Assembly (NCBI GenBank): GCA_964607755.1
Contig: CAZSMC010000001.1
Coordinates: forward strand, 81,677-145,676
Direction: 5' to 3'
Origin: an uncultured Cytophagia bacterium
GTDB taxonomy: Bacteria; Zhuqueibacterota; Zhuqueibacteria; Residuimicrobiales; Krinioviventaceae
DNA length: 64,000 nt
Shown: piece after piece, positions 1 through 64,000 of the stretch
How positions within the stretch are numbered: position 1 is the first letter of the stretch
How the letters are laid out: each line of letters begins with the position of its first letter
Position numbers and translations under genes: made by a program
The notes under the pieces: model-generated
What the model was told of the DNA's origin: nothing
The model's database searches: none
What the model saw: the letters and a program-made list of their open reading frames with translations, nothing else

Positions 1-158
1 TTCGGAAACAGCATGTTGTTGATGAGCATACATATCGAGATCATCACTGGTCGAAATGCTAATTTAACTTTAAGCTAATGTCATGATCTCAGAACATAAA
101 AATTACTGAAAAACGGGGTTGCATTTCGATCCAGTGCATGATTTGGTTGGGCGAAAAA

Positions 159-389
159 TCAGGCATAATCAAAAACATCCATAGAAATTGACTTTATGGG
201 TTTGGATTCTCCATGAACCATACGCCTGATCTTTTCAGTTGTCTCGCGGCTAAAGATTTTTTCTCCGCAACGATTACAAACCGTTGCTGGAATGTTTTTT
301 ACCAATGTGGGTTTATGCTCAATCAGAAATACTTCTTCAATTAGTACATTTTTGTAATCTTTTGAGCCGCATACATGACATTGAAACAT
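159..389 (-). CDS. YgiT-type zinc-finger protein (MqsA-like zinc-ribbon only)
   Basis: 76-aa ORF with two CxxC pairs (CHVCGS...CNRCGE) spaced as in the YgiT/MqsA N-terminal zinc ribbon; no HTH domain and no partner toxin ORF visible. Confidence 0.4.
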   Translation of the reverse strand: MFQCHVCGSKDYKNVLIEEVFLIEHKPTLVKNIPATVCNRCGEKIFSRETTEKIRRMVHGESKPIKSISMDVFDYA

Positions 390-592
390 TGTTATCTCCG
401 TTTAGTATATTGTACAAATATCTTTACAATTTATCAATTATATGTTTCGAATATTTTTATTATCGCCCAACGTATGGATTCACCGATGCCATATTAAATG
501 CACAAACTTAATATAAAAATATCAGCACTAATTATAAAGTGTTAATATATTTCATTATAATAATTCAGATCGAAAAAACCCGGGAGCTGATC

Positions 593-1957
593 ATGAAATA
601 TCGCTTTCTTTTTATCTTTGTTACGTTCCTCTTGTTTAGCTGTTCAAACGTTCAGCAACCAGCCCGGATGAAAATTGCTGACGAGATGCAGCAGGTACTT
701 ACCACGCCGTTGCAGCAGTGGTACCCCGGATGTCTTGATACCGAGTATGGCGGTTATTTATGCCATTTTAATGCGCAGTGGGAACCTGTCGATCCCCAGC
801 AAAAGATGATCGTCACTCAAGCCAGGCATCTCTGGACCAGCACCAAAGCAGTGCAGCGTTTTCCCGATGAAACCCGGTACGAAAAATCAGCCGAGCACGG
901 CTATCCGTTTTTGCGTGATGTGATGTGGGACGATACATACGGAGGATTTTATTTTATCCTCAACCGGCAGGGTGAAATTATGAACTCGGGTTATCAGGCT
1001 GAAAAACGCACCTATGGACTGGCGTTTGGATTGTACGCTGCTGCCGCTTATGCAGAGTTTACTGGCGACAAAAATGTTCTTGAATTTGCCAAAGAGATTT
1101 TTCATTGGATTGAGGATCATGCCTATGATACCGAGAATGGCGGCTATTTTCAGTTCCTTAACCGCGATGGCACACCCTTTCTAAAAAATCCACATTCTAC
1201 GGCCGGTGATTCCATGCGCTTTGGATTAAAAGATCAAAACACCACAATCCATTTGCTGGAAGCCTATTCCCAGTTGTATAAAGTATGGCCGGATGATAAA
1301 GTGAAAGCGCGCCTGAAAGAGTTACTGGTGTTGATTCGTGACACCATTACCACAAAAGAAGGATATTTGGTGCGTTTTTTCAAACCGGACTGGACCCCAA
1401 TTACATTCCAGGATTCAGCCAGTATCGCTGAAAATAAAAAGTTCGAGTTGTTATACATTTCCTACGGCCACGATGTGGAAACAGCCTATTTGCTGCTGGA
1501 AGCGTCGAATACGCTTGGTCTGGAAAATGATACCAGGACTGACAGCGTGGCGAAAAAGTTGGTTGACTTTTCGCTAAAGTACGGATGGGATAAAAAATAT
1601 GCCGGTTTTGTCGATGCAGGGTATTATTATCCCGGCGACGAGGAACCTAAAATCGCCAGAGCCACAAAAAACTGGTGGTCACAGGCTGAGGGATTGAATG
1701 CCCTGCTGCTGATGTCTTTGCGCTATCCGGATGAAAAGTATTACGACTATTTTGTGGAACTGTGGGACTATACTCAAAAATATCTCATCGATGAGGAACA
1801 CGGCGGCTGGTACGGAGGCGGACTCGATCGCCAGCCAGATTACAAAGACGCACCCAAGGGACATATCTGGAAAGGCGCTTATCACACCAGCCGCGCGTTG
1901 ATGAATTGTATCGATATGCTGCGGACAAATCGGCTTTTCAACAATGGTGCATTATAA
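593..1957 (+). CDS. N-acylglucosamine 2-epimerase (AGE) superfamily protein, predicted lipoprotein
   Basis: Start re-assigned to ATG 593 (MKYRFLFIFVTFLLFSC = lipoprotein signal with Cys); repeated GGY/GGF and W-x-QAEGL motifs typical of (alpha/alpha)6-barrel AGE/cellobiose-2-epimerase/YihS-type enzymes. Confidence 0.45.
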   Translation: MKYRFLFIFVTFLLFSCSNVQQPARMKIADEMQQVLTTPLQQWYPGCLDTEYGGYLCHFNAQWEPVDPQQKMIVTQARHLWTSTKAVQRFPDETRYEKSAEHGYPFLRDVMWDDTYGGFYFILNRQGEIMNSGYQAEKRTYGLAFGLYAAAAYAEFTGDKNVLEFAKEIFHWIEDHAYDTENGGYFQFLNRDGTPFLKNPHSTAGDSMRFGLKDQNTTIHLLEAYSQLYKVWPDDKVKARLKELLVLIRDTITTKEGYLVRFFKPDWTPITFQDSASIAENKKFELLYISYGHDVETAYLLLEASNTLGLENDTRTDSVAKKLVDFSLKYGWDKKYAGFVDAGYYYPGDEEPKIARATKNWWSQAEGLNALLLMSLRYPDEKYYDYFVELWDYTQKYLIDEEHGGWYGGGLDRQPDYKDAPKGHIWKGAYHTSRALMNCIDMLRTNRLFNNGAL

Positions 1958-1970
1958 AAGATGTGGAATG

Positions 1971-2633
1971 CTAGACCCGGACTTGTTCGAAAATATAATT
2001 CTTTACTTCCCGTAACGAACCGACCAGCGGCACACCACATAATTTGAGCCGGTAATCCGGATGGTGCCCACCGGTAAACAGCAGGCAATTCACCCCTGCT
2101 GCCTGCGCCACTTCAAAGTCGTGTATCGTATCGCCGATAAATAAAATATGTTCCGGATCAACATCCAGCGAACGAATATAGTCCCGAGCGAGCTCGAGTT
2201 TCCCGGTCGCATAATGATGATCCAAACCGCGGATGTCGGAGAAAAAGTGTCCGAGATTATAGTGCGAAACACCTTTCTTGAGAATATAAATATCAGAGGC
2301 GGAAACGATGGCTTGCTGAACATTCTCATCATGAATCGCGTTGAGCACATCCAAGGCGCCGTTATGAAGCTGGCATTCCTGCCAGCGCCGGCGGTATTCT
2401 TGCATCCATTCGGTGCCAATGGTTTCAAAAGTGACCATGTCGAAATTAAAACCGGCACGACGATAAAAGTTTTCCACCGGAAAGTCGAAACGGCGCTGGT
2501 AAAACTCTGTTGTAATCGGCGGTTGGCCGTACTTTTTCAACAGAGGATTCAATATATCGATGGCTAACCATCTGTCGTTGATGAGTGTACCGTTCCAGTC
2601 CCATATAATGTGTTTATAAATCGGCATAAGCAC
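1971..2633 (-). CDS. HAD-superfamily hydrolase (phosphatase-like)
   Basis: N-terminal DxD-type motif IIWDWNGTLIND and C-terminal FIGDTIHD (HAD motifs I and IV). Confidence 0.6.
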   Translation of the reverse strand: MLMPIYKHIIWDWNGTLINDRWLAIDILNPLLKKYGQPPITTEFYQRRFDFPVENFYRRAGFNFDMVTFETIGTEWMQEYRRRWQECQLHNGALDVLNAIHDENVQQAIVSASDIYILKKGVSHYNLGHFFSDIRGLDHHYATGKLELARDYIRSLDVDPEHILFIGDTIHDFEVAQAAGVNCLLFTGGHHPDYRLKLCGVPLVGSLREVKNYIFEQVRV

Positions 2634-2846
2634 CCTGGCAACATGTTATCAGGACAGATTCGAGAATGAATAATGAATAATCTAAATAAGAACTGACCCT
2701 TTTGCAGTGCAGAAGTAAGGACAAGCTTTATCTGACCGAATTCAGAATTTCCTCGAGACATAATTCTTGCAATTGGACTCAAAATCCAATAAATTTTAAA
2801 AATCATTTCGTAAAATTAAGGATCAACTAAAACCAAGGTATAGTAT

Positions 2847-3068
2847 ATGGTTCAAATCACATTTAAAGATGACAAAGCCATTTTAAAGTTCCCAAAACAA
2901 CTGATTTCATCAGGATATGTGCAAGAGTTTCTTGAAAGATTGCGTTTAGAAGCAATAGTTGAAAAAAGCCAACTTTCTGAAGAACAAGCGTGGGAATTAT
3001 CAGAGGATATAAAGCGGGAATGGTGGGAAAAAAATAAGCGGAAATTTTTAAAAAGGGTCAAGAGTTGA
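2847..3068 (+). CDS. small putative antitoxin-like protein
   Basis: 73-aa charged ORF whose stop overlaps by about 4 nt the start of a PIN-domain remnant, which is the classic antitoxin-toxin arrangement. Confidence 0.3.
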   Translation: MVQITFKDDKAILKFPKQLISSGYVQEFLERLRLEAIVEKSQLSEEQAWELSEDIKREWWEKNKRKFLKRVKS

Positions 3069-3148
3069 AAAGGGTAATAGTAGATACGAACATCCTGTTT
3101 TCTGCTTTATTGGGAAAGAGTAAAAAACTCAGAATATATTTTTGCTAA
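3065..3148 (+). pseudogene. truncated PIN-domain (VapC-like) toxin remnant, first ~27 codons only
   Basis: TTG-initiated frame translates to KRVIVDTNILFSALLGKSKKLRIYFC*, matching a PIN-domain N-terminus (VDTNIL = acidic motif 1), then stops. Confidence 0.45.
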
Positions 3149-3257
3149 AAGTGTGCTAAAAAAGTAATAATATTCCTGTAGAGCATAGAAAAAAAGTGAC
3201 CCCCCAGTGGCTTTATTTCCTTCTTGCTTTTTCTGCATAACGGCACTATATTAAAAA

Positions 3258-4130
3258 ATGAGTCTCAAACCGGAAAGATACATCTCTCATAAACATAAAA
3301 TGTGGCCGGGTATAATTTTGCTATCCCGCCCGGTGAATGTGCTTATTGCTTTTGCCTCTGTGTTTGTGGCGGCTTTGTTATGCGACGCATCGCCTGACTG
3401 GGGTGCGGTGTTTTTAGCTTGTGGATCAGCAGGGTTGGTTACGGCCGCCGCTAATGCTATCAATGATTATTTCGATCTTGATATCGACCGAATCAACAAA
3501 CCGGAACGGCCGCTGCCATCCGGCCTGATTTCAAAGAAACATGCCATTATGCTGGCGGTTTTATGTTACACTGGCGGCATTCTGCTGGGTGCTCTGATCA
3601 ATACCTTTGCTTTTATCATTGTCATTACCATCTCTTTTCTTCTTTATTTATACAGCGCGGTTTTAAAAAGGACTGTGCTTTTGGGCAATGCTGTTGTCAG
3701 CCTGTCTACAGCGTTTGCTTTTATCTATGGTGGTGTGGCTGTCCGCCATCCCGAGCGCGCAATTATTCCAGCGGTTTTTGCGTTCTTTATGCATTTTGGC
3801 CGTGAAATTATCAAGGATATGGAAGACGTGCGCGGCGACAATCAATTGCACGCCTACACCCTGCCTGTCCTTTATGGTGTGAGACCAGCTCAATGGCTGG
3901 TTACGTATATTTTTATCACATTGTTCGTTTTAACCCTGCTGCCTTTTTTGTTAAAAATTTATGGGACATATTATTTTATTACGGTGATGATGGGTGTGAA
4001 TAGCGTGTTAATCGGAGTTATTTTTATGGTCTGGAAGAATACGAGCACAAAAATGTTACACCGGTTGAGCGTTCTACTCAAGGCGGATATGCCTGTCGGA
4101 TTGCTGGCCATTTATCTCGGACAATGGTGA
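3258..4130 (+). CDS. UbiA-family prenyltransferase (DGGGP-synthase/chlorophyll-synthase-like subfamily)
   Basis: [21 protein letters not shown] Asp-rich motif plus second motif DMEDVRGD; about 8 predicted TM helices. Confidence 0.7.
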
Positions 4131-4137
4131 GGAATTT

Positions 4138-4587
4138 ATGCGAGCTTTAATACAACGCGTATCACAAGCAAATGTCACAGTAGACGGTCAAGATGTCGGA
4201 AGAATCGGCTCCGGGCTGGTCGTTTTGCTGGGCGTGAAAAATGACGACGATGAATCTGCGGCGCAATACCTCGCCAACAAGATTGTCAATCTGAGAATCT
4301 TTGAAGACGAGGATGGCCGGTTTCATCTTTCTGCCCTGGATGTTGGGGGCGAAATCCTGGCAATCTCGCAATTTACGCTCTATGCGGATTGCCGAAAAGG
4401 GCGGCGTCCCAGTTTTACTGAGGCGGCAAAACCGGACATCTCTGAACCGTTGTACGAATATTTTGTTGAACAACTCCGGCAAACCGGATTAACAGTAAAA
4501 ACCGGAAAATTCGGCGCCCACATGGACGTGTCGCTGACGAATGATGGTCCGGTAACTATTATGCTTGATTCTGAAGATAAAAGATAG
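4138..4587 (+). CDS. dtd: D-aminoacyl-tRNA deacylase
   Basis: [13 protein letters not shown]...VLLGV and SQFTLYAD...GRRPSF motifs diagnostic of Dtd; 149 aa. Confidence 0.8.
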
Positions 4588-4593
4588 TTTGAA

Positions 4594-5352
4594 ATGCCTC
4601 CAGTCTACGACAATTTCGCCAGATATTACGATCTGGAATATGGCATGAAAGACAATGATCTGGATTTTTATTTGTCTCTGGCTCAGGATTGTGGCGATCC
4701 TGTTCTTGAGGTTGGGGTCGGTACCGGCAGGGTTGCGCTTGAGTTTGCTGAACAGGGATACCGTATAACCGGTATCGATAATTCCCCGGCAATGATCGAC
4801 AAAGCACGCGAAAAGTGTGATACTCTTGATCATGCTTCGCACCAACGCCTGAAACTCATAACAGCGGATATGAGAAATTTTTCTTTAAATCAGCAGTTTA
4901 AATTATGCGTGTGTCCGTTTCGGACATTGCTGCATAATTTGACGATGGACGACCAACTCGCTACACTACATTGTATCTATCGGCATCTTGTACCTGGCGG
5001 TGTGCTGGCATTCGACATCTTTGTGCCGTTATATCAGATCATGGCGCATAGATCATGGCATCAAAAAATGACACCACAAGACCTCGCAGACGAACATTCT
5101 GATGTTCATATTGATATCGATATTGATCATGATCCGGTTCTACAACTGTTAACGATAAAGAACACCTATCATCATCAAAAGACGAATGAAAATGAAACCG
5201 CTACAATGAAATATCGTTATATGTTTCGCTATGAAGCCGAAGCACTGCTCAAGCTTTCCGGATTTCAGGTTGAACACGTGTGGGGAGGATTCGAACATCA
5301 ACCATACGATTTTGACAGCGGCATGATGATTTTTTATGCCCGCAAACTGTGA
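4594..5352 (+). CDS. class I SAM-dependent methyltransferase
   Basis: Motif I VLEVGVGTGRVALEF, then GIDNSPAMI and acidic post-I residue. Confidence 0.65.
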   Translation: MPPVYDNFARYYDLEYGMKDNDLDFYLSLAQDCGDPVLEVGVGTGRVALEFAEQGYRITGIDNSPAMIDKAREKCDTLDHASHQRLKLITADMRNFSLNQQFKLCVCPFRTLLHNLTMDDQLATLHCIYRHLVPGGVLAFDIFVPLYQIMAHRSWHQKMTPQDLADEHSDVHIDIDIDHDPVLQLLTIKNTYHHQKTNENETATMKYRYMFRYEAEALLKLSGFQVEHVWGGFEHQPYDFDSGMMIFYARKL

Positions 5353-5380
5353 TCCAGGATGTCACAAAGGAAGAAGTTCT

Positions 5381-6268
5381 GTGCAATTAAATAAAGTAAG
5401 AATTATACAAAATCCCTGGTCTGGATTTGTGCGCAGCCCTTTTTTGGTGCGCAAGATGTTAGAATACGCCCTGGCCGATGCCCGGTTCGATTACGAGATT
5501 ATCGATACCGAATACATCGGCCACGCTCATGAACTTGCAACCGAGGCTGTGCAACAACATTACGATGCTGTCGTTTCCGTTGGCGGCGACGGCACCACCA
5601 ACGAAGTTGGCTCGGCACTTTTGTACACGGATACTGCCCTGGGCATTATTCCTCTCGGCTCAGGTAACGGACTGGCTCGTGGACTGGGCATCCCGCTCGG
5701 TCCGCTGCGCGCACTGAAAGTTCTGCAATCCGGCACAATCAGGACGATAGATGCCGGTCAGGTGAATGACGATACATTTTTCATTGTTACCGGCGTTGGT
5801 CTGGATGCGACTATTGGAAAAAAATTCAATGATCAGCAGGTGCGCGGATTACTTCCGTATTTCACCATCGGGATTCGTGAATTTCTCCGGCACAAACATG
5901 AAGTGTTCACCCTCAAATTTAACAACCAGGAAATCAAAGTTCCGGCGCTGTTTGTCACCGTTGCCAATCTCAAAGGATGGGGCGGTGGTGCTATCATTTC
6001 ACCGCGCGCTGAACCGGATGACGGTCTGATCGATGTGTGCGCTGTGCATCGCGCTTCTTTTTTATACATGCTGTTTAATTTGCCGCGATTGTTTTTAGGC
6101 AACATTGAAAACTTTCAAAAATACGTTCGTTATCAGACAGATCATCTGAAAATTCAGCGAGAAAAACCGGGTCCCTATCATTATGATGGTGAAGCCAAAG
6201 ACGGCGGCCTGGAGCTGGACATTTCTCTCAAACCCAAAGCCCTCAAAGTTATTGTGCCTTCCCAATAG
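5381..6268 (+). CDS. lipid kinase, diacylglycerol-kinase catalytic domain family (YegS/BmrU-like)
   Basis: VSVGGDGTTNEV and IIPLGSGNGLAR motifs; start re-assigned to GTG 5381, preceded by AAGGAAGAAG RBS, giving N-terminus QLNKVRIIQNPWSG. Confidence 0.65.
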   Translation: MQLNKVRIIQNPWSGFVRSPFLVRKMLEYALADARFDYEIIDTEYIGHAHELATEAVQQHYDAVVSVGGDGTTNEVGSALLYTDTALGIIPLGSGNGLARGLGIPLGPLRALKVLQSGTIRTIDAGQVNDDTFFIVTGVGLDATIGKKFNDQQVRGLLPYFTIGIREFLRHKHEVFTLKFNNQEIKVPALFVTVANLKGWGGGAIISPRAEPDDGLIDVCAVHRASFLYMLFNLPRLFLGNIENFQKYVRYQTDHLKIQREKPGPYHYDGEAKDGGLELDISLKPKALKVIVPSQ

Positions 6269-6337
6269 CACCGGTTTTCTGGAAAATGGAACTCTTTTTA
6301 TGTTGCCACGTCTAAACAAACGTCCTTTGTTCACATC

Positions 6338-7204
6338 ATGTCGGAGCACATTATGAACTTTTTTAAAAAAGTATTGATCGCGCTCATTGTGCTTGCCATT
6401 TCATCTGCCATTTTTATTTTCTTGACCAATGACAAGACCATGCGTGACAATGTTCTCAGCGCAACGCTGAGAATGATGGGCGATGAGCTGTTGGCTGTTG
6501 TTCCGGACAGTCCACAAAAAGAAGAATTGAACCGGCGTTATCAGGGATTTTTAAAGCGAGCGGAAAAAGACAAGGTTTCCAGAGAGGAAGTAGAACATGT
6601 GGCCGCCACGATGTTTAATCTCAGAGCGGCGGAGAAATCTGTCACGGCAGAGGATGCCCTTAAGGCTCTCGAGTTGAAACCTCTTCCACCTGGTGTTCCC
6701 AGAGAATCCGGTACTGTTTTTATGAGAATGAAAAAGAAAGACCGGGACAGACTGGCAGCACGATTGAGTCAGATGCAAGCCTTTCAGGAGAACATTTATT
6801 CTTCTGCTAAAAGTGACACAGCTTTGCGGAGAATAAAGGGTCATTTCTTTTTTACCGCAGACAGCGGATTAAAGGTTGTTATCGACCCTCATGTGCAGAA
6901 CATGATTACAAGTCAGAAAATACCCCGACTTGCGGGACAGTTTAAAGAGCTGGAAAAGCAGCGGATGCTGGAATGGAAAGAGTCACAGCGTTTTTATGAA
7001 CACATGATGAAAGAAATGCAGCATAACTGGAACGAAATGCCAGGGATTTTTGAAAAGGAATTTATGAAGCATATACCCGGACTGGTAACCGCGCTGGATT
7101 CTTTGAATCTTGATTCGCTTAAAATCGAAAACCCGGATTCCCTGGAAATAGTCATTCAGAAAATCGTCAAAGAATTTACCCGCAAGCCTGTTGAAGAAAA
7201 GTAA
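6338..7204 (+). CDS. hypothetical membrane-anchored protein
   Basis: N-terminal hydrophobic helix (VLIALIVLAISSAIFIFL), then a charged, probably coiled-coil region; no recognisable motif. Confidence 0.3.
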   Translation: MSEHIMNFFKKVLIALIVLAISSAIFIFLTNDKTMRDNVLSATLRMMGDELLAVVPDSPQKEELNRRYQGFLKRAEKDKVSREEVEHVAATMFNLRAAEKSVTAEDALKALELKPLPPGVPRESGTVFMRMKKKDRDRLAARLSQMQAFQENIYSSAKSDTALRRIKGHFFFTADSGLKVVIDPHVQNMITSQKIPRLAGQFKELEKQRMLEWKESQRFYEHMMKEMQHNWNEMPGIFEKEFMKHIPGLVTALDSLNLDSLKIENPDSLEIVIQKIVKEFTRKPVEEK

Positions 7205-9697
7205 CTATAGTTGGCCTGCTAAAACAACTGTAGTTTTTGTTTCCTCGATGGTTGTGTCCGATACATTAACAGCTTTGGCGTAAATGATATAGATACCCAT
7301 CCGGCATGTGAGGCCCTCGCTGTCCCTGCCATCCCACACCACTGTTCGCTCATCACCGCACGGTTCGTTGTTTAGCAAAAAACGTACAAGCCGTCCCCGA
7401 ATATCAAAAACTTTTATCGTCGCTCGCGGCGCCACTTCGGGCAGCCGCAGCGTCACCGTGGTGACATCATCGATGCCGTCGCCGTCCGGTGAGAACGGAT
7501 TTGGTGATACCGAGAGCGCTGTTTTTGCATGTTTTTTCGTTACGTGGACACTGTTTTGCCTGCCAAGAGTGTGCCCGTCCGGATGCACGCAGGTTGCCCA
7601 GTTTGTTGGTTCGTCCGAATCGATTTCCGGATGAACGCGTTCTAGCGAACGGCCTTTTGCCCCGCCCCACCTGTCAGAGTATCCTACCTCATCAACAAGC
7701 CGGTTGTTAAAATCAAAAAGGAACAACGTGTCTGCTGTGTTGCGCAAGGTAGGAAAACCGGAAATTGGGCACAGCAGATCCGCTCTCTCAAACAGGCTGT
7801 CCCCGGAAGTGAGAACAGCATAGTGCCCGGCATCAAAAACCAACGACGAATCTACAATGATATGTTTTTCCGACGAATCGCTGTCTGAAATTTTCCACTG
7901 AAACAGCTCGACTTTGGTTTCAGACTGATTGATCAGTTCGAGTGCTTCGCTCAACCATTTTGCAGGCTGATAATAAATTTCATTGATAACCAGCGAATTA
8001 TAATCATAACTGATACACACTGTGTCTGTTATACAGTTATTTTTAATATTGCCATCCAGAGTAGAGTGAATGATGGCATTGATAACAAATACTCCCGGTA
8101 CAGTGTGCCAGGTCACATCAAAATAACGTGTTTCTTCACATAAGAGCTTGTTAATTTTTAAGGTCTCAATACCGATAGTTTCAGCAGAATCCAGCCTGGT
8201 GGCTTTGACAGAAATACCAAAATCACCATGATCGAGACGGCCGACATTTTTTACCGCGCCCATAAAATGGATCGATTGTCCATGCTGCGGTTTCGAGGGC
8301 ATGATCTGCCACTGGTCCTGCAAAAAGCCGACATCAAAATCTTTGGGACTGACACTGTTGTACCGGCCCGGTGTTGAGCCAGTCGAATCAGTGCTCGATA
8401 ACCAGTTGTCCGCATCGTTTGTTGGCCTGTCAAATCGAATCCGCTCCAGAGAAATCATTTTGTCGCCACCGTAATCCGGCTCGTAATACAGACTGTCGAT
8501 TGTATTGCCAACCGGCGACAGCAAGACTACCTCGTCACCGCCATTGTTGAGAACAGGCAAAGACATGCTCAGAATTTTTGAGCTGTCGCAATGGGGTATG
8601 TTTTTCTGTGCCAAAACAGCATAAGCGTTTGCTCCCAGCATATGTGTCGATTCAATGTCTTTGGTGCTTCTTGAATCCTTTATTTGCCAGTCCTTCAAAT
8701 TCAGGGTTTCATCTGACATGTTGAAAATTTCAATCCATTCCTGATCATTTTCTTCAGTATCATACATCACTTCATTGATCACAACACTGCCGGGTTCGAT
8801 ATAATCTAAAACTGAAAAGCGATACGTCATGGAATCGTTTTCTGTCCTGCTGTCCTCTAAAAGTTCAAGAATGGCGGTCAGTTTATGACAGCCAACGGTG
8901 AGCGGCGGATGTTCAAACGTCACTAAAACAGAATCTGCCGGAGGAAGCGATTGCAGCAAAAGTGTGCTATCGATCAAAACCCGGGTATGCTGCGAGCTGT
9001 CTATGACCATGCAGCGAAGTGTATTGATGGGTTCGGTTCCCATGTTCAAAATAGTGAGCGTTATAGTAATATTGTCCCGGTCCGATGGCGTGTCCGGTTG
9101 AACCTTAAAAAAAGACAATGCCGCATCAACCGGGACTGGGGAGATAGAATTTCTAAACCCGGGCGTTCCGTCTTTTCGAACAGAATTGCCCCAATTTTCG
9201 GGCGAGTCACCGGCTCCCTGCACAATCTTTTCTTCGGAAAATCCATCAGCATTATCAGGTGTATAGGTCCATGAGCTCATCACTGTCGAGTCAGGTTTTA
9301 GAATGGACACAGTTTCGCCTTCGCTGTTTTTCAAACCATAGGCACCGATTTGTACGTTACCAATGGTGAGCAACACAGCGGAAGCTGGTATATCATCATC
9401 GTAGAGTTGGCTTTCCTCAAAATATTTTGGTGAAAGAATCAACCCAAACGTCTGTGGCGGCAGCACTGCAGAACCGGTGACCGGTTGCAGTATATCATAT
9501 CCATCCCCATCACTTATTAGCCAGTTTTGAACATCAACCGATTCAGTCTGGCTGAGATTATAGATTTCTACGAATTCATTATACCGCTCTGTGCCTCTTG
9601 GATTAAACATTATTTCGGAAAGCACGATTTGACAACGCACTGATGAAGCGGCGAATAAAAAACAAACAACAACACATTTTACACGCATAAAAAACAC
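7205..9697 (-). CDS. secreted protein with three lamin-tail (LTD) domains and a C-terminal FlgD-Ig/T9SS-type sorting-like domain
   Basis: Signal peptide; three copies of the LTD signature (VLSEIMFNP...NEFVEIYN; VVINEVMYD...EWIEIFN; LVINEIYYQP...ALELIN); C-terminus NPFSPDGDGIDD...IKVFDIRGRLVRFL...WDGRDSEG resembles a gliding/T9SS-type C-terminal Ig domain. Confidence 0.55.
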   Translation of the reverse strand: MFFMRVKCVVVCFLFAASSVRCQIVLSEIMFNPRGTERYNEFVEIYNLSQTESVDVQNWLISDGDGYDILQPVTGSAVLPPQTFGLILSPKYFEESQLYDDDIPASAVLLTIGNVQIGAYGLKNSEGETVSILKPDSTVMSSWTYTPDNADGFSEEKIVQGAGDSPENWGNSVRKDGTPGFRNSISPVPVDAALSFFKVQPDTPSDRDNITITLTILNMGTEPINTLRCMVIDSSQHTRVLIDSTLLLQSLPPADSVLVTFEHPPLTVGCHKLTAILELLEDSRTENDSMTYRFSVLDYIEPGSVVINEVMYDTEENDQEWIEIFNMSDETLNLKDWQIKDSRSTKDIESTHMLGANAYAVLAQKNIPHCDSSKILSMSLPVLNNGGDEVVLLSPVGNTIDSLYYEPDYGGDKMISLERIRFDRPTNDADNWLSSTDSTGSTPGRYNSVSPKDFDVGFLQDQWQIMPSKPQHGQSIHFMGAVKNVGRLDHGDFGISVKATRLDSAETIGIETLKINKLLCEETRYFDVTWHTVPGVFVINAIIHSTLDGNIKNNCITDTVCISYDYNSLVINEIYYQPAKWLSEALELINQSETKVELFQWKISDSDSSEKHIIVDSSLVFDAGHYAVLTSGDSLFERADLLCPISGFPTLRNTADTLFLFDFNNRLVDEVGYSDRWGGAKGRSLERVHPEIDSDEPTNWATCVHPDGHTLGRQNSVHVTKKHAKTALSVSPNPFSPDGDGIDDVTTVTLRLPEVAPRATIKVFDIRGRLVRFLLNNEPCGDERTVVWDGRDSEGLTCRMGIYIIYAKAVNVSDTTIEETKTTVVLAGQL

Positions 9698-9724
9698 CCC
9701 TTTCGAATAAAGATTATTATAGCT

Positions 9725-9881
9725 TTAACCCAAGTTCGACAGTTGTTTTATATTTTGGCTATTTTATAAATTATCAAGTTCGTTATTTACAATAAAAATG
9801 ATTCCCTAATCCCGTGTAGTGAAGACCTGTTCTTTTATTGTAAATATTGAATTTAACATTAAAGTGTCGAACCTGGGTTAA
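9725..9881. repeat. nested inverted repeats: outer 16 bp (15/16) at 9725-9740 / 9866-9881, inner 13 bp perfect at 9785-9797 / 9833-9845
   Basis: ttaacccaagttcgac vs reverse complement of gtcgaacctgggttaa; atttacaataaaa vs ttttattgtaaat; read directly from the sequence. Confidence 0.85.
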
Positions 9882-10067
9882 CGTCTACAAAAACTGCCTG
9901 AATATATAAGAACACAAAAAAAGAATGCTACAAAAAGATATTATTCCTGATATTTTTGACAATCCCATATTTTTCAGAAACATCTTTTTCCGCTGTTTTC
10001 AGCTCTCACAGCGATTAAATAGGCTATTCGTTTTCTATAAGAATTGGGTTTATGCTTCCCCGGAGCT

Positions 10068-11441
10068 TTATTGTTTTTCTTCACTCTGGTGAGCGACAAG
10101 AAGCAATTTTTCTATCGTTGTGTTTAAAAAAGTCTGATTGATTGCTTTTTGATACTGATCATGGATATCGCGAATTATTTTGTTATGCACATCCTCTGCT
10201 TTCTCAATATCAAAGTCATCCCCTTTAGAACGCAACATATTGAAAAAGTCCAGAACGTACAAGTTGTTCAGACTTGTGGACGGACAATAGCGTACCTCTG
10301 TTTCCTCCACCGGATAAATGAGCCTGGCTTCGCGCAGGGTCTGCAGCATACTATCGACAGTAGGTTCAGGGACCTGTAGCCGTTCACTCAATTCTGAGCT
10401 CGACGGTGCCTGTTTGCCAAAGTGAAAGTGTTCGGCAATGATGAGCAGCAGTTTCAATGCGATCAGTTCAGTGGATTCCTGGCTGTATTTTTTCTCTGTG
10501 AATTGCCAGCCCAGAAATTTATGATTTTGATGTGTAAAGCAAATTTCCCCGCCCAGTAAAATGACAGCCCAGCTCAAATACAGCCAGATAAGAAACAGCG
10601 GAAAGGTGGCAAAGCCGGAATATAACGCTGCTTTGGATCCGGTGGTATATGAAGTGACAATAAAATGGGTAAAGCCGAAATTGGCGATTTGCCAGAGCGT
10701 GCCGGCAGCAACAGCGCCGATAAAAGCAGATGTCATTTTCACTTTGGTGTTGGGAATAAAAAGATAGAACAATAAAAACGCCAGCCAGCTTGCCAACAAC
10801 GGCCAGGAACGTCTTATCAGCACGTTCACCCCGGTTGTCTCGGTCAGTGACTGGATGAACGATAGGCGCTGAATGTACGCGGTGAATCCGGGAATAACAA
10901 TGAGCAGCACCGGGCCTAAAAGCAGGACGCTGAAATAATCGCTCACCCGGCGCTGGAAACTCCGCGATTTGCGGATCTGCCAGATGTCGTTAAAAGCGCC
11001 TTCGATGTTGCCGACTACTGAAATGATAGAAAACAGCAGCACGAGAAAACCAATACCGCCAAGCGCACTCACGTTCAACTCTTCAAGGATTATTTTTATC
11101 TGATCCATGATGACGGTTACCGCCCTGGGTCCGAGCGGACTCAGCGTGTTCTCGAGAATGGGAAACAACCGCTCAGCAAAACCGAATCCTTTGAGCAGTG
11201 AAAATACCACCGCCATGATGGGAACGATAGCCAGCAAGCTGCTGTACACAAGCGACGAAGCCCGAATCCACACCCGTTCCTTGAAAAATCCCCGAATGAC
11301 GAGAAAGCCAATCATGATCGTCTGATACAGCATTCGACGCAGTGAACCTTGTTTGCTCACATCGATTCGCCAGACTTCTTGCGCGATAAAATGGTAAATC
11401 CGGGAAGCTGTTTTCTCAAGTTTTTGCAGCCAATTTTTCAT
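10068..11441 (-). CDS. YihY/BrkB-family membrane protein with C-terminal extension
   Basis: RASSLVYSSLLAIVPIMAVVFSLLKGFG and multiple TM helices typical of YihY (RNase BN-like) family. Confidence 0.6.
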   Translation of the reverse strand: MKNWLQKLEKTASRIYHFIAQEVWRIDVSKQGSLRRMLYQTIMIGFLVIRGFFKERVWIRASSLVYSSLLAIVPIMAVVFSLLKGFGFAERLFPILENTLSPLGPRAVTVIMDQIKIILEELNVSALGGIGFLVLLFSIISVVGNIEGAFNDIWQIRKSRSFQRRVSDYFSVLLLGPVLLIVIPGFTAYIQRLSFIQSLTETTGVNVLIRRSWPLLASWLAFLLFYLFIPNTKVKMTSAFIGAVAAGTLWQIANFGFTHFIVTSYTTGSKAALYSGFATFPLFLIWLYLSWAVILLGGEICFTHQNHKFLGWQFTEKKYSQESTELIALKLLLIIAEHFHFGKQAPSSSELSERLQVPEPTVDSMLQTLREARLIYPVEETEVRYCPSTSLNNLYVLDFFNMLRSKGDDFDIEKAEDVHNKIIRDIHDQYQKAINQTFLNTTIEKLLLVAHQSEEKQ

Positions 11442-11575
11442 AATCGCAACAATTTACCTATTAGCCGGTTATTAAAAGTTGCAACATCCAGTCTGTCAGT
11501 ATTCCAATCCGTAAAGAGAAAAACCGGCTGCCAGCGAATGACAACCGGTTTTGAAAAGAGTCATAAACTGATGTG

Positions 11576-12907
11576 CTATACTGTGGGTTTCCAGCCGGGT
11601 TCGTAATCCCGGTCCCACATTTTCATTGCCAGCTCATCGTCAACAATCCGGCCGTTGCGTGTGTCGATTTTCAATGTATGGCCGGTTTCCTGGGCGATAT
11701 TGCCGAGGTGGCACAGCAGCACACTTTTAGCGCCTTCGTCGATAGGCGCATTTTGTTTTTCGCCTTTGAGAATCGCGTTAATAAAGTTAGCGATATGCAT
11801 GGTCGTCAACGAGCCGCCGCCGGTAATGTCCAGGGTAGCGCTGGCTTCGTCGGCTTTGACTTTTTCAATCAACTGGTTTTTCAGATCGTAAATTTCATAG
11901 CCGTTCCGGTCAACGATCAGTGTACCGTTTTCGCCGTGAATAGCAGAACCACGTCCGCGGCCTTCGAACGGCCGGCCGTTGCAACTGCGGCCTTCCCAGA
12001 CAATAGCTGTGTTGTTGTCAAATTCGTAACCGGCAATCTGGGTGTCATAGAATTCCCAGTCATCGTCATAGTGATAGCGGCCGCCGGCAGAAGTGACTTT
12101 GTACGGATAATCCACGCCAAGTGCCCAGCGGCACACATCGATTTCGTGAGTGCCATTGTTACAGATTTCACCAGTTCCCCAACGCCAGAACCAGTGCCAG
12201 TTGTAATGCACCACATTGTCGCGGTACGGCACGCGCGGCGCCGGGCCCTGCCACAGTTCATAATCGAGCCATTCCGGAACTGGTACTTGTTTGCCGATTC
12301 CGATCGGGCCGCGGGTATTGGCATACCAGGCCTTGCCGTAATACGGACGGCCAATGATGCCGCCTCTGAGTTTTTCTATCGCCTGGATCGTATGCGGGGC
12401 CGAGCGCTGTTGATTGCCCATTTGCACGACTTTGTTGTATTTCTTTTGCGCTGCAACCAGCAGTTCACCTTCTCTGGGATTGTAGCCGCACGGTTTTTCC
12501 ACATAAATATTTTTGCCGGCTTTTAAACCGAGAATAGCGGCCGGCGCGTGCCAGTGATCAGGTGCGGCAATGACCAGGATGTCGAGATCCTTGTCATCTA
12601 AAGCCTTGCGGAAATCCGTGATGCCTTTTGGTTTTTTACCGCTCACCTCGTTCACTTTAGCGACCGTTTTTTCTACTACCCGCGAATCCACGTCACAAAT
12701 ATAAGTGACTTGAGCGTTTTCATTTTTGGCAAATTCTTCGGCAAGATATCCGCCCCGGCCGTGTGTACCCATGACGCACATATTCAGGCGGTCGTTAGCG
12801 CCCAGGACGCGGGAACCGGGCAGCGACGTCAGTACGGCTGCACTGGCGATCCCGGTCGCCGTTGTCTTGATAAAATTCCGTCGTGTTGTGTTTTTTGATT
12901 TTTCCAT
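11576..12907 (-). CDS. Gfo/Idh/MocA-family oxidoreductase with twin-arginine signal
   Basis: Start re-assigned to ATG at 12907 (MEKSKNTTRRNFIKTTATGIASAAVL = Tat motif); Rossmann fold LNMCVMGTHGRGG; family-typical EKP and GGxIG regions. Confidence 0.7.
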   Translation of the reverse strand: MEKSKNTTRRNFIKTTATGIASAAVLTSLPGSRVLGANDRLNMCVMGTHGRGGYLAEEFAKNENAQVTYICDVDSRVVEKTVAKVNEVSGKKPKGITDFRKALDDKDLDILVIAAPDHWHAPAAILGLKAGKNIYVEKPCGYNPREGELLVAAQKKYNKVVQMGNQQRSAPHTIQAIEKLRGGIIGRPYYGKAWYANTRGPIGIGKQVPVPEWLDYELWQGPAPRVPYRDNVVHYNWHWFWRWGTGEICNNGTHEIDVCRWALGVDYPYKVTSAGGRYHYDDDWEFYDTQIAGYEFDNNTAIVWEGRSCNGRPFEGRGRGSAIHGENGTLIVDRNGYEIYDLKNQLIEKVKADEASATLDITGGGSLTTMHIANFINAILKGEKQNAPIDEGAKSVLLCHLGNIAQETGHTLKIDTRNGRIVDDELAMKMWDRDYEPGWKPTV

Positions 12908-13532
12908 AGTGTGCCCTCTTTGGTTTCTGAATAATTGATTACATTCATACATATAATAAGAGACATTCAGCAAAGATTCAAGTGTTTTTTAAAGCGGTTT
13001 AAATTTTGTTGGGAGGTGTTGTTGATGCGGAATGGAAGGAATGTGAATTACAAAGAATAAACGAGTACTCATTTTCGAAAAACAGTTTGCTTTTTTAGGA
13101 AAATATGTTTTATTTAGTTTTATAAAAGAATAATCAAAGGGGAATATGAATGTCACTTTTTAAATTTAACACTCAAAATATCGAATTAGGGCTTTTCTAT
13201 TTGACTTTCGAAGATTCTATCATGGTTATTCGTCCGTTCCGCCGCATTGTCATTGGTCCGAATGAACATCTAAGAACAGCGGATGAGCGGTTGTCCCTGA
13301 TCCGGCTATCCGGAACTGAATCCGCACCAGAAGTTCAGAATAAATCCAGCAGGATTCAAGAAAAAAGCCTGCTGCATTTCAGGCTCAGACTGACATACAA
13401 GGGGTGGTAAACGCTTTGGTTGTTTAATTTGAAAATCGTATTTCCGTCTGAAAATATAAGCAAAAGAAAGTTTATAAAAATATTTGAAATATATTGGTTT
13501 CATGCTATATTATAAAAAAAAGAGGTATTCCC

Positions 13533-13739
13533 ATGGGCTCTTTTATTATGGATACACGGATAAAAAATGGGCATCTCAAATTAAAAGACGTTCCTTTTAA
13601 TGATGATACAGATGTAAAAGTTATTGTGATACCCAAGGTCAATCTAGAAAAAATGTCATTCAGAGAATCTCAAAATGCTGCAAAGTCGATTAAGGGAAAT
13701 CTTTCCGATGATATCGTTGCAGAACGAGATCACAAATGA
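13533..13739 (+). CDS. putative antitoxin of VapBC-like pair
   Basis: About 68-aa ORF (MGSFIMDTRIKNGHLKLKD...) ending in ATGA overlap with the PIN-toxin start. Confidence 0.35.
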   Translation: MGSFIMDTRIKNGHLKLKDVPFNDDTDVKVIVIPKVNLEKMSFRESQNAAKSIKGNLSDDIVAERDHK

Positions 13740-14191
13740 ATTTGTTTTTAGACACGAGCGCTGTTGTAAAACTATATCATCATGAACAGGGAAGCGAAAA
13801 TCTACTGAATTTCATTGCTCCATATTCTAACGATCTTATATTCACGATATGCGATTTGACTCTGCTGGAATTTAGGTCAGCTTTATTGAGACGTGTAAGA
13901 ATAGATGAAATACCTCTTGATAAAATAAAACAGATATTCAGTTACTTTGATCGGGATCTGAATTTGATGAATATAATAGAGACTGAGAAAACTGTAAAAA
14001 CCCGTGCCATAACCCTTCTTGAGGATGTGGCTGCGAATAAAAGTTTAAAAACACTTGATTCCATTCAACTTGCTTCTGCTATTATTGCAAACGAGAATTT
14101 AGAGATCGATTATTTTGTAGCCGCAGATGAACAACTCTTGGATATTGCCGGAACTTATTTCAGGTTATTTAATCCTGTGTTAAGCGGATGA
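13736..14191 (+). CDS. PIN-domain ribonuclease toxin (VapC-like)
   Basis: MNLFLDTSAVVKLY N-terminus with conserved Asp, later Glu (LLEFRS) and Asp (LDSIQLASA); 151 aa. Confidence 0.6.
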   Translation: MNLFLDTSAVVKLYHHEQGSENLLNFIAPYSNDLIFTICDLTLLEFRSALLRRVRIDEIPLDKIKQIFSYFDRDLNLMNIIETEKTVKTRAITLLEDVAANKSLKTLDSIQLASAIIANENLEIDYFVAADEQLLDIAGTYFRLFNPVLSG

Positions 14192-14310
14192 GTATTTCAT
14201 AGGTTCTCATTTTTTCTGTCATAATTGACGAGAGATAGTTTGACTGTTTGTGCATAGCTCTTCAGGATCATATAGCGTTATCTAATACCTGAAACACTCA
14301 AAAAGATTTA

Positions 14311-14525
14311 TAAAGAGCAGTAAAAGCTGTTTGTGGCCGTTTCAGGAAAGGAACGTTGTTCTCATTGATGAGAGTCATCATCTGCGGAACAACAATACAA
14401 AATTGTACCGGGAGGTTCAGCCGTTCCTGGCTGGTAAAAAAGTCATTCTCTTGACCGCAACGCCGCAAAACACGTCGGTCTGGAATATCTACAATCAGAT
14501 CAAATTGTTCAATCAAACCGTATAA
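14311..14525 (+). pseudogene. internal fragment of an SNF2/DEAH-type helicase (motifs II-III only)
   Basis: VVLIDESHHLRN...(27 aa)...ILLTATPQN = SNF2 motif II (DExH) and motif III (LTGTPxQN-like); in-frame stop immediately upstream at 14310 and stop at 14525; no N- or C-terminal helicase domains present. Confidence 0.4.
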
Positions 14526-14675
14526 ATAAATTTGAAAAAGATGATCAATGGTACGAAGAAATAGTTAATATCTACAATAGAGAAAAATTATTTCAAGCTA
14601 GTGATCCTGAAGAAGAGAAAAGATATCCGATTGAATTTATATGTGGCGAAATAATAAAAGGAATATGAATCAACT

Positions 14676-15096
14676 ATGAACACTTCCATGGTCCAACAAC
14701 TCATCCAGGACGCCCGAGACATCATAGCCAAACGATACATAAACGGCAAACACAACATGGGCGCGGCTCTGCGGACAAAGAGCGGAAACGTGTTTGTCGG
14801 CGTGCATGTGGAAGCAGCGTGCAGACGGATTTCCCTCTGCGCTGAAGCTGTTGCTATCGGAGTGGCTGCCACTCACGGTGACACCGATATTTCCCAGATC
14901 GTTGCTGTAACCGAATCTGGCGACATTGTGCCGCCGCGCGGCATGTGCCGGGAACTGATCTCGGACTATGCCCCCGGACGGCTGTGTGATTCTGGAAATA
15001 AATGGTAAAGTGCAATGTGTTCCCGTGAACGAGCTTTTACCGGTAAAGTATGACGCATCCAAATATTCGAACAGACGCAAAAGTTTGGATGACTAA
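14676..15096 (+). pseudogene. cdd: cytidine deaminase (tetrameric Cdd type) disrupted by +1 frameshift in a C5 run
   Basis: Frame A gives the CDA N-terminus (GAALRTKSGNVF..., CAEAVAI zinc motif, PPRGMCRELISDYAPG) and stops at 15008; the +1 frame continues as PPDGCVILEINGKVQCVPVNELLPVKYD, the canonical CDA C-terminus; the shift maps to ccccc at 14971-14975; PCGxC appears as PRGMC, so one Zn-ligand Cys is also lost. Confidence 0.5.
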
Positions 15097-15193
15097 TCAG
15101 ACATTCACACCGAATTATTCTTAAAACGTCTACCAGGTCGCGACAACGGTGTGCACAGATGCAACCTAACCACCATTTCAGAAGGAGTGGGAC

Positions 15194-15931
15194 ATGTTAA
15201 AAATCAATTTAATTTTAGTGTTGATGATTATCGTTCTTGCACCACAGGTTTTCCCGCAAATCCAATTGGACGTTGAAACCGGAGCTGTGTTCAGCGGTTA
15301 CAATGATGTTCGCATACCCGGCACCGGCGGCACGTTATTTTCCCTTTCCGAAGAGCTACAAGCTGATCCCGCATTTTTCTATCGTCTGCGTGTGTTTTAC
15401 GCTTTTAATCCCCGGCATCATGTCGGCGCATTATTTGCACCTCTGCCCATTCAATCGGAGGGACAATTAAACCGGGATCTCGTTTTTGCCGGCCAGACAT
15501 TCCCGGCTCAGACGCCTCTGGCCGCGACGTATGTTTTCAATTCTTATCGCATAATGTACCGTTATGATTTTTTTAAAAAGCATAATCTTGAATTGGGAAT
15601 CGGATTGACTGCGAAAATCCGTGACGCAAAGATCAGCGTTCAGAGCAATGGCATTGAATCGGAAAAGACGAATGTGGGTTTTGTGCCGATCATACATTTC
15701 CGGCTGTTGTGGAATTTCAGCCAGCGGTTTGCGTTCTTGTTAGACGGCGACGCACTCGCCGCACCCCAGGGCAGAGCCGAAGATGTTCTCGCTGCATTAA
15801 CGGCTTCAGTTTCTGATAAAGTCGATTTAAAATGCGGCTACCGGATTCTGGAAGGCGGCGCAGACGCAGACGAGGTCTATACGTTTGCATTGATCCATTA
15901 CGCATTAGTGGGGGCTATTTTTCATTTTTAG
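15194..15931 (+). CDS. hypothetical outer-membrane beta-barrel protein
   Basis: Signal peptide, alternating amphipathic beta-strand pattern, C-terminal aromatic residue (…GAIFHF). Confidence 0.3.
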   Translation: MLKINLILVLMIIVLAPQVFPQIQLDVETGAVFSGYNDVRIPGTGGTLFSLSEELQADPAFFYRLRVFYAFNPRHHVGALFAPLPIQSEGQLNRDLVFAGQTFPAQTPLAATYVFNSYRIMYRYDFFKKHNLELGIGLTAKIRDAKISVQSNGIESEKTNVGFVPIIHFRLLWNFSQRFAFLLDGDALAAPQGRAEDVLAALTASVSDKVDLKCGYRILEGGADADEVYTFALIHYALVGAIFHF

Positions 15932-16060
15932 TTCCTGGTAAAGTATTTGATAGGTGGCAGACTTTTATATCTGGTTTTTCAAGGTTGGTTCATTTATGTT
16001 TGAATGAACCAGAGTGACCATTATTTTTATTCTTTAGAAAAATAATAAAAAGGTAAAAAG

Positions 16061-16300
16061 ATGCTTTTCACGAAAAAATCAAAAGTCTTGGTGCTGCAAC
16101 TGGCTTCATTTATTGGCATTCCTGTTTCAACAACCCATACAATTACTTCTTCTATCGTTGGTGCGGGTGTGGCCAGGCGGTTATCCAGTATTCGTTGGGG
16201 AATAGCAATAGATATTGCGTTATCGTGGGTATTAACATTACCAGCGACAATTATTTTGGGCTGGTTTTTTGCAAAAATGTTTTCAATATTGGAATTATAA
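16061..16300 (+). pseudogene. 3' fragment (last ~79 codons) of a PiT-family inorganic phosphate transporter
   Basis: LASFIGIPVSTTHTITSSIVGAGVARRLSSIRWGIA matches the conserved PitA C-terminal repeat; the ~350 N-terminal codons are absent upstream. Confidence 0.6.
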
Positions 16301-16445
16301 AGTATGGGTTTTCTAGTAACTCTTATTCTTGGGTTATACTTTTAATTTTCAATTCAGCTAAACGGATCTATATTAGGATTTTTAATCCGAAATTCGTAAT
16401 TTTATTATTGGCATAAAAACAGACTAACAAATTTTGGAGAACGTT

Positions 16446-16991
16446 ATGAAAAATAGATCATCTCTTATCATTGGCATTATTTTAGTACTGGTCGGTTTGT
16501 TGCTTTTGGGCCCGAGTGCTAACCTGTTCTCTATCGAGAGAACCTGGCCGGCAATTATTATGCTCATCGGTATAGGTTTTCTGTTAGGCTACATCGGTTC
16601 GGGGCGGAAAGCCGTCGGACTGTTGATGCCCGCTTCGGTGTTGATTATCTCCAGCGTGCCGCTTTTTCAGTGCGCATGGACAGGCGACTGGATCGCAATG
16701 GCCACGCTGTGGCCAATCTTCCCGCTGTCAGTAGCTATTGGTTTTTTCCTGATGTATTTTGCAGGACCAAAAGAAAAGGGATTGCTCATTCCCGCTCTTA
16801 TTCTGACAGCAATCAGTGTTATCGCATTTTTAACTTTTAATTATTTGTCATTTGTTTTTCCGATTTTGTTTATTGGTGCGGGTCTGGTGCTGATCTTTTT
16901 TTCCACAGGCATGAGTAAGCGCAAAACGGCTCCGGAAGAATCCTCTTCTGCTCAACAACAAGCTGTTAACGAGTCGCCAGAAAAGAAATAA
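16446..16991 (+). CDS. hypothetical polytopic membrane protein (LiaF/DUF5668-like N-terminal repeats)
   Basis: Start re-assigned to ATG 16446 with GGAGA RBS; two similar hydrophobic hairpin units; hydrophilic Ser/Gln-rich C-terminus. Confidence 0.35.
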   Translation: MKNRSSLIIGIILVLVGLLLLGPSANLFSIERTWPAIIMLIGIGFLLGYIGSGRKAVGLLMPASVLIISSVPLFQCAWTGDWIAMATLWPIFPLSVAIGFFLMYFAGPKEKGLLIPALILTAISVIAFLTFNYLSFVFPILFIGAGLVLIFFSTGMSKRKTAPEESSSAQQQAVNESPEKK

Positions 16992-17057
16992 TCGTGAAAA
17001 GGAAATTTTAACACAAACAGAACAAAATTCAAAGAAAATTTAAACAGGACAGAACTC

Positions 17058-19205
17058 ATGACTCGTCTTTTACTCTTGCTATTTTTTCTTTGCTCCGCCG
17101 TTTTTGCCAACGAAGGCATGTGGTTAATGACTCAGCTCGATGAACTGGATTTGCAAAGCAAGGGCTGTCAAATCGATGAACAAATAATTTGGAATCCTGA
17201 TGATGGTGGTTTGTCAAAAGCGATAATCAGTCTGGGAGGTTGCAGTGCCTCATTTGTTTCCCCCAACGGCTTGATTGCTACCAATCATCATTGTGCGTAT
17301 CGGGCGCTGCAGCGTAACAGCACGACTGGACACAATTATCTCAAAGAAGGATTCGTCGCAGAATCTTATAAAGATGAATTGCCCACCCACGGAACAGAGG
17401 TTTATATCCTGCAATCATTCAGAAACGTTACAGACCAGGTTTTGCAGGGCGTTGATAAAGATATGCCTCCGGAAAAATATCAGAAAGCCATTGATAGAAA
17501 TATCAAAAAAATCGTCAACGAGGTTGAAGACGGCAATCCGCATTTGTCGGCAACAGTCGCGGAAATGTACAGTGGACTTTCCTATGTTCTTTATATTAAT
17601 TTGAGAATTAAAGATGTACGCATCGTCTATGCCCCGCCTCTGGATATCGGAAAGTTCGGCGGCGATATTGACAATTTTGACTGGCCGCGCCACACCGGTG
17701 ATTTTGCTTTCTTGCGCGCTTATGTCGGGCCTGATGGCAAGCCAGCAGAACCGTCAGAAGATAATGTTCCCTACCACCCGGATAAATGGCTGAACGTGTC
17801 GACCGAGAGCTATCAAAATGACGATTATCAAATGGTAATAGGATATCCCGGGCGCACGGCAAGGTACCGGACGTCCTACAGTATTTCATATTACAAGGAA
17901 TTCTATTATCCCTGGAGAATTGATCTGTTTACAAAACTCATCGAGTTAATTGAAAAGCGCAGCGCGCAAAGCGATAGCGCAGCTATCAAATTATCAAGTT
18001 TACACAGTGGATTAAACAATTCTCTTAAAAATGCCCGTGGACAATTGGATGGTTTTGAGCGAACGAATTTACATGAACGCAAAATGGAACAGGAAAAGGA
18101 ATTTTGCAACATGCTTGAACAGAACCCGCTCAAAAGCAAAAAGTACATCGAGGTTATACCACAAATAAAAAAGTCAATAAAAGAATACAGGACATTTGCT
18201 CCTATTCTTTTGTGGAGCCGGTACTTGTTTTATATAAATAGTGTTGTTGGCGCTGCCCATGAGATCGTGACATGGAGTGAGGAAAAAACAAAACCTGTTC
18301 TTGAACGCAAAGAAGGATACCGGGAAAAGGATATTGAACGTCTGAAAAAACGCTGGCAGCATCAGTACCGGAACTTTGACCAGAAAATCGACAGACAGTT
18401 TCTGGCGCTCTTTTTCCGCCTGGCGCTTGATTTGCCAGAACCCAATAGTATTGAAACTGTTGAGAACATTACGAAAGCGAAATCTGATTCTGCCCGGGAA
18501 AAAGCTGAAAAAGCTTTTATTGCAAAGTTGTACCGCGAGACGGCACTCCTTCCTCTTGAAACCCGTATCGAGTATCTGGATAAATCTAAAGAAGAACTTG
18601 AGAAACTCAATGATCCGGTACTCAATTTGGCATTCAAACTCGCCGATGAACTGGACCCGTTGTACCACAAGAGGAAAAGGTTTAAAGGCACAATAAGCAG
18701 ATTGCGTCAGCAATATATCCAGGCCATTGGTGAAGACTCTTTAATTTATCCGGATGCCAACAGTACAAAACGGCTGACATTTGGATATGTGCAAGGTTAC
18801 TCGCCGGCTGATGCGGTTTGGTATGATTATTTTACCACAACAGACGGCATCCTGGAAAAATATACCGGAGAATATCCGTTTAATACGCCGGAGAAAATCC
18901 TTGAATTAATCAAAAAGAAAAAGTTTGCTCAGTTTCGCGATCCGGATACCGGCAATATGCATGTCAATTGTTTGAACACGCTGGACACCACTGGCGGCAA
19001 TAGTGGCAGTCCTGTTCTGAATGCAAAAGGTGAACTCGTTGGACTGCTGTTTGACGGCAATTATGAAAGCATCGTTGCTGACTATGTGTTCGATCCGGTC
19101 ATGACGCGATCTATCTGCGTGGACATTCGCTATCCGCTTTGGGTGATGAAATATCTTGATAACGCGGATCATTTGTTGAATGAATTGAAAGTGAACAGTC
19201 ATTAA
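17058..19205 (+). CDS. S46-family dipeptidyl-peptidase (DPP7/DPP11-like)
   Basis: Mature N-terminus NEGMWLMTQ..., catalytic His region SFVSPNGLIATNHHC, catalytic Ser region DTTGGNSGSPVLNAKGELVGLLFDGNYES; 715 aa. Confidence 0.75.
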   Translation: MTRLLLLLFFLCSAVFANEGMWLMTQLDELDLQSKGCQIDEQIIWNPDDGGLSKAIISLGGCSASFVSPNGLIATNHHCAYRALQRNSTTGHNYLKEGFVAESYKDELPTHGTEVYILQSFRNVTDQVLQGVDKDMPPEKYQKAIDRNIKKIVNEVEDGNPHLSATVAEMYSGLSYVLYINLRIKDVRIVYAPPLDIGKFGGDIDNFDWPRHTGDFAFLRAYVGPDGKPAEPSEDNVPYHPDKWLNVSTESYQNDDYQMVIGYPGRTARYRTSYSISYYKEFYYPWRIDLFTKLIELIEKRSAQSDSAAIKLSSLHSGLNNSLKNARGQLDGFERTNLHERKMEQEKEFCNMLEQNPLKSKKYIEVIPQIKKSIKEYRTFAPILLWSRYLFYINSVVGAAHEIVTWSEEKTKPVLERKEGYREKDIERLKKRWQHQYRNFDQKIDRQFLALFFRLALDLPEPNSIETVENITKAKSDSAREKAEKAFIAKLYRETALLPLETRIEYLDKSKEELEKLNDPVLNLAFKLADELDPLYHKRKRFKGTISRLRQQYIQAIGEDSLIYPDANSTKRLTFGYVQGYSPADAVWYDYFTTTDGILEKYTGEYPFNTPEKILELIKKKKFAQFRDPDTGNMHVNCLNTLDTTGGNSGSPVLNAKGELVGLLFDGNYESIVADYVFDPVMTRSICVDIRYPLWVMKYLDNADHLLNELKVNSH

Positions 19206-19231
19206 TAACACGGTTTGTCTCTAAATGGTAT

Positions 19232-19254
19232 CTCCCCCGGCTTAAACGGGGGAG
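19232..19254 (+). terminator. GC-rich hairpin after the S46 peptidase gene (terminator-like, weak U-tract)
   Basis: ctcccccg-gcttaaa-cgggggag: 8-bp stem, 7-nt loop, 27 nt after the stop codon. Confidence 0.3.
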
Positions 19255-19267
19255 TGACACTTTGCAC

Positions 19268-20899
19268 ATGTGCTATTCTTTTAATATAATTGGCCTCTTG
19301 CCTTTTCTTTCAATTCTGTTAACTTTTTTTATCCTCTACGCCGAAACGCATTACAGAATCGCTAACCTCCCCAGCCGGTATTATAAAAAAGAACCAGAAC
19401 TTGTTGCCGATATGCCGCACCGGTTGCAACCTGATTCCATGCTGCCGGTTCTCCTCATTTTAAAAGATGCGGATAAATTCCCTGTGCAGCTTTTGAAACT
19501 GACCGTTGCAGGCACCCGCGAAAATAAAACGAAAACTCTGTTCACCTATCATTTCAATAATACGTTTATCAAAAGCCGATTCTGGCAGCACGTTTACTTT
19601 TGTTCTCCACCAAAGGATTGGACTGGAAACGCCGTTGTTAATGTCATCATAGATTACGCATGTGATCACAAAACTAAAAGATGTTTCAACGACAATTATG
19701 TTCTTTCCTCGCATAAACCGTTTAGCGTTTATTTTGATGACCAAAGATTGCCATGCGTACCGGAATGGTATTTTGGCGATCTGCACGTGCACACGAATTA
19801 TACAAACGATCAGGTTGAATTTGGCGCTCCGCTTGCATCGACAGCAGAAATGGCACAGGCAATGGGCATACACTTTTTTGCAGCCACAGACCACTCTTAC
19901 GATCTGGATGACCAGCCGGACAATTATCTGAAAAATGATCCAACTTTGAGAAAATGGAAAAACTTTTGGAATGAGGTCGATCGCCATAATAAAAAAAACA
20001 ATATTGTGATTATTCCGGGCGAAGAAGTCTCTGCCGGCAACACAGCCAATCGGAATGTTCATTTGCTGCTGTTAAATAGTAAAATATTTTACCACGGTGA
20101 TGGTGACTCGGCGGAAAAATGGCTTCAAAACCGGCCAAACCACAGCGTGCAAAATATTCTCAAGCATCTCGATGCTGAGGCTGTGGCCGTTGCTTCGCAT
20201 CCAACAGATCCGCCACCGCTGCTGCAATGGCTGCTGGTGCGCCGGGGAGTCTGGCAGTCATCTGATTTTGCGCTGCCAAACCTTACCGGGGTACAAATGT
20301 GGAATGGCAATAAAAAACATTTTTTTAAACACGGATTGCCCCGCTGGATTAAGCTGCTGCTTGCCGGTCATCGACTTTGTTTGCTCGCCGGAAATGATGC
20401 GCACGGCAATTTTAACCGGTTCCGCCAAATTAATGTGCCCCATCTTTTCATGAAAGAACAACAAGACCAAGTTTTTGGTATGGCGCGAACAGGTTTGCTC
20501 ATACAGGGAAAACCTTGCCTGGAAAATATTCTTTCTGCTCTACAAAGTCACCGGGCTATTGTAACAGACGGCCCGTTTATATCTATGGAAGTTCACCACC
20601 AGTCAGAAAAATATATTATCGGAGATGTCTGTCCTTATAACCTCGGCGAACTTGTCGTTCGGGTAGGGTCAACGCCGGCTGTTGGCAAGATAAATAAGGT
20701 GAAGCTATGTATTGGTGATTGTTCGATAAAAAAAGAAACCCAAAGAAATGTAAATCATTCTTTGGGTTCATTCAAGATCGATATCTCGGAATTTATTTCC
20801 GGATTACCTGCTCACGGCTATGTGCGTTTACAAGCCGTTACAGAAAAAGAAGGAAAAGAGTTTCATGCTTTTACTAATCCGATTTACCTGCTACATTAA
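19268..20899 (+). CDS. PHP-domain metallohydrolase (CehA/McbA-like) with N-terminal TM segment
   Basis: FGDLHVHTNYTNDQ ... FFAATDHSYD His/Asp metal-binding motifs of the PHP fold. Confidence 0.5.
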   Translation: MCYSFNIIGLLPFLSILLTFFILYAETHYRIANLPSRYYKKEPELVADMPHRLQPDSMLPVLLILKDADKFPVQLLKLTVAGTRENKTKTLFTYHFNNTFIKSRFWQHVYFCSPPKDWTGNAVVNVIIDYACDHKTKRCFNDNYVLSSHKPFSVYFDDQRLPCVPEWYFGDLHVHTNYTNDQVEFGAPLASTAEMAQAMGIHFFAATDHSYDLDDQPDNYLKNDPTLRKWKNFWNEVDRHNKKNNIVIIPGEEVSAGNTANRNVHLLLLNSKIFYHGDGDSAEKWLQNRPNHSVQNILKHLDAEAVAVASHPTDPPPLLQWLLVRRGVWQSSDFALPNLTGVQMWNGNKKHFFKHGLPRWIKLLLAGHRLCLLAGNDAHGNFNRFRQINVPHLFMKEQQDQVFGMARTGLLIQGKPCLENILSALQSHRAIVTDGPFISMEVHHQSEKYIIGDVCPYNLGELVVRVGSTPAVGKINKVKLCIGDCSIKKETQRNVNHSLGSFKIDISEFISGLPAHGYVRLQAVTEKEGKEFHAFTNPIYLLH

Positions 20900-21412
20900 T
20901 TTTATTTTTTTGATAATCCGTTTCAGTCCCCGGCCAAAAATTTCCGGTTCAATTTCAATATGACGAAAATCACCTTCACCGACACTGGTGGTATTGACAG
21001 TGTCCATGGATTTCAAAGAATCGTGAACAATAAATCGTTCATAATTGCTCATATGAGGCAATGTCACTGTTTGCCTTTTTTCTACCGCTTCTTCTGCTTT
21101 TTGTTTGGCATAACGTTTTAGATTCCCTACTGGATAAACAAGCAATTCATATCCTTCGTCACCAATGCGGTGAGTTTTCGTGACGACATTCGGATTGTGG
21201 TCAAAATGCCGATGGATCAGTTTTCTCTCAAACGCATTGAGTTCGGGAATGGTAATCGGTTCAATAGAATCTTTCAGTTCATTATCAATTTTCCGTATAA
21301 GGTTTTCAATTTTTTCATTTTCATGTTTTTTTTCCTTATTGAACCTCGTTTCGCCCTTGAAAAGCTTTTTCTTTTCCTTCCTCCTGTTTCTGATTGTTCG
21401 TCTTCGTTCCAT
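20891..21412 (-). CDS. R3H-domain nucleic-acid-binding protein
   Basis: ELNAFERKLIHRHFDH and MSNYERFIVHDSL resemble R3H motifs; highly basic N-terminus. Confidence 0.45.
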   Translation of the reverse strand: MERRRTIRNRRKEKKKLFKGETRFNKEKKHENEKIENLIRKIDNELKDSIEPITIPELNAFERKLIHRHFDHNPNVVTKTHRIGDEGYELLVYPVGNLKRYAKQKAEEAVEKRQTVTLPHMSNYERFIVHDSLKSMDTVNTTSVGEGDFRHIEIEPEIFGRGLKRIIKKIKLM

Positions 21413-21431
21413 AGTTCACCCTTTTTCTATT

Positions 21432-22844
21432 TTAAAGTGTTTTCATGGTCTCTTGCAATTTTTGATGAATATTATCAAATGGTCCATTACTAAAAGTAAC
21501 AACAATATCATTTTTATGCAAATGTGATTTCAAATATTCGATCATTTGGTCAACTGTCATCGAATGACTCTTTTTGCCAGTGTGCTGTAAATCGGCAGCT
21601 AGCTTTTCACCGGAGAACAATTGCTCGACCGGTGCTTTGTCCGGACGATGAACCGGCGCGATTAAAACTACATCTGCGGGTTGGAAAGCAGATACAAACT
21701 CTTTTTGAAACACGTTCCGCCGGCTCGTTGCCGACCGTGGTTCATACAGGGCGAAAATTCTTTGTCCGGTGTGCCGTGCTCGCAGGGCTAAAAGCGTTTC
21801 GTGCACCGCTGTCGGATGATGAGCAAAGTCATCGTATATTGTAATCCCGTCAATCGATGATATCTTTTCAAGGCGTCTTTTCACTCCCTTGAATGTTGAC
21901 AAAGCTTGACAAATACTTTTTTTTGAAATTCCTGCATTATCAGCAACAATGACCGCTGCCAAAGCATTTCGTATATTATGATGGCCAAAAAGGGGCAATG
22001 TCACGTGTTGCCAAAACTGATTTTTTTGTTTGACGTCGAATTCTACTCCAGTTGCAGAAACTGAAATATTCTCAGCCATCCAGTCGGCTGCTGATTCCAA
22101 TCCAAAAGTGATGACCGGGCAAAATGCCCGTTGACTCACCTCAATAACCCGTGGATTATCCGAGCTTGCAACCAGGAGCCCGTTTTGAGGAATCAGATTG
22201 ACAAAGCGTTGAAATGCTGTCATAATATCTTTAATCGAATCGTAAATATCCGCATGATCGAACTCGATGGTGTTGATAATACCAATGTCTGGCTGGTAGC
22301 GCAGGAATTTTGCCACCTTGTCGAAATAGGCAGAATCGTATTCATCACCTTCAACAATAAAGTCTTTTCCCGGGCAAAGTTGATAATTCTTGCTAAAATT
22401 ATTGGGAATTCCGCCGACCATAAAACTCGGCTCTCGTCCAGCTACCTGATATATCCAGGCAATCATGGACGTGGTTGTGGTTTTACCATGGGTTCCGGTC
22501 ACGACGATCGAACGGTGATCACGGATAAAAAAGTCGCGCAGCACATCAGGAAGCGACATATAGGGAATGCGTTTGTTAAGGAGATACTCCAGCTCCACAT
22601 TTCCACGGGAAATGACATTGCCCACAACTACCAAATCAGGTGCCGGATCAAGATGAGCCGGATCAAAACCTTTATAGATTGGAATCCCTTGCTCGGATAA
22701 AAAATCGCTCATAGGCGGATATACACCTTCATCAGAGCCGTAAACCGTGTATCCTTTTTGTTTCATCATGGCTGCCAGTGAAGCCATACCCGTACCGCAC
22801 AGGGCTAAAAAGTAAACTCGTTTAATGTTTGCAGAGACTAACAA
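21432..22844 (-). CDS. mpl: UDP-N-acetylmuramate:L-alanyl-gamma-D-glutamyl-meso-DAP ligase (murein peptide ligase)
   Basis: LALCGTGMASLA...VYGSDEGVYPPMS (Mpl-specific VYPPMS), TGTHGKTTTTSM P-loop, Mur-ligase middle and C domains; 470 aa; probable TTG start. Confidence 0.65.
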   Translation of the reverse strand: MLVSANIKRVYFLALCGTGMASLAAMMKQKGYTVYGSDEGVYPPMSDFLSEQGIPIYKGFDPAHLDPAPDLVVVGNVISRGNVELEYLLNKRIPYMSLPDVLRDFFIRDHRSIVVTGTHGKTTTTSMIAWIYQVAGREPSFMVGGIPNNFSKNYQLCPGKDFIVEGDEYDSAYFDKVAKFLRYQPDIGIINTIEFDHADIYDSIKDIMTAFQRFVNLIPQNGLLVASSDNPRVIEVSQRAFCPVITFGLESAADWMAENISVSATGVEFDVKQKNQFWQHVTLPLFGHHNIRNALAAVIVADNAGISKKSICQALSTFKGVKRRLEKISSIDGITIYDDFAHHPTAVHETLLALRARHTGQRIFALYEPRSATSRRNVFQKEFVSAFQPADVVLIAPVHRPDKAPVEQLFSGEKLAADLQHTGKKSHSMTVDQMIEYLKSHLHKNDIVVTFSNGPFDNIHQKLQETMKTL

Positions 22845-22941
22845 ATTTTGGACTCAATTTTATGATACGTTAAAAAAATCACCAGATTATTTTGACATAT
22901 TAAAAGCAATCCTTGACATTGTCAGCAGTACCTTGCAGTAT

Positions 22942-23538
22942 TTATGAAAAGAATTTCAGTAATGCAAGATAGAATCTTGTCAGGGGAAAACCCACAACGT
23001 TATAAAAGCACCCCTCGATGTAATCAACAAAAAGTGCGCTGAAATCTTGAATGCCATAGGCGCCAGCTTTATCCATTGGGCTTTGCGTTGCGATATAGCT
23101 GTTAATTTCGTCGTCGCTTAATGGTCGAAAATGAACGGCTGTGCGCTCGACGTCAGTTAAACTCCGATTCGATGGCCGGTCTATCAATGCAAAACCCGTA
23201 TACACATGATGCGTGTGGCCACTCAAACGCCGTAGCATTTTATAGGCGTGCTGTTCATCTTCAGGTTTCCCCAAAATATCCCCGTCAATAGAGACAACCG
23301 TATCCGCACCGATGACAATGGCATTTTCTTGTTCATTGGCCACTTTTTGAGCTTTTAAAAGCGAAAGCTTTTTAACATGCTCTTCTGGTTCTTCCTTATT
23401 GTAGACCGTTTCATCCACAACCACCGTTTTTACCAAGAATTCCAACCCGATTTGGTTCAACAGAGCGCGTCGTCGTGGCGATTGTGAAGCAAGAATGACA
23501 GGCTTGTCTGTCAGTTGACGAAAAAGATTATTTGTCAT
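22942..23538 (-). CDS. maf: Maf-family nucleoside-triphosphate pyrophosphatase
   Basis: ILASQSPRRRALLNQIGLEF N-terminus and family-typical acidic residues; 198 aa. Confidence 0.75.
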   Translation of the reverse strand: MTNNLFRQLTDKPVILASQSPRRRALLNQIGLEFLVKTVVVDETVYNKEEPEEHVKKLSLLKAQKVANEQENAIVIGADTVVSIDGDILGKPEDEQHAYKMLRRLSGHTHHVYTGFALIDRPSNRSLTDVERTAVHFRPLSDDEINSYIATQSPMDKAGAYGIQDFSALFVDYIEGCFYNVVGFPLTRFYLALLKFFS

Positions 23539-23797
23539 TTCTCTCCATCAGTTCTTGCGGGGAGACCAGTTCTGTACCCCGCTTTTCGGCTTTGCCCACC
23601 CGAGTTTCAGTGATATGATTTTTATCACCCTGTTGGCAGCACGAATTTTGTTGCGAATGTTTATCAGGGTCATCACAGTATAACCCGCCACAGCATCCGC
23701 TGCTTCGGCGTTTTCTGTATCCGGAAAATTGCAACGCGCCGTACATTAATCCCATCGCACCGATAAAAAAGAATAATGCAAAAATATATTGAAGCAT
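23528..23797 (-). CDS. NqrM-like (DUF539) Na+-NQR maturation protein candidate
   Basis: 89 aa, single N-terminal TM helix then a Cys cluster (SGCCGGLYCDDP...CCQQG); position immediately after apbE at the end of the nqr operon matches nqrM. Confidence 0.4.
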   Translation of the reverse strand: MLQYIFALFFFIGAMGLMYGALQFSGYRKRRSSGCCGGLYCDDPDKHSQQNSCCQQGDKNHITETRVGKAEKRGTELVSPQELMERNDK

Positions 23798-23805
23798 ACT
23801 TTTCC

Positions 23806-24831
23806 TTAATTCTTTTGGAGGTATTTTGTAAAAGATGTTGTCATTTTTTCATAAAATCCATCTTTTGATTTTACAACCATAAAAACAGTCAGTTTTTCCT
23901 GTTGAGCGAGATTGAAACCATCTTCAGAACCGAGGACGTTAATGGCAGTTGCCCAAGCATCCGCCAGCATACATGAAGAATGAATGACCGTTACTGATAC
24001 CAACTTGTGCCTGACCGGCCGGCCTGTCCTCGGATCAATAGTGTGCGAGTATCTAACGCCATTCTTTTCAAAAAAGTTCTGATAATCACCCGACGTTGCG
24101 ATACACGCGTTGTTTACCGTGATGATTCCCTGGACCTCAGCTCTGGCATCAGGCGTTGAGACGCCGATTCTCCATTTCTGACCGTTTTGATTAACGCCTT
24201 TTGCGCTAATTTCGCCGCCGATTTCGATCAGATAATTATCGACGCCTTTTTCGTCCAGCAATTCCGCCACCTTGTCTGCACCATAGCCTTTGGCTATGGC
24301 AGAAAGATCGCACTTTAGAGAGTCGATGTCTTTTTTTAACGAAGGTGGTGACAATCGCACATGAACATTCCGATAACCAATGTGCAGCATTTTTGCTGCA
24401 ATTTGCGAATCAGCAGGAATATCGTTTTTTGTAAAAGCGGGGCCAAATCCCCACAAATTAACAAGCGGGCCAACCGTCACATCAAATGCACCATCTGACT
24501 TTTTACTCACTTGAGAAGCTACATGCATAACAAGCGCCAAATCTTTTGAAACGTCAATCCATTTATTCTTGCCGCTATGGTTGAATCGTGAAAGCTCGGA
24601 ATTTTTAATATAGGTGGACATTTGTTGATTTATTTTCGAGAGTAACTCTTTGATCTCGTCATGCAGGCCCGGATTTTTAGTAAAAAAATCAGCAGATTCG
24701 ACAACCTTGATGGCATAAGACGTGCCCATAGTCCCGCCGAGGTATCGCTTCATCTGCATAGTTGAATTGAAAGAACATTGTATTGTTAGAAAAAATAACA
24801 GCAGAACGATTCGTGATATTTTTACAATCAT
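23806..24831 (-). CDS. apbE: FAD:protein FMN transferase (flavin transferase for NqrB/NqrC)
   Basis: Start re-assigned to ATG 24831 (lipoprotein-like signal); YLGGTMGTSYAIK N-terminal ApbE signature and C-terminal Mg/FAD-binding region. Confidence 0.75.
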   Translation of the reverse strand: MIVKISRIVLLLFFLTIQCSFNSTMQMKRYLGGTMGTSYAIKVVESADFFTKNPGLHDEIKELLSKINQQMSTYIKNSELSRFNHSGKNKWIDVSKDLALVMHVASQVSKKSDGAFDVTVGPLVNLWGFGPAFTKNDIPADSQIAAKMLHIGYRNVHVRLSPPSLKKDIDSLKCDLSAIAKGYGADKVAELLDEKGVDNYLIEIGGEISAKGVNQNGQKWRIGVSTPDARAEVQGIITVNNACIATSGDYQNFFEKNGVRYSHTIDPRTGRPVRHKLVSVTVIHSSCMLADAWATAINVLGSEDGFNLAQQEKLTVFMVVKSKDGFYEKMTTSFTKYLQKN

Positions 24832-24910
24832 TTCAGTAAAAATTCCGGTAATGTGCACAAAAAAAGGAGTGCCGGCTAATGGCCGATACCCTTGCTGTTT
24901 TTCACACATT

Positions 24911-25156
24911 TTAAGAAAATGGTTTAAAATTTTTGCAGTCTTTTTTTACAAGGTGACCGCAGTCTTTTGCATTTTGACAGGATTTGCACGAGGAATGTTC
25001 CCATTTGTATCGAAATTCTCTGGCATAATTCTTAATCCAGTTAAAAATAAACTCCTTGCCAGGATCTCTTTTTGTGCTGCATCCTTCACACCATTTGTCG
25101 ATTTCGATACGTTTGATTTGTGCCTGCATAAAGCAGGCGGAACGCTGTGACTCCAC
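24911..25156 (-). CDS. small Cys-rich, probably metal-binding, protein inside the nqr operon
   Basis: About 81 aa from GTG 25156, preceded by an AGGAGA RBS at 9 nt spacing; seven Cys including W-CEGC and CKSC...C...C; no TM segment; fills the 360-bp gap between nqrF and apbE. Confidence 0.35.
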   Translation of the reverse strand: MESQRSACFMQAQIKRIEIDKWCEGCSTKRDPGKEFIFNWIKNYAREFRYKWEHSSCKSCQNAKDCGHLVKKDCKNFKPFS

Positions 25157-25193
25157 AGTTCTTCTTCTCCTCATTTTATTTATAAAGTTGTCC

Positions 25194-26429
25194 TTAAATA
25201 CCAAAATCATCGTACATAATATTATCTTCTTCTACACCAAGGTTATCCAGCATGTCCAGAACAGCAGCCAGCATGGGCGGCGGGCCGCATAGATAGTAGT
25301 CACAATCCTCTGGCGCCGGGTGATCCTTTAAATAATTTTCGTAAGCCACTTCGTGAATGAAACCTGTTGGACCATTCCAATTGTCCTCTGGCAGAGGCTC
25401 AGACAATGCTAATGTCCAACTAAAATTCGGATATGTTTTTTCCAATTCGTCAAACTCTTCATTATAAAAACTTTCCCGGAAACTGCGCGCGCCGTACCAG
25501 TATGTAATTTTTCGGGTTTCATTCCGGCGTTTTAGCAGTTCAAATATATGGGAACGCAGCGGCGCCATGCCTGCACCACCGCCGATATAAACCATTTCGT
25601 TATCATTATCTTTGATAAAAAATTCACCGTACGGACCGGAAATCGTTACTTTGTCACCAGGTTTTAAACTGAATACATAGGATGATATTTTTCCTGGAGG
25701 AGCATCGGGTTTGTCTGGCGGCGGCGTGGCAATGCGGATATTTAACTTTATGATGCCCTTTTCACCCGGATAATTCGCCATAGAATAGGCGCGGTACATG
25801 GGTTCTTTAAGGGTTGACGTGTATTTCCACAAATTGTATTTATCCCACTCTTCTTTAAACTCTTGATCAATATCAAAATCTGAAAATTTCACTTCGTGAG
25901 GCGGAGCTTCGAGCTGGATGTAACCACCAGCCTTAAAGTTCACATCTTCACCTTTGGGTAATTCGAGAACCAATTCTTTAATAAATGTTGCCACATTTTT
26001 ATTTGATTTGACCTGGCATGTCCATTTTTTGATCTCAAAAATTTCCGGCGGTACTTCGATCGACATATCACTTTTGACAGGCACTTGACAGGCAAGCCGG
26101 ACATTTTCGCGAACCTGTTTTCGTGTTAACAAGCTTTTTTCAGTCGGAAAAATATCTCCGCCACCGGAGTGAAGGATGCATTTGCATTCTCCGCAGGTGC
26201 CGCTCCCGCCACAGGCCGAAGGCAGATAAATGCCTTTTTCAGAAAGCGCAGAAAGCAGTTTACCTCCAAGCGGAATCTCATAGGTATGTTCAGGGTCATC
26301 GTTAATAACTAACCTGGCCGATCCCTGCGCGACTAACTTTGAGCGGGCGAAAAGAATGAGTATTACCAGCGCTAACACAATGAGCGTAAACATGAATACG
26401 CCCAGGAATATAATTTCAAGTCCTTGCAT
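25194..26429 (-). CDS. nqrF: Na+-translocating NADH:quinone oxidoreductase subunit F
   Basis: N-terminal TM helix, plant-type 2Fe-2S motif [19 protein letters not shown](H)-binding reductase domain; 411 aa. Confidence 0.85.
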
Positions 26430-26437
26430 GCCGTCCT

Positions 26438-27049
26438 CTATAACTGAATCCCAGAAAATATCATAAAACCAATAGCCATTAATCCTGCTACGATAAAAGT
26501 GATGCCCAGGCCTCGAAGCCCGGGTGGAACATTACTATATTTCATTTTTTCACGGATACCGGCCAATGCAATAACTGCCAGAGCAAAACCGGTTCCGGAG
26601 CCCAGGCCAAAGACCACACTTTCACCAAAATTATAATCCCGCTCCACCATGAAAAGTGAACCACCAAGAATGGCACAATTAACTGTAATGAGTGGCAGGA
26701 AAATGCCAAGAGAATTATATAAAGCAGGAACGAACTTGTCGATAAACATTTCCAAAATTTGCACAATGGCGGCAATAACACCGATATATGTAATTAATCC
26801 CAAAAAGGTGAGATCAACATCCGGCAGACCAGCCCAGGCCAGGGCGCCTTCTTCGAGCACGTTTTTCAGAATGAGATTATTGACAGGAACTGTAATTGTT
26901 TGAACCACAATAACAGCGAGGCCCAGGCCGACAGCGGTCTCTACTCTTTTGGAAACCGCCAGAAAAGTACACATACCCAGAAAAAAAGCAAGGGCCATAT
27001 TCTCGATAAAAACAGATCGAATAAATAAACTCAAATATTCTTCAAACAT
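26438..27049 (-). CDS. nqrE: Na+-NQR subunit E
   Basis: [34 protein letters not shown]; 203 aa, six TM helices; RnfA/NqrE family. Confidence 0.85.
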
Positions 27050-27052
27050 GGT

Positions 27053-27724
27053 TTATTCCTCTTCAATTTGTTCGGGCTTCCAGGTGCGAATGATCCATAT
27101 CAAAAGTCCGATTAAAATAAACGCACTTGGGGAAAGTAAAAACAATCCGTTTGGCATATACCAGCCGCCATCTGTGGTTGCGGGCAGGATAGTTAGGCCC
27201 AACAATTCACCCGAGCCGAGCAATTCTCGAAAGAATCCCACATAAATCAGCACAAAGCTGTAGCCAATGCCGTTTCCGATGCCATCTAATAAACTGTATC
27301 CCGGGGAATTTTGTAGGGCAAAAGATTCCGCCCGGCCGAGAATGATGCAGTTTGTGATGATTAGACCGACATAAACTGACAACTGTTTGCTGATATCGAA
27401 TGCGACCGCTTTAATTATCTGATCAGCAATAATAACCAGGGAGGCAATAATAGTCATTTCGACTAAAATGCGGATGCTGCTTGAGACATGATGACGAATA
27501 CTTGATACAGCTAAATTGGAAAACCCGAGAACAAATATTACCGCCAGTGACATGACAATGGAAGTTTCCAGTTTCGATGTGACTGCCAGAGCCGAGCAAA
27601 TGCCGAGAATTTGCCGGCCAATTGGATTATTGTTAAATATAGGATCAAAAAGAAGATTTTTAGCTTTGCTCATTGAGCCCCTCCTTTCTGTTTTTGTCGA
27701 TGAAAGGCCCATATCCGTTTTCAC
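27053..27724 (-). CDS. nqrD: Na+-NQR subunit D
   Basis: [29 protein letters not shown] (NqrD/RnfE signature); the true start is probably the internal ATG near 27673. Confidence 0.85.
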
Positions 27725-28463
27725 CTAGCCAAAAACGGACCAGATTATTAACGCCTCGCGTTGTTAGTGTGGCGCCGGACAGTCCGTCAATTTTATATTT
27801 GGCGTCCGGTTCTGTTTGATCGACTTGTCCTTTTATCACCTGGATTTGAACCTGGTCGTCCTGGTCGAAAGCCTTTTTGCCATTCCATTGTTGCTGCCAG
27901 GAAGGATTATCAATTTCACCGCCGAGGCCGGGCGTTTCGCCGTGGTCGAAAAATGTGATGCCACGAATCGTTTTCAGGTCTTTATCCAATGCGATAAAGC
28001 CCCACATTGTCGACCACAATCCACGACCGTAAACCGGGAAAATGTACTTGAAAACCTGACCGTCCTTTTTGAGTTGATAGACAGGCATATATTTTGGCTT
28101 TGTTCTGATATCTGCGATGTCTTGCCTGGAAGGAATGTCTGTTGAGATGGCTGGATTATCCGCCAGGCTCTGAACGCTGAATGTTGTACTTTGCAGTATT
28201 TCTGTGTACCGCTCTTCTGGGATAACCTCGCCCGTTTCCACACTCACGAGTATGCTTTCTACTTTTTGATTGAATACCTCTTCGACATTCACTCCCTTTT
28301 TATATAAATCACCAGCAATGAGAATGTTCTTTATCTTATCCAATCTTCTGTTTCGATATTGTAAAGGTTTCAACCCGACAGCCAGCGAAGACACCAGCAC
28401 AGAACAAACAAGACAGACTCCCAGAGCCACGATGATCATTTTTTTAACACTGTCATTGTTCAT
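27660..28463 (-). CDS. nqrC: Na+-NQR subunit C
   Basis: Single N-terminal TM helix; FMN-attachment motif [12 protein letters not shown]. Confidence 0.8.
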
Positions 28464-29655
28464 CTCTCAAGAGCCTCCTCTGAATATTTTTATTGATAAA
28501 GTACTTGTCAATAATAGGAGCAAATATGTTCATAAATAATATCGCCAGCATAGCCCCTTCTGGAAATGCTGGATTGACTACCCTGACCATAACGACCAGC
28601 ATACCGATCAAAAGACCATAGATCCATTTCCCGCCGGTTGTCATGGCGCCGCTCACCGGATCGGTTGCCATAAACACAGCGGCAAAAGCATAGCCGCCCA
28701 ATGCAAGATGCCAAACCGGAGATACTGCAAACATCGGATTGGTATCACTGCCAATCACATTAAACAGTAGTGCTGTGCCCACCAATCCAAGCAAAGTCGC
28801 GAGCATGATCCGCCAGGAGCCAATTTGGGTGACAACCAATACCAGAGCGCCGATTAAACAAGCAATAGTTGACGTTTCGCCCATGGAGCCGGGAATCAGC
28901 CCCCAAAACGCTTCTTTCCAGGTATAAGAAAGCTCGATAAGCGGATCAGCAAGCTGTGCCAACGGTGTGGCCTGGCTTAAGCCATCCACGCCAATCCACA
29001 CTTTGTCTCCTGAAATCTGCGCCGGATAGGCGAAGAACAAAAAGGCGCGTGACATGAGAGCGGGATTAAAAATGTTCATACCGACTCCGCCAAAGACTTC
29101 TTTTCCAATAATCACGCCAAAAGTTATTCCGAGCGCGACTTGCCAGTAAGGAATGGCAGGCGGACAAATAAGCGGGAACAGCAAACTTGTCACCAAAAAT
29201 CCTTCGTTCACTTCATGTTTTCGAACTATAGCAAAAAGCGCTTCCCAGAGTCCGCCAACAATGATAGTTATCAGATAGACAGGTAAAAAAAACAGCGCAC
29301 CGTGGACAAAGTTGGATAAAATATGAGTCGGATCAAAAGGAAGCCCCAATTGTATCATAGCCCGGGTTTGCCACAACCCCATGCTTATCTCAGGCATCCC
29401 GGCAAAAGCTGCGTTCGCTTGATATCCTGTGTTATAAAGCGCCATGATTGAACAGGGAATGAGAGCGTAAACCACCATAATCATCGCTCTCTTCATATCG
29501 ATCACGTCATGGACAAAGGGGCGGGTTTTCGTTCTTTTTCCTGTCGTATAAAGGATGGTATCCACCATCTCAAAAATCGGATAAAACCGTTGGAGTTTTC
29601 CGCCCTTTTTGAAATATTTTGCCTTTTTATCAAGAAACTTTCTTAATAATTTCAC
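28453..29655 (-). CDS. nqrB: Na+-NQR subunit B
   Basis: 400-aa polytopic protein with flavin-attachment motif DPVSGAMTTGG; NqrB/RnfD family. Confidence 0.85.
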   Translation of the reverse strand: MKLLRKFLDKKAKYFKKGGKLQRFYPIFEMVDTILYTTGKRTKTRPFVHDVIDMKRAMIMVVYALIPCSIMALYNTGYQANAAFAGMPEISMGLWQTRAMIQLGLPFDPTHILSNFVHGALFFLPVYLITIIVGGLWEALFAIVRKHEVNEGFLVTSLLFPLICPPAIPYWQVALGITFGVIIGKEVFGGVGMNIFNPALMSRAFLFFAYPAQISGDKVWIGVDGLSQATPLAQLADPLIELSYTWKEAFWGLIPGSMGETSTIACLIGALVLVVTQIGSWRIMLATLLGLVGTALLFNVIGSDTNPMFAVSPVWHLALGGYAFAAVFMATDPVSGAMTTGGKWIYGLLIGMLVVMVRVVNPAFPEGAMLAILFMNIFAPIIDKYFINKNIQRRLLRDEQ

Positions 29656-31004
29656 TATCCTTCCTTCTCAATGATGTTCAAATTTCTTCTCAACGCAGCA
29701 CAATGGTCGAGTTTTGACGGACACACAAAAGAACACAAAGCCAGGTCTTCCTCAACAAGTTCCAACACACCTAACTGCTCGGCATCATCCAGATCATTTA
29801 TAGCAATAGCGCGGAGCAAAGGGGTTGGCAAAATATCCAGGGGCATCACCCGTTCATAACTGCCAAAAGGAACAATGGCACGCTCGCTGCCGTGAATGGC
29901 TGTGGTAAAATTGAATTTTTTATTGGAAAAAAGTCTGGCCATGGTGACGTTAAAAGTAGAGTACAATTTTGGGCTAAAACTTGTCCAGCCAAGAAATACA
30001 CGTTTTTGTTCTTCCGGCAGTACTGAAACATTTTGATGATAACGACCCAGGTAAGCGATGGGATCTGAGGCATCACTCCCGGAAAGGATGGAACCGGAGA
30101 TGACCCGATTCTCACCTTTCATTAATTCATCTTTAACTATATCTTGTATCGACGCACCGACGCGCGTTTTAACCAGTCGCGGATTTTTCACCGATGGTCC
30201 GGCAAGTGAAATGACGCGCTCGGTCGGGAATTCGCCGGTAGTGAAAAGCAGCCCAATATCAACCACACTTTGCGCATCTACATGCCACACACTTTTATTG
30301 CGATTCACAGGATCGAGAAAGTGAATATGCGTACCAGGCAGGCCAGCAGGGTGAGGTCCGCTAAATTCTTCAACAGTCAACTGGTCGAGAGAAGGAGTGG
30401 GTATTTTGGTGCCGGGTTTTTTGCAAAGAAATAGTTTGCCGTTGGTGAGATTCGATAATACCGCAAGACCGTTTTTAAAAGCATCTTCTCTGCCCTGTAA
30501 AACAACCTCGACTGATGGAGCCAGAGGTTGTGTGTCCATCGCTGTAATAAAAATGGAATGCGGTGTGGTGGTGGGATCAGCGACTTTGCCAAAGGGCCGG
30601 GCTCTGAGAACAGGCCATACGCCGGAATCAATGAGTTGCTTAACAACAGTATCGCGATCAAGAGAAGAGAGTTTACGTTCTGCAAAAGATTCGAACGTGA
30701 CCGCCTTATCACCGTCAAGCTCGATAACAATCGACAGAAAAACGCGCTTTGTCCCTCTTATTACTGCAGATACTTTACCGCTTCCGGGGGCCGTGTATTT
30801 TACATCCGGTGTTTTTTTGTCAGTGAATAAAAGCTGTCCGCGTTTAACAGAATCGCCTTTGGATACAGCCATTGTCGGTTTCATACCGACATAATCTCCC
30901 CCAAGAAGCGCAACTGTTTTGGGTTGTTTTTCGCCGTCTATTTCCTGCCTGGGCTCACCAGCTATCGGAATATCCAACCCCTTTTTTATTCTGGTAATTC
31001 CCAT
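29655..31004 (-). CDS. nqrA: Na+-NQR subunit A
   Basis: 449-aa soluble subunit at the operon head; N-terminus MGITRIKKGLDIPIAGEP typical of NqrA. Confidence 0.8.
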   Translation of the reverse strand: MGITRIKKGLDIPIAGEPRQEIDGEKQPKTVALLGGDYVGMKPTMAVSKGDSVKRGQLLFTDKKTPDVKYTAPGSGKVSAVIRGTKRVFLSIVIELDGDKAVTFESFAERKLSSLDRDTVVKQLIDSGVWPVLRARPFGKVADPTTTPHSIFITAMDTQPLAPSVEVVLQGREDAFKNGLAVLSNLTNGKLFLCKKPGTKIPTPSLDQLTVEEFSGPHPAGLPGTHIHFLDPVNRNKSVWHVDAQSVVDIGLLFTTGEFPTERVISLAGPSVKNPRLVKTRVGASIQDIVKDELMKGENRVISGSILSGSDASDPIAYLGRYHQNVSVLPEEQKRVFLGWTSFSPKLYSTFNVTMARLFSNKKFNFTTAIHGSERAIVPFGSYERVMPLDILPTPLLRAIAINDLDDAEQLGVLELVEEDLALCSFVCPSKLDHCAALRRNLNIIEKEG

Positions 31005-31361
31005 TATCGTCCTTTTATAGTATGTTAATAAATAATAAACAAATTTTAAAACTTAAAAGTAAAAAAATAAAGTGCAATTTCAAAATTTTTTATTTTCGAA
31101 TTGTACAGAATTATATTTAACAGACCGGAAAGTAAACAAAGCACTTTTTCACAATAATAGCAATATATTGTTGCAATAATGTTAGTCCTGCTTAGATTAA
31201 ATTTTACTTGACTTTTAGGCATAAAAATTATAATCTATGCATGAGAAATAAACATTATTTACACAGCGAATAGATAAAACGGGCGCAAGTTTTTAAAAAA
31301 GAGTAATTCCTAGTTATCGGATTCTAATTATTAACATTAATCAATATGGGAGAGAAGGATT

Positions 31362-33128
31362 ATGCGCACAAGATTATTATTTCTGTTTGCTCTAATCGCT
31401 TCGTTATTCATGTTTTGCAGCAAGGATGAGAACGGTGGCGATAAAACACCTACAGAACCATCGAACGGAGGAAACGGCGGTGAGTTCAGTTCGTTCACAA
31501 TCACCAAACATCGAATTATGACCGAGCTTCCGAGCAATGTATCTTTGCAGTTTCAAGTTTCAAATAAGGCTCAAAGCCAGGGTGCAGATTTTTTAAAGCT
31601 GGAAGATTTTCAGGTCATCGAAGAAGGAACCACTCTTGATCCTACTGAAGCATCTATGTACATTATCAAAAGACAAAGTCTGGATTATAAAGCAAAAATT
31701 ACCTTAATGCTAGACACTAATAACGGGACTAACCTGGACGCGATTAAAAATGGAGTGACTGAGTTTATTGACACTAAAGACCCTCAACAAGACATTGCAA
31801 TTTACTCTTTTGCTGACGAGATTACACTTGTCCAGGACTTTACTTCAAATGCGTCAACGTTAAAAGATGCCGTAAGCGGCCTTGAAACATCAGGAGATGG
31901 CAGCGATCTGTACGGTGCTTACATGGACGCTATCCGGAGCGCTTCCAGCCAGTATGGTCCTAATACTATACAGCAGCCATTTATCATTGTTTTTACGGAC
32001 AACAAGGATACAAAAGGTTCCTATCAAGCTGATTTTGTGGGGCATGCCGGCCGTGGACGTCAAATTATGTCAGTAGGGATCGGGAATAATATTAATACAG
32101 AAAATCTGGAAAAAATTGGCTATGAAGGCCTGTATCATGTAACCGATCCGGCCAAAATTACCGAGACAATCTCTGAACTCCAGAGTCGCATCATAAAGTG
32201 GATGGACAGCTTTTACTATCTCAGCTATACATCAAAACAACGCCGTGGATCATCTCATAGTATCCAACTTAAAATAAAGGGTAATTTAAATACTGATGAA
32301 GATTCAATAATCAAAGGGATTTTTTCGAGCCAGAATTTCGTCGATGTGGAGCAAGGATTGTATGTTAACTGGTCCTTTGCCAACCCGCAAGGCGTTGATA
32401 TGATCCTCGTCATGGTCGATAAATCAAGAGAAGTTGAAGCTCTTTCCATGGGAGGTACAAAAGTTCCGGATTATGAATGGAGCAGCGAAGACGCAAATGT
32501 CGTTGCAGTACAAGCCAGAGGCGGCGGTCGCGCTTTGCTAAAGGCTAAAGGCTCTGATGGTGACTCGACTCACGTCACTGTAAAAGATGTGGCCAATGGA
32601 TTCGAAAAAATATTCACAGTCCAGGTGGTCAGCTTTCAAATGGGCTCAATTCTTTTTGAATGGTGGGATAATCTAAGCGGCACATCCGTATCCGATTTAA
32701 CGAACAGTGATCGCTTTCCTGATAATCCCACAGGCAAAGATTATCTCGAGTCTTTTGAGATTCCAACAGACAAAAAAGACAATTATGCAACCCGGTTGCG
32801 CGGATTTCTGCACCCGGCAACAACCGGAGAGTACACATTCTGGATTGCCAGTGATGATGCATCTCGCCTGTATCTGAGCACAGATGAAAATCCGGAAAAC
32901 AAAACGGACATCTGCTATGTCTCTTCGTGGACAAGTTCGCGTGAATGGAATAAAGAAACCAACCAGAAATCTGCTCCCATTCAATTGGAAGCCGGCAAAC
33001 ATTATTATATCGAGGCCTTACATAAAGAAGGTGGCGGTGGTGATAATCTTGCAGTAGCCTGGGCTCTTGGAGATGGAGACAAAGAAGTTATTTCCGGCGA
33101 ATACCTCTCTGCATGGATTGGTGACTAG
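31362..33128 (+). CDS. lipoprotein with vWA-like, Big_2 and C-terminal PA14 domains
   Basis: Lipobox LFMFCSK; vWA-like segment (ITLMLDTNNGT...IAIYSFADEITL); Big_2-like (EDANVVAVQARGGGRALLKAKGSDG); PA14 signature TGEYTFWIASDDASRLYLS. Confidence 0.5.
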   Translation: MRTRLLFLFALIASLFMFCSKDENGGDKTPTEPSNGGNGGEFSSFTITKHRIMTELPSNVSLQFQVSNKAQSQGADFLKLEDFQVIEEGTTLDPTEASMYIIKRQSLDYKAKITLMLDTNNGTNLDAIKNGVTEFIDTKDPQQDIAIYSFADEITLVQDFTSNASTLKDAVSGLETSGDGSDLYGAYMDAIRSASSQYGPNTIQQPFIIVFTDNKDTKGSYQADFVGHAGRGRQIMSVGIGNNINTENLEKIGYEGLYHVTDPAKITETISELQSRIIKWMDSFYYLSYTSKQRRGSSHSIQLKIKGNLNTDEDSIIKGIFSSQNFVDVEQGLYVNWSFANPQGVDMILVMVDKSREVEALSMGGTKVPDYEWSSEDANVVAVQARGGGRALLKAKGSDGDSTHVTVKDVANGFEKIFTVQVVSFQMGSILFEWWDNLSGTSVSDLTNSDRFPDNPTGKDYLESFEIPTDKKDNYATRLRGFLHPATTGEYTFWIASDDASRLYLSTDENPENKTDICYVSSWTSSREWNKETNQKSAPIQLEAGKHYYIEALHKEGGGGDNLAVAWALGDGDKEVISGEYLSAWIGD

Positions 33129-33155
33129 TTGCCGTAAAAAACAAATATTCTTTGA

Positions 33156-33190
33156 AACGCCCGGGACAATCGTTCCGGGCGTTTTGCTTT
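33156..33190 (+). terminator. Rho-independent terminator after the PA14 lipoprotein gene
   Basis: aacgcccgg / ccgggcgtt 9-bp stem with a 10-nt loop, followed by ttttgcttt. Confidence 0.6.
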
Positions 33191-33322
33191 CAATGTCCGT
33201 ATGAAACTTCAAAGTGAATAATGAAAATAAATTCCTACAAGCATTCCATTTCTACAAGTTCAAAGTCTTTTATACCAAAAAATGAATACGATACATTTTT
33301 TTACAAATTGTTCTTTTTTTGC

Positions 33323-33351
33323 TTGACATTGTAAACCGACAAGTATATATT
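33323..33351 (+). promoter_or_regulatory. sigma70-like promoter candidate for the KH-domain gene
   Basis: TTGACA, 17-bp spacer, TATATT, about 125 nt upstream of the ATG. Confidence 0.35.
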
Positions 33352-33476
33352 TGTTTTAAATCAGGTTAATTATCATAATGTCCAAGGAGGTGAATTTCGA
33401 ATAATCGCTACTGCAAAATCGCGTGGAAATCTATTCCTCAACTAACTAAACGAAAAAGTCAGGAAGGGGTCTCGGG

Positions 33477-33707
33477 ATGAAAGAATTTGTTGAATACGTA
33501 GTAAAACACCTGGTTGACAGCCCTGAAGAGGTGAAAGTGACAGAAGTGGTTGGAGAAACCACTGTGGTTTATGAACTGCGAGTCAATCGCCCCGATATGG
33601 GAAAGGTCATTGGGAAAAACGGTCGAACTGCTCATGCCATCCGCGTTCTTCTCAGTGCTGTGGCTCGAAAGGCAGGAAAACACGCAACATTGGAAATTTT
33701 GGAATAA
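33477..33707 (+). CDS. KH-domain RNA-binding protein (UPF0109/YlqC-like)
   Basis: 76 aa; [28 protein letters not shown] contains the GxxG KH loop. Confidence 0.7.
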
Positions 33708-33759
33708 CATTTTTTCTACATCGGGGGCTTAAAACATGTTACAAGTGAGAGATAGGCAA

Positions 33760-33789
33760 GTCCATCATCCATGTGATGGACTTTTTTTT
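33760..33789 (+). terminator. Rho-independent terminator after the KH gene
   Basis: gtccatca-tccatg-tgatggac: 8-bp stem, followed by T8. Confidence 0.65.
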
Positions 33790-33826
33790 ATACTTAAACG
33801 TTCAAGATTTTGCTGGAAAAAATTGT

Positions 33827-34792
33827 ATGCAGTTGATACAGATTTCTCTTAAAGATATTGATCCAGATGACGATAGTTATCGCACATCTTTTCATCCAAC
33901 CGGTCGCTCTTTTCTTTATGATTCCATTAAATCACTGGGGCTTTTACAGCCGCTCGTCGTGCAAAAAAAGAACACAGATAAATACCGCCTGGTGTGCGGA
34001 TTCAGACGATATATAGTTTTGAATCAGCTTTCGATTGAATGTGCCAGGAGCTTTGTCATCTCGGAAAAAACGAAAAGCGCCAGGGTGTTTACCCTCGCTT
34101 TGCAGGATAATGTGACAATCCGTGAATTCACCCCAATTGACATCTCTATTATCATTAACAAGCTTGAAAGTGATTTCGCAATCCAGAAAAATGAGGTTAT
34201 TAATCAGTATTTTCCACTGGTTGGGTTGCAAAAGAACCCGAAAATCTATCAAAGATACAAACCGCTTGCCATGTTGCCTAAAAGATGGCAGCATGGGATT
34301 TTGGCGGACACAATATCGATTGAGATCGCTTCTCAATTTGCAGACCGGGACGAAAAAGAGCGAGAGGCGATGTGGCACATCATAACAAATCTCAAACCTG
34401 GCAAAAATCGTCAGCGGGAAATTTTACGCTTGCTGGATGATATTGCGCGGATTGAGCAAAAAGGTGTCCCTGAAATAATCAAAGAAAATGACGCCTTGTT
34501 TATTTTGAATGATAAAAAATTAACCCCATCGCAAAAGATGTCCCGATTCAAAGATTTTTTGTGGAAAAAAAGATATCCCCGCTATATGACAGTTGAAGAG
34601 AAATTTGACCACCTTGTTCATCAGGCAAAATGTCCACCGGATATTCAATTGCAGCACCCACCTTTTTTTGAAGGTGAAACTTTTCACGTCTCATTTGCAT
34701 TCAAGAGTTCTGATGATTTTGCACAAAAAATTCAGTTCCTGCAAACATTAAACGACAATGACATTATCAAAAAGATAACCCGATTGGCATGA
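33827..34792 (+). CDS. ParB/Srx-like N-terminal-domain protein
   Basis: Start re-assigned to ATG 33827 because the terminator lies inside the longer ORF; SLKDIDPDD...SIKSLGLLQPLVVQK...YRLVCGFRRYIVL follows the ParB N-domain pattern, but with GFRR in place of GERR; C-terminal about 200 aa of unknown fold. Confidence 0.5.
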   Translation: MQLIQISLKDIDPDDDSYRTSFHPTGRSFLYDSIKSLGLLQPLVVQKKNTDKYRLVCGFRRYIVLNQLSIECARSFVISEKTKSARVFTLALQDNVTIREFTPIDISIIINKLESDFAIQKNEVINQYFPLVGLQKNPKIYQRYKPLAMLPKRWQHGILADTISIEIASQFADRDEKEREAMWHIITNLKPGKNRQREILRLLDDIARIEQKGVPEIIKENDALFILNDKKLTPSQKMSRFKDFLWKKRYPRYMTVEEKFDHLVHQAKCPPDIQLQHPPFFEGETFHVSFAFKSSDDFAQKIQFLQTLNDNDIIKKITRLA

Positions 34793-35898
34793 CACTATCA
34801 TCATTTGCTCCGACTTTTCCACAAAAAATATATATTGAAAAAGCCGTTAAACAATCCAGTTTCACCCATCGCATCGTTAACACCTTTCCAGACACTCCTC
34901 ACCACTATGTAGCAGATGCAAATATGTTATTGGACCGGGCCCGTCAGGATGGAAATAAAAATAATTGGCAAGGCGCCCTGCTGTTGGCAAAACAACGCGG
35001 ACCTTTTGTGCGGCTGTGTCCGGGAACGCAAAAACATATCTGTTGCCTTTATCATAATCTGGACGTTGCTGCAGGCTGTGATTTGGGTTGTTCGTACTGC
35101 ATTCTTCAGGGATATCTGAATAATCCACTGATCACATTGTACTGCAATGTGGATGATATGTATAATGAACTGAATACGCTTTTATCGAAAAATTCGCAGC
35201 GGTTTTATCGCATCGGCAGCGGAGAATTGAGCGACAGTCTGACTTTTGATCACTTTACACATCTGGCCAGAGAATTGGTGCCGTTTTTCTCAAATAAAAA
35301 AAATGCAATTCTCGAATTAAAGAGCAAAAATATTCACATCGATGACATTCTTGGCATAAATCATAACAAACGGACGGTGATGTCCTGGTCGTTGAACTCA
35401 CAGGCTATTGCTGAAACTGAGGAATCTGGGGCCGCTTCTGTTGATGAACGTTTACGGGCTGCCCGTGAAGCCCAGTCCGCCGGATACCGTATTGGTTTTC
35501 ACTTTGATCCCATGATTGAACATCCGGATTGGCAGGACGGTTACCGGGAAACAGTGGCACGTATTTTTAAAAAAATCCATCCGAAATCAATCGCCTGGAT
35601 CAGTCTGGGCGCGCTTCGCTATCCGTCTGCTTTTGATGACATCATTCGGACGAACCATCCGCAATCGAACATTGTGCTGGGGGAACTTTTGCCGGGCATG
35701 GATAAAAAACTTCGCTATTTCGAACCTGTCCGAATTGAGATGTTCCGGAAAATGCACGAGTGGATTAAATCTTATTCCAAAGACGTATTTGTGTATTTGT
35801 GCATGGAAAGTTCCAAGGTGTGGCGAAAAGCTTTTGGCTGGACACCGAAAAACAGCGCACATTTAAAACAACTTTTAGACGAACGGGTTAAAGATTAA
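34789..35898 (+). CDS. spore-photoproduct-lyase (SPL) family radical SAM protein
   Basis: CDLGCSYCILQGY = CxxxCxxC radical-SAM cluster motif in the SPL-typical GCxYCxLQ context; length 369 aa; ATGA overlap with the upstream ParB-like gene. Confidence 0.5.
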   Translation: MTLSSFAPTFPQKIYIEKAVKQSSFTHRIVNTFPDTPHHYVADANMLLDRARQDGNKNNWQGALLLAKQRGPFVRLCPGTQKHICCLYHNLDVAAGCDLGCSYCILQGYLNNPLITLYCNVDDMYNELNTLLSKNSQRFYRIGSGELSDSLTFDHFTHLARELVPFFSNKKNAILELKSKNIHIDDILGINHNKRTVMSWSLNSQAIAETEESGAASVDERLRAAREAQSAGYRIGFHFDPMIEHPDWQDGYRETVARIFKKIHPKSIAWISLGALRYPSAFDDIIRTNHPQSNIVLGELLPGMDKKLRYFEPVRIEMFRKMHEWIKSYSKDVFVYLCMESSKVWRKAFGWTPKNSAHLKQLLDERVKD

Positions 35899-35966
35899 AC
35901 GAGGCTGATGCTTATTTCGAATTCAATTATGCAAATTGTGATGTCGAATTCTATACAGGAGAAATC

Positions 35967-37724
35967 GTGAGATTGTTCATTATCATATTGATAACATGTG
36001 CGCTCAGTTCGGCGCAAAATATCAGTAAAGAAATTAAAAGTCAGGAGCTCTACGACCACATCGCTTACCTGGCTTCTGATTCATTAAAAGGCCGAAAACC
36101 CGGAACAGCGGTAGGAAAGCTGGCTGCTGAATATATCAAAAAACAAATTTCCCTTCCTGATGTCAATTTGTTGGCTGATGAAGGCATGCAATATTTTGAC
36201 ATTGTTTCATCGCTAAAATTGGCCTCAGGGAATTCATTCGCGTTCGACAATTTTTCTGGCCAGGTCGAAGAGGATTTTATGCCGGTTTCTTTTTCTGAAA
36301 ATTCGACGTTTACTGCTGTGGTAGCATTTTGCGGCTATGGGTTCGACATCCAGACTGAAGAGTTGACCTGGCAGGATTATGCAAACATTGATGTTCAGGA
36401 TAAATGGGTTTTGATACTGCGCTCTGATCCCGAGGCGGATGTGATGAACAGCGTTTTTGCCGAGTATAGCGGCCTGCGGAAAAAATGCCTGGTGGCAAAA
36501 GATCACGGCGCCGCTGGCGTCATTTTCGTTTCCGGTACGTCCTTTGATAAAAAAGACGAACTGCTGCCATTATCATTAAAAGAGAGTCACGTAACCATTG
36601 GCATGCCGGTTATTAACATCAAACGTTCAGTGGCAAATGCTCTTGTCGATGAGCAAAATGTAACCATTGATTCGCTCGAACACTATTTAAATGAGAAAAG
36701 AGAACCATTCAGCTTTAATAGTTTTCAAACAGTTACAGCAACTATAAATATTAACCGCGTTAAAAAGCAAACCCAGAACATCGTCGCGCGGTTGGATGGC
36801 ACGAGCGATGAAATTGTCGTCATCGGCGCTCATTACGATCATCTGGGCATGGGTGGGCCGGGCTCGAGTTCTCGCCGCCCGGATACACTTGCCATTCACA
36901 ATGGCGCAGATGATAACGCATCCGGTGTTGCCGCGATTGTGGAAATTTTTGAGAAACTCGCATTGCAGGAAGAAAAACGAAAACGAGATATTTTATTCAT
37001 CGGTTTTGGTGCGGAGGAAATGGGCGCGCTGGGATCAACGCATTTCATTCAAAACCCGGTTGCTGATCTGTCAAAAATCACCTTTATGTTCAACTTTGAT
37101 ATGATTGGGCGGTTTGATTCTACCCGTTCTCTTAGCCTCAATGGCAGCGGCACTGCCACCGGACTGGAAGAGCTTGTGCGTTCATATCTGCCCAGAAATG
37201 ACATTCGGCCGACTTTTTCGCCCAAAGGTTACGGCCCATCGGACCAATCCGCCTTTTACGCAGAAAACATTCCGGTGCTCATGTTCCACACCGGCGCGCA
37301 CGATGATTATCACACGCCAAATGATGACGTTGAATTTATCAACATAAAAGGCGTACAACAAATAGCAAATCTGGCATACGATGTCATTTTTGACATGGCA
37401 ATCCGGGATCGGGCTCTGGCGTTTCAGCACGCTGGTCCGGCAACCCCACCATCCTCGCGCAGACGGCTCAAAGTGACGCTGGGAATTATGCCTGACCATA
37501 CAACTGCCGATATAAAAGGACTGCGAGTGCAAGCAGTAATGCCAGAGCGGCCAGCCGAATTTGCCGGCATGAAAAAAGGCGATATCATCGTCGGCATCAA
37601 TGGCAAGCCTGTCGGAGATATTTATGAATATATGCATAGACTCAGGGAATGCCAGGCTTGTGAGCGGATAACGGTCAAAGTCATGCGGGATGGTGAAAGT
37701 AAGGTTCTGATTGTTGAACTTTGA
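35967..37724 (+). CDS. M28-family zinc aminopeptidase with PA insert and C-terminal PDZ domain
   Basis: GTG start with AGGAGA RBS; HYDHLGMGG, GADDNASG, GAEEMGALGS Zn-ligand motifs; PDZ GLRVQAVMPERPAEFAGMKKGDIIVGINGKPV. Confidence 0.7.
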   Translation: MRLFIIILITCALSSAQNISKEIKSQELYDHIAYLASDSLKGRKPGTAVGKLAAEYIKKQISLPDVNLLADEGMQYFDIVSSLKLASGNSFAFDNFSGQVEEDFMPVSFSENSTFTAVVAFCGYGFDIQTEELTWQDYANIDVQDKWVLILRSDPEADVMNSVFAEYSGLRKKCLVAKDHGAAGVIFVSGTSFDKKDELLPLSLKESHVTIGMPVINIKRSVANALVDEQNVTIDSLEHYLNEKREPFSFNSFQTVTATININRVKKQTQNIVARLDGTSDEIVVIGAHYDHLGMGGPGSSSRRPDTLAIHNGADDNASGVAAIVEIFEKLALQEEKRKRDILFIGFGAEEMGALGSTHFIQNPVADLSKITFMFNFDMIGRFDSTRSLSLNGSGTATGLEELVRSYLPRNDIRPTFSPKGYGPSDQSAFYAENIPVLMFHTGAHDDYHTPNDDVEFINIKGVQQIANLAYDVIFDMAIRDRALAFQHAGPATPPSSRRRLKVTLGIMPDHTTADIKGLRVQAVMPERPAEFAGMKKGDIIVGINGKPVGDIYEYMHRLRECQACERITVKVMRDGESKVLIVEL

Positions 37725-37792
37725 TGATTGAGTGCCATCAGTTATGTTGTCGATCTTTAAATCCAGGTTGAGAAAATAATGACGAACCTCAG

Positions 37793-39208
37793 CTATCCGC
37801 TTATCAGGTCCAACTGAGCGACAACTTCAATGTGAGGCGTGTGCGGAAACATATCTACTGGCTGGACTTTATTCAAACGATACTGCTCTTGACACAGAAC
37901 CGACAACTCGCGTGCTAGCGTTGCCGGATTGCAAGAGACATGAACAATTCGGCGAGATTGAAGTTTGAGCACAGCTTCCACAGTTTTTGGATGCATGCCG
38001 CCTCGCGGTGGATCAAGAATGATCACATCTGGCTGACCATAGGTATCGACTATGGTTTGGGTGTCCCAAAGTGCGTCTTTGAGATCGCACTCGACAAAAG
38101 TGCAATTTGTGACATTGTTGATGTGGCAGTTCTCCCGGGCATTTTCCACAGCGGAAGTTACAGACTCGAATCCAGTTACATGTTTGACCCTGGAACTGAC
38201 ATAGATAGAAATAGAACCGGCTCCGCAATACAAATCGTACACATTTTCGTGTCCTTTAAATTCAGCGTAATCAACAGCAATATCATAAAGAACTTTTGCT
38301 GCTTTTGTGTTTGTTTGAAAAAAAGAATTGCTGGAAATCTGAAATTCAAAAGAATCCAGTTTTTCTGTAATTGCAGGCGATCCAAACAATAACATTTCCT
38401 GCTCGGAAAATGCCACGCTGGATTTGCTGGACGTGATTCCATTGATCAAACTGGTGATTTGTGGAAATGAGCCGGTGAGTTCTGCTGCCAAAGATGATAT
38501 CAGTTTCGGACGATATTCAGATGTGACCACTGTGACCATCAAATCATTTATGTTCAAACTGGGACGAATAATGAGAAATCGCAAGAATCCCTGATGGTCG
38601 CGCGTGCTGTACGCTGGCAACCCGCTTTGCCGCGCAAATTCTCGTACTGTTTTGAGAACCTCTGCGGCAATAGGTGATGTCAAATGACACTCTTGCAGAT
38701 CAATTACCTTGTCGTAAAAACCTTTGGCGTGCAAACCGAGGAAAAGACCATCCCGGTCGATGAGTTTGCCGGAATCGATTTCTTCGGGAGACAGCCAGCG
38801 AATCCGTGAAAAAGAAAACTCCATTTTGTTTCTATATTGGAACAAAAGTGGGGAAGAAATCGTGTTATTTATTTTAAATTCATTTAAATGACCAATGCGT
38901 TGCAGAATATCCCGGACTTGCTGTCCTTTTTGCTTTATCTGTTCTTCATAGTCGAGATTTTGAAACGCGCAGCCGCCGCAATGGCCGAAATGCGCGCAAC
39001 GGGGCTCAACAGCAAATTCTGATTCTTTCAAAACCGATAAAACTATGGCTTCGGCGTACGATTTTTTTTTGCGAATAATACGTGCCTTGACGGTTTGGCC
39101 TGGAATGGCATTCTTAATAAAAACGACAAAATCGTTAACCCGCGCCACGCCAAGGCCGCCATAAGCAAGAGATTCAATGTGTAAATTGAGTTCTGTTCCT
39201 TTTTTCAT
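37793..39208 (-). CDS. rlmD: 23S rRNA (uracil-5)-methyltransferase RlmD/RumA
   Basis: N-terminal TRAM domain; 4-Cys cluster CAHFGHCGGCAFQNL; SAM motif VYDLYCGAGSISIY; C-terminal catalytic Cys region. Confidence 0.7.
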   Translation of the reverse strand: MKKGTELNLHIESLAYGGLGVARVNDFVVFIKNAIPGQTVKARIIRKKKSYAEAIVLSVLKESEFAVEPRCAHFGHCGGCAFQNLDYEEQIKQKGQQVRDILQRIGHLNEFKINNTISSPLLFQYRNKMEFSFSRIRWLSPEEIDSGKLIDRDGLFLGLHAKGFYDKVIDLQECHLTSPIAAEVLKTVREFARQSGLPAYSTRDHQGFLRFLIIRPSLNINDLMVTVVTSEYRPKLISSLAAELTGSFPQITSLINGITSSKSSVAFSEQEMLLFGSPAITEKLDSFEFQISSNSFFQTNTKAAKVLYDIAVDYAEFKGHENVYDLYCGAGSISIYVSSRVKHVTGFESVTSAVENARENCHINNVTNCTFVECDLKDALWDTQTIVDTYGQPDVIILDPPRGGMHPKTVEAVLKLQSRRIVHVSCNPATLARELSVLCQEQYRLNKVQPVDMFPHTPHIEVVAQLDLISG

Positions 39209-39371
39209 AAATGACTCTGTTGAACGAAAAAAGAAAAAGTGTGTTTTACTTTCAAATTTTTTTCAGTATTCTATTTGTTAAAATAAAAAAAGATACAAAC
39301 TCTTGAGACGAATTACAAAATATTTACTTGACAAAAATGGAACATTCGGGAGATAATTCAGTTACCATTCT

Positions 39372-39468
39372 AACAATGGGTCACAAAACGAGTAAATAAC
39401 ACATTATAATTCCCAAACTTATAGTATGATACAATATTGATGCAGAAAAGATTTGTGACCCATTGTTT
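39372..39468. repeat. perfect 16-bp inverted repeat pair (aacaatgggtcacaaa at 39372-39387 / tttgtgacccattgtt at 39453-39468) with a 65-nt spacer
   Basis: Read directly from the sequence; lies in the divergent rlmD / EF-G intergenic region, about 160 nt upstream of the EF-G ATG. Confidence 0.9.
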
Positions 39469-39629
39469 CGGCTGCCAGGGCATCTCTGCGTGAGACTGAG
39501 GTTTTACCCATTTGGATAAATTTCTCTTTATTTTAATTAATAAATTTATTATATTTAAAACTTTGCAAAAACTGAATTACAGTTAAGCATCTTGTAAATA
39601 ATTAATTAAAAAGGGATTATGCTAAAAAG

Positions 39630-41708
39630 ATGATAGATTTAAAAAACCGCCGGAATATCGGAATCAGTGCGCATATTGATTCAGGCAAGACCACTTTGAC
39701 AGAGAGGATTTTGTTTTACACGAACAGAATTCATGCGATTCATGAAGTTCGCGGCAAAGATGGTGTGGGCGCAAAAATGGATTCCATGGAACTGGAGCGT
39801 GAACGGGGTATTACTATTTCTTCCGCTTCCACAAATGTAGAGTGGCAAAATCACTCTATCGACATTATTGATACACCCGGGCACGTGGATTTTACCGTTG
39901 AGGTTGAACGCTCGTTGCGTGTGCTTGACGGCGCCATTCTTGTGTTATGCGCGGTCGGCGGGGTGCAGTCTCAATCCATCACCGTAGACAGACAAATGAT
40001 GCGCTACAAAGTGCCGCGGGTGGCTTTTGTGAATAAATGCGACCGCATGGGCGCAAATCCGGAGCGCGTGGCCGAACAATTGCGCGATAAACTTAATCAC
40101 AATGCAGTGCTCCTGCAACTACCCATTGGGCTGGAACAGGATTTTAACGGCATCATCGATCTGATTAAAATGAAAGCTCTCTATTTTGAAGGCGAATTTG
40201 GTGAAAAAATTCGCGAGGACGATATCCCTGACAATTACATAGAAAAAGCCATGGAGAAACGCGACATTCTGCTCGATGCTGCCTCTATGTTTAGTGACGA
40301 TCTCATGGAAGCTTATTTAGAAGACCGGGTCACAGAAGACCTGGTTTACGAAGCGGTTCGCAAAGGGACGTTGTCTCGTGAACTCACGCCCGTTTTCCTG
40401 GGTTCTGCTTTTAAGAACAAAGGTGTCCAGCCATTGCTGGATGGTGTGATAAAGTATTTGCCAAATCCGCAAGAAGTAGAAAACATTGCTCTTGATCTTG
40501 AAAATGATGAAGCCGAAGTCACGTTGACGTCCAACTATGATGATCCGCTTGTAGCATTGGCTTTCAAGCTTGAAGATTCCAGATTCGGCCAGTTGACTTA
40601 TATCAGGATTTATCAGGGTACGCTAACAAAAGGCATGGAGATTTACAACCAGCGTTCCGGTAATAAAGTTCGTGTCGGCCGGCTGATTCGAATGCACGCA
40701 AACGAAATGGAAGATATTGATTCGGCCGGGCCCGGCGAAATCATTGCCATGTTTGGCATTGACTGCGCATCGGGTGACTCGTTTACATCCAAAGAAGTCA
40801 ATTATTCAATGACATCCATGTTTGTTCCAACTCCGGTCATCTCGCTTTCAGTTAAGCCCAAAGATAACAAGTCTTCTGAAAACATGGCTAAAGCGCTTAA
40901 CCGGTTCACAAAAGAAGATCCTTCTTTTCAGAGTTATGTCGATAAAGAGACCAATGATACAATTGTCAAGGGCATGGGCGAGCTGCATCTGGATGTGTAT
41001 ATAGAACGGATGCGGCGCGAATACAATGTTGATCTGGAAACGGGCGCGCCTCAGGTTGCTTATCGTGAGAGTATTTCCAGGGCATCCGAATTTGACTATA
41101 CGCACAAGAAACAAACGGGCGGGGCGGGACAGTACGGCCGCGTCTCAGGTCTCATCGAGCCCAATCACGAAACAGATTTCGAATTTATCGATGAAGTCAA
41201 AGGAGGCGTCATTCCAGGTGAATATATTCCAGCCTGTAAAAAAGGTTTTGAGATTTGTTTGGAAAAAGGCACGCTTATCGGTTTTCCGATCGTTGGTGTC
41301 AAGATAACATTGAACGATGGCAACTATCATCCGGTAGACTCATCTGAAATGGCATTTCAAACCGCTGCCATGATGGCTTTTCGTGAAGCGTACAATAAAT
41401 GTAAGCCCATCATTCTCGAACCCATTATGCGGGTTGCTGTTGAAGGTCCATCTGAGTTTCAGGGAGCAATTTTAGCGACCTTGAACCAGCGGCGCGGCAT
41501 TATCAACAGTGCGACTGAGGATAACAACTTTACCGTCGTTGAAGCAGAAGTTCCGTTAAGTGAAATGTTTGGCTATTCCACGGTCTTGCGTTCCTCAACT
41601 CAAGGCAAGGCCGAATTCACTATGGAATTCAGCCGTTACGGCAAAGTTCCGGAATCCATTTCCGAAGAATTGAAAAAAGAGTTTGCAGAAAAAAATAAAA
41701 ATCAGTAA
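39630..41708 (+). CDS. fusA: elongation factor G (stand-alone copy, possibly the EF-G2-type paralog)
   Basis: [21 protein letters not shown]1 motif, [13 protein letters not shown], full five-domain length of 692 aa; not flanked by rpsG or tuf. Confidence 0.8.
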
Positions 41709-41962
41709 TAATAAAGCCTGTTTCAGTTGTGTACCCTATATGTTTGTTAATTTGTTATTTATGATCTAAAAGGATCATTCTGCCGGTATAGTTTAAAGTG
41801 TTTGGATTTATAGTAATTCAACTTTAATTTAGCATATTTTCAATTTGATTCTCTATGAAATCACTTTGAAATTGAAATTTGTCATTAGATTCCATATCAG
41901 GAAAGTGGTCGATTGAAACAGGCTTTAATAGAAAAACAAAATTTTGACATAAGAGGATTTTC

Positions 41963-42673
41963 ATGGTAAAATCTGAAATCATCAAAAAAAGTCCGGTGCG
42001 GGTTTTCGAAGAAACATTGGAGGGCGGATTAGGTGTCGGCAATTTAGGTGCTGTCACGGCGCGAAAAGGTGTTGGCAAAACAGCCAGTCTTATCCATGTG
42101 GCTATCGACAAATTGATGCGCGGACAGCACGTGTTACACATCTCGTTTTCCGATGAACCCCGACACATCACAAACTGGTACGAAAACGTGTTCAAGGAAA
42201 TAGCCAACACCTACAAATTGGAAGATGCGCTTGAGGTGTACGATGAGATCATTCGCAATCGTTTTATTCTTCATTTCAAGCAGCCACATACGACTTTTAA
42301 GGAGATTTGCGACAATATTAGTGATCTGGAAAAAGGTCTGGATGAAAAGCCACAAATGATCATTATTGACGGGTATCCTTTTGAGAGCGCGTCATCTAAA
42401 GATGTGAAAGAGTGGAAAAAATATGCTCAAGATCAACAGGTGGCAATCTGGTTTTCCGTGACCATGCACCGGGACGCTCCGCATTTTAATAAAAACGGCA
42501 TTCCCGCTCCGGCAAATTATTTCGAAGACCTGTTTTCTGTCATTATAATGCTGAATCCGGCGCAAGATCATATCGATCTGGAACTGCTCAAAACTCATGA
42601 CAAAGCAGCTAATAAAAAGTTGAGACTAAAACTTGATCCCAGAACATTGTTGCTGGCCAATCATCGTGCCTGA
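41963..42673 (+). CDS. KaiC/RadA-like RecA-superfamily ATPase (single domain, COG0467-like)
   Basis: Walker A ARKGVGKT followed by HVLHISFSDEP (KaiC-like GxGKT...LYIS.EE pattern); Walker B-like QMIIIDGYP; 236 aa. Confidence 0.5.
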   Translation: MVKSEIIKKSPVRVFEETLEGGLGVGNLGAVTARKGVGKTASLIHVAIDKLMRGQHVLHISFSDEPRHITNWYENVFKEIANTYKLEDALEVYDEIIRNRFILHFKQPHTTFKEICDNISDLEKGLDEKPQMIIIDGYPFESASSKDVKEWKKYAQDQQVAIWFSVTMHRDAPHFNKNGIPAPANYFEDLFSVIIMLNPAQDHIDLELLKTHDKAANKKLRLKLDPRTLLLANHRA

Positions 42674-43481
42674 ATATCAACGTCCCGGACAAACCGGGAC
42701 GTTTCTGATTCTCATTATTTTAGGCGGATTAGGCTTTTGGGTTTTGCTCGATGCCCGAAACATGTTTAGGCGCAATCGGTTTTTCGGCACAACTTCGCTT
42801 CATACAAAAATTGCTGTTACAATGACGTTTGTTCTGATTATTGTTGGCTTTGTAGCACTTTTGATTTTTGAATGGAATAAAGGTTATGCCGACTTTTCCA
42901 TAAAATCAAAATTGTTGGCTTCTGCTTTTCAATCTGTAACACCTCGAACAGCAGGATTTAATACACTTGACATGAATTCATTGACAAACAGCTCGCTTTT
43001 TCTTTTATTGTTTCTCATGCTCGTCGGGGCATCGCCAGGTTCGTGCGGTGGAGGTATTAAAACCACCACCTTTACGGTTATATTAGCTATGATCCGTTCA
43101 CGAGTGCGGAACCAAAAACAGATTACCATTTTCAAACGTGGAATTCCTGAAGAGACAATATCCAGAGCGATCGGTATTACCTTTTTTGCTCTATTGGCCG
43201 TTTTAATTTTTACGATGCTACTTTTGATTACAGAACATCCTCAGGGTGTTCAGACCGACAATCGGTATTTGTTTTTAGAGGTTATTTTTGAAGTTTTTTC
43301 TGCTCTCGGTACTGTGGGATTAAGCCTGGGACTCACATCTGTTTTATCAACAGCAGGAAAAATTATCGTAACGCTCTTGATGTTTGCCGGACGAATTGGA
43401 CCAGTGACGCTGGCCCTGGCTATTGCCGGACGGCGTTCACTCAATATTCGTCTGGCTGAAGAAAACTTTTGGGTAGGTTGA
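42633..43481 (+). pseudogene. ktrB: 5'-truncated ktrB/trkH: C-terminal half (repeats 3-4) of a K+ uptake membrane subunit
   Basis: TPRTAGFNTLDM and SCGGGIKTTTF selectivity-filter-like motifs; it aligns only with the C-terminal ~250 aa of KtrB, so the first two MPM repeats are missing; overlaps the 3' end of the KaiC-like gene. Confidence 0.5.
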
Positions 43482-43500
43482 TACTTAATTCGAGGCAAAA

Positions 43501-44157
43501 ATGAAATCGTTTGCAGTCATAGGATTATCAAGTTTTGGATTTTACTTGGCAAAACAGCTTGCCGATGACGGCCACTCGGTCATGGCTATTGATAGAAAAG
43601 AAGACCGTATCGAGCGGGTAAAATCTTTTGTTGACCGGGCTATCATTGTTGATGCGACTGACCGGGAAACGTTGACCGGCTTGGGATTGGCAGACCTGGA
43701 TGCCGTTATTGTCAGTCTGGGCGATTCCATGGATGCGAGCATTCTGGTTACGCTATATTTACGTGAACTCAAAACCGAGAACATCATTGCCAAAGCGCTC
43801 ACTGAAGACCATGGTAAAATTCTCAACATCATCGGGGCAACCGAGGTTGTCTTTCCGGAACGTGATGAAGCCAGAAGAATTGCTAAAAAAATTCAAAGTG
43901 ATTATCTGCTCGACTTTTTTGAAATCGGAGAGGGTACCAGTATTATCGAAACGGCGCCACCAAATGAATTTGTAGGATACAAGCTGGGCGATCTTGATCT
44001 ACGAAACAAATACGGCGTGTTGGTAATAATGATTAAAGAAGTAGTGCCGGAAAAAACAGTCATCATCCCAGCCGCAGATCATGTGATCAAAGATACCAGT
44101 ATTTTACTTTTATTAGGCAGGAACGAAGACCTGGCAAAGATCAAAAAAATGAAATAA
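43501..44157 (+). CDS. ktrA: K+ uptake regulatory subunit KtrA/TrkA (RCK_N + RCK_C)
   Basis: MKSFAVIGLSSFGFYLAKQL Rossmann GxGxxG; TrkA-C domain; 218 aa. Confidence 0.7.
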   Translation: MKSFAVIGLSSFGFYLAKQLADDGHSVMAIDRKEDRIERVKSFVDRAIIVDATDRETLTGLGLADLDAVIVSLGDSMDASILVTLYLRELKTENIIAKALTEDHGKILNIIGATEVVFPERDEARRIAKKIQSDYLLDFFEIGEGTSIIETAPPNEFVGYKLGDLDLRNKYGVLVIMIKEVVPEKTVIIPAADHVIKDTSILLLLGRNEDLAKIKKMK

Positions 44158-44274
44158 CTTTTTAATAATGAGATCAAAAAAATCAATATCCTACAGGCAT
44201 AATTAATATTGACGTTTTCCCTGGATTTGACTAATTTTAATTTTAGAATTTGACCAAAGCAAGGAGACTTTGAG

Positions 44275-44742
44275 ATGCCTGTGCATTTTATACGCGTCAT
44301 TCGCGAACTTTCAGATAACCGTTCACGACAGGAAAGTGAAAATTCATTTTTTTACACAGATGTCGACCGGATGTGCACTGGCCGATGGGAACCCAACACA
44401 GATATCACTGAAAGTGAAGACGAGGTTTTTATTCTTGTCGAACTTGCCGGTGTAAAGCGCGAAGATATTACGGTGAAAGTAAAAAATGGAAAATTGCTTA
44501 TCAAGGGATTGCGCCGGTACATTTTGCCAGATAAAAATGTCTATTTTCATCAACTCGAGATAAATTGTGGAGAATTTTTGAAAACCATTCCTATTCCGCA
44601 GTCTATCGAGCACAATGAAATTTCTGCCCAATTCTACGAAGGTCTTCTCGAAATCCGCATTTCAAAAACAGACAAACCTGTGGAAATACCTGTCAGTTCC
44701 GAATGGCACAAAGAAAATTCGCATGAAAAGGAGAGGCATTGA
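44275..44742 (+). CDS. Hsp20/alpha-crystallin small heat-shock protein
   Basis: WEPNTDITESEDEVFILVELAGVKREDITV...GLLEIRI alpha-crystallin domain. Confidence 0.8.
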   Translation: MPVHFIRVIRELSDNRSRQESENSFFYTDVDRMCTGRWEPNTDITESEDEVFILVELAGVKREDITVKVKNGKLLIKGLRRYILPDKNVYFHQLEINCGEFLKTIPIPQSIEHNEISAQFYEGLLEIRISKTDKPVEIPVSSEWHKENSHEKERH

Positions 44743-44748
44743 GAAAAT

Positions 44749-47145
44749 ATGAATGAAAATAAATACAATATAAAATTGGATCCGGATCAGGAAATACTGG
44801 AAAAGATCCCCCATGAACTGTCAATCTTACCGTTGCGCGATACTGTCGCTTTCCCAAATATTGTCACCCCGCTGGTCGTGGCAAGAGAAAAATCGGTCAA
44901 GTTGATCAACGATGTGCTTTCCGGTGACCGGATGCTTGGACTCGTGGCACAGAAAAATAGCGAAGTGGAAGAACCTACGCCCGATGATATTTTTTCTTAT
45001 GGTACTGCTGCCAGCATTTTAAGAATGCTCAAATTCCCGGACGGATCACTGCGAGTTCTGGTCCAGGGTATATCCCGTATCAAACTGCTAAAACTGGAGC
45101 AAGAGGATCCATATCTTATTTATAAAGTGAGATTGACCCCGCATGAATACAAAGAATCAACGGAACTTGAAGCGCTGAAACGTAACATTTCCAATCAGTT
45201 TCAGGAAATTGTCGCCAACGTTCCGCAATTGCCGGATGAACTGCAGGTTGTGGTAATGAACACCAGCCATCCCGGAAAATTAGCAGACCTTGTGGCTTCG
45301 AACCTGAATTTATCGCTTGAAGAAAAACAGAAAATCATCGAGACCATAGATATCAAAAAACGTCTCGAGCTCCTCATGGTCTACGTGAACCGGGAAAGCG
45401 AAGTTCTCAAAATGGGTTCAAAAATCCAGGACCAGGTACAAAGTGAACTGGGGAAAAATCAACGCGAATATTTTTTGCGTGAACAATTGCGAGCGATACA
45501 AAAAGAGTTAGGTATAGGCGACGAACGGACTGCCGAACTGCAAGAGCTTTCTGATAAAATCGATAAAGCGGGTATGCCAGAAGAAGCCGAACGTGAAGCA
45601 AGGCGTGAACTGGATCGGTTGTCAAAAATGCAGCCGGGTGCGGCAGAATATACTGTTTCACGAACTTTTATTGATTGGATGATTTCACTGCCATGGTCTG
45701 TTTCGACTGAAGAACACCTGGACATCGAAGCTGCCCAGCAGGTGCTGGATGAGGACCATTACGATCTTGAAAAAGTCAAAGAGCGGATTGTTGAGTATTT
45801 AGCTGTGCGCACGTTAAAGAGTGATTCAAAGGGCCCCATACTTTGTTTTGTTGGTCCGCCAGGAGTGGGAAAAACATCGCTCGGCCAATCCATTGCCAGG
45901 GCTACCGGACGGAAATTTTACCGCATTTCTCTCGGCGGCATTCACGACGAAGCTGAAATTCGCGGACACCGCCGAACCTACATCGGCTCGCTGCCGGGCC
46001 GGATTATTCGCGGTATGAAATCTGTCGGAAGCAATAATCCGGTCTTTATGTTGGACGAGATCGATAAAGTGGGCCAGGACTTTCGTGGCGATCCATCGTC
46101 CGCTTTGCTCGAGGTGCTTGATCCAGAGCAAAATCACTCGTTTTCAGATCATTATCTCGATGTGCCGTTTGATCTGTCACGCGTGATGTTCATCACTACA
46201 GCGAACATCCTGGATACCATACCCTCTGCCTTGCTCGATCGTATGGAAGTCATCCGGATACCAGGTTACGTGGACGAAGACAAGCTGCAAATTGCGACAA
46301 GGTACCTGGTTCCGCGACAAATAAGAGAAAATGGTTTAAAAAAGAAAAATATCTCCTTTAATAAAAGCGGTTTACGCCGAATTATTCACGATTATACCCG
46401 TGAAGCTGGCGTTCGAAATCTTGAGCGCCAGATTGCCTCTGTTTGCCGCAAAGTAGCGCGAGACGTCGCTTCCGGTAAGGAAGAAATGCACAAGATTACA
46501 TCCGAAAATGTACCTGATTATTTGGGACCGCAAAAATATTATTCTGAAGTGAAAGAACGCACCGCCATGTCCGGTGTGGCAACCGGTCTGGCATGGACAC
46601 CGACCGGCGGTGATGTACTTTTTGTCGAAGCTACAGGAATGCCCGGTGACAATAAATTGACTTTGACCGGTCAGCTTGGAGATGTAATGAAAGAGTCGGC
46701 ACAAGCTGCTCTTTCTTATGCCCGGTCTCGCGCAAAAGATTTGGATATTTCACCATCTAAATTCAGCAAAACAGATATTCATATCCATGTCCCGGCAGGT
46801 GCAATCCCTAAAGACGGTCCGTCCGCCGGTGTGACAATCACAACAGCGCTGATCTCGTTACTCAAAGACAAGCCAGTTCGTAACGATATTGCCATGACCG
46901 GCGAAATAACCTTGCGCGGCAAAGTACTGCCTGTTGGCGGCATCAAGGAAAAGGTGTTGGCGGCACGGAGAGCCGGAATTAAAAAAGTTATCCTTCCGGA
47001 TAAAAACAAGAACGATGTGGAAGAAATCTCCGAGCATGATAAAAAAGGCATGCAGTTCTATCCGGTCGAATCGCTTGATCAAGTTCTTGAATTGGCACTG
47101 AGAAAAAAACCATCAAAAAAAGTGAATGAAAATGACACAGGATAA
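44749..47145 (+). CDS. lon: ATP-dependent protease Lon
   Basis: LON N-domain, Walker [14 protein letters not shown], catalytic Ser motif [16 protein letters not shown] with the Lys region; 798 aa. Confidence 0.9.
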
Positions 47146-48544
47146 TTTTAGCAAACTGGCTGATAAATGCAAGCAGATCAACCAGGAACATCTTTTAACC
47201 TTTTGGAACGAACTGGACACAAAACAAAAAGAGCAACTTGAGGAGCAAATCAATCAACTCGAGGCGGATCTGATCCGCAAACTTCAGACCCTGCTCAAGG
47301 AAAAAGCCAGTCCGAATGACAAAGCCAGGGCTACGTTAGAACCCATGCCGGTGATCACTTTACCCAAAACAGATGCAGAGCGAAAGACTTTTCAAAGGTA
47401 CAAACAGCGTGGCGAGGACATGCTTCGACAGGGCAAAATGGCTGTCATTCTGGTCGCTGGCGGCCAGGGAACACGTCTTGGTTTTCCGCATCCCAAGGGA
47501 ATGTTTCCTGTCGGACCGGTCTCGAACCGAACACTTTTTCAATATCACACCGAAAAGATCCGTGCGCTCGAGCAACGGTATCGGGTCACTCTTCCTTTTT
47601 ATATCATGACCAGTCCATTAAACCGCAATGAGACAGAAAATTTTTTCAGGCGAAATAATTATTTTGGCAAATCCCCCGACTCTATTTTTTTTGAGCAGGG
47701 CATGCTTCCGGCAATGGATGATAATGGCCGCATTTATTTGCGTGACCGCGATGCTCTTTTTATGTCCCCGGATGGTCACGGCGGTCTGTTACGAGCCTTG
47801 GCAAAAAAAGGATTGCTAAAAGATATGCGCCAAAGAGGTGTTGAATATATGTTTTACTTTCAAGTCGATAATCCTCTGGTCAAAATCTGCGATCCGGTTT
47901 ATATCGGCGGTCATATTGAGCAGAGAGCTGAAATGTCAGTGAAAACCATTTACAAGCGTTCCTGGGATGAAAAGCTCGGCGTTCCGGGTATCCGCAACGG
48001 TCAGCGGGTGATTATTGAATATTCCGAACTCTCCGAGCAAGATAAAAAAGCAAAAACAAGTGACGGCACATTCAAATATGGCCAGGGCAGTATTGCCATT
48101 CATTTGTTTAATCTCGGTTTTTTTGAGCGGTTATCTGAATCCGAATATTTACCCTTTCATGTTGCGCATAAAAAAATTGAGCACATCACCCCAGAAGGTG
48201 AAATGGTGGAACCTGAAGAACCAAACGGATTCAAGTTCGAGCAATTCATTTTTGACGCCCTGCCCCGAGCAAAAGAGGTGATGATTATGGAGACGGACAG
48301 AGATGAAGAATTCAGTCCGATAAAAAACGCCGATGGAGAAGACTCGCCAGCCACAGCCCGCCAGGACCTGTCCAATCTATTTGCTGGCTGGCTGGAAGAC
48401 TGTCAAGTGGATGTAAAACGCGACAGTGCCGGTAATGCACTAAACAGGATAGAAATCAGTCCGCTGTACGCACTGGATAAAAGTGACCTTGAACATAAAT
48501 TACCAGAAAATTTTATTGCCAGGGGAGATGTCCTCCTGGAATAA
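47126..48544 (+). CDS. UDPGP-family UDP-sugar pyrophosphorylase (UAP1/UGP-like, eukaryotic-type fold)
   Basis: LVAGGQGTRLGFPHPKGMFPVG nucleotide-binding loop and YIMTSPLN motif of the UDPGP family. Confidence 0.6.
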   Translation: MKMTQDNFSKLADKCKQINQEHLLTFWNELDTKQKEQLEEQINQLEADLIRKLQTLLKEKASPNDKARATLEPMPVITLPKTDAERKTFQRYKQRGEDMLRQGKMAVILVAGGQGTRLGFPHPKGMFPVGPVSNRTLFQYHTEKIRALEQRYRVTLPFYIMTSPLNRNETENFFRRNNYFGKSPDSIFFEQGMLPAMDDNGRIYLRDRDALFMSPDGHGGLLRALAKKGLLKDMRQRGVEYMFYFQVDNPLVKICDPVYIGGHIEQRAEMSVKTIYKRSWDEKLGVPGIRNGQRVIIEYSELSEQDKKAKTSDGTFKYGQGSIAIHLFNLGFFERLSESEYLPFHVAHKKIEHITPEGEMVEPEEPNGFKFEQFIFDALPRAKEVMIMETDRDEEFSPIKNADGEDSPATARQDLSNLFAGWLEDCQVDVKRDSAGNALNRIEISPLYALDKSDLEHKLPENFIARGDVLLE

Positions 48545-48583
48545 CATTTTCAGCCCCAGACTCTGTATAAAAGGATAACACGA

Positions 48584-51500
48584 GTGACAAAAAAAAGCAG
48601 AAACACTGAGGTTACAAAACGGCCCGTTTGGAAACGAGTGGGGCGTTTTTTTATTTTTTTCGTCCCTGGTCTTGTCGTTCTTTTTTTGTTACTTGGCCTT
48701 GCGCTTCATATCTATCTCACACCGGAACGCGTTGGAAAATTTGCTGCACATACACTGCAAAAAAATTATCACCAGCATCTCGAGATGGAACCAGTGCATT
48801 TCAGTCTTTTTAATGGGCTGGAATACCGCAATATCCGATTATCAGCTTTGCCAGATTCAGTGCCCGTGTCCTCATCTCTTCCTGATATGACTTTAAAGGC
48901 GGACCGGTTGTACATTAAATACAGTCTGCTGCGTTTGTTTTACCGCGAATTTGTTATTAAAAAGATCATACTTGACAATCCAGAGCTGGAAATCTCAATG
49001 ACTGCTGAACCTCCGAAAACAGTAAAAAGTCAGGCAGATATTGCAGAAACTTCTGTAACAAAAGATACTCTTTTTTCTCCGCTGGAGATAAAACTCAATA
49101 CCGTGCAATTAAACAATGCCCGCATCACCGCCAACTTGCAAGACTCGCTGCAAAGTCAACACATTTTTCTGAGCAATTTGAGCATCACGCTGGATAATGT
49201 TAAAACGCCAAGAGGAGATATTTTGGCATCGAACAACGCTCTGGGCGGTGATTTTGGACTATTTCTGAAAAAGGCGGATTTTGCCTATCGCAAAAAAGGT
49301 TTGCCAGAGGAGACTGTCGATATTAACGGCACTGTTGATCTAAAATCGCGCCTGTTTATCAATTCATTAAATGATATTACTTTTACACTGAACCTTGAAC
49401 TGTTAAACGCTGAATTAAAAGATGCTGAACAGTTGACAATAAAAATCGATTTTCCTGTTCGCACAAACATTAACGGACAGGCCGATGTTGGAAAAGGTAT
49501 TGTCGAATGTGATCCCATCAGCTTTATAGTTCAGGATCAAACATGGCTGGACCTCTCGCTGCGGGCAGATAGTATTCTCACTGTTCCATACATTTCTGCG
49601 TCGATGAACGAAAGCAGAATTCCCATTGATCAGCTCTTCTCACTGAGTCAAAAATTTATTCCGGATTCGCTTTTCCCGGATTATTATCTGCATAATAAAA
49701 AAGCTGCCATCTCCTTTGCCGGTACGTCACTTAAAGGACATCTGCCGGATTCACTTGCAAAACATAAACTCGACATTAACGCTGTGATTAACCTCTCGGA
49801 TTTTGGCATCACGCTCAATAATGGCGAATATTTAATTGAAAATTTTCATTTTTCCACTGACCTCAAAAGTGTGTTTTCTTTTCACGGACTGGAAAAAACC
49901 GTATCATCGGTATCCATGAACCTTGATTCCCTGTCTGTCATGACCGTCGAAAATATGCCGCTAACCTCCGGACCGGCAGAAATAGACGTTGCCGCAGAAC
50001 TTGATCAGTTTTCTCCACGAACGATTAGCGGTGAAATGAGTTTCCCTGATTTGGTTGGCGCAGATTTCTCTGGCGGATTTTCGTTATCCTCGTCATCAAC
50101 AGTCGAAAATTTGAGCGGTAAAGCAATGTTTACAATAGCCAACTTTGACCTTCGTCGCCTGCCAGACACGCCAGCGCAAGGCACTGTTGGAGCTTCTTTA
50201 TCAATTGATGTCAATACACTCGAGTCAATAGCTGCTCATTTTAGGGTGAACACAACTCCTGTCACTCTTGAAAACGGAGCAAGTTATACCTTTCCGGAAA
50301 TGCATTTTTCGACTGACGCTTTTGCTCGAACAGATGTTCAGATACAGACGGTCTACCTTGATTCCCTTTACGCGGCATTTAACGATATTTTGCACATGCA
50401 CGCTAATGGTTCGTTCACAAATGAACCTGTTAAGAAGATGCATCTTAATATTGCCGATTTCAAAATAGAGCACACCAAACTTGTCGACTTTATGCCGCTT
50501 TCTCCGGGCGATCCACTCCAGGAACTTGAGGTCTCCGGTTTTACATCCCTTTCAGGTTATGCAGATGCAACGATGGACGGAGATTCGTTAACATTTGATG
50601 TTCAAACTCGGCTCTCTGCTCCAGACATTTCTGTTGATTATCAACCGGCGCAATTTTCCATAAGCGACATAAAATTTCAAACGTTTTTGGATATGAATTC
50701 CCAAAAAGGTTTGAAAAGCCGTGTCTCACTTGATATCGGTAAGGCGAATCTGTTGACGCTCCGCAGACAAGCCTTTACCAATAGTGCCATGAAATTGCAG
50801 TTGTCGAGTCAGGATTTTAATACATTCAAAGTGGACAGCGGCTACATCTCTTTGCCTGATCTGCACTTTTACACACAGTTCGATGCACAAGCTGAAAATG
50901 TGCAAAGCGATCCCCGCATCGATGCCAGACTTGTCATGGATTTCAATGTGCAGGATTCACTGCAAATTATAAGAGATCTTGTTGTTTCCGGAAAAAGTAA
51001 TCTCACCGCAGCTCTTGTTGCAGATACCAGCACAGCTATACTGGATTGCCGGCTCGAAAGCGACAACGTCAATGTTTTCGCAGGAATGAACACAGTCATT
51101 GAAAACATTTTTGCAGATGTCACAATACATCAACAGATTGATCTTGAAAGAGGACTGTTGATTGGCACGGAAAAGCCTCTAATACAAACACCTCACCACC
51201 GGATGCCGGATTACATGTTGTACCGTTCCTATTTTCAGCCATCAGATCAATCCGGTGTCTCTCAGAGCACAATCAAAATTGAGCGGATTGTTTCCGGCGA
51301 ATATGAATTGAATAACGCAATCGTTACAGCCTTTTTCGGCAATGGCCGGATCGAAGTACCTCACTTTTATTTGGATGTTTATAACGGCAATATCGGCGGA
51401 TGGGTATCGATAGACGCTGCAAACAAAAAGCCAGAGAACGTTTCATACAAACTATCAGCCAACGTCTCTGGTGTAAACTCTGCTTATCTTCTCGCGCGCG

Positions 51501-51850
51501 GAACCCGGTCCGAGGAAAGTATTCTGAATGCAAATACAGAATTGTACGGCAGCGGTTTGAATGTTGAACAGAATTTTGATATTGGCGGTCATTTTTATAT
51601 TACAGAAATCGGCTCACGATTCGCAGATAATGTACTGCGCTCTCTTGATCCGGAAGGAAAAGACTCGGGTATCCGTACAACAAGAATATTGATGAACCGC
51701 GGTTTTAAACCGCGTCTTTTTACTTTTGAAATCAGAAATGGTTATTGTTATCCATCGGTTTCTTTCAAGCAACCGTGGTATTTCCCAATACGGCTCAGTG
51801 GCGGACAGATCGAATTTGGACGGATTCCACTCGACTATTTTATTCAGTAA
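48584..51850 (+). CDS. AsmA-like/YdbH-like large inner-membrane-anchored protein (putative intermembrane lipid-transport family)
   Basis: 1088 aa; a single N-terminal TM anchor (FFIFFVPGLVVLFLLLGLAL) followed by a long repetitive domain predicted to be beta-rich; immediately followed by a DUF1318 lipoprotein gene, as in ydbH-ynbE-ydbL. Confidence 0.4.
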   Translation: MTKKSRNTEVTKRPVWKRVGRFFIFFVPGLVVLFLLLGLALHIYLTPERVGKFAAHTLQKNYHQHLEMEPVHFSLFNGLEYRNIRLSALPDSVPVSSSLPDMTLKADRLYIKYSLLRLFYREFVIKKIILDNPELEISMTAEPPKTVKSQADIAETSVTKDTLFSPLEIKLNTVQLNNARITANLQDSLQSQHIFLSNLSITLDNVKTPRGDILASNNALGGDFGLFLKKADFAYRKKGLPEETVDINGTVDLKSRLFINSLNDITFTLNLELLNAELKDAEQLTIKIDFPVRTNINGQADVGKGIVECDPISFIVQDQTWLDLSLRADSILTVPYISASMNESRIPIDQLFSLSQKFIPDSLFPDYYLHNKKAAISFAGTSLKGHLPDSLAKHKLDINAVINLSDFGITLNNGEYLIENFHFSTDLKSVFSFHGLEKTVSSVSMNLDSLSVMTVENMPLTSGPAEIDVAAELDQFSPRTISGEMSFPDLVGADFSGGFSLSSSSTVENLSGKAMFTIANFDLRRLPDTPAQGTVGASLSIDVNTLESIAAHFRVNTTPVTLENGASYTFPEMHFSTDAFARTDVQIQTVYLDSLYAAFNDILHMHANGSFTNEPVKKMHLNIADFKIEHTKLVDFMPLSPGDPLQELEVSGFTSLSGYADATMDGDSLTFDVQTRLSAPDISVDYQPAQFSISDIKFQTFLDMNSQKGLKSRVSLDIGKANLLTLRRQAFTNSAMKLQLSSQDFNTFKVDSGYISLPDLHFYTQFDAQAENVQSDPRIDARLVMDFNVQDSLQIIRDLVVSGKSNLTAALVADTSTAILDCRLESDNVNVFAGMNTVIENIFADVTIHQQIDLERGLLIGTEKPLIQTPHHRMPDYMLYRSYFQPSDQSGVSQSTIKIERIVSGEYELNNAIVTAFFGNGRIEVPHFYLDVYNGNIGGWVSIDAANKKPENVSYKLSANVSGVNSAYLLARGTRSEESILNANTELYGSGLNVEQNFDIGGHFYITEIGSRFADNVLRSLDPEGKDSGIRTTRILMNRGFKPRLFTFEIRNGYCYPSVSFKQPWYFPIRLSGGQIEFGRIPLDYFIQ

Positions 51851-51882
51851 CAAATGAGGCTTTTACTCCATTGGAGGATGGG

Positions 51883-52437
51883 ATGAAATATATTTTGCTT
51901 TTATTTTTTATCGTGCTTTTGTTCACGCAGTGCAGTGTGAAAACACCGGAAATTACCCTCACCGGCGAAAAGACAGCTCTGGAAAATCAGGTTCTGGGCA
52001 ACTATGAACAAGTAGAAAATGATATCTGGGTCACAGCTTCGTCACGAGCCGGCAAAACGCAACGAGACACGCTGAGATCGGCCCGCCAGCAAAATGTGCT
52101 GGATGCGCTCAGAGCAAGAAAATTCAACCAGGACGAAATTAGTGAACTAAAAAAAGCGCACGTCATCGGAGAAAACAATCAGGGGTTTGTGGAAATATTG
52201 GGTGGCGAGCAATACGACAATAATCCCCAATACAGGAACATGGTCAATAGAATCGTTGAGGACGAAAACCAGGCGCGGCGCGTTATTTACCAGCGCCTGG
52301 TGACGGTGAATAACAGGGCAAAATATACTGCGGAAACCAGAGTAAAATCGGTTTTTGCCAGTATGCGTCAGCAGGAATCACCAGCAGGAACCATGATTCA
52401 AAAAGCTGACGGCACATGGGTTGAAAAGGAAAAGTAA
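51883..52437 (+). CDS. DUF1318 (YdbL-like) periplasmic lipoprotein
   Basis: Start re-assigned to ATG 51883 with GGAGG RBS; lipobox LLFTQCS; C-terminal RRVIYQRLV...KADGTWVEKEK matches the YdbL/DUF1318 pattern. Confidence 0.45.
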   Translation: MKYILLLFFIVLLFTQCSVKTPEITLTGEKTALENQVLGNYEQVENDIWVTASSRAGKTQRDTLRSARQQNVLDALRARKFNQDEISELKKAHVIGENNQGFVEILGGEQYDNNPQYRNMVNRIVEDENQARRVIYQRLVTVNNRAKYTAETRVKSVFASMRQQESPAGTMIQKADGTWVEKEK

Positions 52438-52440
52438 GCC

Positions 52441-55400
52441 ATGATCTACAAGAATGTAAAATATTCACTGCTGCAATTGTTTTATCTTCTGTTTTCAGTT
52501 TTTTCTTTGCTTTTTATTCTATATGCAAACCTTTTCTCCCAGACGATTCCTGAACAATTCCGGCAGGTAACGACGCATGCTGATATCGATTTGGCACCAA
52601 GACTTTCGCCGGACGGCAAATGGCTTGCTTTTGTATCGAAACGTTCGGGCAATTATGATATCTGGTTGCGGAATATGCAAAACGGGCGAACCCGCCAGTT
52701 AACCACCCACCGCGCTGATGATTATTACCCGGCATGGGATCCAAAAAGCAGTTACATTGTGTTTGTCTCCCAGCGCAGCGATGCAGAAGGTGATGTGTTC
52801 AAACTCGAACTATCGAACATTTTGGGCGAGCTTGTCGCCAGAAAAAAGCCCGAGCAGTTGACTTTTTACAAAGGATTTGACGGTTATCCATGTGTATCCC
52901 CGGATGGCAAACAAATCGCCTGGGTTAGCGATCGCTCTGGTTTGGATAATATCTGGCTGCAGAGCAAGGGCAGGAATAAAAATGTACGCATATTAACGCA
53001 CGGCGGCGCAACGCATCCGGTCTGGAGCCCGGTCCAGGATTATCTGGCATTTACAACCTTTCGTGAAGATAAAAGCAACGGCGATATCTGGCTGCTCAAT
53101 CTTTATGCCCCAAAAGGAGCGTACGTTCCGAAAACACCTGTGGACAGTCTTGAGCGCCCGATGTGGCCTGTGACGAAAGGGCCGGCAAGGGACGGATTTC
53201 CGGTTTTTTCACCCGATGCAAAACAAATTGCTTTTGTTCGCCGTGATTTCAATACAGACAAAAACGGTAAAATCACGCCGAATGATGCGGCAGCCATCTG
53301 GAGTGTTGACATTTCCTGGGTTCCCGAGGATACATCTGCCAACAATGATCCTTTGCTAAAGCTCTATGGCGATTCGTTTAATCCCGAAATTGTTCACAAA
53401 GCTCATATCGCAACCCAGGGCTACAACACCATCCAGCCGGAATGGGGAACAGACCTGCGCATTTATTGTTCGTCTTCTCACAGCGGCAATGATGATATTT
53501 GGAGTTTGCCTGATAGCGGATTTTTCCCCGCACTCGAAAATCCTGCAGCTCAGTTCCGTTACGCTGATGAAAATTTCACCCTGCCCAACAATCTGACTTT
53601 TCACAGTCTCGATCTTTTCTTCCTTTCAGGTACGTTGTCTGAAAGGCAAAAGTTGTCATTATGGAATCGGATACAGGCCTTTCAGAATGTGTGCACAAAC
53701 TTTTCTGATGATGAATTATGTGCAGCAGCACTATTGCAGCAAAGTGTCTGTTATCATATTTTAGGCCACACTTTCAGAGCTCTAAAAATCATTCAGTACA
53801 TTAGAGAACAGGCCCGCGACCAGGAGCTCATTTCAGCCAAAGCGGATATTATGGCCACAGTTATGGCAAAAACAGTGGATCGAGATTCAGCGTCGTTATA
53901 CAATCTCCTCAATGATTTACAACGCCTTGAACAAACCGAAACGTACCACCCCCAAGCCACAGCTCTGGTTTACATCATTATCGGAGATGTGTACGACAAA
54001 ATTAATGATAATGAAAAAGCAATGTCGTATTACACACGCGCTGTTGAAAAATATCCGGATATCCGCGAACTAGCTGCTGAAAGTCTTTACAAACGGGGAA
54101 TACTGCACAAGAAAAATGACGAGTCTGAAAAAGCGATTGGAGATTTTTCAACGGTTCTTGACACATATAGCGACATTGAAAAATGGCGGCACCTGGCGCA
54201 AAAAGAGCTTTTTGGAATTTTTGAGAAAAATGTGGCAACCCGGCAAAATTATGTTGAACGCTATGAATCTATCGCTGAAAAGTATTCGGGAAATCCCTCT
54301 GTCTCTGCAGAAGCACTTTATCGTAAAGCAGCGCTTTTCCGGGAAAATGAAGACTATGCAAAAGCGCTATCAACGTTGGATTATATCGAAAATAATTTTC
54401 AGGACCATCAGGATTACACCTTTAAAGCCGCGCTTAAAAAAGCCGGTATTTTATTTGATTCGGGACAAGACAATAAAGCATTTTCCATACTGGATTCTCT
54501 TTATACTTTTCACATCGACAAAAATCCCAGCCTTGCGGATCAAGCTCAAAAGAGAATGGTTCAGGCACTTGTACGCGCTGCAGATGAATTGCGTGTCAGC
54601 AATGACTTAAAAATTGCTCTGCCTAATTATAAGCACGCCTGGCAATTAGCCCCGGACAATGTGGATGCACATCGCGGTTACATACAATGTCTCTATCGCC
54701 TGGGCCGTATTGATGAAGCTATGAGCGAATACGATGCTCTAAGCAAACAAGTCCCTGACAATAATATTGTTCAGTATGCCCGGGGTCTTGCCTATTCCTA
54801 CAAAGGCACAGAGAAAGCGGACCTCAAAAACGATCCTTATGGCATCAAACCGGAATATCTCAAAAAATCCAACGATATCATCCGCCAGGCACTTGCACAG
54901 GATTACACCTTCATAGATGCCTATCTGACAATGAGTTACAACTATGAGACTCTGGAAACCCACAATATTCGGGAACAGCAAAGGTCCAAATCGTTTTTAC
55001 GCAAATCATGGAACACTGTAACCGCTCCGCTGTTGTGGACTTTTCGTACACTCACTTTTTGGAGCGAAACCCGCGAACCGAGATACTATGAAGATGCCAT
55101 TCAGGAATTGAGCCGTGCGCTGGCATTGAATGATGAAAAGCAAAATCCGGAACTCGAAGCGCGTTTAGCTCTGAACATGGCGAACAATTATTACAAATTA
55201 GGGGAATTCGGATTTAAACGCGCTTATGAATACTATCATATTCGCATGAGGCACGATTCCACATTTGAAGACATTCAACAGGAAGCCGCGATAAAGTCGC
55301 GCATGGGACATTGCGCATTGGTCGTCCAAGACCTGGATAAAGGGCCCGGTTATTTAAAGCGCTCCATTCAGTTGTATAAAAAATTGAACAGAGACATCCA

Positions 55401-58400
55401 GGTGCTGATCAATACCAAAAGGCTGGCTCTGTTGTATGAGATTGGCGGCGATTCACAGCAAGCCTTGCGCTATTATCAGGAAGCGGCTGATGTCGAACAG
55501 CGCCGCAGCTTCCACACCGGACTCATGCGCAGTTATCGAAGCATGGCGCATCACAGCCAAATCCTCAACAGGCAGAAAGATGCCATGACTTATTCCGAAA
55601 AAGCTTTGGAGCTTTTACATAGTGATCTGATAAAACAAACAGAAGGTAAACCGATTTACCTTCAACTTGGATTGATGGGCATTTACTTTCCAATACCGTA
55701 TGATTTGCGCAATTTCGGGGTAAAATCTACCACCGAATTAACTACAGATCAGGAAGAAGCTTTTGTGTACAATGTATTAGCGAATAATTATTTGAATGAC
55801 AAGACCTATGACAAAACTCTGGAATATTTGCATAAAAAATGGAAGATTTATAAAGAACGCAAGGATGCGGATTCACAAGCGATTATATACAACAATATTG
55901 GTTATATAAACTATATCAAGGGCGACTATTATCAGGCATGGCTGGGTTTTACAAATTCGTATTGGAAGTGCTATAAAATCCATTACATAGCGGGTCAGGC
56001 GTTAAACATTCGCAACTCGGCTGAAATCGTCCTGGCAATGGCCAGAGCATCAGACCCTTATAATCGTCGAAATCTCAAAAAATGCCATGACTGGATTACC
56101 AATAAAATACACGAAATGATGCAATTGATGGAACCGCAAAAAGAACTCTACTATGATACTTTTATTCATTTTCATTTGCTTTTGGCACAGCTCGCTTTGA
56201 TTGATCCGGTTTACAATAAGAGTGATGATTTGCAAGGAACTATTTTCTCTTCGCTTACCTCTTTTGATAATGCCGAGGCCGCACTGGTTCAGCTTGATTT
56301 GGCATTAACATTGAGCAGGCTATATAAACAGAAAACTGAAGAATGTGCCATCGAATTTCATTACGGCAGGATTTATCATTTGATTGGCACCGAGAGAGAA
56401 GCTTTTCGCCATCTAATGAAAAGCCGGACCCTGGCCATCCGGGAACGGTACCTGGAGATGTTGTGGCAAATCAATACGTATATTGGCAAGACGCTCGAAG
56501 AGATGGATGATCCATTAAGAAAAGAACTGGTCAAAAATAGAACAGCACTGGATTATTATCAGGAAGCCATTGACGTTTTGCAAAGCCGGTCTTTCAAAAC
56601 ACCAGGAATCTCGATCCGGACACTTCGGGAGGCGCATGAAGAGCCTTACCGGCAGGCAATTGCTTTTATGATTGAAAAAGGCGACACCCTGGGCGCGTTT
56701 AAAACCACGGAAGCAATGCGTTCAGAAACATTCCTGAATATGGTCTCCAGAGAGAAATTACACTTTTTCTCGCAAAAAGATAGTACTTTTTATGAGCGTG
56801 CCCGTACACTCGGAGCTGACATCAACGAAAGCGAAATAAACCTGCTTCAACTCCGTCAGAGTCCGAATGTGTCGCAGTCCAGAATTAACAATCTAACCAA
56901 TGAACTTTTATTAAAAAAGCAAGAATATAACGAGCTGCTTCAACAAATAAGCATAGAGACCCCAGGACTTGAACCGCTGATTCATGTGCCTGATTTGGAA
57001 ATCTCTCAGATACAAACCCAGATTCCTTCCAGTCGGGGATTATTTTATCACGTTACGCTCGATGACTTTACTGCGGTTTGGATTATTACTAGTGATAACG
57101 TTCAATTTTTCAGGCTGCCAGTTTATAATCCTCAATTCACAGATGCTCTATTAACATTCGAACATCAGTTAGCGCAAGATTCCGCCAGCATACATGACGT
57201 GCCAACATTCCTGGATATTCTTTTTGCGCCTCTAAAAAAAGCAGCTTTTGAATATGTCACCGTGATCCCGGATTATGATGTGCTACTTTTCCCATGGCAT
57301 ATTATTAATTTTTCATCAATTGCTGAAAACATGCCCCGAATAGAACGCATAAATTCCAGTTTATCGAGTTATTCTCTTGCAAATAAAAACCGGAAACTTG
57401 AGGGGCAAAAAATTGCCACCACAGCCTCAACAAAATTATGGGAAAGTGAGAATTATACTGTACTGAATCCTGATTCTTTAATATCCAAAAAAAGATCAAC
57501 AGCTCAGGCAATGACCAATGAAGCGAACATTTTCCATCTAAAAGGTTCAACAAACTGGGACCAAATGAGTCCGTTGCGCACGACATTTGCTTTCCCGGCA
57601 CCAAAACAGAGTACACAGAATTTGACAGCTTTGTCGCTCTACGGGTATACCGCGAATCCATACATTTGCCTGCTGGACCCTGGTGCGGATTCGCTTTACT
57701 TCAACGGAAGCGAGCCGGCAATCGCTCTTGAATGTTCTTTTTTCTACAGCGGTGTGCCCTCGGTTATATTCACTTTATGGCCCAATGCAGATTCTACTTC
57801 AAGTATTTTTTATGCAGAATTTTATAAAAATTTAACAAACATGCCTCCGGCCATGGCATTACATACAACACAGAAAAATTTAAATGCAAACGGTGTTCCG
57901 GTTAGTGTCTGGGGTCGTTACCAATTTTACGGGTTCCCGGGAATGACCCGGCAGGAAGAGCAACTGTTTGCCAGCGAGAATCTCGATTTTGTCATCCAAC
58001 GCGCTGATGAAGCATTTGACAGAGGTGATTGGCTAAATGCTCTGCAATCCTACCGGCAGGCTATGGAATTGAGTGAACGCCGGGGCAATGAAATGCAGCA
58101 CCAGCTCCTTGACAGAATGCTGCAAAGTACGATGAATGGTGCCTTGTGGTCAGAGGCAATTGGTATCCAAAAACAAATTATTCATCTGGCAGAGGCGGAC
58201 AAAAACTGGCAAGCAGCCGCCAGAGGGTACAAACAACTGGCTAACTATTATAGCGAAAACAGTCAATATGAAGAAGCGGCAAAAGCCAATCAGAAATACG
58301 ACCAGCTTACCAGCCGTTACGGGCTCGAACGCAATGAAGGAAATCTTTTCATAGAGACGGCACAGATTTATGAACGCGGGCATCGCTATGAAAAAGCAAT

Positions 58401-60801
58401 AGAGTGGTACCTGAAAGCTGCAAGCGTTTTTCGTCAGGCGGGAGAAATAGGGAACGAAATACAATGTCTGCGTTTTGTCGCAAATTTGTACACCACAGAA
58501 TTGAACAATCTGCCCCAGGCTCTGGAGTATTACACGCAAGCCAATAGCAAGTTAGAAACCAATGTTCCTTCAACGGGTATTGACTTGTCTCTTGACATTT
58601 CTTCTGTTTATGAAAAGATGGGCCTTTTTACTGCAGCAGAGGAATTTGCAGGAAAAGCTTTAAATAATGCACAAAATATATCTGATTCTTTGCGGATTGC
58701 CCGGTCTCAACTCCGACTGGGTTGGGTTTTACTCAGAGAACGGGAATATCACAAAGCTCTTGTTCTGCAAGCGAGTGCAAAAAAGTATTTTATGACTAAT
58801 AATCAATATAAAGCTTTAATTGATGCTTACAAATGCCAGAGCTATATCGAATTAATCCGGAAAAACTATCAATCCGCAATTGATCATGCTTTTTCAGCCC
58901 TGAAGATAGCCAATAACCAACAACTGGAATATCATCAAGGAGAGCTCTTGCAGTTCATTGGCGTTATGCAATGGCTGCAGGGCGCGCCTCAGGCCGCAAT
59001 AGCCACTCTTCGGGAAGCGGTTTCCACCGACTCGCTCAGCAATGGTCATAGGCAAATGGCCCGTTCCATGCTCTCACTGGCGTCTTTTCATCGTCAGCTT
59101 GGCCAGGGCATCCTGGCGAAACGCTACCTCAACCGGGTTCGATCTCTGGAAGAAAAGTACCTGGATGCCGAGGCGATTGCGACCGGGCGTTACCTTTCCA
59201 GTCTGATGGCATCGCCGGAGAACGCTTTGGAACTGGCAGAGTTGGCTCATCAAACAGCTCAAAATCTTTTTATTGCAGAAATTGAATGGCGCGCTTTGGC
59301 ACAAAAAGCAGAATTAGCCGCTCAAGCAAACAGGATATCCGATGCGGTTTCATGTTTCGAGCAGAGCACAAGTTTAATTGAGAGCCAGCACTCTACGATA
59401 CGTGACCCAATATTTCAGAGTCTGGAGAAAAACAGAAATGATGTTTATACGGATTATATCAATCTGTTAATCAAACTCAACCAGCATGAACAGGCGCTCG
59501 TCATAGCAGACAGAGCAGAACAGCAACGGTTTCTCGACAAAATAAACGTCAGAAAGATTTCGTTTTCTCAAGAGCCTGGCAGTCTTTTTTCAGAACTGGT
59601 CAACGTGCGGGAAAAGCGTATACTGTCCCGGCATGAGTTTGGTCAGCTTCGAGATGAACCGGACAGCGTGGATGATCAAAACGCCATTGAATTACAAAAT
59701 CAGTTTACAAAGAGCGAGTCTCTCCTGGTCGACCAAATAAAAGAATTGGATGCTCGCAAAGTGCAACTTTTCAGGCCAGAGCCCATTAATATAAAAGAGC
59801 TGCAATCCATTTTGCCGGAAAACATGGCTGTGTTGTGCTTTTCACGGAATGATCAAAAAATCGCGTCCTGGCTTTTAAGCGGATCCGAATTGATGTTCAA
59901 ATCCACGGAATTTGAAATTAATTTAACAAAACACATTAACAATCTCGTTACCGGTCTGTCCGATAAAAGCAAAGCGGTCAACAGTAAGACGCTTTATCAG
60001 CTTTTCTGGGAGCCCTGGCGAAATAATGCGCAAAAGTACAAGTATATTGTCATTGTACCGTTTGGCGATTTACAGAATCTGCCTTTTTCTGTAGTCAAGA
60101 GAGACAAAGAAAAGCCAATAGGTCTGTTGCATAATCTGTCAACAGCAGCCAGTCTTACGCAACTCGAGATGGCGTTGCAAAACAGTCGCGATTCACAAAA
60201 CGCTGATGCCCGGGTCACAACTATTAACTATTGGACAGCCCGGGACACGAGTGCCACAGCCGTTTATTCAAAATTGTTGGTGCAATGCCTTGACCGGTAT
60301 TTTGATTCGGTTAACAATGTCCTGGCAAAGGAAACATCTGATGTTTTTATGAATCGTGATCAGTCACCACCAGGATTCGTGCTGTTTAGTTGCCCTGTTT
60401 ATAGCGATACAATAAATGCATTAAACTCGTCAATACAGATTTCTTCTATTGATGACAAATCGGCTCGATTAGAAGTGAGGACACTTTTAGCAGAACAGTT
60501 TCCCGCCCGACGCGTCGGGGTTTATGGTTTATCTCCTCACCCGCAATCGCATTCAATTTTACCAACCGGTTCCGGATTGATGCACAGCCTTATTTTTAGC
60601 GGCACATCGTCGGTGCTCTCTACACAATTTAGCAACAATGCCGGGCCTTGTTCTGTGCTATTTAAAAGGTTTTTCCGTTTTATGAGCCAGGGTTACAGCC
60701 AAGCCGAATCTCTTCGTCGTGCCCGTCAAGTTGTGTATGAGATGGTTGATTCACATCCTTCAGCATGGGGCGGCGTTACGCTGTATGGCGATTTTCGATA
60801 G
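52441..60801 (+). CDS. giant (2786 aa) TolB-like beta-propeller + TPR-array + tandem CHAT-like domain protein
   Basis: Signal/TM N-terminus; PD40/TolB-like repeats (SPDGKWLAFVSKRSGNYDIWL, YPAWDPKSSYIVFVSQRSD, CVSPDGKQIAWVSDRSG, FSPDAKQIAFVRRD); at least 30 TPR-like repeats; two regions with the CHAT C-terminal pattern (AFLxAGAxxVVxSLWxVxD...FY): SFFYSGVPSVIFTLWPNADSTSSIFYAEFY around 57.7 kb, and LMHSLIFSGTSSVLSTQFSNN...FKRFF at the C-terminus, each preceded by an IVIVPFGDL-type entry motif. Confidence 0.55.
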   Translation: MIYKNVKYSLLQLFYLLFSVFSLLFILYANLFSQTIPEQFRQVTTHADIDLAPRLSPDGKWLAFVSKRSGNYDIWLRNMQNGRTRQLTTHRADDYYPAWDPKSSYIVFVSQRSDAEGDVFKLELSNILGELVARKKPEQLTFYKGFDGYPCVSPDGKQIAWVSDRSGLDNIWLQSKGRNKNVRILTHGGATHPVWSPVQDYLAFTTFREDKSNGDIWLLNLYAPKGAYVPKTPVDSLERPMWPVTKGPARDGFPVFSPDAKQIAFVRRDFNTDKNGKITPNDAAAIWSVDISWVPEDTSANNDPLLKLYGDSFNPEIVHKAHIATQGYNTIQPEWGTDLRIYCSSSHSGNDDIWSLPDSGFFPALENPAAQFRYADENFTLPNNLTFHSLDLFFLSGTLSERQKLSLWNRIQAFQNVCTNFSDDELCAAALLQQSVCYHILGHTFRALKIIQYIREQARDQELISAKADIMATVMAKTVDRDSASLYNLLNDLQRLEQTETYHPQATALVYIIIGDVYDKINDNEKAMSYYTRAVEKYPDIRELAAESLYKRGILHKKNDESEKAIGDFSTVLDTYSDIEKWRHLAQKELFGIFEKNVATRQNYVERYESIAEKYSGNPSVSAEALYRKAALFRENEDYAKALSTLDYIENNFQDHQDYTFKAALKKAGILFDSGQDNKAFSILDSLYTFHIDKNPSLADQAQKRMVQALVRAADELRVSNDLKIALPNYKHAWQLAPDNVDAHRGYIQCLYRLGRIDEAMSEYDALSKQVPDNNIVQYARGLAYSYKGTEKADLKNDPYGIKPEYLKKSNDIIRQALAQDYTFIDAYLTMSYNYETLETHNIREQQRSKSFLRKSWNTVTAPLLWTFRTLTFWSETREPRYYEDAIQELSRALALNDEKQNPELEARLALNMANNYYKLGEFGFKRAYEYYHIRMRHDSTFEDIQQEAAIKSRMGHCALVVQDLDKGPGYLKRSIQLYKKLNRDIQVLINTKRLALLYEIGGDSQQALRYYQEAADVEQRRSFHTGLMRSYRSMAHHSQILNRQKDAMTYSEKALELLHSDLIKQTEGKPIYLQLGLMGIYFPIPYDLRNFGVKSTTELTTDQEEAFVYNVLANNYLNDKTYDKTLEYLHKKWKIYKERKDADSQAIIYNNIGYINYIKGDYYQAWLGFTNSYWKCYKIHYIAGQALNIRNSAEIVLAMARASDPYNRRNLKKCHDWITNKIHEMMQLMEPQKELYYDTFIHFHLLLAQLALIDPVYNKSDDLQGTIFSSLTSFDNAEAALVQLDLALTLSRLYKQKTEECAIEFHYGRIYHLIGTEREAFRHLMKSRTLAIRERYLEMLWQINTYIGKTLEEMDDPLRKELVKNRTALDYYQEAIDVLQSRSFKTPGISIRTLREAHEEPYRQAIAFMIEKGDTLGAFKTTEAMRSETFLNMVSREKLHFFSQKDSTFYERARTLGADINESEINLLQLRQSPNVSQSRINNLTNELLLKKQEYNELLQQISIETPGLEPLIHVPDLEISQIQTQIPSSRGLFYHVTLDDFTAVWIITSDNVQFFRLPVYNPQFTDALLTFEHQLAQDSASIHDVPTFLDILFAPLKKAAFEYVTVIPDYDVLLFPWHIINFSSIAENMPRIERINSSLSSYSLANKNRKLEGQKIATTASTKLWESENYTVLNPDSLISKKRSTAQAMTNEANIFHLKGSTNWDQMSPLRTTFAFPAPKQSTQNLTALSLYGYTANPYICLLDPGADSLYFNGSEPAIALECSFFYSGVPSVIFTLWPNADSTSSIFYAEFYKNLTNMPPAMALHTTQKNLNANGVPVSVWGRYQFYGFPGMTRQEEQLFASENLDFVIQRADEAFDRGDWLNALQSYRQAMELSERRGNEMQHQLLDRMLQSTMNGALWSEAIGIQKQIIHLAEADKNWQAAARGYKQLANYYSENSQYEEAAKANQKYDQLTSRYGLERNEGNLFIETAQIYERGHRYEKAIEWYLKAASVFRQAGEIGNEIQCLRFVANLYTTELNNLPQALEYYTQANSKLETNVPSTGIDLSLDISSVYEKMGLFTAAEEFAGKALNNAQNISDSLRIARSQLRLGWVLLREREYHKALVLQASAKKYFMTNNQYKALIDAYKCQSYIELIRKNYQSAIDHAFSALKIANNQQLEYHQGELLQFIGVMQWLQGAPQAAIATLREAVSTDSLSNGHRQMARSMLSLASFHRQLGQGILAKRYLNRVRSLEEKYLDAEAIATGRYLSSLMASPENALELAELAHQTAQNLFIAEIEWRALAQKAELAAQANRISDAVSCFEQSTSLIESQHSTIRDPIFQSLEKNRNDVYTDYINLLIKLNQHEQALVIADRAEQQRFLDKINVRKISFSQEPGSLFSELVNVREKRILSRHEFGQLRDEPDSVDDQNAIELQNQFTKSESLLVDQIKELDARKVQLFRPEPINIKELQSILPENMAVLCFSRNDQKIASWLLSGSELMFKSTEFEINLTKHINNLVTGLSDKSKAVNSKTLYQLFWEPWRNNAQKYKYIVIVPFGDLQNLPFSVVKRDKEKPIGLLHNLSTAASLTQLEMALQNSRDSQNADARVTTINYWTARDTSATAVYSKLLVQCLDRYFDSVNNVLAKETSDVFMNRDQSPPGFVLFSCPVYSDTINALNSSIQISSIDDKSARLEVRTLLAEQFPARRVGVYGLSPHPQSHSILPTGSGLMHSLIFSGTSSVLSTQFSNNAGPCSVLFKRFFRFMSQGYSQAESLRRARQVVYEMVDSHPSAWGGVTLYGDFR

Positions 60802-61003
60802 ACTCTTTATTTGTCCCCCCCCCAGCCTTTCTCTAAAAGTGTTGATTTTGAAAATTAATTTTTTCATATTAAAAAATAACTGAATTGTAACAAGCGTCTG
60901 AAATTTCATTTCTGATTGATAGAGGTGTCTTTCTCATTAAAAGAATAGCAGCATTATCGCATAGAAACGATCACGTGCATAGAATGATGGAAGAGAGGTT
61001 ACA

Positions 61004-62719
61004 ATGACTACACTCTTGTTGATTGGCGGGCTTGTTTTGTACATCTTGTTATATTTCATTTATGGCAAAAAGCTCGAAAAAATCGTGCACTGCTCAGATG
61101 AAAATGAAGCACCGTCCAGAGCATTTTATGATGGTGTTGATTATATTCCGGCACAAAAGCCCGTTCTGTTCGGCCATCACTTTGCCTCCATTGCCGGAGC
61201 CGCCCCGATCATCGGACCTGTGCTGGCTATGGCATGGGGCTGGGCGCCGGCCATTCTTTGGGTTTGGCTGGGCAATGTTTTCATGGGCGGAGTACACGAT
61301 TATCTTGCGATCATGGCTTCTGTCCGATACCAGGGCAAGTCCATTCAATTCGTTGCTACTGACATTATTTCACCGCGCACAGGTTATACATTTTACTGGT
61401 TAGTCTTCTTCCTTCTCATTTTGGTGATCGGCGCGTTTGGTGCCGTCATCACCGGTATGTTTATCCACGATCCTTCAGTGGCATCCTCATATCTTTTTAT
61501 TATAGTCTCGGCGCTGCTCCTGGGCATAATGATGTACAGATTAAAATGGAATTTTTATGTGTCCACATTGATTGGCATTATTCTGCTTGCGCTTTCACTA
61601 TATGGCGGCATTATCATGCCTATCACATTGAACTGGAATAGTTGGATTGTTATTCTATTTTTTTATATCATCATCGCCGCTTCAATTCCTGTCAATATTT
61701 TATTACAACCGCGAGATTATTTGAATTCCTGGCTGCTCTATGCCGGACTTTTCATTGGCGGTATCGCTGCCATTTTTAGCTTTCACGAGCTAACCGCTCC
61801 GGCGTTCACGGCTTTTGCTCCGGTTATTTCACACGGCCAACCCACACCTTTTTGGCCGGCTATAGTGCTGATAATCGCTTGTGGTTCGCTCTCCGGTTTT
61901 CATTCCCTTGTCGGATCCGGTACGACTTCCAAACAAATTGAAAAGGAAACTGACGTACTGCCAATAGGTTACGGGGGCATGCTGGCGGAGGGACTTTTAT
62001 CCACAATTGTTATCATTGCCATTGCCGGATTTGGATACGGATTGTTAAACCAGGCAGAACCAGGATTTACCATCACGGCCTGGGCGCAGCACTACACAGC
62101 AGCAATGATGGAACACTATCCAAAGGCAGCCATGTTCACCCATTCTTATGCGCAAATGGTTGATTCAACTTTTTTAAGATTTATCCCGCAAAAAATTATT
62201 ACTGTGCTTGCCGGAATGTGGGTAGCGTCTTTTGCTCTCACAACTCTGGACACCAGCAACAGGCTGGCGCGCTACACAATCAGTGAAATGCTCAAACCGA
62301 TGAAAAACAGTATGGAAGGACTTTACAATGTGCTCACTCATAAATGGGTTGCTTCTGTCATCCCGGCTGCTATCGGCATGTGGCTTGCCTGGAGCAAAAA
62401 CTTTACCGTGCTGTGGCCATCATTCAGCACCGCGAATCAACTGATCGCATCAATCGCCTTGCTCACCGGAACGATGTGGCTTCGAAAAAAAATCAAAGCT
62501 GAAAAAGTAAATATCGCGCTCATTCCCGCCCTGCTTTTGTGGGTGACAGTGACAGGTGCAATAATCTGGTTCGGCGTTTTTGTCATGCCATCTACCATTG
62601 CTGACGATCCGGTTACCGGAATTATCGTTTTAGCTATCGAGATTGTCATGTTTATATTGAACATTGTGTTTATCACTGATTTTATCAAAAATTACAAAAT
62701 CCGTAAATATGAAAGCTAA
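61004..62719 (+). CDS. cstA: carbon starvation protein A family peptide/pyruvate transporter
   Basis: HFASIAGAAPIIGPVLAMAWGWAPAILWVWLGNVFMGGVHD CstA signature; 571 aa polytopic. Confidence 0.8.
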   Translation: MTTLLLIGGLVLYILLYFIYGKKLEKIVHCSDENEAPSRAFYDGVDYIPAQKPVLFGHHFASIAGAAPIIGPVLAMAWGWAPAILWVWLGNVFMGGVHDYLAIMASVRYQGKSIQFVATDIISPRTGYTFYWLVFFLLILVIGAFGAVITGMFIHDPSVASSYLFIIVSALLLGIMMYRLKWNFYVSTLIGIILLALSLYGGIIMPITLNWNSWIVILFFYIIIAASIPVNILLQPRDYLNSWLLYAGLFIGGIAAIFSFHELTAPAFTAFAPVISHGQPTPFWPAIVLIIACGSLSGFHSLVGSGTTSKQIEKETDVLPIGYGGMLAEGLLSTIVIIAIAGFGYGLLNQAEPGFTITAWAQHYTAAMMEHYPKAAMFTHSYAQMVDSTFLRFIPQKIITVLAGMWVASFALTTLDTSNRLARYTISEMLKPMKNSMEGLYNVLTHKWVASVIPAAIGMWLAWSKNFTVLWPSFSTANQLIASIALLTGTMWLRKKIKAEKVNIALIPALLLWVTVTGAIIWFGVFVMPSTIADDPVTGIIVLAIEIVMFILNIVFITDFIKNYKIRKYES

Positions 62720-62990
62720 CCTTTTCACGTTTCTCAAAAATATTGTCAAAGGTTTTGACCAGCATAACAGAAATCAAGCTACGGATGTGTTAGAATATCA
62801 ACTCGAGGAAATGGAATATGTTTTTGCCATGCTGGTCTATTCTTCATTTCTCGGCATTCCCGGAATTCCTGAATTTGTCGCCTTTGAATTATTGCCGTTT
62901 ATGGAAACTGAACTTGTTAAATTTGAACAGAAAAGCGAAAATTCCGACGATATGTTGGCAGACTTGTTTTCAAAATTGAGCTTTGAGTAA
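62709..62990 (+). CDS. small acidic hypothetical protein translationally coupled to the ArsA/GET3-like ATPase
   Basis: About 93 aa from ATG 62709; the stop TAA shares 1 nt with the downstream ATG (taATG). Confidence 0.3.
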   Translation: MKANLFTFLKNIVKGFDQHNRNQATDVLEYQLEEMEYVFAMLVYSSFLGIPGIPEFVAFELLPFMETELVKFEQKSENSDDMLADLFSKLSFE

Positions 62991-63898
62991 TGAACGCGTG
63001 TTTTTTTACTGGAAAAGGAGGCGCCGGGAAAACAACCATTGCATCCGCATTTAGCTGGCAACTTTCACAGCATAATTTTAAAACCCTGCTTATTTCTCTT
63101 GATCCTGCTCATAATCTAAAAGATATTTTTGATATCAAGGGCAAAAAGACCTGCCAGAACATAAACTCCTATCTGTCTATTCAGGAACCGGATTTTGAGC
63201 GCATCAAATTGGAATACTTTAATCAGCGTTTGATGATGCTCAAAGGTATGACACAACACTTGTCCGCTTTTAATCTGGAAAAATATCTCAATACACTAAA
63301 GTACTCTCCGGGACATGAAGATTACGCAGCTATTTTGTTTATGACCCGCCTATTAAAAAATGAAAAAGACAAATACGATTATATTGTCTTTGACACACCG
63401 CCGACCGGAATGACGTTGAGGATTTTTTCGCTTCCGGTGGTCTCGGTGTTGTGGATCGAAAAATTGATAAACTTGAGAGAAAAGATAATCGAACGACGCA
63501 ACACGATAAACAGCATCAGAGCCGGAAAAAAAGAGGGCATACAAAACAAGGACTCGATTCTTGAAAAGTTAAAACAGCTTTGCTCGGATTACTCTGACCT
63601 GGAAAATTTTTACAAGTATGATGCGCGGGTTTACGTGGTCGCTAACCAGGACAGACTTGCTTTGAATGAATCGGCACGGCTAATAAAGGAATTGACCAAT
63701 CTTGACATCGAGATCGCTGGCATCATCCATAATAAATATAAGGAACGTATGGAACCAGAAATGGACCAATTGCTGGGCTGCCCGGGCAAGCCGGTTATCA
63801 ACGTCCATGAACAAGTCATAAAAGAAAAGGGCTATGAAATTTCTGTGAACCTGCTCAAAGCGCTGGGAATCCACAATGACGAATACTCTCCTGTTTAA
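62990..63898 (+). CDS. ArsA/GET3-family anion-transporting-type ATPase (single domain)
   Basis: Deviant Walker A FTGKGGAGKTT and DPAHNL signature of the ArsA/Get3 family; 302 aa. Confidence 0.65.
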   Translation: MNACFFTGKGGAGKTTIASAFSWQLSQHNFKTLLISLDPAHNLKDIFDIKGKKTCQNINSYLSIQEPDFERIKLEYFNQRLMMLKGMTQHLSAFNLEKYLNTLKYSPGHEDYAAILFMTRLLKNEKDKYDYIVFDTPPTGMTLRIFSLPVVSVLWIEKLINLREKIIERRNTINSIRAGKKEGIQNKDSILEKLKQLCSDYSDLENFYKYDARVYVVANQDRLALNESARLIKELTNLDIEIAGIIHNKYKERMEPEMDQLLGCPGKPVINVHEQVIKEKGYEISVNLLKALGIHNDEYSPV

Positions 63899-64000
63899 CA
63901 TTTTCATATTTATAACCCTCTTGCTCATTGGCGGATATTTTTATGGCAAAAGAAAAAATCAACTTGTAGCCGCTCGCGCCCTGAAAAAACTGTCTAATCT
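63876..64000 (+). CDS. partial ORF (5' end only) of a hypothetical membrane protein, running off the window
   Basis: ATG 63876; MTNTLLFNIFIFITLLLIGGYFYGK... hydrophobic N-terminus; truncated by the window edge. Confidence 0.25.
   Translation, partial: MTNTLLFNIFIFITLLLIGGYFYGKRKNQLVAARALKKLSN

Follow-up and report, generated by a model that had tools for sequence, protein, structure and literature searches.

Spore photoproduct lyase (SPL) has long been the textbook case, and a nearly unique one, of radical SAM chemistry performed on DNA. In Bacillus and Clostridium, the lyase SplB (PDB 4FHC-4FHG) is paired with SplA. Radical SAM proteins of the SPL family, also termed SplB-like (TIGR03886; COG1533, SOS-regulated photolyase-like), occur outside spore formers, where they are presumed to act on DNA (PMC4951493, PMC3765255) and are SOS-regulated in many phyla (PMC4951493). 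A further relative, gp53 of phage M6, is an SPL-like radical SAM isomerase that edits thymidine in phage DNA (PMC8989533); in thymidine hypermodification its co-workers are a kinase, a PLP enzyme and an aGPT-Pplase. On the other side, the CTP clamps ParB, Noc and KorB, together with the non-hydrolysing PadC, combine a ParB/Srx domain with a following ParB-type helical DNA-binding region.

In the stretch analysed here (the window, 64 kb in full), ORF calls placed a gene with a ParB N-terminal domain and an SPL-family radical SAM gene side by side on the forward strand. The ParB-derived protein is referred to below as the partner. The following features were identified:

33477-33707: khpA, a KH gene upstream of the pair (KhpA; PF13083, E 2e-25)
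33758-33791, + strand: hairpin and T-run, a likely attenuating terminator; stem kept in L003
33827-34792, + strand: partner gene, ParB-like, 321 aa (ORF, Pfam ParB_N, AF2, Foldseek)
33833-34111, + strand: ParB N-terminal (ParB/Srx) domain, residues 3-95 (PF02195), long forms only
33998-34009, + strand: GFRR motif, residues 58-61, in place of the GERR of ParB (read from the sequence)
34259-34789, + strand: universally conserved partner module, residues ~145-321, with no Pfam family
34789-34792, + strand: ATGA start/stop overlap, translational coupling (read from the sequence)
34789-35898, + strand: SPL-family radical SAM gene, 369 aa, distinct subfamily (PF20903, TIGR04070 below cutoff, PDB match)
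35017-35046, + strand: C77-P-G-T-x4-C85-C86 insertion with three of the four extra invariant cysteines
35077-35100, + strand: radical SAM cluster motif C97-x3-C101-x-Y103-C104, invariant in 122 sequences
35224-35226, + strand: Glu146 at the position of the SPL hydrogen donor Cys140/141, Glu in 122/122
35800-35802, + strand: Cys338, last of the four extra invariant cysteines, within VYLCME of the C-terminal extension, 122/122

The ATG of the radical SAM gene overlaps the TGA of the partner gene, and the identical 4-nt overlap was observed in L003, L004 and L005. A first-pass annotation of the window had reported an ATGA overlap with a 369-aa radical SAM protein, which is confirmed; its ParB-like gene and ParB N domain also stand, with the length corrected from 322 to 321 aa. 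Upstream, the hairpin (33758-33783) consists of 11 pairs followed by the T-run, and the khpA-hairpin-pair arrangement recurs in L003 with a conserved stem sequence. Because the T-run ends a mere ~37 nt short of the partner ATG, with no promoter-like site found in between, the hairpin probably attenuates rather than isolates. The terminator placed earlier at 33760-33789 is retained as a hairpin, and its proposed role in separating the pair from the KH gene is not supported.

The neighbours in the window and in the fetched loci are housekeeping genes. khpA was considered as part of the module and set aside, as it adjoins the pair only in the closest relatives of the window (L001-L003), the upstream gene elsewhere being SSB, PurC, a GT2 glycosyltransferase or another. 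Within a given lineage the pair keeps the same syntenic genes (SecA/MurI, PurC/TilS or SSB), SSB being the divergent neighbour in seven fetched loci, all KSB1-type (cluster 11; Pfam SSB). SecA, MurI, SLT, CoxG, TilS and PurC were rejected as functional partners because their synteny is lineage-specific. No conserved downstream genes were found among the compared loci, and nothing convincing or conserved in the way of parS-like or LexA-like palindromes was observed near the operon. RNA-related genes adjoin the pair in some loci (KhpA, TilS, a SpoU methylase and RlmD), as does RF2, and in L007 the SpoU methylase gene overlaps the stop codon of the radical SAM gene.

Against this changing background the pair itself recurs. 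In 112 of the 126 informative loci (59 of 65 GTDB genome loci and 53 of 61 metagenome loci) the radical SAM gene is preceded, at a distance of no more than 300 nt, by a partner homologue on its own strand, and in 116 of the 126 a homologue lies within 5 kb. The metagenome loci were gathered with the radical SAM alignment, the partner alignment containing no stretch conserved enough. An adjacent partner is absent in ~8% of loci, and L079 encodes a partner without an adjacent radical SAM gene. Paired loci span KSB1, Syntrophobacteraceae, Binatia-type and other lineages, whose remaining neighbours differ. The pairing is conserved and translationally coupled, far beyond what chance adjacency would give. 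The word-indexed search returned 4431 radical SAM homologues, a count that includes more distant SPL-family proteins, and the partner forms at least 2400 clusters at 50% identity. No paper describing a ParB-like protein paired with an SPL-like radical SAM enzyme was found in the searchable literature, in agreement with the earlier remark that this is not a described system.

Residues 91-299 of the radical SAM protein match the Pfam SPL family (PF20903; E 5e-34, 118.1 bits, cutoff 27). Its closest solved relative in the PDB, and the only one, is SPL (E 1e-27). The enzyme shares with SplB this family, a homologous N-terminal region and the CX3CXYC motif, present in the window as C97-x3-C101-x-Y-C104-ILQGY and aligning with C90, C94 and C97 of SPL. 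The SAM ligands K174/S195 of SPL correspond to K180/S201 and its phosphate binders R273/K309 to R277/K307, each invariant in 122 of 122 sequences (residue roles from PMC3467042), and Tyr96 is kept as Y103. However, identity to SplB is only ~23-25% (23% by alignment, 25% by tblastn), and the enzyme scores 114.4 bits against the SP-lyase equivalog TIGR04070, far below its cutoff of 400, and 64.8 bits against the SPL-family model TIGR03886 (cutoff 437.55). The alignment with SPL further revealed that the donor Cys140 is replaced by Glu and that the residues recognising dihydrothymine are lost, R193 having become Ser or Ala and E268 Gly, with Y339 absent. The β-hairpin carrying R304/Y305 is removed by a 14-residue deletion in every family member aligned, while Tyr98 is Ile in the window and I, Y, V or F across the family. 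Because the equivalog cutoff is not reached and Cys140, Arg193, Glu268, Tyr339 and the Arg304/Tyr305 hairpin are lost, the sequence comparison assigns the enzyme to a distinct subfamily and not to the SP lyase orthologues.

The first-pass annotation was right to place the protein in the SPL family, with PF20903 and the closest solved structure both agreeing, and its reading as SPL occurring in a Gram-negative is misleading, given the TIGR04070 score and the lost residues. Automatic labels such as "DNA photolyase" or "spore photoproduct lyase" almost certainly miss the details. Most of the source lineages live in sediment and soil, many as anaerobes, and neither UV nor a spore-like state of the DNA would be expected there. 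Were the enzyme a true SP lyase, it would repair 5-thyminyl-5,6-dihydrothymine in a bacterium that forms no spores, assisted by the ParB-like protein as accessory factor. This reading would agree with the Pfam membership, the solved relative, the retained phosphate-binding Arg/Lys and Tyr96, and the invariant C77, which aligns within one residue of the alternative donor Cys of Clostridium SPL (PMC3467042). We nevertheless consider it improbable, in view of the equivalog score, the invariant Glu, the altered or deleted recognition elements, the variable Tyr98 position and the habitats just described.

In addition to these losses, four extra invariant cysteines and an added stretch of ~35 aa at the C-terminus distinguish this subfamily from SplB. 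Three of the cysteines (C77 in 121/122, C85 in 120/122 and C86 in 121/122 sequences) lie in an insertion, in the segment that corresponds to SPL's 3'-thymine-binding loop, and this insertion was found neither in Bacillus SplB nor in the Deinococcus SPL-family protein by alignment. The fourth belongs to the VYLCME extension, which has no SPL counterpart. The SPL-family protein of Deinococcus, which is likewise SPL-related and outside spore formers, lacks both CPG..CC and YLCME, and its gene is flanked by those of a DEAD/DEAH helicase and a DUF790 protein rather than by a ParB-like gene. At the substrate pocket, the four extra cysteines may build an auxiliary site, either for a metal or for redox chemistry.

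Residues 3-95 of the partner match ParB_N (PF02195) at E 4e-9, with 36.7 bits against a cutoff of 26.3, confirming the proposed ParB N-terminal domain. The substitution of GFRR for GERR, also proposed earlier, proved to be a GF[RK]R-type family trait. The motif lies within VCGFRRY (residues 56-62), and among 67 long-form homologues its four columns hold Gly in 67, an aromatic residue in 62, Arg or Lys in 64 and Arg in 67, whereas Glu was seen at the GERR Glu position in none. In an alignment with Myxococcus xanthus ParB (7BNK), Q52 corresponds to S17 and E93 to F59; the Arg residues are retained, as is the Asn of Box III. The partner thus resembles the ParB, Noc and KorB clamps in its Arg-rich Box II and Box III Asn, but differs from them in the G-aromatic-[RK]-R motif, the Gln52 to Ser change and the loss of hydrolysis residues. 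It scores 46.3 bits against TIGR00180 (parB_part), below the cutoff of 58.45, and among those neighbours in the fetched loci whose Pfam domains had been called or scanned, none was ParA-like.

The ParB N domain is entirely missing from one large partner clade, the ~183-aa Binatia-type partners; a ~300-aa gene upstream of such short partners, tried as a split-off ParB N domain, turned out to be a GT2 glycosyltransferase. Because these partners lack the N domain, the C-terminal module is the universal part of the partner, and the constant companion of the radical SAM enzyme is the C-terminal ~170 aa rather than the ParB/Srx domain. This module consists of a putative ParB-type HTH region and a novel C-terminal extension without a Pfam family, in place of the ParB dimerisation domain, and includes the invariant residues R249, P251 and E282. 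The first-pass annotation correctly described the C-terminal half as uncharacterised, although it is this half, and not the ParB-like one, that is the conserved unit. AF2 models the partner as well folded and helical (pLDDT 93.4); the protein is basic (pI 9.3) and has no invariant Gly or Cys. Foldseek searches of the PDB matched it to ParB, Noc and KorB over a span that takes in their DNA-binding domain (215-250 columns, E 3e-8), and the kinases Srx, SerK and SbnI are also among the matches; the isolated module matches Spo0J, VirB and the DNA-binding domain of ParB weakly.

These properties bear on two further proposals. The upstream protein might act solely as a transcriptional autoregulator and not as a subunit, as SplA does in the Bacillus splA-splB operon, where a small regulator lies upstream of splB, and the HTH-like region would be compatible with such a role. 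This, too, we hold to be improbable, since adjacency and coupling are strictly maintained across phyla while promoters and neighbours change, the partner carries a large conserved extra module with an invariant Arg, Pro and Glu, and it has no similarity to SplA. A dedicated radical SAM gene next to the gene of its protein substrate is a common arrangement, and the invariant R249 and P251 could be read as marks of a post-translationally modified substrate. There is only a very slight chance that the partner is one, given that the SPL fold and the retained phosphate-binding residues of the enzyme point to a nucleotide and that the partner is well folded and without invariant Gly or Cys.

A defence-related base modification had also been suggested, and ParB-like domains and DNA-modifying enzymes do occur in systems such as DndB, as a general precedent. 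Here, however, no PADLOC-DB 2.0 model matched the radical SAM enzyme, the partner or a short partner. A search of 72,556 plasmids and 50,697 phages returned only relatives at ≤28% identity, and a pattern scan of 2.9 million viral contigs found no member of the subfamily. The GC content of the pair matches that of its flanks, no tRNA or integrase genes were found nearby, and the housekeeping synteny described above is lineage-stable. The defence reading is already largely refuted, and we give next to no credence to the pair being an anti-phage or other mobile-element DNA-modifying system. Phage M6 gp53 remains relevant as an SPL-fold enzyme acting on modified thymidine in DNA and as a precedent for non-repair chemistry, but it is phage-encoded, and the subfamily described here was not found in the phage and viral collections.

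A recurrent third gene was observed directly upstream of the partner in 50 of 94 loci (37 of 59 genome loci and 13 of 35 metagenome loci). It encodes a soluble GT2 glycosyltransferase that is 54-55% identical between distant lineages, and its stop codon often overlaps the partner's start. No GT2 homologue was found within the 64-kb window, and none is adjacent to the pair in Syntrophobacteraceae loci. The gene could belong to a DNA base modification pathway in which a pyrimidine is made reactive by the radical SAM enzyme, perhaps at the methyl group of thymine, the GT2 then adds a sugar where present and the ParB-like protein delimits chromosomal sites. In addition to the GT2 conservation and overlap, the thymine allyl radical of SPL chemistry (PMC3467042), the thymidine modification by M6 gp53 (PMC8989533) and four cysteines that fit an auxiliary cluster or thiol chemistry would be consistent with this. 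It is distinctly unlikely all the same: the GT2 is missing from the window and from the Syntrophobacteraceae loci and resembles an ordinary polysaccharide-type GT-A enzyme, and a restriction-like or reader partner is absent. We also know of no modified DNA base in these organisms. An extended version, to which we attach a slight chance, would make the module and GT2 an oxygen-independent route to a hypermodified base, an anaerobic bacterial analogue of base J: the enzyme would turn its 5'-deoxyadenosyl radical and its extra cysteines on a pyrimidine in duplex DNA, perhaps at the thymine methyl, and functionalise it; the CTP-binding, non-hydrolysing partner would load at specific sites and spread from them, so that whole regions are marked; and the GT2 would glycosylate the product.

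The recurrence of GT2 falls outside our preferred explanation and could point to a non-DNA substrate, such as tRNA or rRNA, a small molecule or a glycan, with the ParB/Srx-derived protein as a nucleotide-dependent co-enzyme or scaffold. The RNA-related neighbours, RF2 and the SpoU overlap in L007 agree with such a substrate, as do the kinases among ParB/Srx folds and among the fold matches of the partner. Nevertheless, these neighbours vary by lineage, with only the partner and often GT2 recurring; the ParB/Srx domain is dispensable, being absent from the short forms; and the best fold matches are the DNA-binding ParB, Noc and KorB. We regard a non-DNA substrate as unlikely.

The explanation that we prefer, tentatively and at a little short of an even chance, is a chromosomally inherited, conserved two-component system: a nucleic-acid-directed radical SAM enzyme dependent on a ParB-derived DNA adaptor. 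The SPL-fold enzyme would be the catalytic subunit, with its [4Fe-4S]/SAM machinery and the two phosphate-holding basic residues in place, without the thymine-recognition residues, donor Cys140 and DNA-flipping hairpin of SPL. In the physical complex we infer, the partner would bind DNA and present it to the enzyme, dividing the labour by supplying the DNA handling that the enzyme has lost. As the CTP-hydrolysis residues are replaced (Glu to Phe, Gln to Ser), the long-form partner is proposed to bind CTP without turning it over, as a nucleotide-gated switch or clamp. The enzyme would then direct its 5'-deoxyadenosyl radical at DNA, at a nucleotide pair or a lesion unlike the spore photoproduct, resulting in the repair of another lesion or the installation of a modification. 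The basic pI of the partner, its ParB-like fold, the SSB gene beside the KSB1-type loci and the precedents of SOS-regulated SplB-like proteins and M6 gp53 are in line with this reading. With SPL's residues for recognising thymine not conserved, the homology is by itself a poor guide to the substrate.

Taken as a family, these proteins constitute a large and phylogenetically broad sister subfamily of SPL. Its active site is remodelled and has four new invariant cysteines, and its ParB-derived partner, which looks obligate, has as its conserved core a domain without a Pfam family or solved relative. The pair is carried by a cultured host, Desulfoferrobacter suflitae DRH4, which makes the question experimentally tractable. 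Knowledge of the substrate would extend the radical enzymology of DNA, or possibly RNA, by a new reaction and would give the ParB CTP-switch fold a new role outside segregation.

The pair lies downstream of a KH-protein gene, and the following features were identified:

33323-33351, near-consensus σ70-type promoter (TTGACA-17-TATATT) upstream of khpA
33477-33707, + strand, khpA (PF13083, E 2e-25)
33758-33791, hairpin (33758-33783) plus T-run, between khpA and the partner gene
33827-34792, + strand, partner ORF, 321 aa (Pfam ParB_N at residues 3-95; VCGFRRY)
34789-35898, + strand, radical SAM (rSAM) ORF, 369 aa (Pfam SPL, PF20903, 118 bits)

The partner stop overlaps the rSAM start in an ATGA, and the cluster motif reads C97-x3-C101-x-Y-C104-ILQGY. 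The first-pass annotation had the ORFs, ParB_N, GFRR, SPL assignment and overlap right; its partner length was off by one residue. The flanks encode a 588-aa VWA + PA14 domain protein (31362-33128) upstream and a 585-aa M28 peptidase with a C-terminal PDZ domain (35967-37724) downstream, with NqrA (29655-31004, - strand), an RlmD-like protein (37793-39208, - strand) and EF-G (39630-41708) also nearby. All of these are ordinary chromosomal genes. Closely related proteins are labelled candidate division KSB1.

Homologues of the enzyme at 51-66% identity were preceded by a gene identical in kind to the partner, overlapping by 4 nt in L003-L006 (L-numbers denote loci fetched from other genomes and metagenomes) and by 1 nt in L007, and their remaining neighbours were wholly unlike: KhpA, SSB with a nucleoside-salvage operon, or a GT2 glycosyltransferase. 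Scanning a single genome for each GTDB species yielded 69 loci, and searching metagenomes for the motifs conserved in the rSAM alignment added another 80; partner homologues were detected with HMMs built from the partner. Among the informative loci, 59 of 65 from genomes and 53 of 61 from metagenomes had such a homologue upstream of the rSAM gene, on its strand and no more than 300 nt away. In the other informative loci it was farther upstream (4) or absent (10). In the exceptions, unrelated genes have genuinely taken the partner's place (sensor kinases, σ54 activators, an NTPase, a peptidase). At L079 a long-form partner (5001-5975) adjoins purC, and no rSAM gene was called downstream, where a ~450-nt gap precedes an MFS transporter; a partner gene thus need not sit beside an enzyme gene. 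According to the MAG records' labels, the genome loci belong to KSB1, Syntrophobacteraceae and other Desulfobacterota, Binatia, Acidiferrales (Acidobacteriota), Limnocylindrales (Chloroflexota), Verrucomicrobiia, Polyangiaceae and Spirochaetota, the last without the partner. One cultured strain, Desulfoferrobacter suflitae DRH4 (L029), carries the pair.

Mean identity to the window protein across 55 loci was 27% for the partner versus 44% for the enzyme. The partner evolves much faster than the enzyme, which explains why a word-based search with it gave just four homologues. An exhaustive profile search returned 3810 cluster representatives at E<=1e-3 (2429 at E<=1e-10), and most top matches were ~320-aa long forms; the sampled loci held 72 long-form and 44 short-form partners. 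Because the ~183-aa Binatia-type partners align only to residues ~145-321 of the window protein, the enzyme's constant companion is this C-terminal module, and the ParB N domain is a lineage-dependent addition or loss. This module is the half that had been called uncharacterised. Searches of Pfam, NCBIfam and PDB sequences gave no family that spans it. AlphaFold2 models were confident (pLDDT 93.4 for the full partner, 92.5 for the module), and the full model matched ParB, Noc and KorB over 215-250 columns (E 3e-8), taking in the N domain and the ParB DNA-binding region. In our reading, the module consists of a ParB-type HTH and, after it, a novel helical/β extension. R249 and P251 are invariant in the module and E282 nearly so.

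Compared with CTP-bound M. xanthus ParB, the N domain keeps the PRT-box Arg, both Box II Arg and the Box III Asn. Ser17 and Phe59 align with Q52 and E93, mutated in the deposited Q52A and E93A structures (7BNR, 7O0N) and taken to be CTP-hydrolysis residues. Across 67 long-form homologues the motif shows G in 67, an aromatic residue in 62, R/K in 64, R in 67 and Glu in none. From these alignments, nucleotide binding is plausible and hydrolysis unlikely, a likeness to PadC, which is among the fold matches.

SPL structures are the sole PDB relatives of the enzyme (E 1e-27, residues 91-299). It scored 114 bits against the 400-bit cutoff of the NCBIfam SP-lyase equivalog and 65 against 438 for TIGR03886. 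The family was aligned with two outgroups, Bacillus velezensis SplB and a Deinococcus SPL-family protein, and residue roles were mapped from the G. thermodenitrificans SPL structure (PMC3467042). The cluster Cys, Tyr96 and SAM ligands K174 and S195 are kept, as are R273 and K309, which bind the phosphate within the lesion; in this family these two are R277 and K307, both at 122/122. In contrast, donor Cys140 is Glu146 (122/122), R193 becomes S/A/G, E268 becomes Gly (122/122), Y339 has no counterpart and a deletion of 14 residues removes the R304/Y305 β-hairpin; at Tyr98 the window protein has Ile, and the family as a whole I, Y, V or F. Four cysteines are new: C77, at the loop by which SPL holds the 3'-thymine; the C85-C86 pair, part of a 7-residue insertion; and C338, in a C-terminal extension (VYLCME) of ~35 residues. 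At least 120 of the 122 family sequences have each of them, and both outgroups lack them. That the phosphate clamp is kept speaks for a nucleic-acid, dinucleotide-like substrate; that the base-recognition residues are lost speaks against spore photoproduct (SP). The enzyme is SPL-like but probably not an SP lyase. C77 is one residue from the position of the alternative donor Cys of Clostridium SPLs, so a thiol donor is conceivable; a true SP lyase is improbable given the equivalog score and the loss of Cys140, base-recognition residues and hairpin. On Deinococcus gobiensis plasmid P1 (L078:2501-5834), a different, TIGR03886-type gene precedes a DEAD/DEAH helicase and a DUF790 protein; it is another SPL-like subfamily with DNA-processing neighbours.

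GT2 was observed directly upstream of the partner in 37 of 59 genome and 13 of 35 metagenome loci (about 50 in all), for example:

L007, 4097-4963, GT2 immediately upstream of the partner
L034, 3512-4516, the same arrangement
L080, 4217-5062, the same arrangement

Copies of this soluble enzyme from Binatia-type loci share 54-55% identity with that of the long-form locus L007. Its gene overlaps the partner gene in some loci; on contig P0262 its stop overlaps the partner start by 4 nt. It most resembles generic polysaccharide-type GT-A enzymes (TuaG, EpsD, chondroitin synthase), and no homologue was found within the 64-kb window. It is mainly GT2 that keeps alive two explanations: an RNA or small-molecule substrate, which is unlikely, and DNA hypermodification with glycosylation where GT2 is present, which is slightly less likely still.

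The hairpin between khpA and the pair is real, but the full transcriptional separation initially ascribed to it is doubtful. Only ~37 nt lie between its T-run and the partner ATG, with no promoter-like site found there, and partial termination with read-through from the khpA promoter is more likely. L003 repeats the khpA-hairpin-pair layout with the identical stem AAGTCCATCA...TGATGGACTT. As its partner is only 35% identical, the shared stem points to a conserved attenuator and not to a terminator that arose by chance. Positions 33728-33745, a short way upstream of the hairpin, form the imperfect palindrome CTTAAAACATGTTACAAG (core AACATGTT), which is not conserved in L003.

Synteny is stable and of housekeeping type within each lineage (SLT/CoxG/GT2-pair-MurI/SecA, TilS/PurC-pair, or SSB-pair). 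The pair matches its flanks in GC content, and no tRNA gene is nearby. Neither protein matches PADLOC defence models, plasmid and phage collections hold nothing beyond distant SPLs (<=28% identity), and a scan of viral contigs found none. The defence-related modification suggested earlier has no support, and a defence role is highly improbable. Several KSB1-type loci have ssb divergently upstream (L004:4442-4888, L005:4391-4840, L009, L011, L012, L069), in several cases (e.g. L004, L005, L011, L069) followed by a salvage cluster of cytidine/dCMP deaminase, uridine kinase, thymidine kinase, PNP and nucleoside transporter genes. In one lineage (L007:7101-7664) a SpoU/TrmH-type RNA 2'-O-methyltransferase gene overlaps the rSAM stop codon, and in six metagenome loci (L096:6051-6611, L100, L101, L102, L104, L115) a ~186-aa IS200-like Y1 transposase (RAYT-like) lies directly downstream.

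The best explanation, put at somewhat under even odds, is a two-subunit, DNA-directed radical SAM system. The ParB-derived adaptor, nucleotide-gated in long forms, would supply the DNA handling that the enzyme lost along with the hairpin, and the enzyme's radical chemistry would act on something other than SP. Among the rival readings, a partner that is a mere regulator is improbable, and a partner that serves as the enzyme's protein substrate very improbable. The observation first made is confirmed, and its interpretation is partly supported. SOS-regulated SplB-like genes (PMC4951493), SplB-like/DUF4130/UDG cassettes (PMC3765255) and a phage M6 SPL-like isomerase (PMC8989533) have been described; no description of a ParB-SPL pair was found in the searchable literature, in agreement with the first-pass annotation. 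The enzymes make up a distinct subfamily of the SPL fold that is widespread and has its own dedicated partner, derived from ParB and bearing a novel domain; at present the subfamily is mis-annotated as photolyase or SP lyase.

Follow-up and report, generated by a model that had tools for sequence, protein, structure and literature searches.

A 5'-truncated ktrB, probably a young deletion pseudogene, beside a RecA-fold ATPase gene in an uncultured bacterium of the KSB1 group

A partial ktrB gene upstream of ktrA

In the window, a 64-kb stretch of the metagenome-assembled genome of an uncultured KSB1-group bacterium, ktrA is preceded by an open reading frame that resembles only part of the potassium channel subunit KtrB, and this frame is in turn preceded by the gene for a P-loop ATPase (Table 1). 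The arrangement raises the question of what became of the rest of ktrB and whether the ATPase has anything to do with its loss. A sequence-only reading had offered two answers, namely disruption of ktrB by insertion of the ATPase gene, leaving a pseudogene and an orphaned ktrA, or an unusual channel subunit of this lineage, split or half-size, with the ATPase as its partner.

Table 1. Features of the ktrB locus, in positions of the 64-kb window
Feature	Positions	Strand	Remarks
EF-G gene (fusA-type)	39630..41708	+	TIGR00484; context only, outside the Ktr system
RecA-superfamily P-loop ATPase gene	41963..42673	+	Stand-alone, intact, 236 aa; Walker A ARKGVGKT, Walker B IIIDG
ATPase terminator hairpin	42679..42703	+	10-bp stem 42679-42688 / 42694-42703, loop 42689-42693
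Deletion junction	42703..42704	.	blastn and base-level registers against L001
ktrB remnant, 5'-truncated	42704..43481	+	~codons 205/206-462 of the full-length gene
ktrA	43501..44157	+	Intact, 218 aa; RCK protein, TrkA_N and TrkA_C domains

The pore of KtrB and TrkH proteins is built by one chain of four repeats, each with one filter loop. The open reading frame at 42633-43481 on the forward strand (282 aa, TTG start) covers only the C-terminal ~56% of KtrB/TrkH, as had been read from the sequence: its residues 25-264 match positions 224-490 of the 502 positions of the Pfam profile TrkH (PF02386; 122.6 bits, cut-off 27), and TIGR00933 is matched at positions 166-391 of 391 with 194 bits, under the 331-bit full-length cut-off. 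A full-length KtrB orthologue (P0002; 462 residues) served as query and reference. With KtrB of B. subtilis (PDB 4J7C) and of V. alginolyticus as the known systems, P0002 aligned end to end with 4J7C (E 1.8e-92); its residues 205-462 were 86.8% identical to the remnant. Compared with KtrB of KtrAB, the remnant comprises ~257 of the 462 residues, that is, repeats 3 and 4 preceded by the last part of helix M2 of repeat 2. It keeps the filter-type motifs RTAGFN (repeat 3) and GTVGLS (repeat 4) and, in repeat 3, the glycine-rich stretch of M2, and it has ktrA next to it, as usual; however, it is without start codon, ribosome-binding site and repeats 1 and 2, whose CVTGL and CNAGF loops were lost with residues 1-~205 of the orthologue. 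The four membrane-pore-membrane repeats (D1-D4) are thus not present in one polypeptide, and since one KtrB chain needs all four for its pore, the remnant cannot form a normal channel. GGGIKTTTF, earlier called filter-like, belongs to this glycine-rich stretch of repeat 3 and not to a selectivity filter.

The ATPase gene had been said to end 40 nt inside ktrB. This 41-nt overlap turned out to be artificial, the start of the frame having been set at the first TTG that follows a stop codon. Sequence derived from ktrB begins at ~42704, 30 nt past the ATPase stop codon (42671-42673), and the first 23 codons of the 282-aa frame are the 3' end of the ATPase gene and its terminator hairpin in another frame. 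The ktrA gene starts 19 nt downstream of the remnant and encodes a protein that matches PF02254 (94.4 bits) and PF02080 (35.4 bits).

A deletion of 1,619 bp and its consequences

The locus was compared with that of contig L001, which represents the closest relative (~80-85% nucleotide identity, same gene order) and which was used as the reference for the deletion. There, the ATPase gene is followed by a gene for a 291-aa NmrA-like protein, a ktrB gene encoding the full length of 462 aa, and ktrA. Two segments of the window aligned to this contig (blastn), 41926-42704 with L001 4210-4991 and 42703-49470 with L001 6611-13386, so that 1,619 bp of L001 (4992-6610) are absent from the window; the gap is clean and gene order is perfectly syntenic on both sides. 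Missing are the T-tail of the ATPase terminator, the intergenic spacer, the NmrA-like gene, and the beginning of ktrB, with its ribosome-binding site, its start codon and ~205 codons in all. The deleted DNA (blastn) and the NmrA-like protein (tblastn) found no match within the 64-kb window. Breakpoint microhomology amounts to a few bases at most (GTT/T; ~4 nt), no longer repeat being shared, and, with L001 ~15-20% diverged, the ancestral breakpoints and their microhomology are approximate only. The sole unusual detail of the deletion is that one of its breakpoints coincides with the 3' base of the intrinsic-terminator stem.

The direction of the change is given by the relatives: it was a deletion in the window, because most of the best homologs listed for the remnant have the full length of ~420-490 aa, with shorter proteins found mostly on short contigs, and the order ktrB-ktrA-hsp20-lon is kept elsewhere. 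This order, with a full-length ktrB directly followed by ktrA, was found in four KSB1-like genomes (L001, L004, L011/L012 and L013/L014), the genes upstream differing among them; L004, an unrelated KSB1 metagenome-assembled genome, was retrieved by scanning the genome collection with full-length P0002. An insertion in L001 was ruled out, full-length ktrB being the rule and syntenic in outgroups. The junction was found in three assemblies, the NCBI contig and two Logan contigs, and in two strain haplotypes. It is 100% identical to the window in L003 (SRR7048220), and L002 (SRR7048219) contains it in a second haplotype that is 99.7% identical, with five nucleotide differences. As three assemblies and two haplotypes carry the identical join, it is no assembly error, and microhomology of ~4 nt would not suffice for a k-mer assembler to produce it. 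A 212-bp insertion near the junction in the window is absent from L002.

Because the deletion starts at the base of the hairpin, it cut off the T-tract of the ATPase terminator. The L001 copy (4964-4991, -19.6 kcal/mol by RNAfold), with tail TCTTTTCC, is called terminator-like, hairpin and T-tract both being present, whereas the window hairpin (-18.3 kcal/mol), whose tail now reads TCTGATTC with only 4 T in 8, is not. Read-through transcription from the ATPase gene into the ktrB remnant and ktrA is therefore possible past the weakened terminator. No promoter-like site was found between the ATPase stop codon and the remnant, and no Shine-Dalgarno-like sequence before any in-frame ATG, GTG or TTG of the remnant, in contrast to the clear Shine-Dalgarno sequences preceding the ATPase, hsp20 and lon genes; the native start codon and ribosome-binding site of ktrB lie in the deleted block. 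At 42666, a GTG codon shares bases with the ATPase stop codon (GTGCCTGA), and in principle translation of the remnant could begin there by termination-reinitiation.

The reading frame of the remnant is open throughout its 258 codons, its lineage-specific substitutions are all conservative, and its dN/dS value is 0.134. Lineage-specific changes amounted to 12:8 and 12:7 for the remnant, 5:2 for ktrA and 39:39 for control genes, with no significant excess. KtrA is 94% identical to its L001 orthologue (dN/dS 0.036), and its length is the same in L001, L004 and L013. Decay of the remnant is thus not measurable, indicating that the deletion is recent; such absence of decay is expected of a very recent event and fits retained function equally. 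Judged from its sequence and context, the remnant is most likely a recent pseudogene, which would imply loss of ktrB function, and the window as a whole very probably records a recent strain-level deletion of ~1.6 kb with a young ktrB pseudogene as its product. At this locus, ktrA is without a cognate full-length KtrB; it may be newly orphaned or be kept for another KtrB- or KtrD-type subunit elsewhere in the genome.

The history that best explains these observations starts from an ancestor with the gene order of L001: rumA on the reverse strand, the EF-G gene, the ATPase gene with its terminator, the NmrA-like gene, full-length ktrB, ktrA, hsp20 and lon. A deletion with a few bases of microhomology at most joined the base of the terminator hairpin to about codon 205 of ktrB. 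It removed the terminator T-tract, the NmrA-like gene, any promoter of ktrBA, and the ribosome-binding site and start codon of ktrB, and it took the first two of the four pore repeats, among them two of the four selectivity-filter loops. What was left would have become a young pseudogene, with ktrA orphaned or serving another subunit, whereas the ATPase gene lies alongside it only through the deletion that brought both together. Bacterial pseudogenes generated by deletion, including microhomology-mediated ones, likewise show a clean deletion that runs from an intergenic region through one entire gene into the following one, few-base microhomology and strain specificity, with the frame still open when the event is young. 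The present case would be an ordinary recent example of this known kind.

The RecA-fold ATPase and its conserved neighbour

The presence of a 236-aa ATPase with Walker A motif ARKGVGKT, noted from the sequence alone, was confirmed, and the AF2 model (pLDDT 89.5) predicts a RecA fold with confidence. The protein is 91.5% identical to its L001 orthologue (dN/dS 0.05), and its family is uniform in length (235-238 aa) with invariant Walker motifs GxGKT and hhhhD, in particular G36, G38, K39, T40 and D136. Its earlier designation as KaiC-type was too specific. Foldseek matches of the model (TM 0.61-0.74) comprise Rad51 paralogs, DnaB, gp41, Twinkle, RadA and KaiC-CI, the latter with TM 0.66-0.69 and all others equal or better. 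The Pfam profile KaiC (PF06745) reached 16.8 bits, below its cut-off of 26.6, KaiC_arch_4 27.8 bits against 247.8, and AAA_25 (PF13481) matched under its cut-off too; identity to any solved structure is 14-16%. In KaiC-CI, strand 2 is followed by two catalytic glutamates (...FEE...). At the level of sequence, the ATPase family reads HISF(A/S)D(D/E/N)P in this region, with only D64 nearly invariant. In a profile search against the PDB, T4 gp41 and Twinkle were the first real matches. Designer pentatricopeptide proteins, which ranked at the top, were rejected because a single 28-residue helix had been summed over their repeats, an artefact in which no individual stretch was significant.

The 236-aa protein thus has the fold, the Walker A GKT and the Walker B hhhhD in common with single-domain ATPases of the RecA superfamily (KaiC-CI, archaeal KaiC-like/FlaH, RadA/Sms, the C-terminal domain of DnaB and Rad51 paralogs), but its matches to the AAA_25, KaiC and KaiC_arch profiles stay below every curated cut-off. 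It is a single domain, without DNA-binding or helicase N-terminal domains, and represents a distinct, tightly conserved family. All 8 KSB1-like contexts, the window included, have an EF-G gene (691-693 aa) immediately before the ATPase gene and in the same orientation, with ATPases that are 46-100% identical; in the window this EF-G gene scores 1025.8 bits against the TIGR00484 equivalog cut-off of 659.4. A ktr locus adjoins the ATPase gene only in the window and in L001. Since EF-G precedes it in 8/8 contexts and ktr genes are nearby in just these two, the ATPase gene was not inserted, and the ATPase is no partner of Ktr. Judged by gene order, the ATPase gene is in its ancestral position, unrelated to Ktr, and EF-G is its conserved partner. 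The recurrence of an ATPase-ktr pairing in other genomes, on which a functional link between the two would have depended, was essentially not observed. The outcome foreseen in the sequence-only reading, a ktrB pseudogene with an orphaned ktrA, agrees with the present one, but its cause was the 1,619-bp deletion and not insertion of the ATPase gene.

Other readings of the locus and their weight

Insertion of the ATPase gene into ktrB, with displacement of the 5' half, had been suggested only by the position of the gene directly upstream of the remnant. It is refuted by L001, where the ATPase gene and an undamaged ktrB occur together in the corresponding place, and by the EF-G neighbourhood, which holds for close and distant ATPase homologs alike. 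GC content is unremarkable, and no repeats or mobile-element genes flank the ATPase gene. An artefact of assembly or binning, whereby a chimeric join would conceal a true genome with full-length ktrB, may come to mind for a metagenome-assembled genome, all the more because the three contigs may share one sampling campaign (consecutive SRA run numbers). It is nevertheless highly improbable, for the NCBI contig shares its join with two Logan contigs built independently from two runs, one of them being a distinct haplotype that has five nucleotide differences and is without the 212-bp insertion, while the breakpoints offer no repeat above ~4 nt to mislead an assembler and synteny is perfect on both flanks. 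Hardly better are the prospects of a split gene, with repeats 1 and 2 relocated elsewhere in the genome and both halves assembling into a normal KtrB: the missing block is contiguous, also comprises the NmrA-like gene, and is gone altogether, leaving a clean junction. That an N-terminal half is lacking nearby, as read earlier, was borne out by tblastn over the 64-kb window, in which full-length P0002 and its N-terminal 203 residues matched nothing besides the remnant. A search for a stand-alone N-terminal half among 5.8 billion proteins, including those of the assembly of the window (P0001 and P0121, source label 'ncbi'), gave a best match of 56% identity among the matches listed, which were 174-356 aa long and did not contain P0002 itself, making this a good test for stand-alone halves only.

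A functional half-size channel would require the remnant to be expressed through read-through, with a start at GTG 42666, coupled to the ATPase stop codon, or at ATG 42762, and to form a KtrA-gated homodimer with a pseudo-fourfold pore. The open frame, the intact and conserved ktrA, the lack of a significant excess of substitutions in the window lineage, the truncated terminator T-tract, and the location of both codons, the GTG on the ATPase stop codon and the ATG in the loop that leads into repeat 3, would be in line with it. Even so, it is very unlikely. The truncated architecture was seen only in the strain population of the window (one protein cluster, three contigs), whereas the best homologs listed are mostly full length, one of them at 87% identity, and no N-terminal half above 56% identity was among the matches listed, leaving a lineage with a split or half-size channel and an ATPase partner without support. 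In addition, the deletion took an unrelated gene too, the signature of an accident rather than of a selected architecture; the remnant has no ribosome-binding site, its N-terminus would consist of out-of-frame junk and a broken transmembrane helix, and recency fully explains the absence of decay. A possible natural half-size TrkH (P0343; 234 aa, 12 contigs) was unusable, as it ends 28 bp from a contig end.

Two-pore-domain K2P channels form a pseudo-fourfold pore as homodimers, and the model of Durell and Guy for the evolution of Trk, Ktr and HKT proteins from KcsA reportedly contains a hypothetical two-repeat intermediate. The remnant, were it expressed, would supply two repeats per subunit and could complete a pore of four repeats only by dimerising. 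The resemblance is one of principle only; that a KtrA-gated half-KtrB homodimer with a K2P-like pore represents a living two-repeat intermediate between KcsA-like channels and Trk/Ktr/HKT is scarcely credible. Literature searches on the SRA runs and on KSB1 and potassium found nothing relevant, and those on KtrB evolution found only papers on HKT.

The young deletion pseudogene remains the preferred reading, and for annotation it means that the 282-aa frame should carry the label of a 5'-truncated ktrB pseudogene and not that of a TrkH-family protein, and that the ATPase should not be tied to potassium transport. For the organism, it represents the strain-specific loss of one gene for a potassium uptake channel in an uncultured KSB1-group bacterium, which is of small significance by itself. 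As the case illustrates, a deletion can place genes side by side in a misleading way and make a transporter look half-size; wider interest would arise only if a two-repeat half of KtrB proved in experiment to form a working pore.

Gene order and the truncated ktrB

The half-size ktrB beside an ATPase gene is a real feature with an ordinary explanation. A recent deletion of about 1.6 kb very probably turned ktrB into a 5'-truncated pseudogene, so that ktrA has lost its cognate partner here and an unrelated ATPase gene now adjoins the remnant. Of the two alternatives in the sequence-only reading, the first was right about the outcome, a pseudogene with an orphaned ktrA, and wrong about the cause, which it had sought in insertion of the ATPase gene. 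Gene order in the window is that of L001, the closest relative contig, save for two additions in the latter, which reads rumA (minus strand), EF-G, the 236-aa ATPase, a 291-aa NmrA-like protein, KtrB (462 aa), KtrA (218 aa), hsp20, lon and UDPGP. A very large ORF lies downstream of the locus (see table).

Features of the locus and its relatives (dN/dS is pairwise, window versus L001)
Feature	Sequence	Coordinates	Orientation or position	Remarks	dN/dS
rumA-type methyltransferase gene	window		divergent, upstream of the three ORFs		0.106
EF-G gene	window	39630-41708	upstream of the three ORFs		0.028
AT-rich insertion	window	41714-41925	EF-G/ATPase spacer	212 bp
ATPase ORF	window	41963-42673	same strand as other two ORFs	236 aa	0.052
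ktrB-derived ORF	window	42633-43481	same strand as other two ORFs	282 aa; begins at first TTG after a stop	0.134 (ktrB remnant)
ktrA ORF	window	43501-44157	same strand as other two ORFs	218 aa	0.036
hsp20	window		downstream of the three ORFs		0.058
lon	window		downstream of the three ORFs		0.044
UDPGP-family gene	window		downstream of the three ORFs		0.116
Very large ORF	window	52441-60801	+	2,786 aa
Difference from L002	window	41941
Difference from L002	window	43964		non-synonymous, ktrA N155 to I
Difference from L002	window	44232-44237	ktrA-hsp20 spacer	6-bp TAATTT indel, one unit of a tandem repeat
Difference from L002	window		lon	two sites
Gene upstream of ktrB	L001	5094-5969	between ATPase and ktrB	NmrA-like/NAD(P)-binding, 291 aa
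Gene upstream of ktrB	L004			137-aa ORF
Gene upstream of ktrB	L011/L012			ParA-like
Gene upstream of ktrB	L013/L014		divergent	thioredoxin-domain
P0343	L010 (ENA ERZ27313568 k141_359612)	3001-3705		N-terminal TrkH fragment, 234 aa
EF-G + ATPase unit	window	39630-42673
EF-G + ATPase unit	L001	2131-4959
EF-G + ATPase unit	L005/L006	2802-5711
EF-G + ATPase unit	L007	2851-5711
EF-G + ATPase unit	L008	2791-5711
EF-G + ATPase unit	L009	883-3803
EF-G + ATPase unit	L015	2869-5699
EF-G + ATPase unit	L016	2887-5711

The 282-aa ORF matched PF02386 (122.6 bits) at profile positions 224-490 of 502, the C-terminal part only, and TIGR00933 (194 bits) at positions 166-391 of 391, below the full-length cut-off of 331 bits. 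These partial matches bear out its earlier description as the C-terminal half of KtrB/TrkH. The remnant keeps the last part of repeat 2 helix M2 (ILIILGGLGF...) and repeats 3 and 4, with the motifs RTAGFN and GTVGLS. GGGIKTTTF, previously named as filter-like, belongs in KtrB/TrkH to the glycine-rich part of M2 in repeat 3 and is not a filter motif. The next ORF encodes a standard KtrA with TrkA_N and TrkA_C domains.

Most named homologs of the remnant and of the ATPase belong to candidate division KSB1, a few to Calditrichaeota and other groups. The best 120 listed for the remnant were mostly about 420-490 aa long, the shorter ones lying mostly on short contigs; hence, among the matches listed, the half-size form is unique to the window sequence, a single cluster of one NCBI contig and two Logan contigs. 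The closest listed homolog (87% identity) was P0002, the 462-aa KtrB of L001, which aligned end to end with Bacillus subtilis KtrB (PDB 4J7C; E 1.8e-92). Furthermore, four other KSB1-like contigs (L001, L004, L011/L012 and L013/L014) carry a full-length ktrB with ktrA-hsp20-lon immediately downstream, indicating that the full-length gene is ancestral and that the window lineage underwent the deletion.

As to a relocated N-terminal half, tblastn with P0002, its first 203 residues and the NmrA-like protein found nothing else in the 64-kb window, where blastn with the deleted DNA gave no match either. In a collection of 5.8 billion proteins, including those of the window assembly, none of the listed matches to the missing half (all 174-356 aa) exceeded 56% identity; P0002 was omitted from that listing, so that the search tests only for a stand-alone half. 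Records of P0343, which is unrelated to the window, come from 12 contigs (up to 62 kb); at the single site inspected it ends 28 bp short of the contig end, and a repeat or mobile element may break up the gene in that organism.

The deletion junction and its age

Alignment by blastn was collinear, window 41926-42704 corresponding to L001 4210-4991 and window 42703-49470 to L001 6611-13386, and L001 4992-6610 (1,619 bp) had no window counterpart. On the left flank, the ATPase stop codon (TGA, 42671-42673) is followed by a GC-rich hairpin, the stem of which pairs AACGTCCCGG (42679-42688) with CCGGGACGTT (42694-42703; -18.3 kcal/mol). The L001 hairpin has a T-rich tail on its 3' side, and a terminator scan called it terminator-like. 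In the window, that tail gives way after 'GTTT' to 'CTGATTCTCATT...', which is ktrB sequence starting at codon ~205; with its T-rich tail replaced, the window hairpin was not called by the scan. The junction flanks share microhomology of at most a few bases (GTT/T). At base level, the opening 23 codons of the 282-aa ORF thus come from the 3' end of the ATPase gene and from the hairpin, in a different reading frame, and not from ktrB; the 40-nt gene overlap reported before is an artefact of ORF definition.

The deletion took the terminator T-tail and the NmrA-like gene, any ktrBA promoter together with the start codon and ribosome-binding site of ktrB, and pore repeats 1 and 2, including the filter loops CVTGL and CNAGF. 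The NmrA-like gene, lost in the window, was missing ahead of ktrB in L011 and L013, and L004 has only 559 bp of contig upstream; the gene seems to be a lineage-specific neighbour and not part of a ktr operon.

Two Logan contigs of the same strain population carry the junction: L003 (SRR7048220) matches the window at 100% identity across 41942-43963 and L002 (SRR7048219) at 99.7%. L003 ends exactly at 43963, adjoining the polymorphic site 43964. Since L002 differs from the window yet carries the same junction, two haplotypes share the deletion. The breakpoint flanks, moreover, contained no common repeat able to mislead an assembler, and an assembly artefact at the junction is very improbable.

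Also polymorphic is the 212-bp insertion in the EF-G/ATPase spacer, missing from L001 and L002. Perfect 13-bp terminal inverted repeats (AAAGCCTGTTTCA; 41713-41725 and 41914-41926) and a flanking AAT/TAAT duplication make it look like a MITE-like, population-polymorphic mobile element. It is single-copy in the window, occurs in none of the 16 fetched loci, and as single-stranded DNA folds better than shuffles (z = -3.6).

Relative-rate counts with outgroups (window-specific to L001-specific amino-acid changes) were 12:8 and 12:7 for the remnant in two comparisons, 5:2 for ktrA and 39:39 for the pooled controls (lon, UDPGP and hsp20). Window-specific changes are only slightly in excess, and not significantly so; those in the remnant are all conservative, and its frame is open. 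The deletion is therefore recent when set against the divergence of the window from L001 (dS about 0.5-1.3), and it predates the separation of the two sampled haplotypes (about 0.3% divergence). Absence of decay fits a remnant too recent to decay and one still useful alike, and does not distinguish the two.

In the latter case, the remnant might be expressed as a two-repeat half-channel that dimerises, which is highly improbable. Reinitiation of translation is conceivable at GTG 42666, given its overlap with the ATPase stop (GTGCCTGA), and truncation of the T-tail may permit some read-through transcription. Clear Shine-Dalgarno sequences precede the ATPase, hsp20 and lon genes; none was found at the in-frame starts of the remnant (TTG 42633, GTG 42666, TTG 42744, ATG 42762 and ATG 42822).

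The EF-G-linked ATPase

The ATPase gene lies directly 3' of an EF-G gene on the same strand in eight of eight distinct contexts, other neighbours varying, and ktr genes follow it only in the window and L001. This indicates that the ATPase was neither inserted into ktrB, which L001 retains intact downstream of its own ATPase gene, nor is a partner of Ktr, as had been proposed. The EF-G of this two-gene unit in KSB1-like bacteria is of the fusA type, outside the str operon, and that of the window is a TIGR00484 equivalog. The EF-G/ATPase spacer is 35-128 bp in relatives and 254 bp in the window, owing to the 212-bp insertion.

The protein is a stand-alone RecA-superfamily ATPase. Its family is tightly conserved in length (235-238 aa; 232-238 aa across EF-G-linked units), with an invariant GxGKT Walker A, an hhhhDG Walker B and an HISF(A/S)D(D/E/N)P strand. 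A confident AlphaFold model (pLDDT 89.5) upheld the RecA fold of the proposed KaiC/RadA-like ATPase. The evidence does not place it in the KaiC family as such: matches to AAA_25, KaiC and archaeal KaiC-like models were sub-threshold, and the model was about equally close to Rad51 paralogs, DnaB, T4 gp41, Twinkle, RadA and KaiC-CI (TM 0.61-0.74, 14-16% identity). A profile search of PDB sequences found gp41 and Twinkle; its top matches, pentatricopeptide proteins, were rejected as a repeat artefact. About 280 members of the family were found at E <= 0.001, and a possible link of a RecA-like ATPase with translation elongation may deserve separate study.

Follow-up and report, generated by a model that had tools for sequence, protein, structure and literature searches.

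A giant, predicted periplasmic PD40-TPR-CHAT protein encoded behind a YdbL-family gene in Zhuqueibacterota: a possible scaffold from a clade that has lost the CHAT dyad

AsmA-like bridge proteins are now thought to carry phospholipids to the outer membrane, and to our knowledge their partners and regulation are known for only a few proteobacterial systems. The quality control of outer-membrane biogenesis involves BepA, a periplasmic M48 protease that contains TPRs. In E. coli, YdbL modulates the intermembrane phospholipid bridge of YdbH and YnbE (PMC11126948, PMC13464000).

In Craspase, the TPR-CHAT protein Csx29 (PDB 7x8a, 8eex and 8d9f) is cytoplasmic, has a size of about 700 aa, is bound to gRAMP/Cas7-11 and is activated by RNA. 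His585 and Cys627 of the Sb TPR-CHAT are the proven catalytic dyad, and mutation of the Cys alone abolishes activity (PMC9729208). The precedent for a TPR-CHAT in the periplasm is DdvA of Myxococcus xanthus (PDB 8ROT), which according to its authors is the sole characterised anti-sigma factor with such a periplasmic part (PMC11506125). DdvA consists of a cytoplasmic zinc anti-sigma domain, a TM helix and one CHAT domain with an intact H862/C907 dyad, and has an ECF sigma factor as partner. Separase is a eukaryotic, cytoplasmic or nuclear protein in which two caspase-fold domains are directly apposed.

Here we describe a locus within a stretch of 64,000 nucleotides from a Zhuqueibacterota genome (contig CAZSMC010000001.1; "the window"), where a giant ORF follows a YdbL-family gene. 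An earlier sequence-only reading held that this architecture was not a characterised system. We reached the same view, as no characterised counterpart was found in the searched literature, including searches on KSB1 with CHAT and on DUF1318 with AsmA, and the family is uncharacterised.

The giant ORF and its conserved neighbours

The giant ORF (52441 to 60801, + strand) begins with ATG and encodes 2786 aa followed by a stop, with the frame intact and open throughout. About 75 full-length homologues (22-72% identity, 99% coverage, 2,594-2,901 aa) are collinear with it and come from independent assemblies of candidate division KSB1/Zhuqueibacterota, Calditrichota, LCP-89 and unnamed MAGs. A scan of genome contigs for the giant returned relatives of at most 38% identity, plus one short fragment at 43%, and the family looks vertically inherited with apparently one locus per genome. 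An assembly chimera had been raised as a worry, and a chimera or a decaying pseudogene might be suspected from the repetitive TPR sequence and from the C-terminal third, which diverges fastest in its clade. However, the 2786 codons contain no frame break, the flanking genes are the same in the window and in a 72%-identical relative, and dN/dS against that relative is 0.05-0.16 across all regions (approximate values, because dS nears saturation). Since full-length, collinear relatives exist across all of the lineages above, the giant is not an assembly chimera, and we regard the chance of either artefact as next to nil.

The locus lies in a housekeeping block, TrkH-TrkA-Hsp20-Lon-UDPGP, which is conserved and common to KSB1 genomes. 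The genes for Lon (44749-47145) and UDPGP (47126-48544) overlap by 20 nt and are both co-oriented with the giant. After a 39-nt gap they are followed by an AsmA-like/DUF748 gene (48584 to 51850, + strand; 1088 aa, with an N-terminal TM helix at aa 23-41), and 32 nt further by a gene for a DUF1318/YdbL-family lipoprotein (51883 to 52437, + strand; 184 aa), whose stop lies 3 nt before the ATG of the giant. The co-oriented gene order that had been read from the sequence is thereby confirmed. A scan of 43-62 kb for sigma-70 promoters and intrinsic terminators yielded numerous weak candidates on either strand, none of them well placed, and the case for co-transcription is therefore one of spacing and conserved order.

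The two genes before the giant had been called a YdbH/YdbL-like pair, of which the linkage and the YdbL half stand. Linkage of AsmA-like and YdbL-like genes to the giant is conserved down to about 23% identity. The lipoprotein scores 42 bits with Pfam DUF1318 (GA 27), its family profile aligns with mature E. coli YdbL end to end, and judged by sequence it is a YdbL homologue. It has a lipobox (...LLFTQC) followed by the conserved SVKTPEITLTGEKTALENQ. The most likely start of its gene is ATG 51883 rather than TTG 51745, and the product read from this ATG is identical to the called 184-aa gene. A search of PDB sequences with the protein found no YdbL entry. The YdbH half of the pair did not hold, and the upstream protein can be called AsmA-like/DUF748 only. 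It scores 43 bits with Pfam DUF748, under the GA of 50, its orthologues carry precomputed AsmA and DUF748 matches, and the AsmA-like proteins give generic DUF748/AsmA/TamB_N matches only. A profile of five AsmA-like proteins from giant loci did not match E. coli YdbH, and we therefore rejected YdbH orthology. A search for a YnbE-like gene at the locus, covering the 32-nt gap between the AsmA-like and DUF1318 genes and a conserved N-terminal extension of about 70 aa in the lipoprotein, found none; that the extension is a fused YnbE was rejected at sequence level, as E. coli YnbE has no similarity to it (score -2).

Synteny with AsmA-like genes in relatives, which the earlier reading had proposed to look for, was found: an HMM located an AsmA-like gene upstream of the giant in 39 of 61 loci, about a third having none adjacent. 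The DUF1318 gene is directly upstream in 59 of 69 loci and missing from that position in 10, at a median spacing of ~24 nt and often only a few nt away or overlapping. This partner is retained beside intact (41) and dead (6) giants alike. The invariant genomic unit is the YdbL-family (DUF1318) gene followed by the giant, with the AsmA-like gene usually just upstream. In some loci an amidase gene or a pair of SH3_3 and M48 peptidase genes lies downstream of the giant, and in two loci M48 peptidase genes accompany the AsmA-like-DUF1318 module.

Domain anatomy and the fate of the two CHAT dyads

From N- to C-terminus, the giant comprises a signal peptide, a PD40 propeller of six repeats, a long TPR solenoid, a pseudo-protease of CHAT fold, another TPR array and a second CHAT domain, which amounts to a PD40 head joined to two tandem TPR-CHAT modules. 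The signal peptide or signal anchor (52441 to 52545, + strand; aa 1-35) has its hydrophobic core at aa 9-27, the single hydrophobic segment of the protein and the sole 19-mer with a Kyte-Doolittle mean above 2. Nearly all of the 75 homologues start with a signal peptide or a lipobox, the latter being present in several. The giant is accordingly predicted to be exported and periplasmic, in agreement with the envelope location first suggested for it.

The propeller, of PD40 (TolB/Tricorn) type, spans aa 36-420 (52546 to 53700, + strand) and has about six repeats, five found by motif search and a sixth (aa ~256-285) by eye. Pfam PD40 matches four stretches (E 7e-33 and 2.5e-38), which bears out the PD40/TolB-type repeats noted earlier; the better of these values (2.5e-38), some six repeats and the export signal together describe a PD40-type beta-propeller predicted to lie in the periplasm. 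The match to TIGR02800 (propeller_TolB) is partial, covers propeller repeats only and reaches 104.6 bits, below the equivalog cut-off of 343.15. TolB itself was rejected as an identity for the giant on this score, with no tol/pal genes nearby.

Behind the propeller, the first TPR-type alpha-solenoid takes up about 1,060 aa (aa 421-1480; 53701 to 56880, + strand), and a conservation profile places the best-conserved stretch of the family inside it, at aa ~820-1000. The second array and its linker (aa 1851-2510; 57991 to 59970, + strand) hold about 550 aa of TPRs. Pfam TPR families match at aa 509-540, 712-786, 948-1017, 1974-2034 and 2289-2362, those in the second array including TPR_12 (four stretches), TPR_1/2/8, SNAP and ARM_TT21. 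For aa 741-1480, AF2 (pLDDT 86) predicts a solenoid built wholly of helical repeats, which Foldseek matches to TPR superhelices; the original estimate of TPR-type repeats over more than 1500 aa is therefore reasonable.

Two CHAT-like domains had been proposed, and both are upheld by HMM and by alignment of one unit with the other. The first CHAT-fold unit (aa 1481-1850; 56881 to 57990, + strand), delimited by Pfam CHAT, AF2 with Foldseek, and hhalign, matches Pfam CHAT (PF12770) at aa 1689-1818 with 47.1 bits, over profile positions 137-270 only. The second (aa 2511-2786; 59971 to 60798, + strand) matches the full profile (aa 2515-2784, 61 bits, positions 4-289 of 289). Both scores exceed the Pfam gathering score of 24, and hhalign relates the two units over 250 columns (probability 99.9%, E 2.4e-32). 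Single-sequence searches of PDB sequences gave nothing relevant for either unit. A family profile of the middle unit had no match among PDB sequences either, and the fold was therefore compared with Foldseek. With the AF2 model of aa 1481-1860 (pLDDT 85) as query, this comparison returned Csx29/TPR-CHAT, separase and DdvA (E 1.8e-11 to 4e-7), so that profile match and caspase-type fold are both present. In the columns of this unit that align with the dyad, which are variable, neither His nor Cys is among the six commonest residues of the 75 family members. The middle CHAT lacks the dyad in the whole family and is a pseudo-protease, as the sequence-only reading had surmised for the window protein when it saw no obvious Cys there.

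The C-terminal family profile matches PDB TPR-CHAT/Csx29 (E 2.3e-9) in an alignment that pairs the HG and AC(E/Q)T motifs. The dyad consensus of the family is FSCHG...SACETG, and its columns align with His585/Cys627 of PDB 7x8a_D. Of the 75 relatives, 57 have this His/Cys dyad, and their C-terminal CHAT is presumably a periplasmic caspase-like protease. In the window protein, the column of the catalytic His holds Pro2652 (codon 60394 to 60396, + strand) and that of the catalytic Cys holds Leu2697 (codon 60529 to 60531, + strand). On these substitutions the C-terminal CHAT should be catalytically dead, and the giant of the window, as far as its sequence tells, would be unable to act as a canonical cysteine protease. 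The Cys of FVLFSCPVY, put forward earlier as the candidate nucleophile, does not take over this role: Cys2651 stands in the column just before the missing His, away from the catalytic Cys column, and matches the non-catalytic Cys of the CHG motif. It is conserved in P0001, P0002 and P0033, the three closest dyad-less members. His2700 and His2704 adjoin the former Cys loop and are unconserved even in the closest relatives. A "swapped" dyad of Cys2651 with His2700 or His2704 is judged unlikely because the His positions differ among P0001, P0002 and P0033; with Cys2651 retained and these His residues near, a non-canonical active site is formally conceivable.

A neighbour-joining tree places all 17 dyad-less members, the window protein included, in one clade, and the dyad was lost once, in this clade. 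Within it, conservation is 51% for the propeller, 39% for the first TPR array and lowest, at 17%, for the C-terminal CHAT, which in the intact clade is the best-conserved part (51%). Against the 72%-identical relative, the N-terminal regions have a dN/dS of 0.05-0.08 and the dead CHAT one of ~0.13, values that are approximate with dS near saturation. The dead CHAT is still under purifying selection. The window protein probably derives from an ancestral periplasmic TPR-CHAT protease.

Scaffold, protease or other roles

Both CHAT units lack catalytic residues in this genome, and therefore the giant is most likely a scaffold and not a protease. More specifically, we lean, by a little more than an even chance, towards a non-catalytic periplasmic scaffold that works with the YdbL-type lipoprotein and the AsmA-like envelope module. 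The propeller and the N-terminal TPR solenoid, the parts under strongest constraint here, would bind envelope partners. First among these could be the co-translated YdbL-type lipoprotein, which would in turn connect the giant to the AsmA-like bridge or to the outer-membrane end of that bridge. The degenerate TPR-CHAT modules may have been retained as binding surfaces. Gene linkage is what suggests that the giant touches the DUF1318 lipoprotein and the AsmA-like protein physically, and the giant may have a role in outer-membrane lipid or envelope homeostasis.

Of the "protease or scaffold" left side by side in the sequence-only reading, the scaffold fits and the active C-terminal protease does not, with Pro2652 and Leu2697 in the His and Cys columns. 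An active caspase-like protease that senses envelope stress, and whose C-terminal CHAT cuts periplasmic substrates through Cys2651 or another non-canonical residue, could draw on the full-length CHAT match, the intact dyad of most relatives, the purifying selection on the domain, the Cys2651 common to P0001, P0002 and P0033, and the existence of periplasmic TPR-CHAT proteases such as DdvA. Yet loss of the Cys alone is enough to kill Craspase activity (PMC9729208), and here both columns are substituted. In addition, Cys2651 corresponds to a non-catalytic residue, the nearby His residues are unconserved among the same three proteins, and the C-terminal CHAT evolves fastest within the dyad-less clade, so we consider this very unlikely.

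The giant might also work independently of the lipid-transport module and be a Tol-Pal-like envelope tether or a factor that coordinates cell wall and outer membrane, with a TolB-type propeller and CpoB/YbgF-type TPRs, its adjacency to the AsmA-like module reflecting a shared envelope regulon only. Partial matches to TolB propeller and tol_pal_ybgF/CpoB TPR models point this way, as do the predicted periplasmic location, the amidase or SH3_3 and M48 peptidase genes after the giant in some loci, and the third of loci in which no AsmA-like gene is adjacent. However, all scores are far under the cut-offs (104.6 vs 343; 28 vs 90.1), no tolQRA or pal genes occur in any inspected neighbourhood, and the coupling is tight, widespread and specifically with a YdbL-type lipoprotein; we find such a tether quite unlikely. 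Craspase, SAVED-CHAT and further abortive-infection systems commonly contain TPR-CHAT proteins. An effector of an anti-phage or conflict system would agree with the matches of the CHAT fold to Csx29 and SAVED-CHAT structures, and with the control of a defence island by the TPR-CHAT of DdvA (PMC11506125). It is nevertheless highly improbable for a protein that is predicted to be exported, appears catalytically dead in the window, looks single-locus and vertically inherited, and is encoded in a conserved housekeeping block. PADLOC matched neither the giant nor its two partners to any defence family and reported only a generic TPR model, and the inspected loci have no adjacent cas, CBASS or sigma/anti-sigma genes.

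The scaffold proposed for the window could also be one branch of a wider scheme, which we offer tentatively and think unlikely. The family as a whole would then be a phylum-wide periplasmic caspase-like regulator of the AsmA-like intermembrane lipid bridge, with its propeller and TPR half docked on the YdbL-type lipoprotein. The C-terminal CHAT would, in most lineages, adjust the supply of outer-membrane lipid by cutting a chaperone or a component of the bridge, and the one clade that includes the window would have turned the enzyme into a pure scaffold. In E. coli, turnover of YdbL by DegP hints at the job that CHAT cleavage would do. If true, this would for the first time connect a caspase-fold protease with lipid transport between bacterial membranes.

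In the deep-branching group of KSB1/Zhuqueibacterota, Calditrichota and LCP-89, the gene for a predicted exported PD40-TPR-CHAT giant is thus coupled to one for a YdbL-type lipoprotein and, in most loci, to an AsmA-like gene. If the linkage reflects a complex, the giant would be a new accessory of AsmA-like bridges and also a new periplasmic setting for caspase-fold proteases. The intact-dyad and lost-dyad clades provide a built-in comparison that separates scaffold from protease functions. For annotation, the label "CHAT domain-containing protein" should not be taken here to mean "protease".

Comparison with known systems

Like the giant, Csx29 carries a CHAT caspase-fold domain behind a TPR array, and it is the best Foldseek match of the modelled middle unit. 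Unlike Csx29, the giant is predicted to be exported, is four times larger, has two TPR-CHAT modules and a PD40 propeller, and misses both dyads. No cas genes were found within about 10 kb in seven inspected loci, and PADLOC was negative. The fold is also common to DdvA (Foldseek E 2e-7 to 4e-7; profile match E 0.027). However, the giant has a signal peptide only, which leads directly into the PD40 head, as well as tandem modules and no sigma-factor neighbour in the window; a DdvA-type anti-sigma factor was rejected on these grounds. Separase, likewise among the Foldseek matches, shares the layout of a helical-repeat scaffold that leads into two caspase-fold domains, first a pseudo-protease and then a protease, and some members of the giant family carry precomputed Peptidase_C50 matches. 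In the giant, unlike separase, the CHAT units are about 550 aa of TPRs apart, and each has its own linker and beta-hairpin.

On the side of the envelope, the E. coli YdbH-YnbE-YdbL system and the giant locus have in common an operon arrangement, predicted for the giant locus, in which a DUF1318/YdbL gene follows an AsmA-like gene, with YdbL homologous end to end. The analogy is loose because YdbH orthology could not be detected for the AsmA-like protein and the locus yielded no YnbE-like gene. The YdbL homologue also differs from E. coli YdbL in being a lipoprotein with the ~70-aa N-terminal extension, and the third gene encodes a 2,786-aa PD40-TPR-CHAT protein that has no counterpart in E. 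coli. BepA, a zinc metalloprotease of unrelated fold that is far smaller and has no sequence relationship to the giant, may still offer a conceptual likeness: it joins a protease to TPRs in the periplasm and works on the machinery that assembles the envelope.

Domain architecture and family of the giant

The giant gene is an uninterrupted forward-strand ORF at 52441-60801, with an ATG start and 2786 aa. Pfam places four PD40 stretches within aa 1-420 (E 2.5e-38) and TPR families at aa 509-540, 712-786, 948-1017, 1974-2034 and 2289-2362. CHAT is matched twice, at aa 1689-1818 (47.1 bits, limited to profile positions 137-270) and at aa 2515-2784 (61 bits, full profile). Both scores lie above the gathering score of 24, which bears out the two CHAT-like regions proposed in the sequence-only reading.

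The region aa 741-1480, which lacks good Pfam cover, was modelled from a 15-sequence family alignment. The model (pLDDT 86, pTM 0.71) shows a repeat solenoid made entirely of helices apart from one beta-hairpin insert of low confidence, and its best PDB matches are TPR superhelices, e.g., Ctr9, LGN, Ski3 and OGT. Taken together with aa 421-740 and aa 1851-2400, this model argues for some 1,600 aa of TPR-type repeat. The model of the first, middle CHAT unit (aa 1481-1860; pLDDT 85.2, pTM 0.83) matches Csx29/TPR-CHAT (E 1.8e-11), separase and DdvA, and profile-profile comparison aligns this unit with the C-terminal CHAT unit over 250 columns (99.9% probability, E 2.4e-32). The giant thus consists of a PD40 head and, behind it, two TPR-CHAT modules in tandem. 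Precomputed Peptidase_C50 (separase) matches also accompany CHAT in some homologues with an intact catalytic His/Cys dyad (P0064, P0065 and P0074).

Two conserved elements lie within the solenoid. A hydrophobic segment between TPR helices at aa ~862-885 (window ~55024-55095), APLLWTFRTLTFW, follows the family pattern AP..W..RTLTF....RYYE and directly precedes aa ~900-1000, where conservation across the family peaks. It falls in a lower-confidence region of the AF2 model (pLDDT 57-72), and could be an element contacting a partner, lipid or membrane. The motif G.LG.YFP.P.DL, here LGLMGIYFPIPYDL at aa ~1073-1088 (window ~55657-55704), is modelled as the low-confidence beta-hairpin that breaks the helical solenoid.

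A database search with the giant gave 144 matches, including about 80 near-full-length relatives. The full alignment took in 75 of these (2,594-2,901 aa; 22-72% identity, mostly 97-100% coverage). Named relatives are annotated as "CHAT domain-containing protein" and come from sources including candidate division KSB1 and Calditrichaeota. Scanning species-representative genomes yielded 85 loci; the 80 that were kept belong to KSB1, Candidatus Zhuqueibacterota, Calditrichota and LCP-89, plus MAGs with doubtful labels. Many MAGs carrying a KSB1/Calditrichota-type giant are titled "uncultured Cytophagia bacterium" (loci L008, L019, L020, L022, L028, L033 and others) and one is titled "Actinomycetota"; such titles are probably coarse or wrong taxonomic labels. 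In the nearest relative (72% identity), whose sequence comes from an independent ENA assembly, the giant is flanked on both sides by the same genes as in the window. An assembly chimera, which had been raised as a concern, or a pseudogene is ruled out as far as sequence comparison allows, given the full-length relatives, these shared flanks and the dN/dS values.

Nearly all 75 aligned homologues carry an N-terminal signal peptide, and several have lipoboxes (e.g., ...LFLFSCS and ...LLLTGCMD). The sole strongly hydrophobic 19-mer in the window protein is aa 9-27 (Kyte-Doolittle mean 2.27; next best 1.46), so the entire polypeptide is expected to be periplasmic.

Genetic coupling to a YdbL-type lipoprotein

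Upstream of the giant, and on the same strand, are four genes. Lon (44749-47145) shares 20 nt with a UDPGP-family gene (47126-48544), and a 39-nt gap separates the latter from an AsmA-like/DUF748 gene (48584-51850). The fourth is a DUF1318 gene encoding a YdbL-type lipoprotein. The mechanically listed DUF1318 ORF runs from TTG 51745 to 52437, sharing 106 nt with the AsmA-like gene. A Shine-Dalgarno-like GGAGGA precedes ATG 51883, which opens the lipoprotein signal MKYILLLFFIVLLFTQC|SVKTPE... The product from this ATG (184 aa, lipobox ...LLFTQC) is identical to a called gene in a public collection, and ATG 51883 is likely the real start. Only 3 nt separate the DUF1318 stop codon from the ATG of the giant. 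CstA follows 3' of the giant at 61004.

Two KSB1 loci (L001 and L002) repeat the gene order TrkH-TrkA-Hsp20-Lon-UDPGP-AsmA-like-DUF1318-giant, and a third (L004) matches it except for the missing UDPGP gene. Where present, this gene is of eukaryote type and lies 3' of Lon; in the window, TrkH to UDPGP span 43501-48544. With the AsmA-like-DUF1318-giant genes that come after it, the TrkH-TrkA-Hsp20-Lon block makes up an unusually stable stretch, joining proteostasis and envelope genes. A conserved 370-aa gene without a Pfam match lies 3' of the giant in L001 (18834-19946) and L002 (18510-19622), and is absent from the window.

Amid otherwise different contexts, AsmA-like-DUF1318-giant is retained at ~23-25% identity. 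HMMs of the partner genes, built from five loci, were run across every fetched locus. A same-strand DUF1318 gene lies directly 5' of the giant in 59 of the 69 loci with enough flank, and an AsmA-like gene lies 5' in 39/61, in agreement with the genetic link to an AsmA-like module pointed out in the sequence-only reading. As the DUF1318-giant pair also occurs in several loci without an adjoining AsmA-like gene, the invariant unit is lipoprotein plus giant. The spacing of the pair has a median of ~24 nt (20 nt or less in 21 of 51 loci), and some pairs overlap.

Every giant-linked DUF1318 protein is a lipoprotein, and the start of the mature chain is strongly conserved (C-S-[VI]-K-x-P-E-x-x-[IV]-T-G-E-K-T-x-L-E-N-Q). 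Their C-terminal ~100 aa match mature E. coli YdbL from end to end. Their extension shows no similarity to YnbE. Nor does the AsmA-like protein show similarity to E. coli YdbH, and the earlier YdbH-like label is dropped. Long YdbL-type proteins are also found without a giant, once beside a likely AsmA-like gene in Magnetococcus and once alone; the giant thus appears to have joined an AsmA-like/YdbL module in a lineage-specific manner.

Other genes accompany the module in some lineages. Calditrichota-type loci insert two genes between AsmA-like and DUF1318 (L003 6848-9149; L040 4935-7251; L043 4107-6597), encoding a ~282-aa protein and a ~490-510-aa lipoprotein, neither with a Pfam match. In a distant locus, SH3_3 and Peptidase_M48 genes lie 3' of the giant (L006 18266-19641), and the giant-free Magnetococcus MAG has the same two (L089 4924-6266), followed by a 1206-aa protein (no Pfam match, likely AsmA-like) and DUF1318. 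This hints that periplasmic proteases recur alongside the AsmA-like/DUF1318 module.

Catalytic residues and their loss

Aligned with MAFFT, 75 full-length proteins give the C-terminal CHAT consensus ...lFSCHG.yD...mSACETGLG... The profile of this unit (aa 2511-2786) matches TPR-CHAT/Csx29 chains in the PDB (E 2.3e-9 to 4e-6), and in its alignment to 7x8a_D the family His and Cys fall on His585 and Cys627, respectively, numbered by counting residues in the printed alignment. These form an experimentally supported dyad, in which replacing Cys627 by either Ala or Ser abolishes cleavage (PMC9729208). Both residues are kept in 57 of the 75 members. The window protein has Pro2652 and Leu2697 instead. 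Cys2651 in FVLFSCPVY, previously put forward as the candidate catalytic Cys, is the C of CHG, i.e., the residue before the His column, rather than the nucleophile. The dyad-aligned columns of the middle unit are variable across the whole family and His/Cys are absent from the six commonest residues listed; the earlier suspicion of a pseudo-protease therefore holds and, on sequence grounds, extends throughout the family.

All 17 proteins without the dyad, among them the window protein and its 72% relative, group in one clade of a neighbour-joining tree built from the 75 sequences, which is most simply read as a single loss of the dyad. The intact and dyad-less clades show opposite patterns of constraint. 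Between the intact P0006 and P0068, conservation is highest in the C-terminal CHAT (51%; propeller 32%), whereas between the dyad-less P0001 and P0021 this region is the least conserved (17%; propeller 51%, first TPR array 39%). The DUF1318 partner is kept by intact and dyad-less giants alike. Even so, the dead C-terminal CHAT is not drifting freely. In the comparison with the 72% relative, dN/dS (Nei-Gojobori) comes to 0.05-0.08 in the N-terminal regions, 0.12 in the middle unit and 0.13 in the C-terminal CHAT, values that are approximate as dS (1.5-2.3) is near saturation.

Proposed role and comparison with known systems

In E. coli, the YdbH-YnbE intermembrane bridge has its assembly tuned by YdbL, which binds to YnbE at the C-terminal helix and is in turn degraded by DegP (PMC13464000; PMC11126948). 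From this analogy and the tight gene coupling, the giant and its YdbL-type lipoprotein would most likely form a periplasmic complex, which would work on, or beside, the AsmA-like bridge. Where the dyad is intact, the C-terminal CHAT probably performs regulated proteolysis of a partner. In the lineage of the window, catalysis is gone and constraint has moved to the propeller and first TPR solenoid, which suggests that the window protein acts as a scaffold or adaptor.

The proposal that this gene encodes an envelope caspase-like protease is not supported, and an active non-canonical protease is unlikely with Pro2652 and Leu2697 at the dyad columns and Cys2651 not being the nucleophile. A Tol-Pal-like tether is possible, as the only NCBIfam matches of the giant are to TolB-propeller and CpoB/YbgF, but these are all sub-threshold and no tol or pal neighbours occur in the inspected loci. 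A role in defence is unlikely given the negative PADLOC result, housekeeping synteny and vertical inheritance. A scaffold or adaptor is our preferred reading for the window protein.

In the literature searched, we found no description of a tandem pseudo-CHAT/CHAT behind a PD40 propeller, of the restriction of such giants to KSB1, Calditrichota and LCP-89 relatives, or of their near-obligate pairing with a YdbL-type lipoprotein. The interesting lead is the family-level link of a caspase-fold protease with an AsmA-like/YdbL module. The domains of the giant are of known kinds, and DdvA is the one characterised precedent for a TPR-CHAT in the periplasm (PMC11506125).
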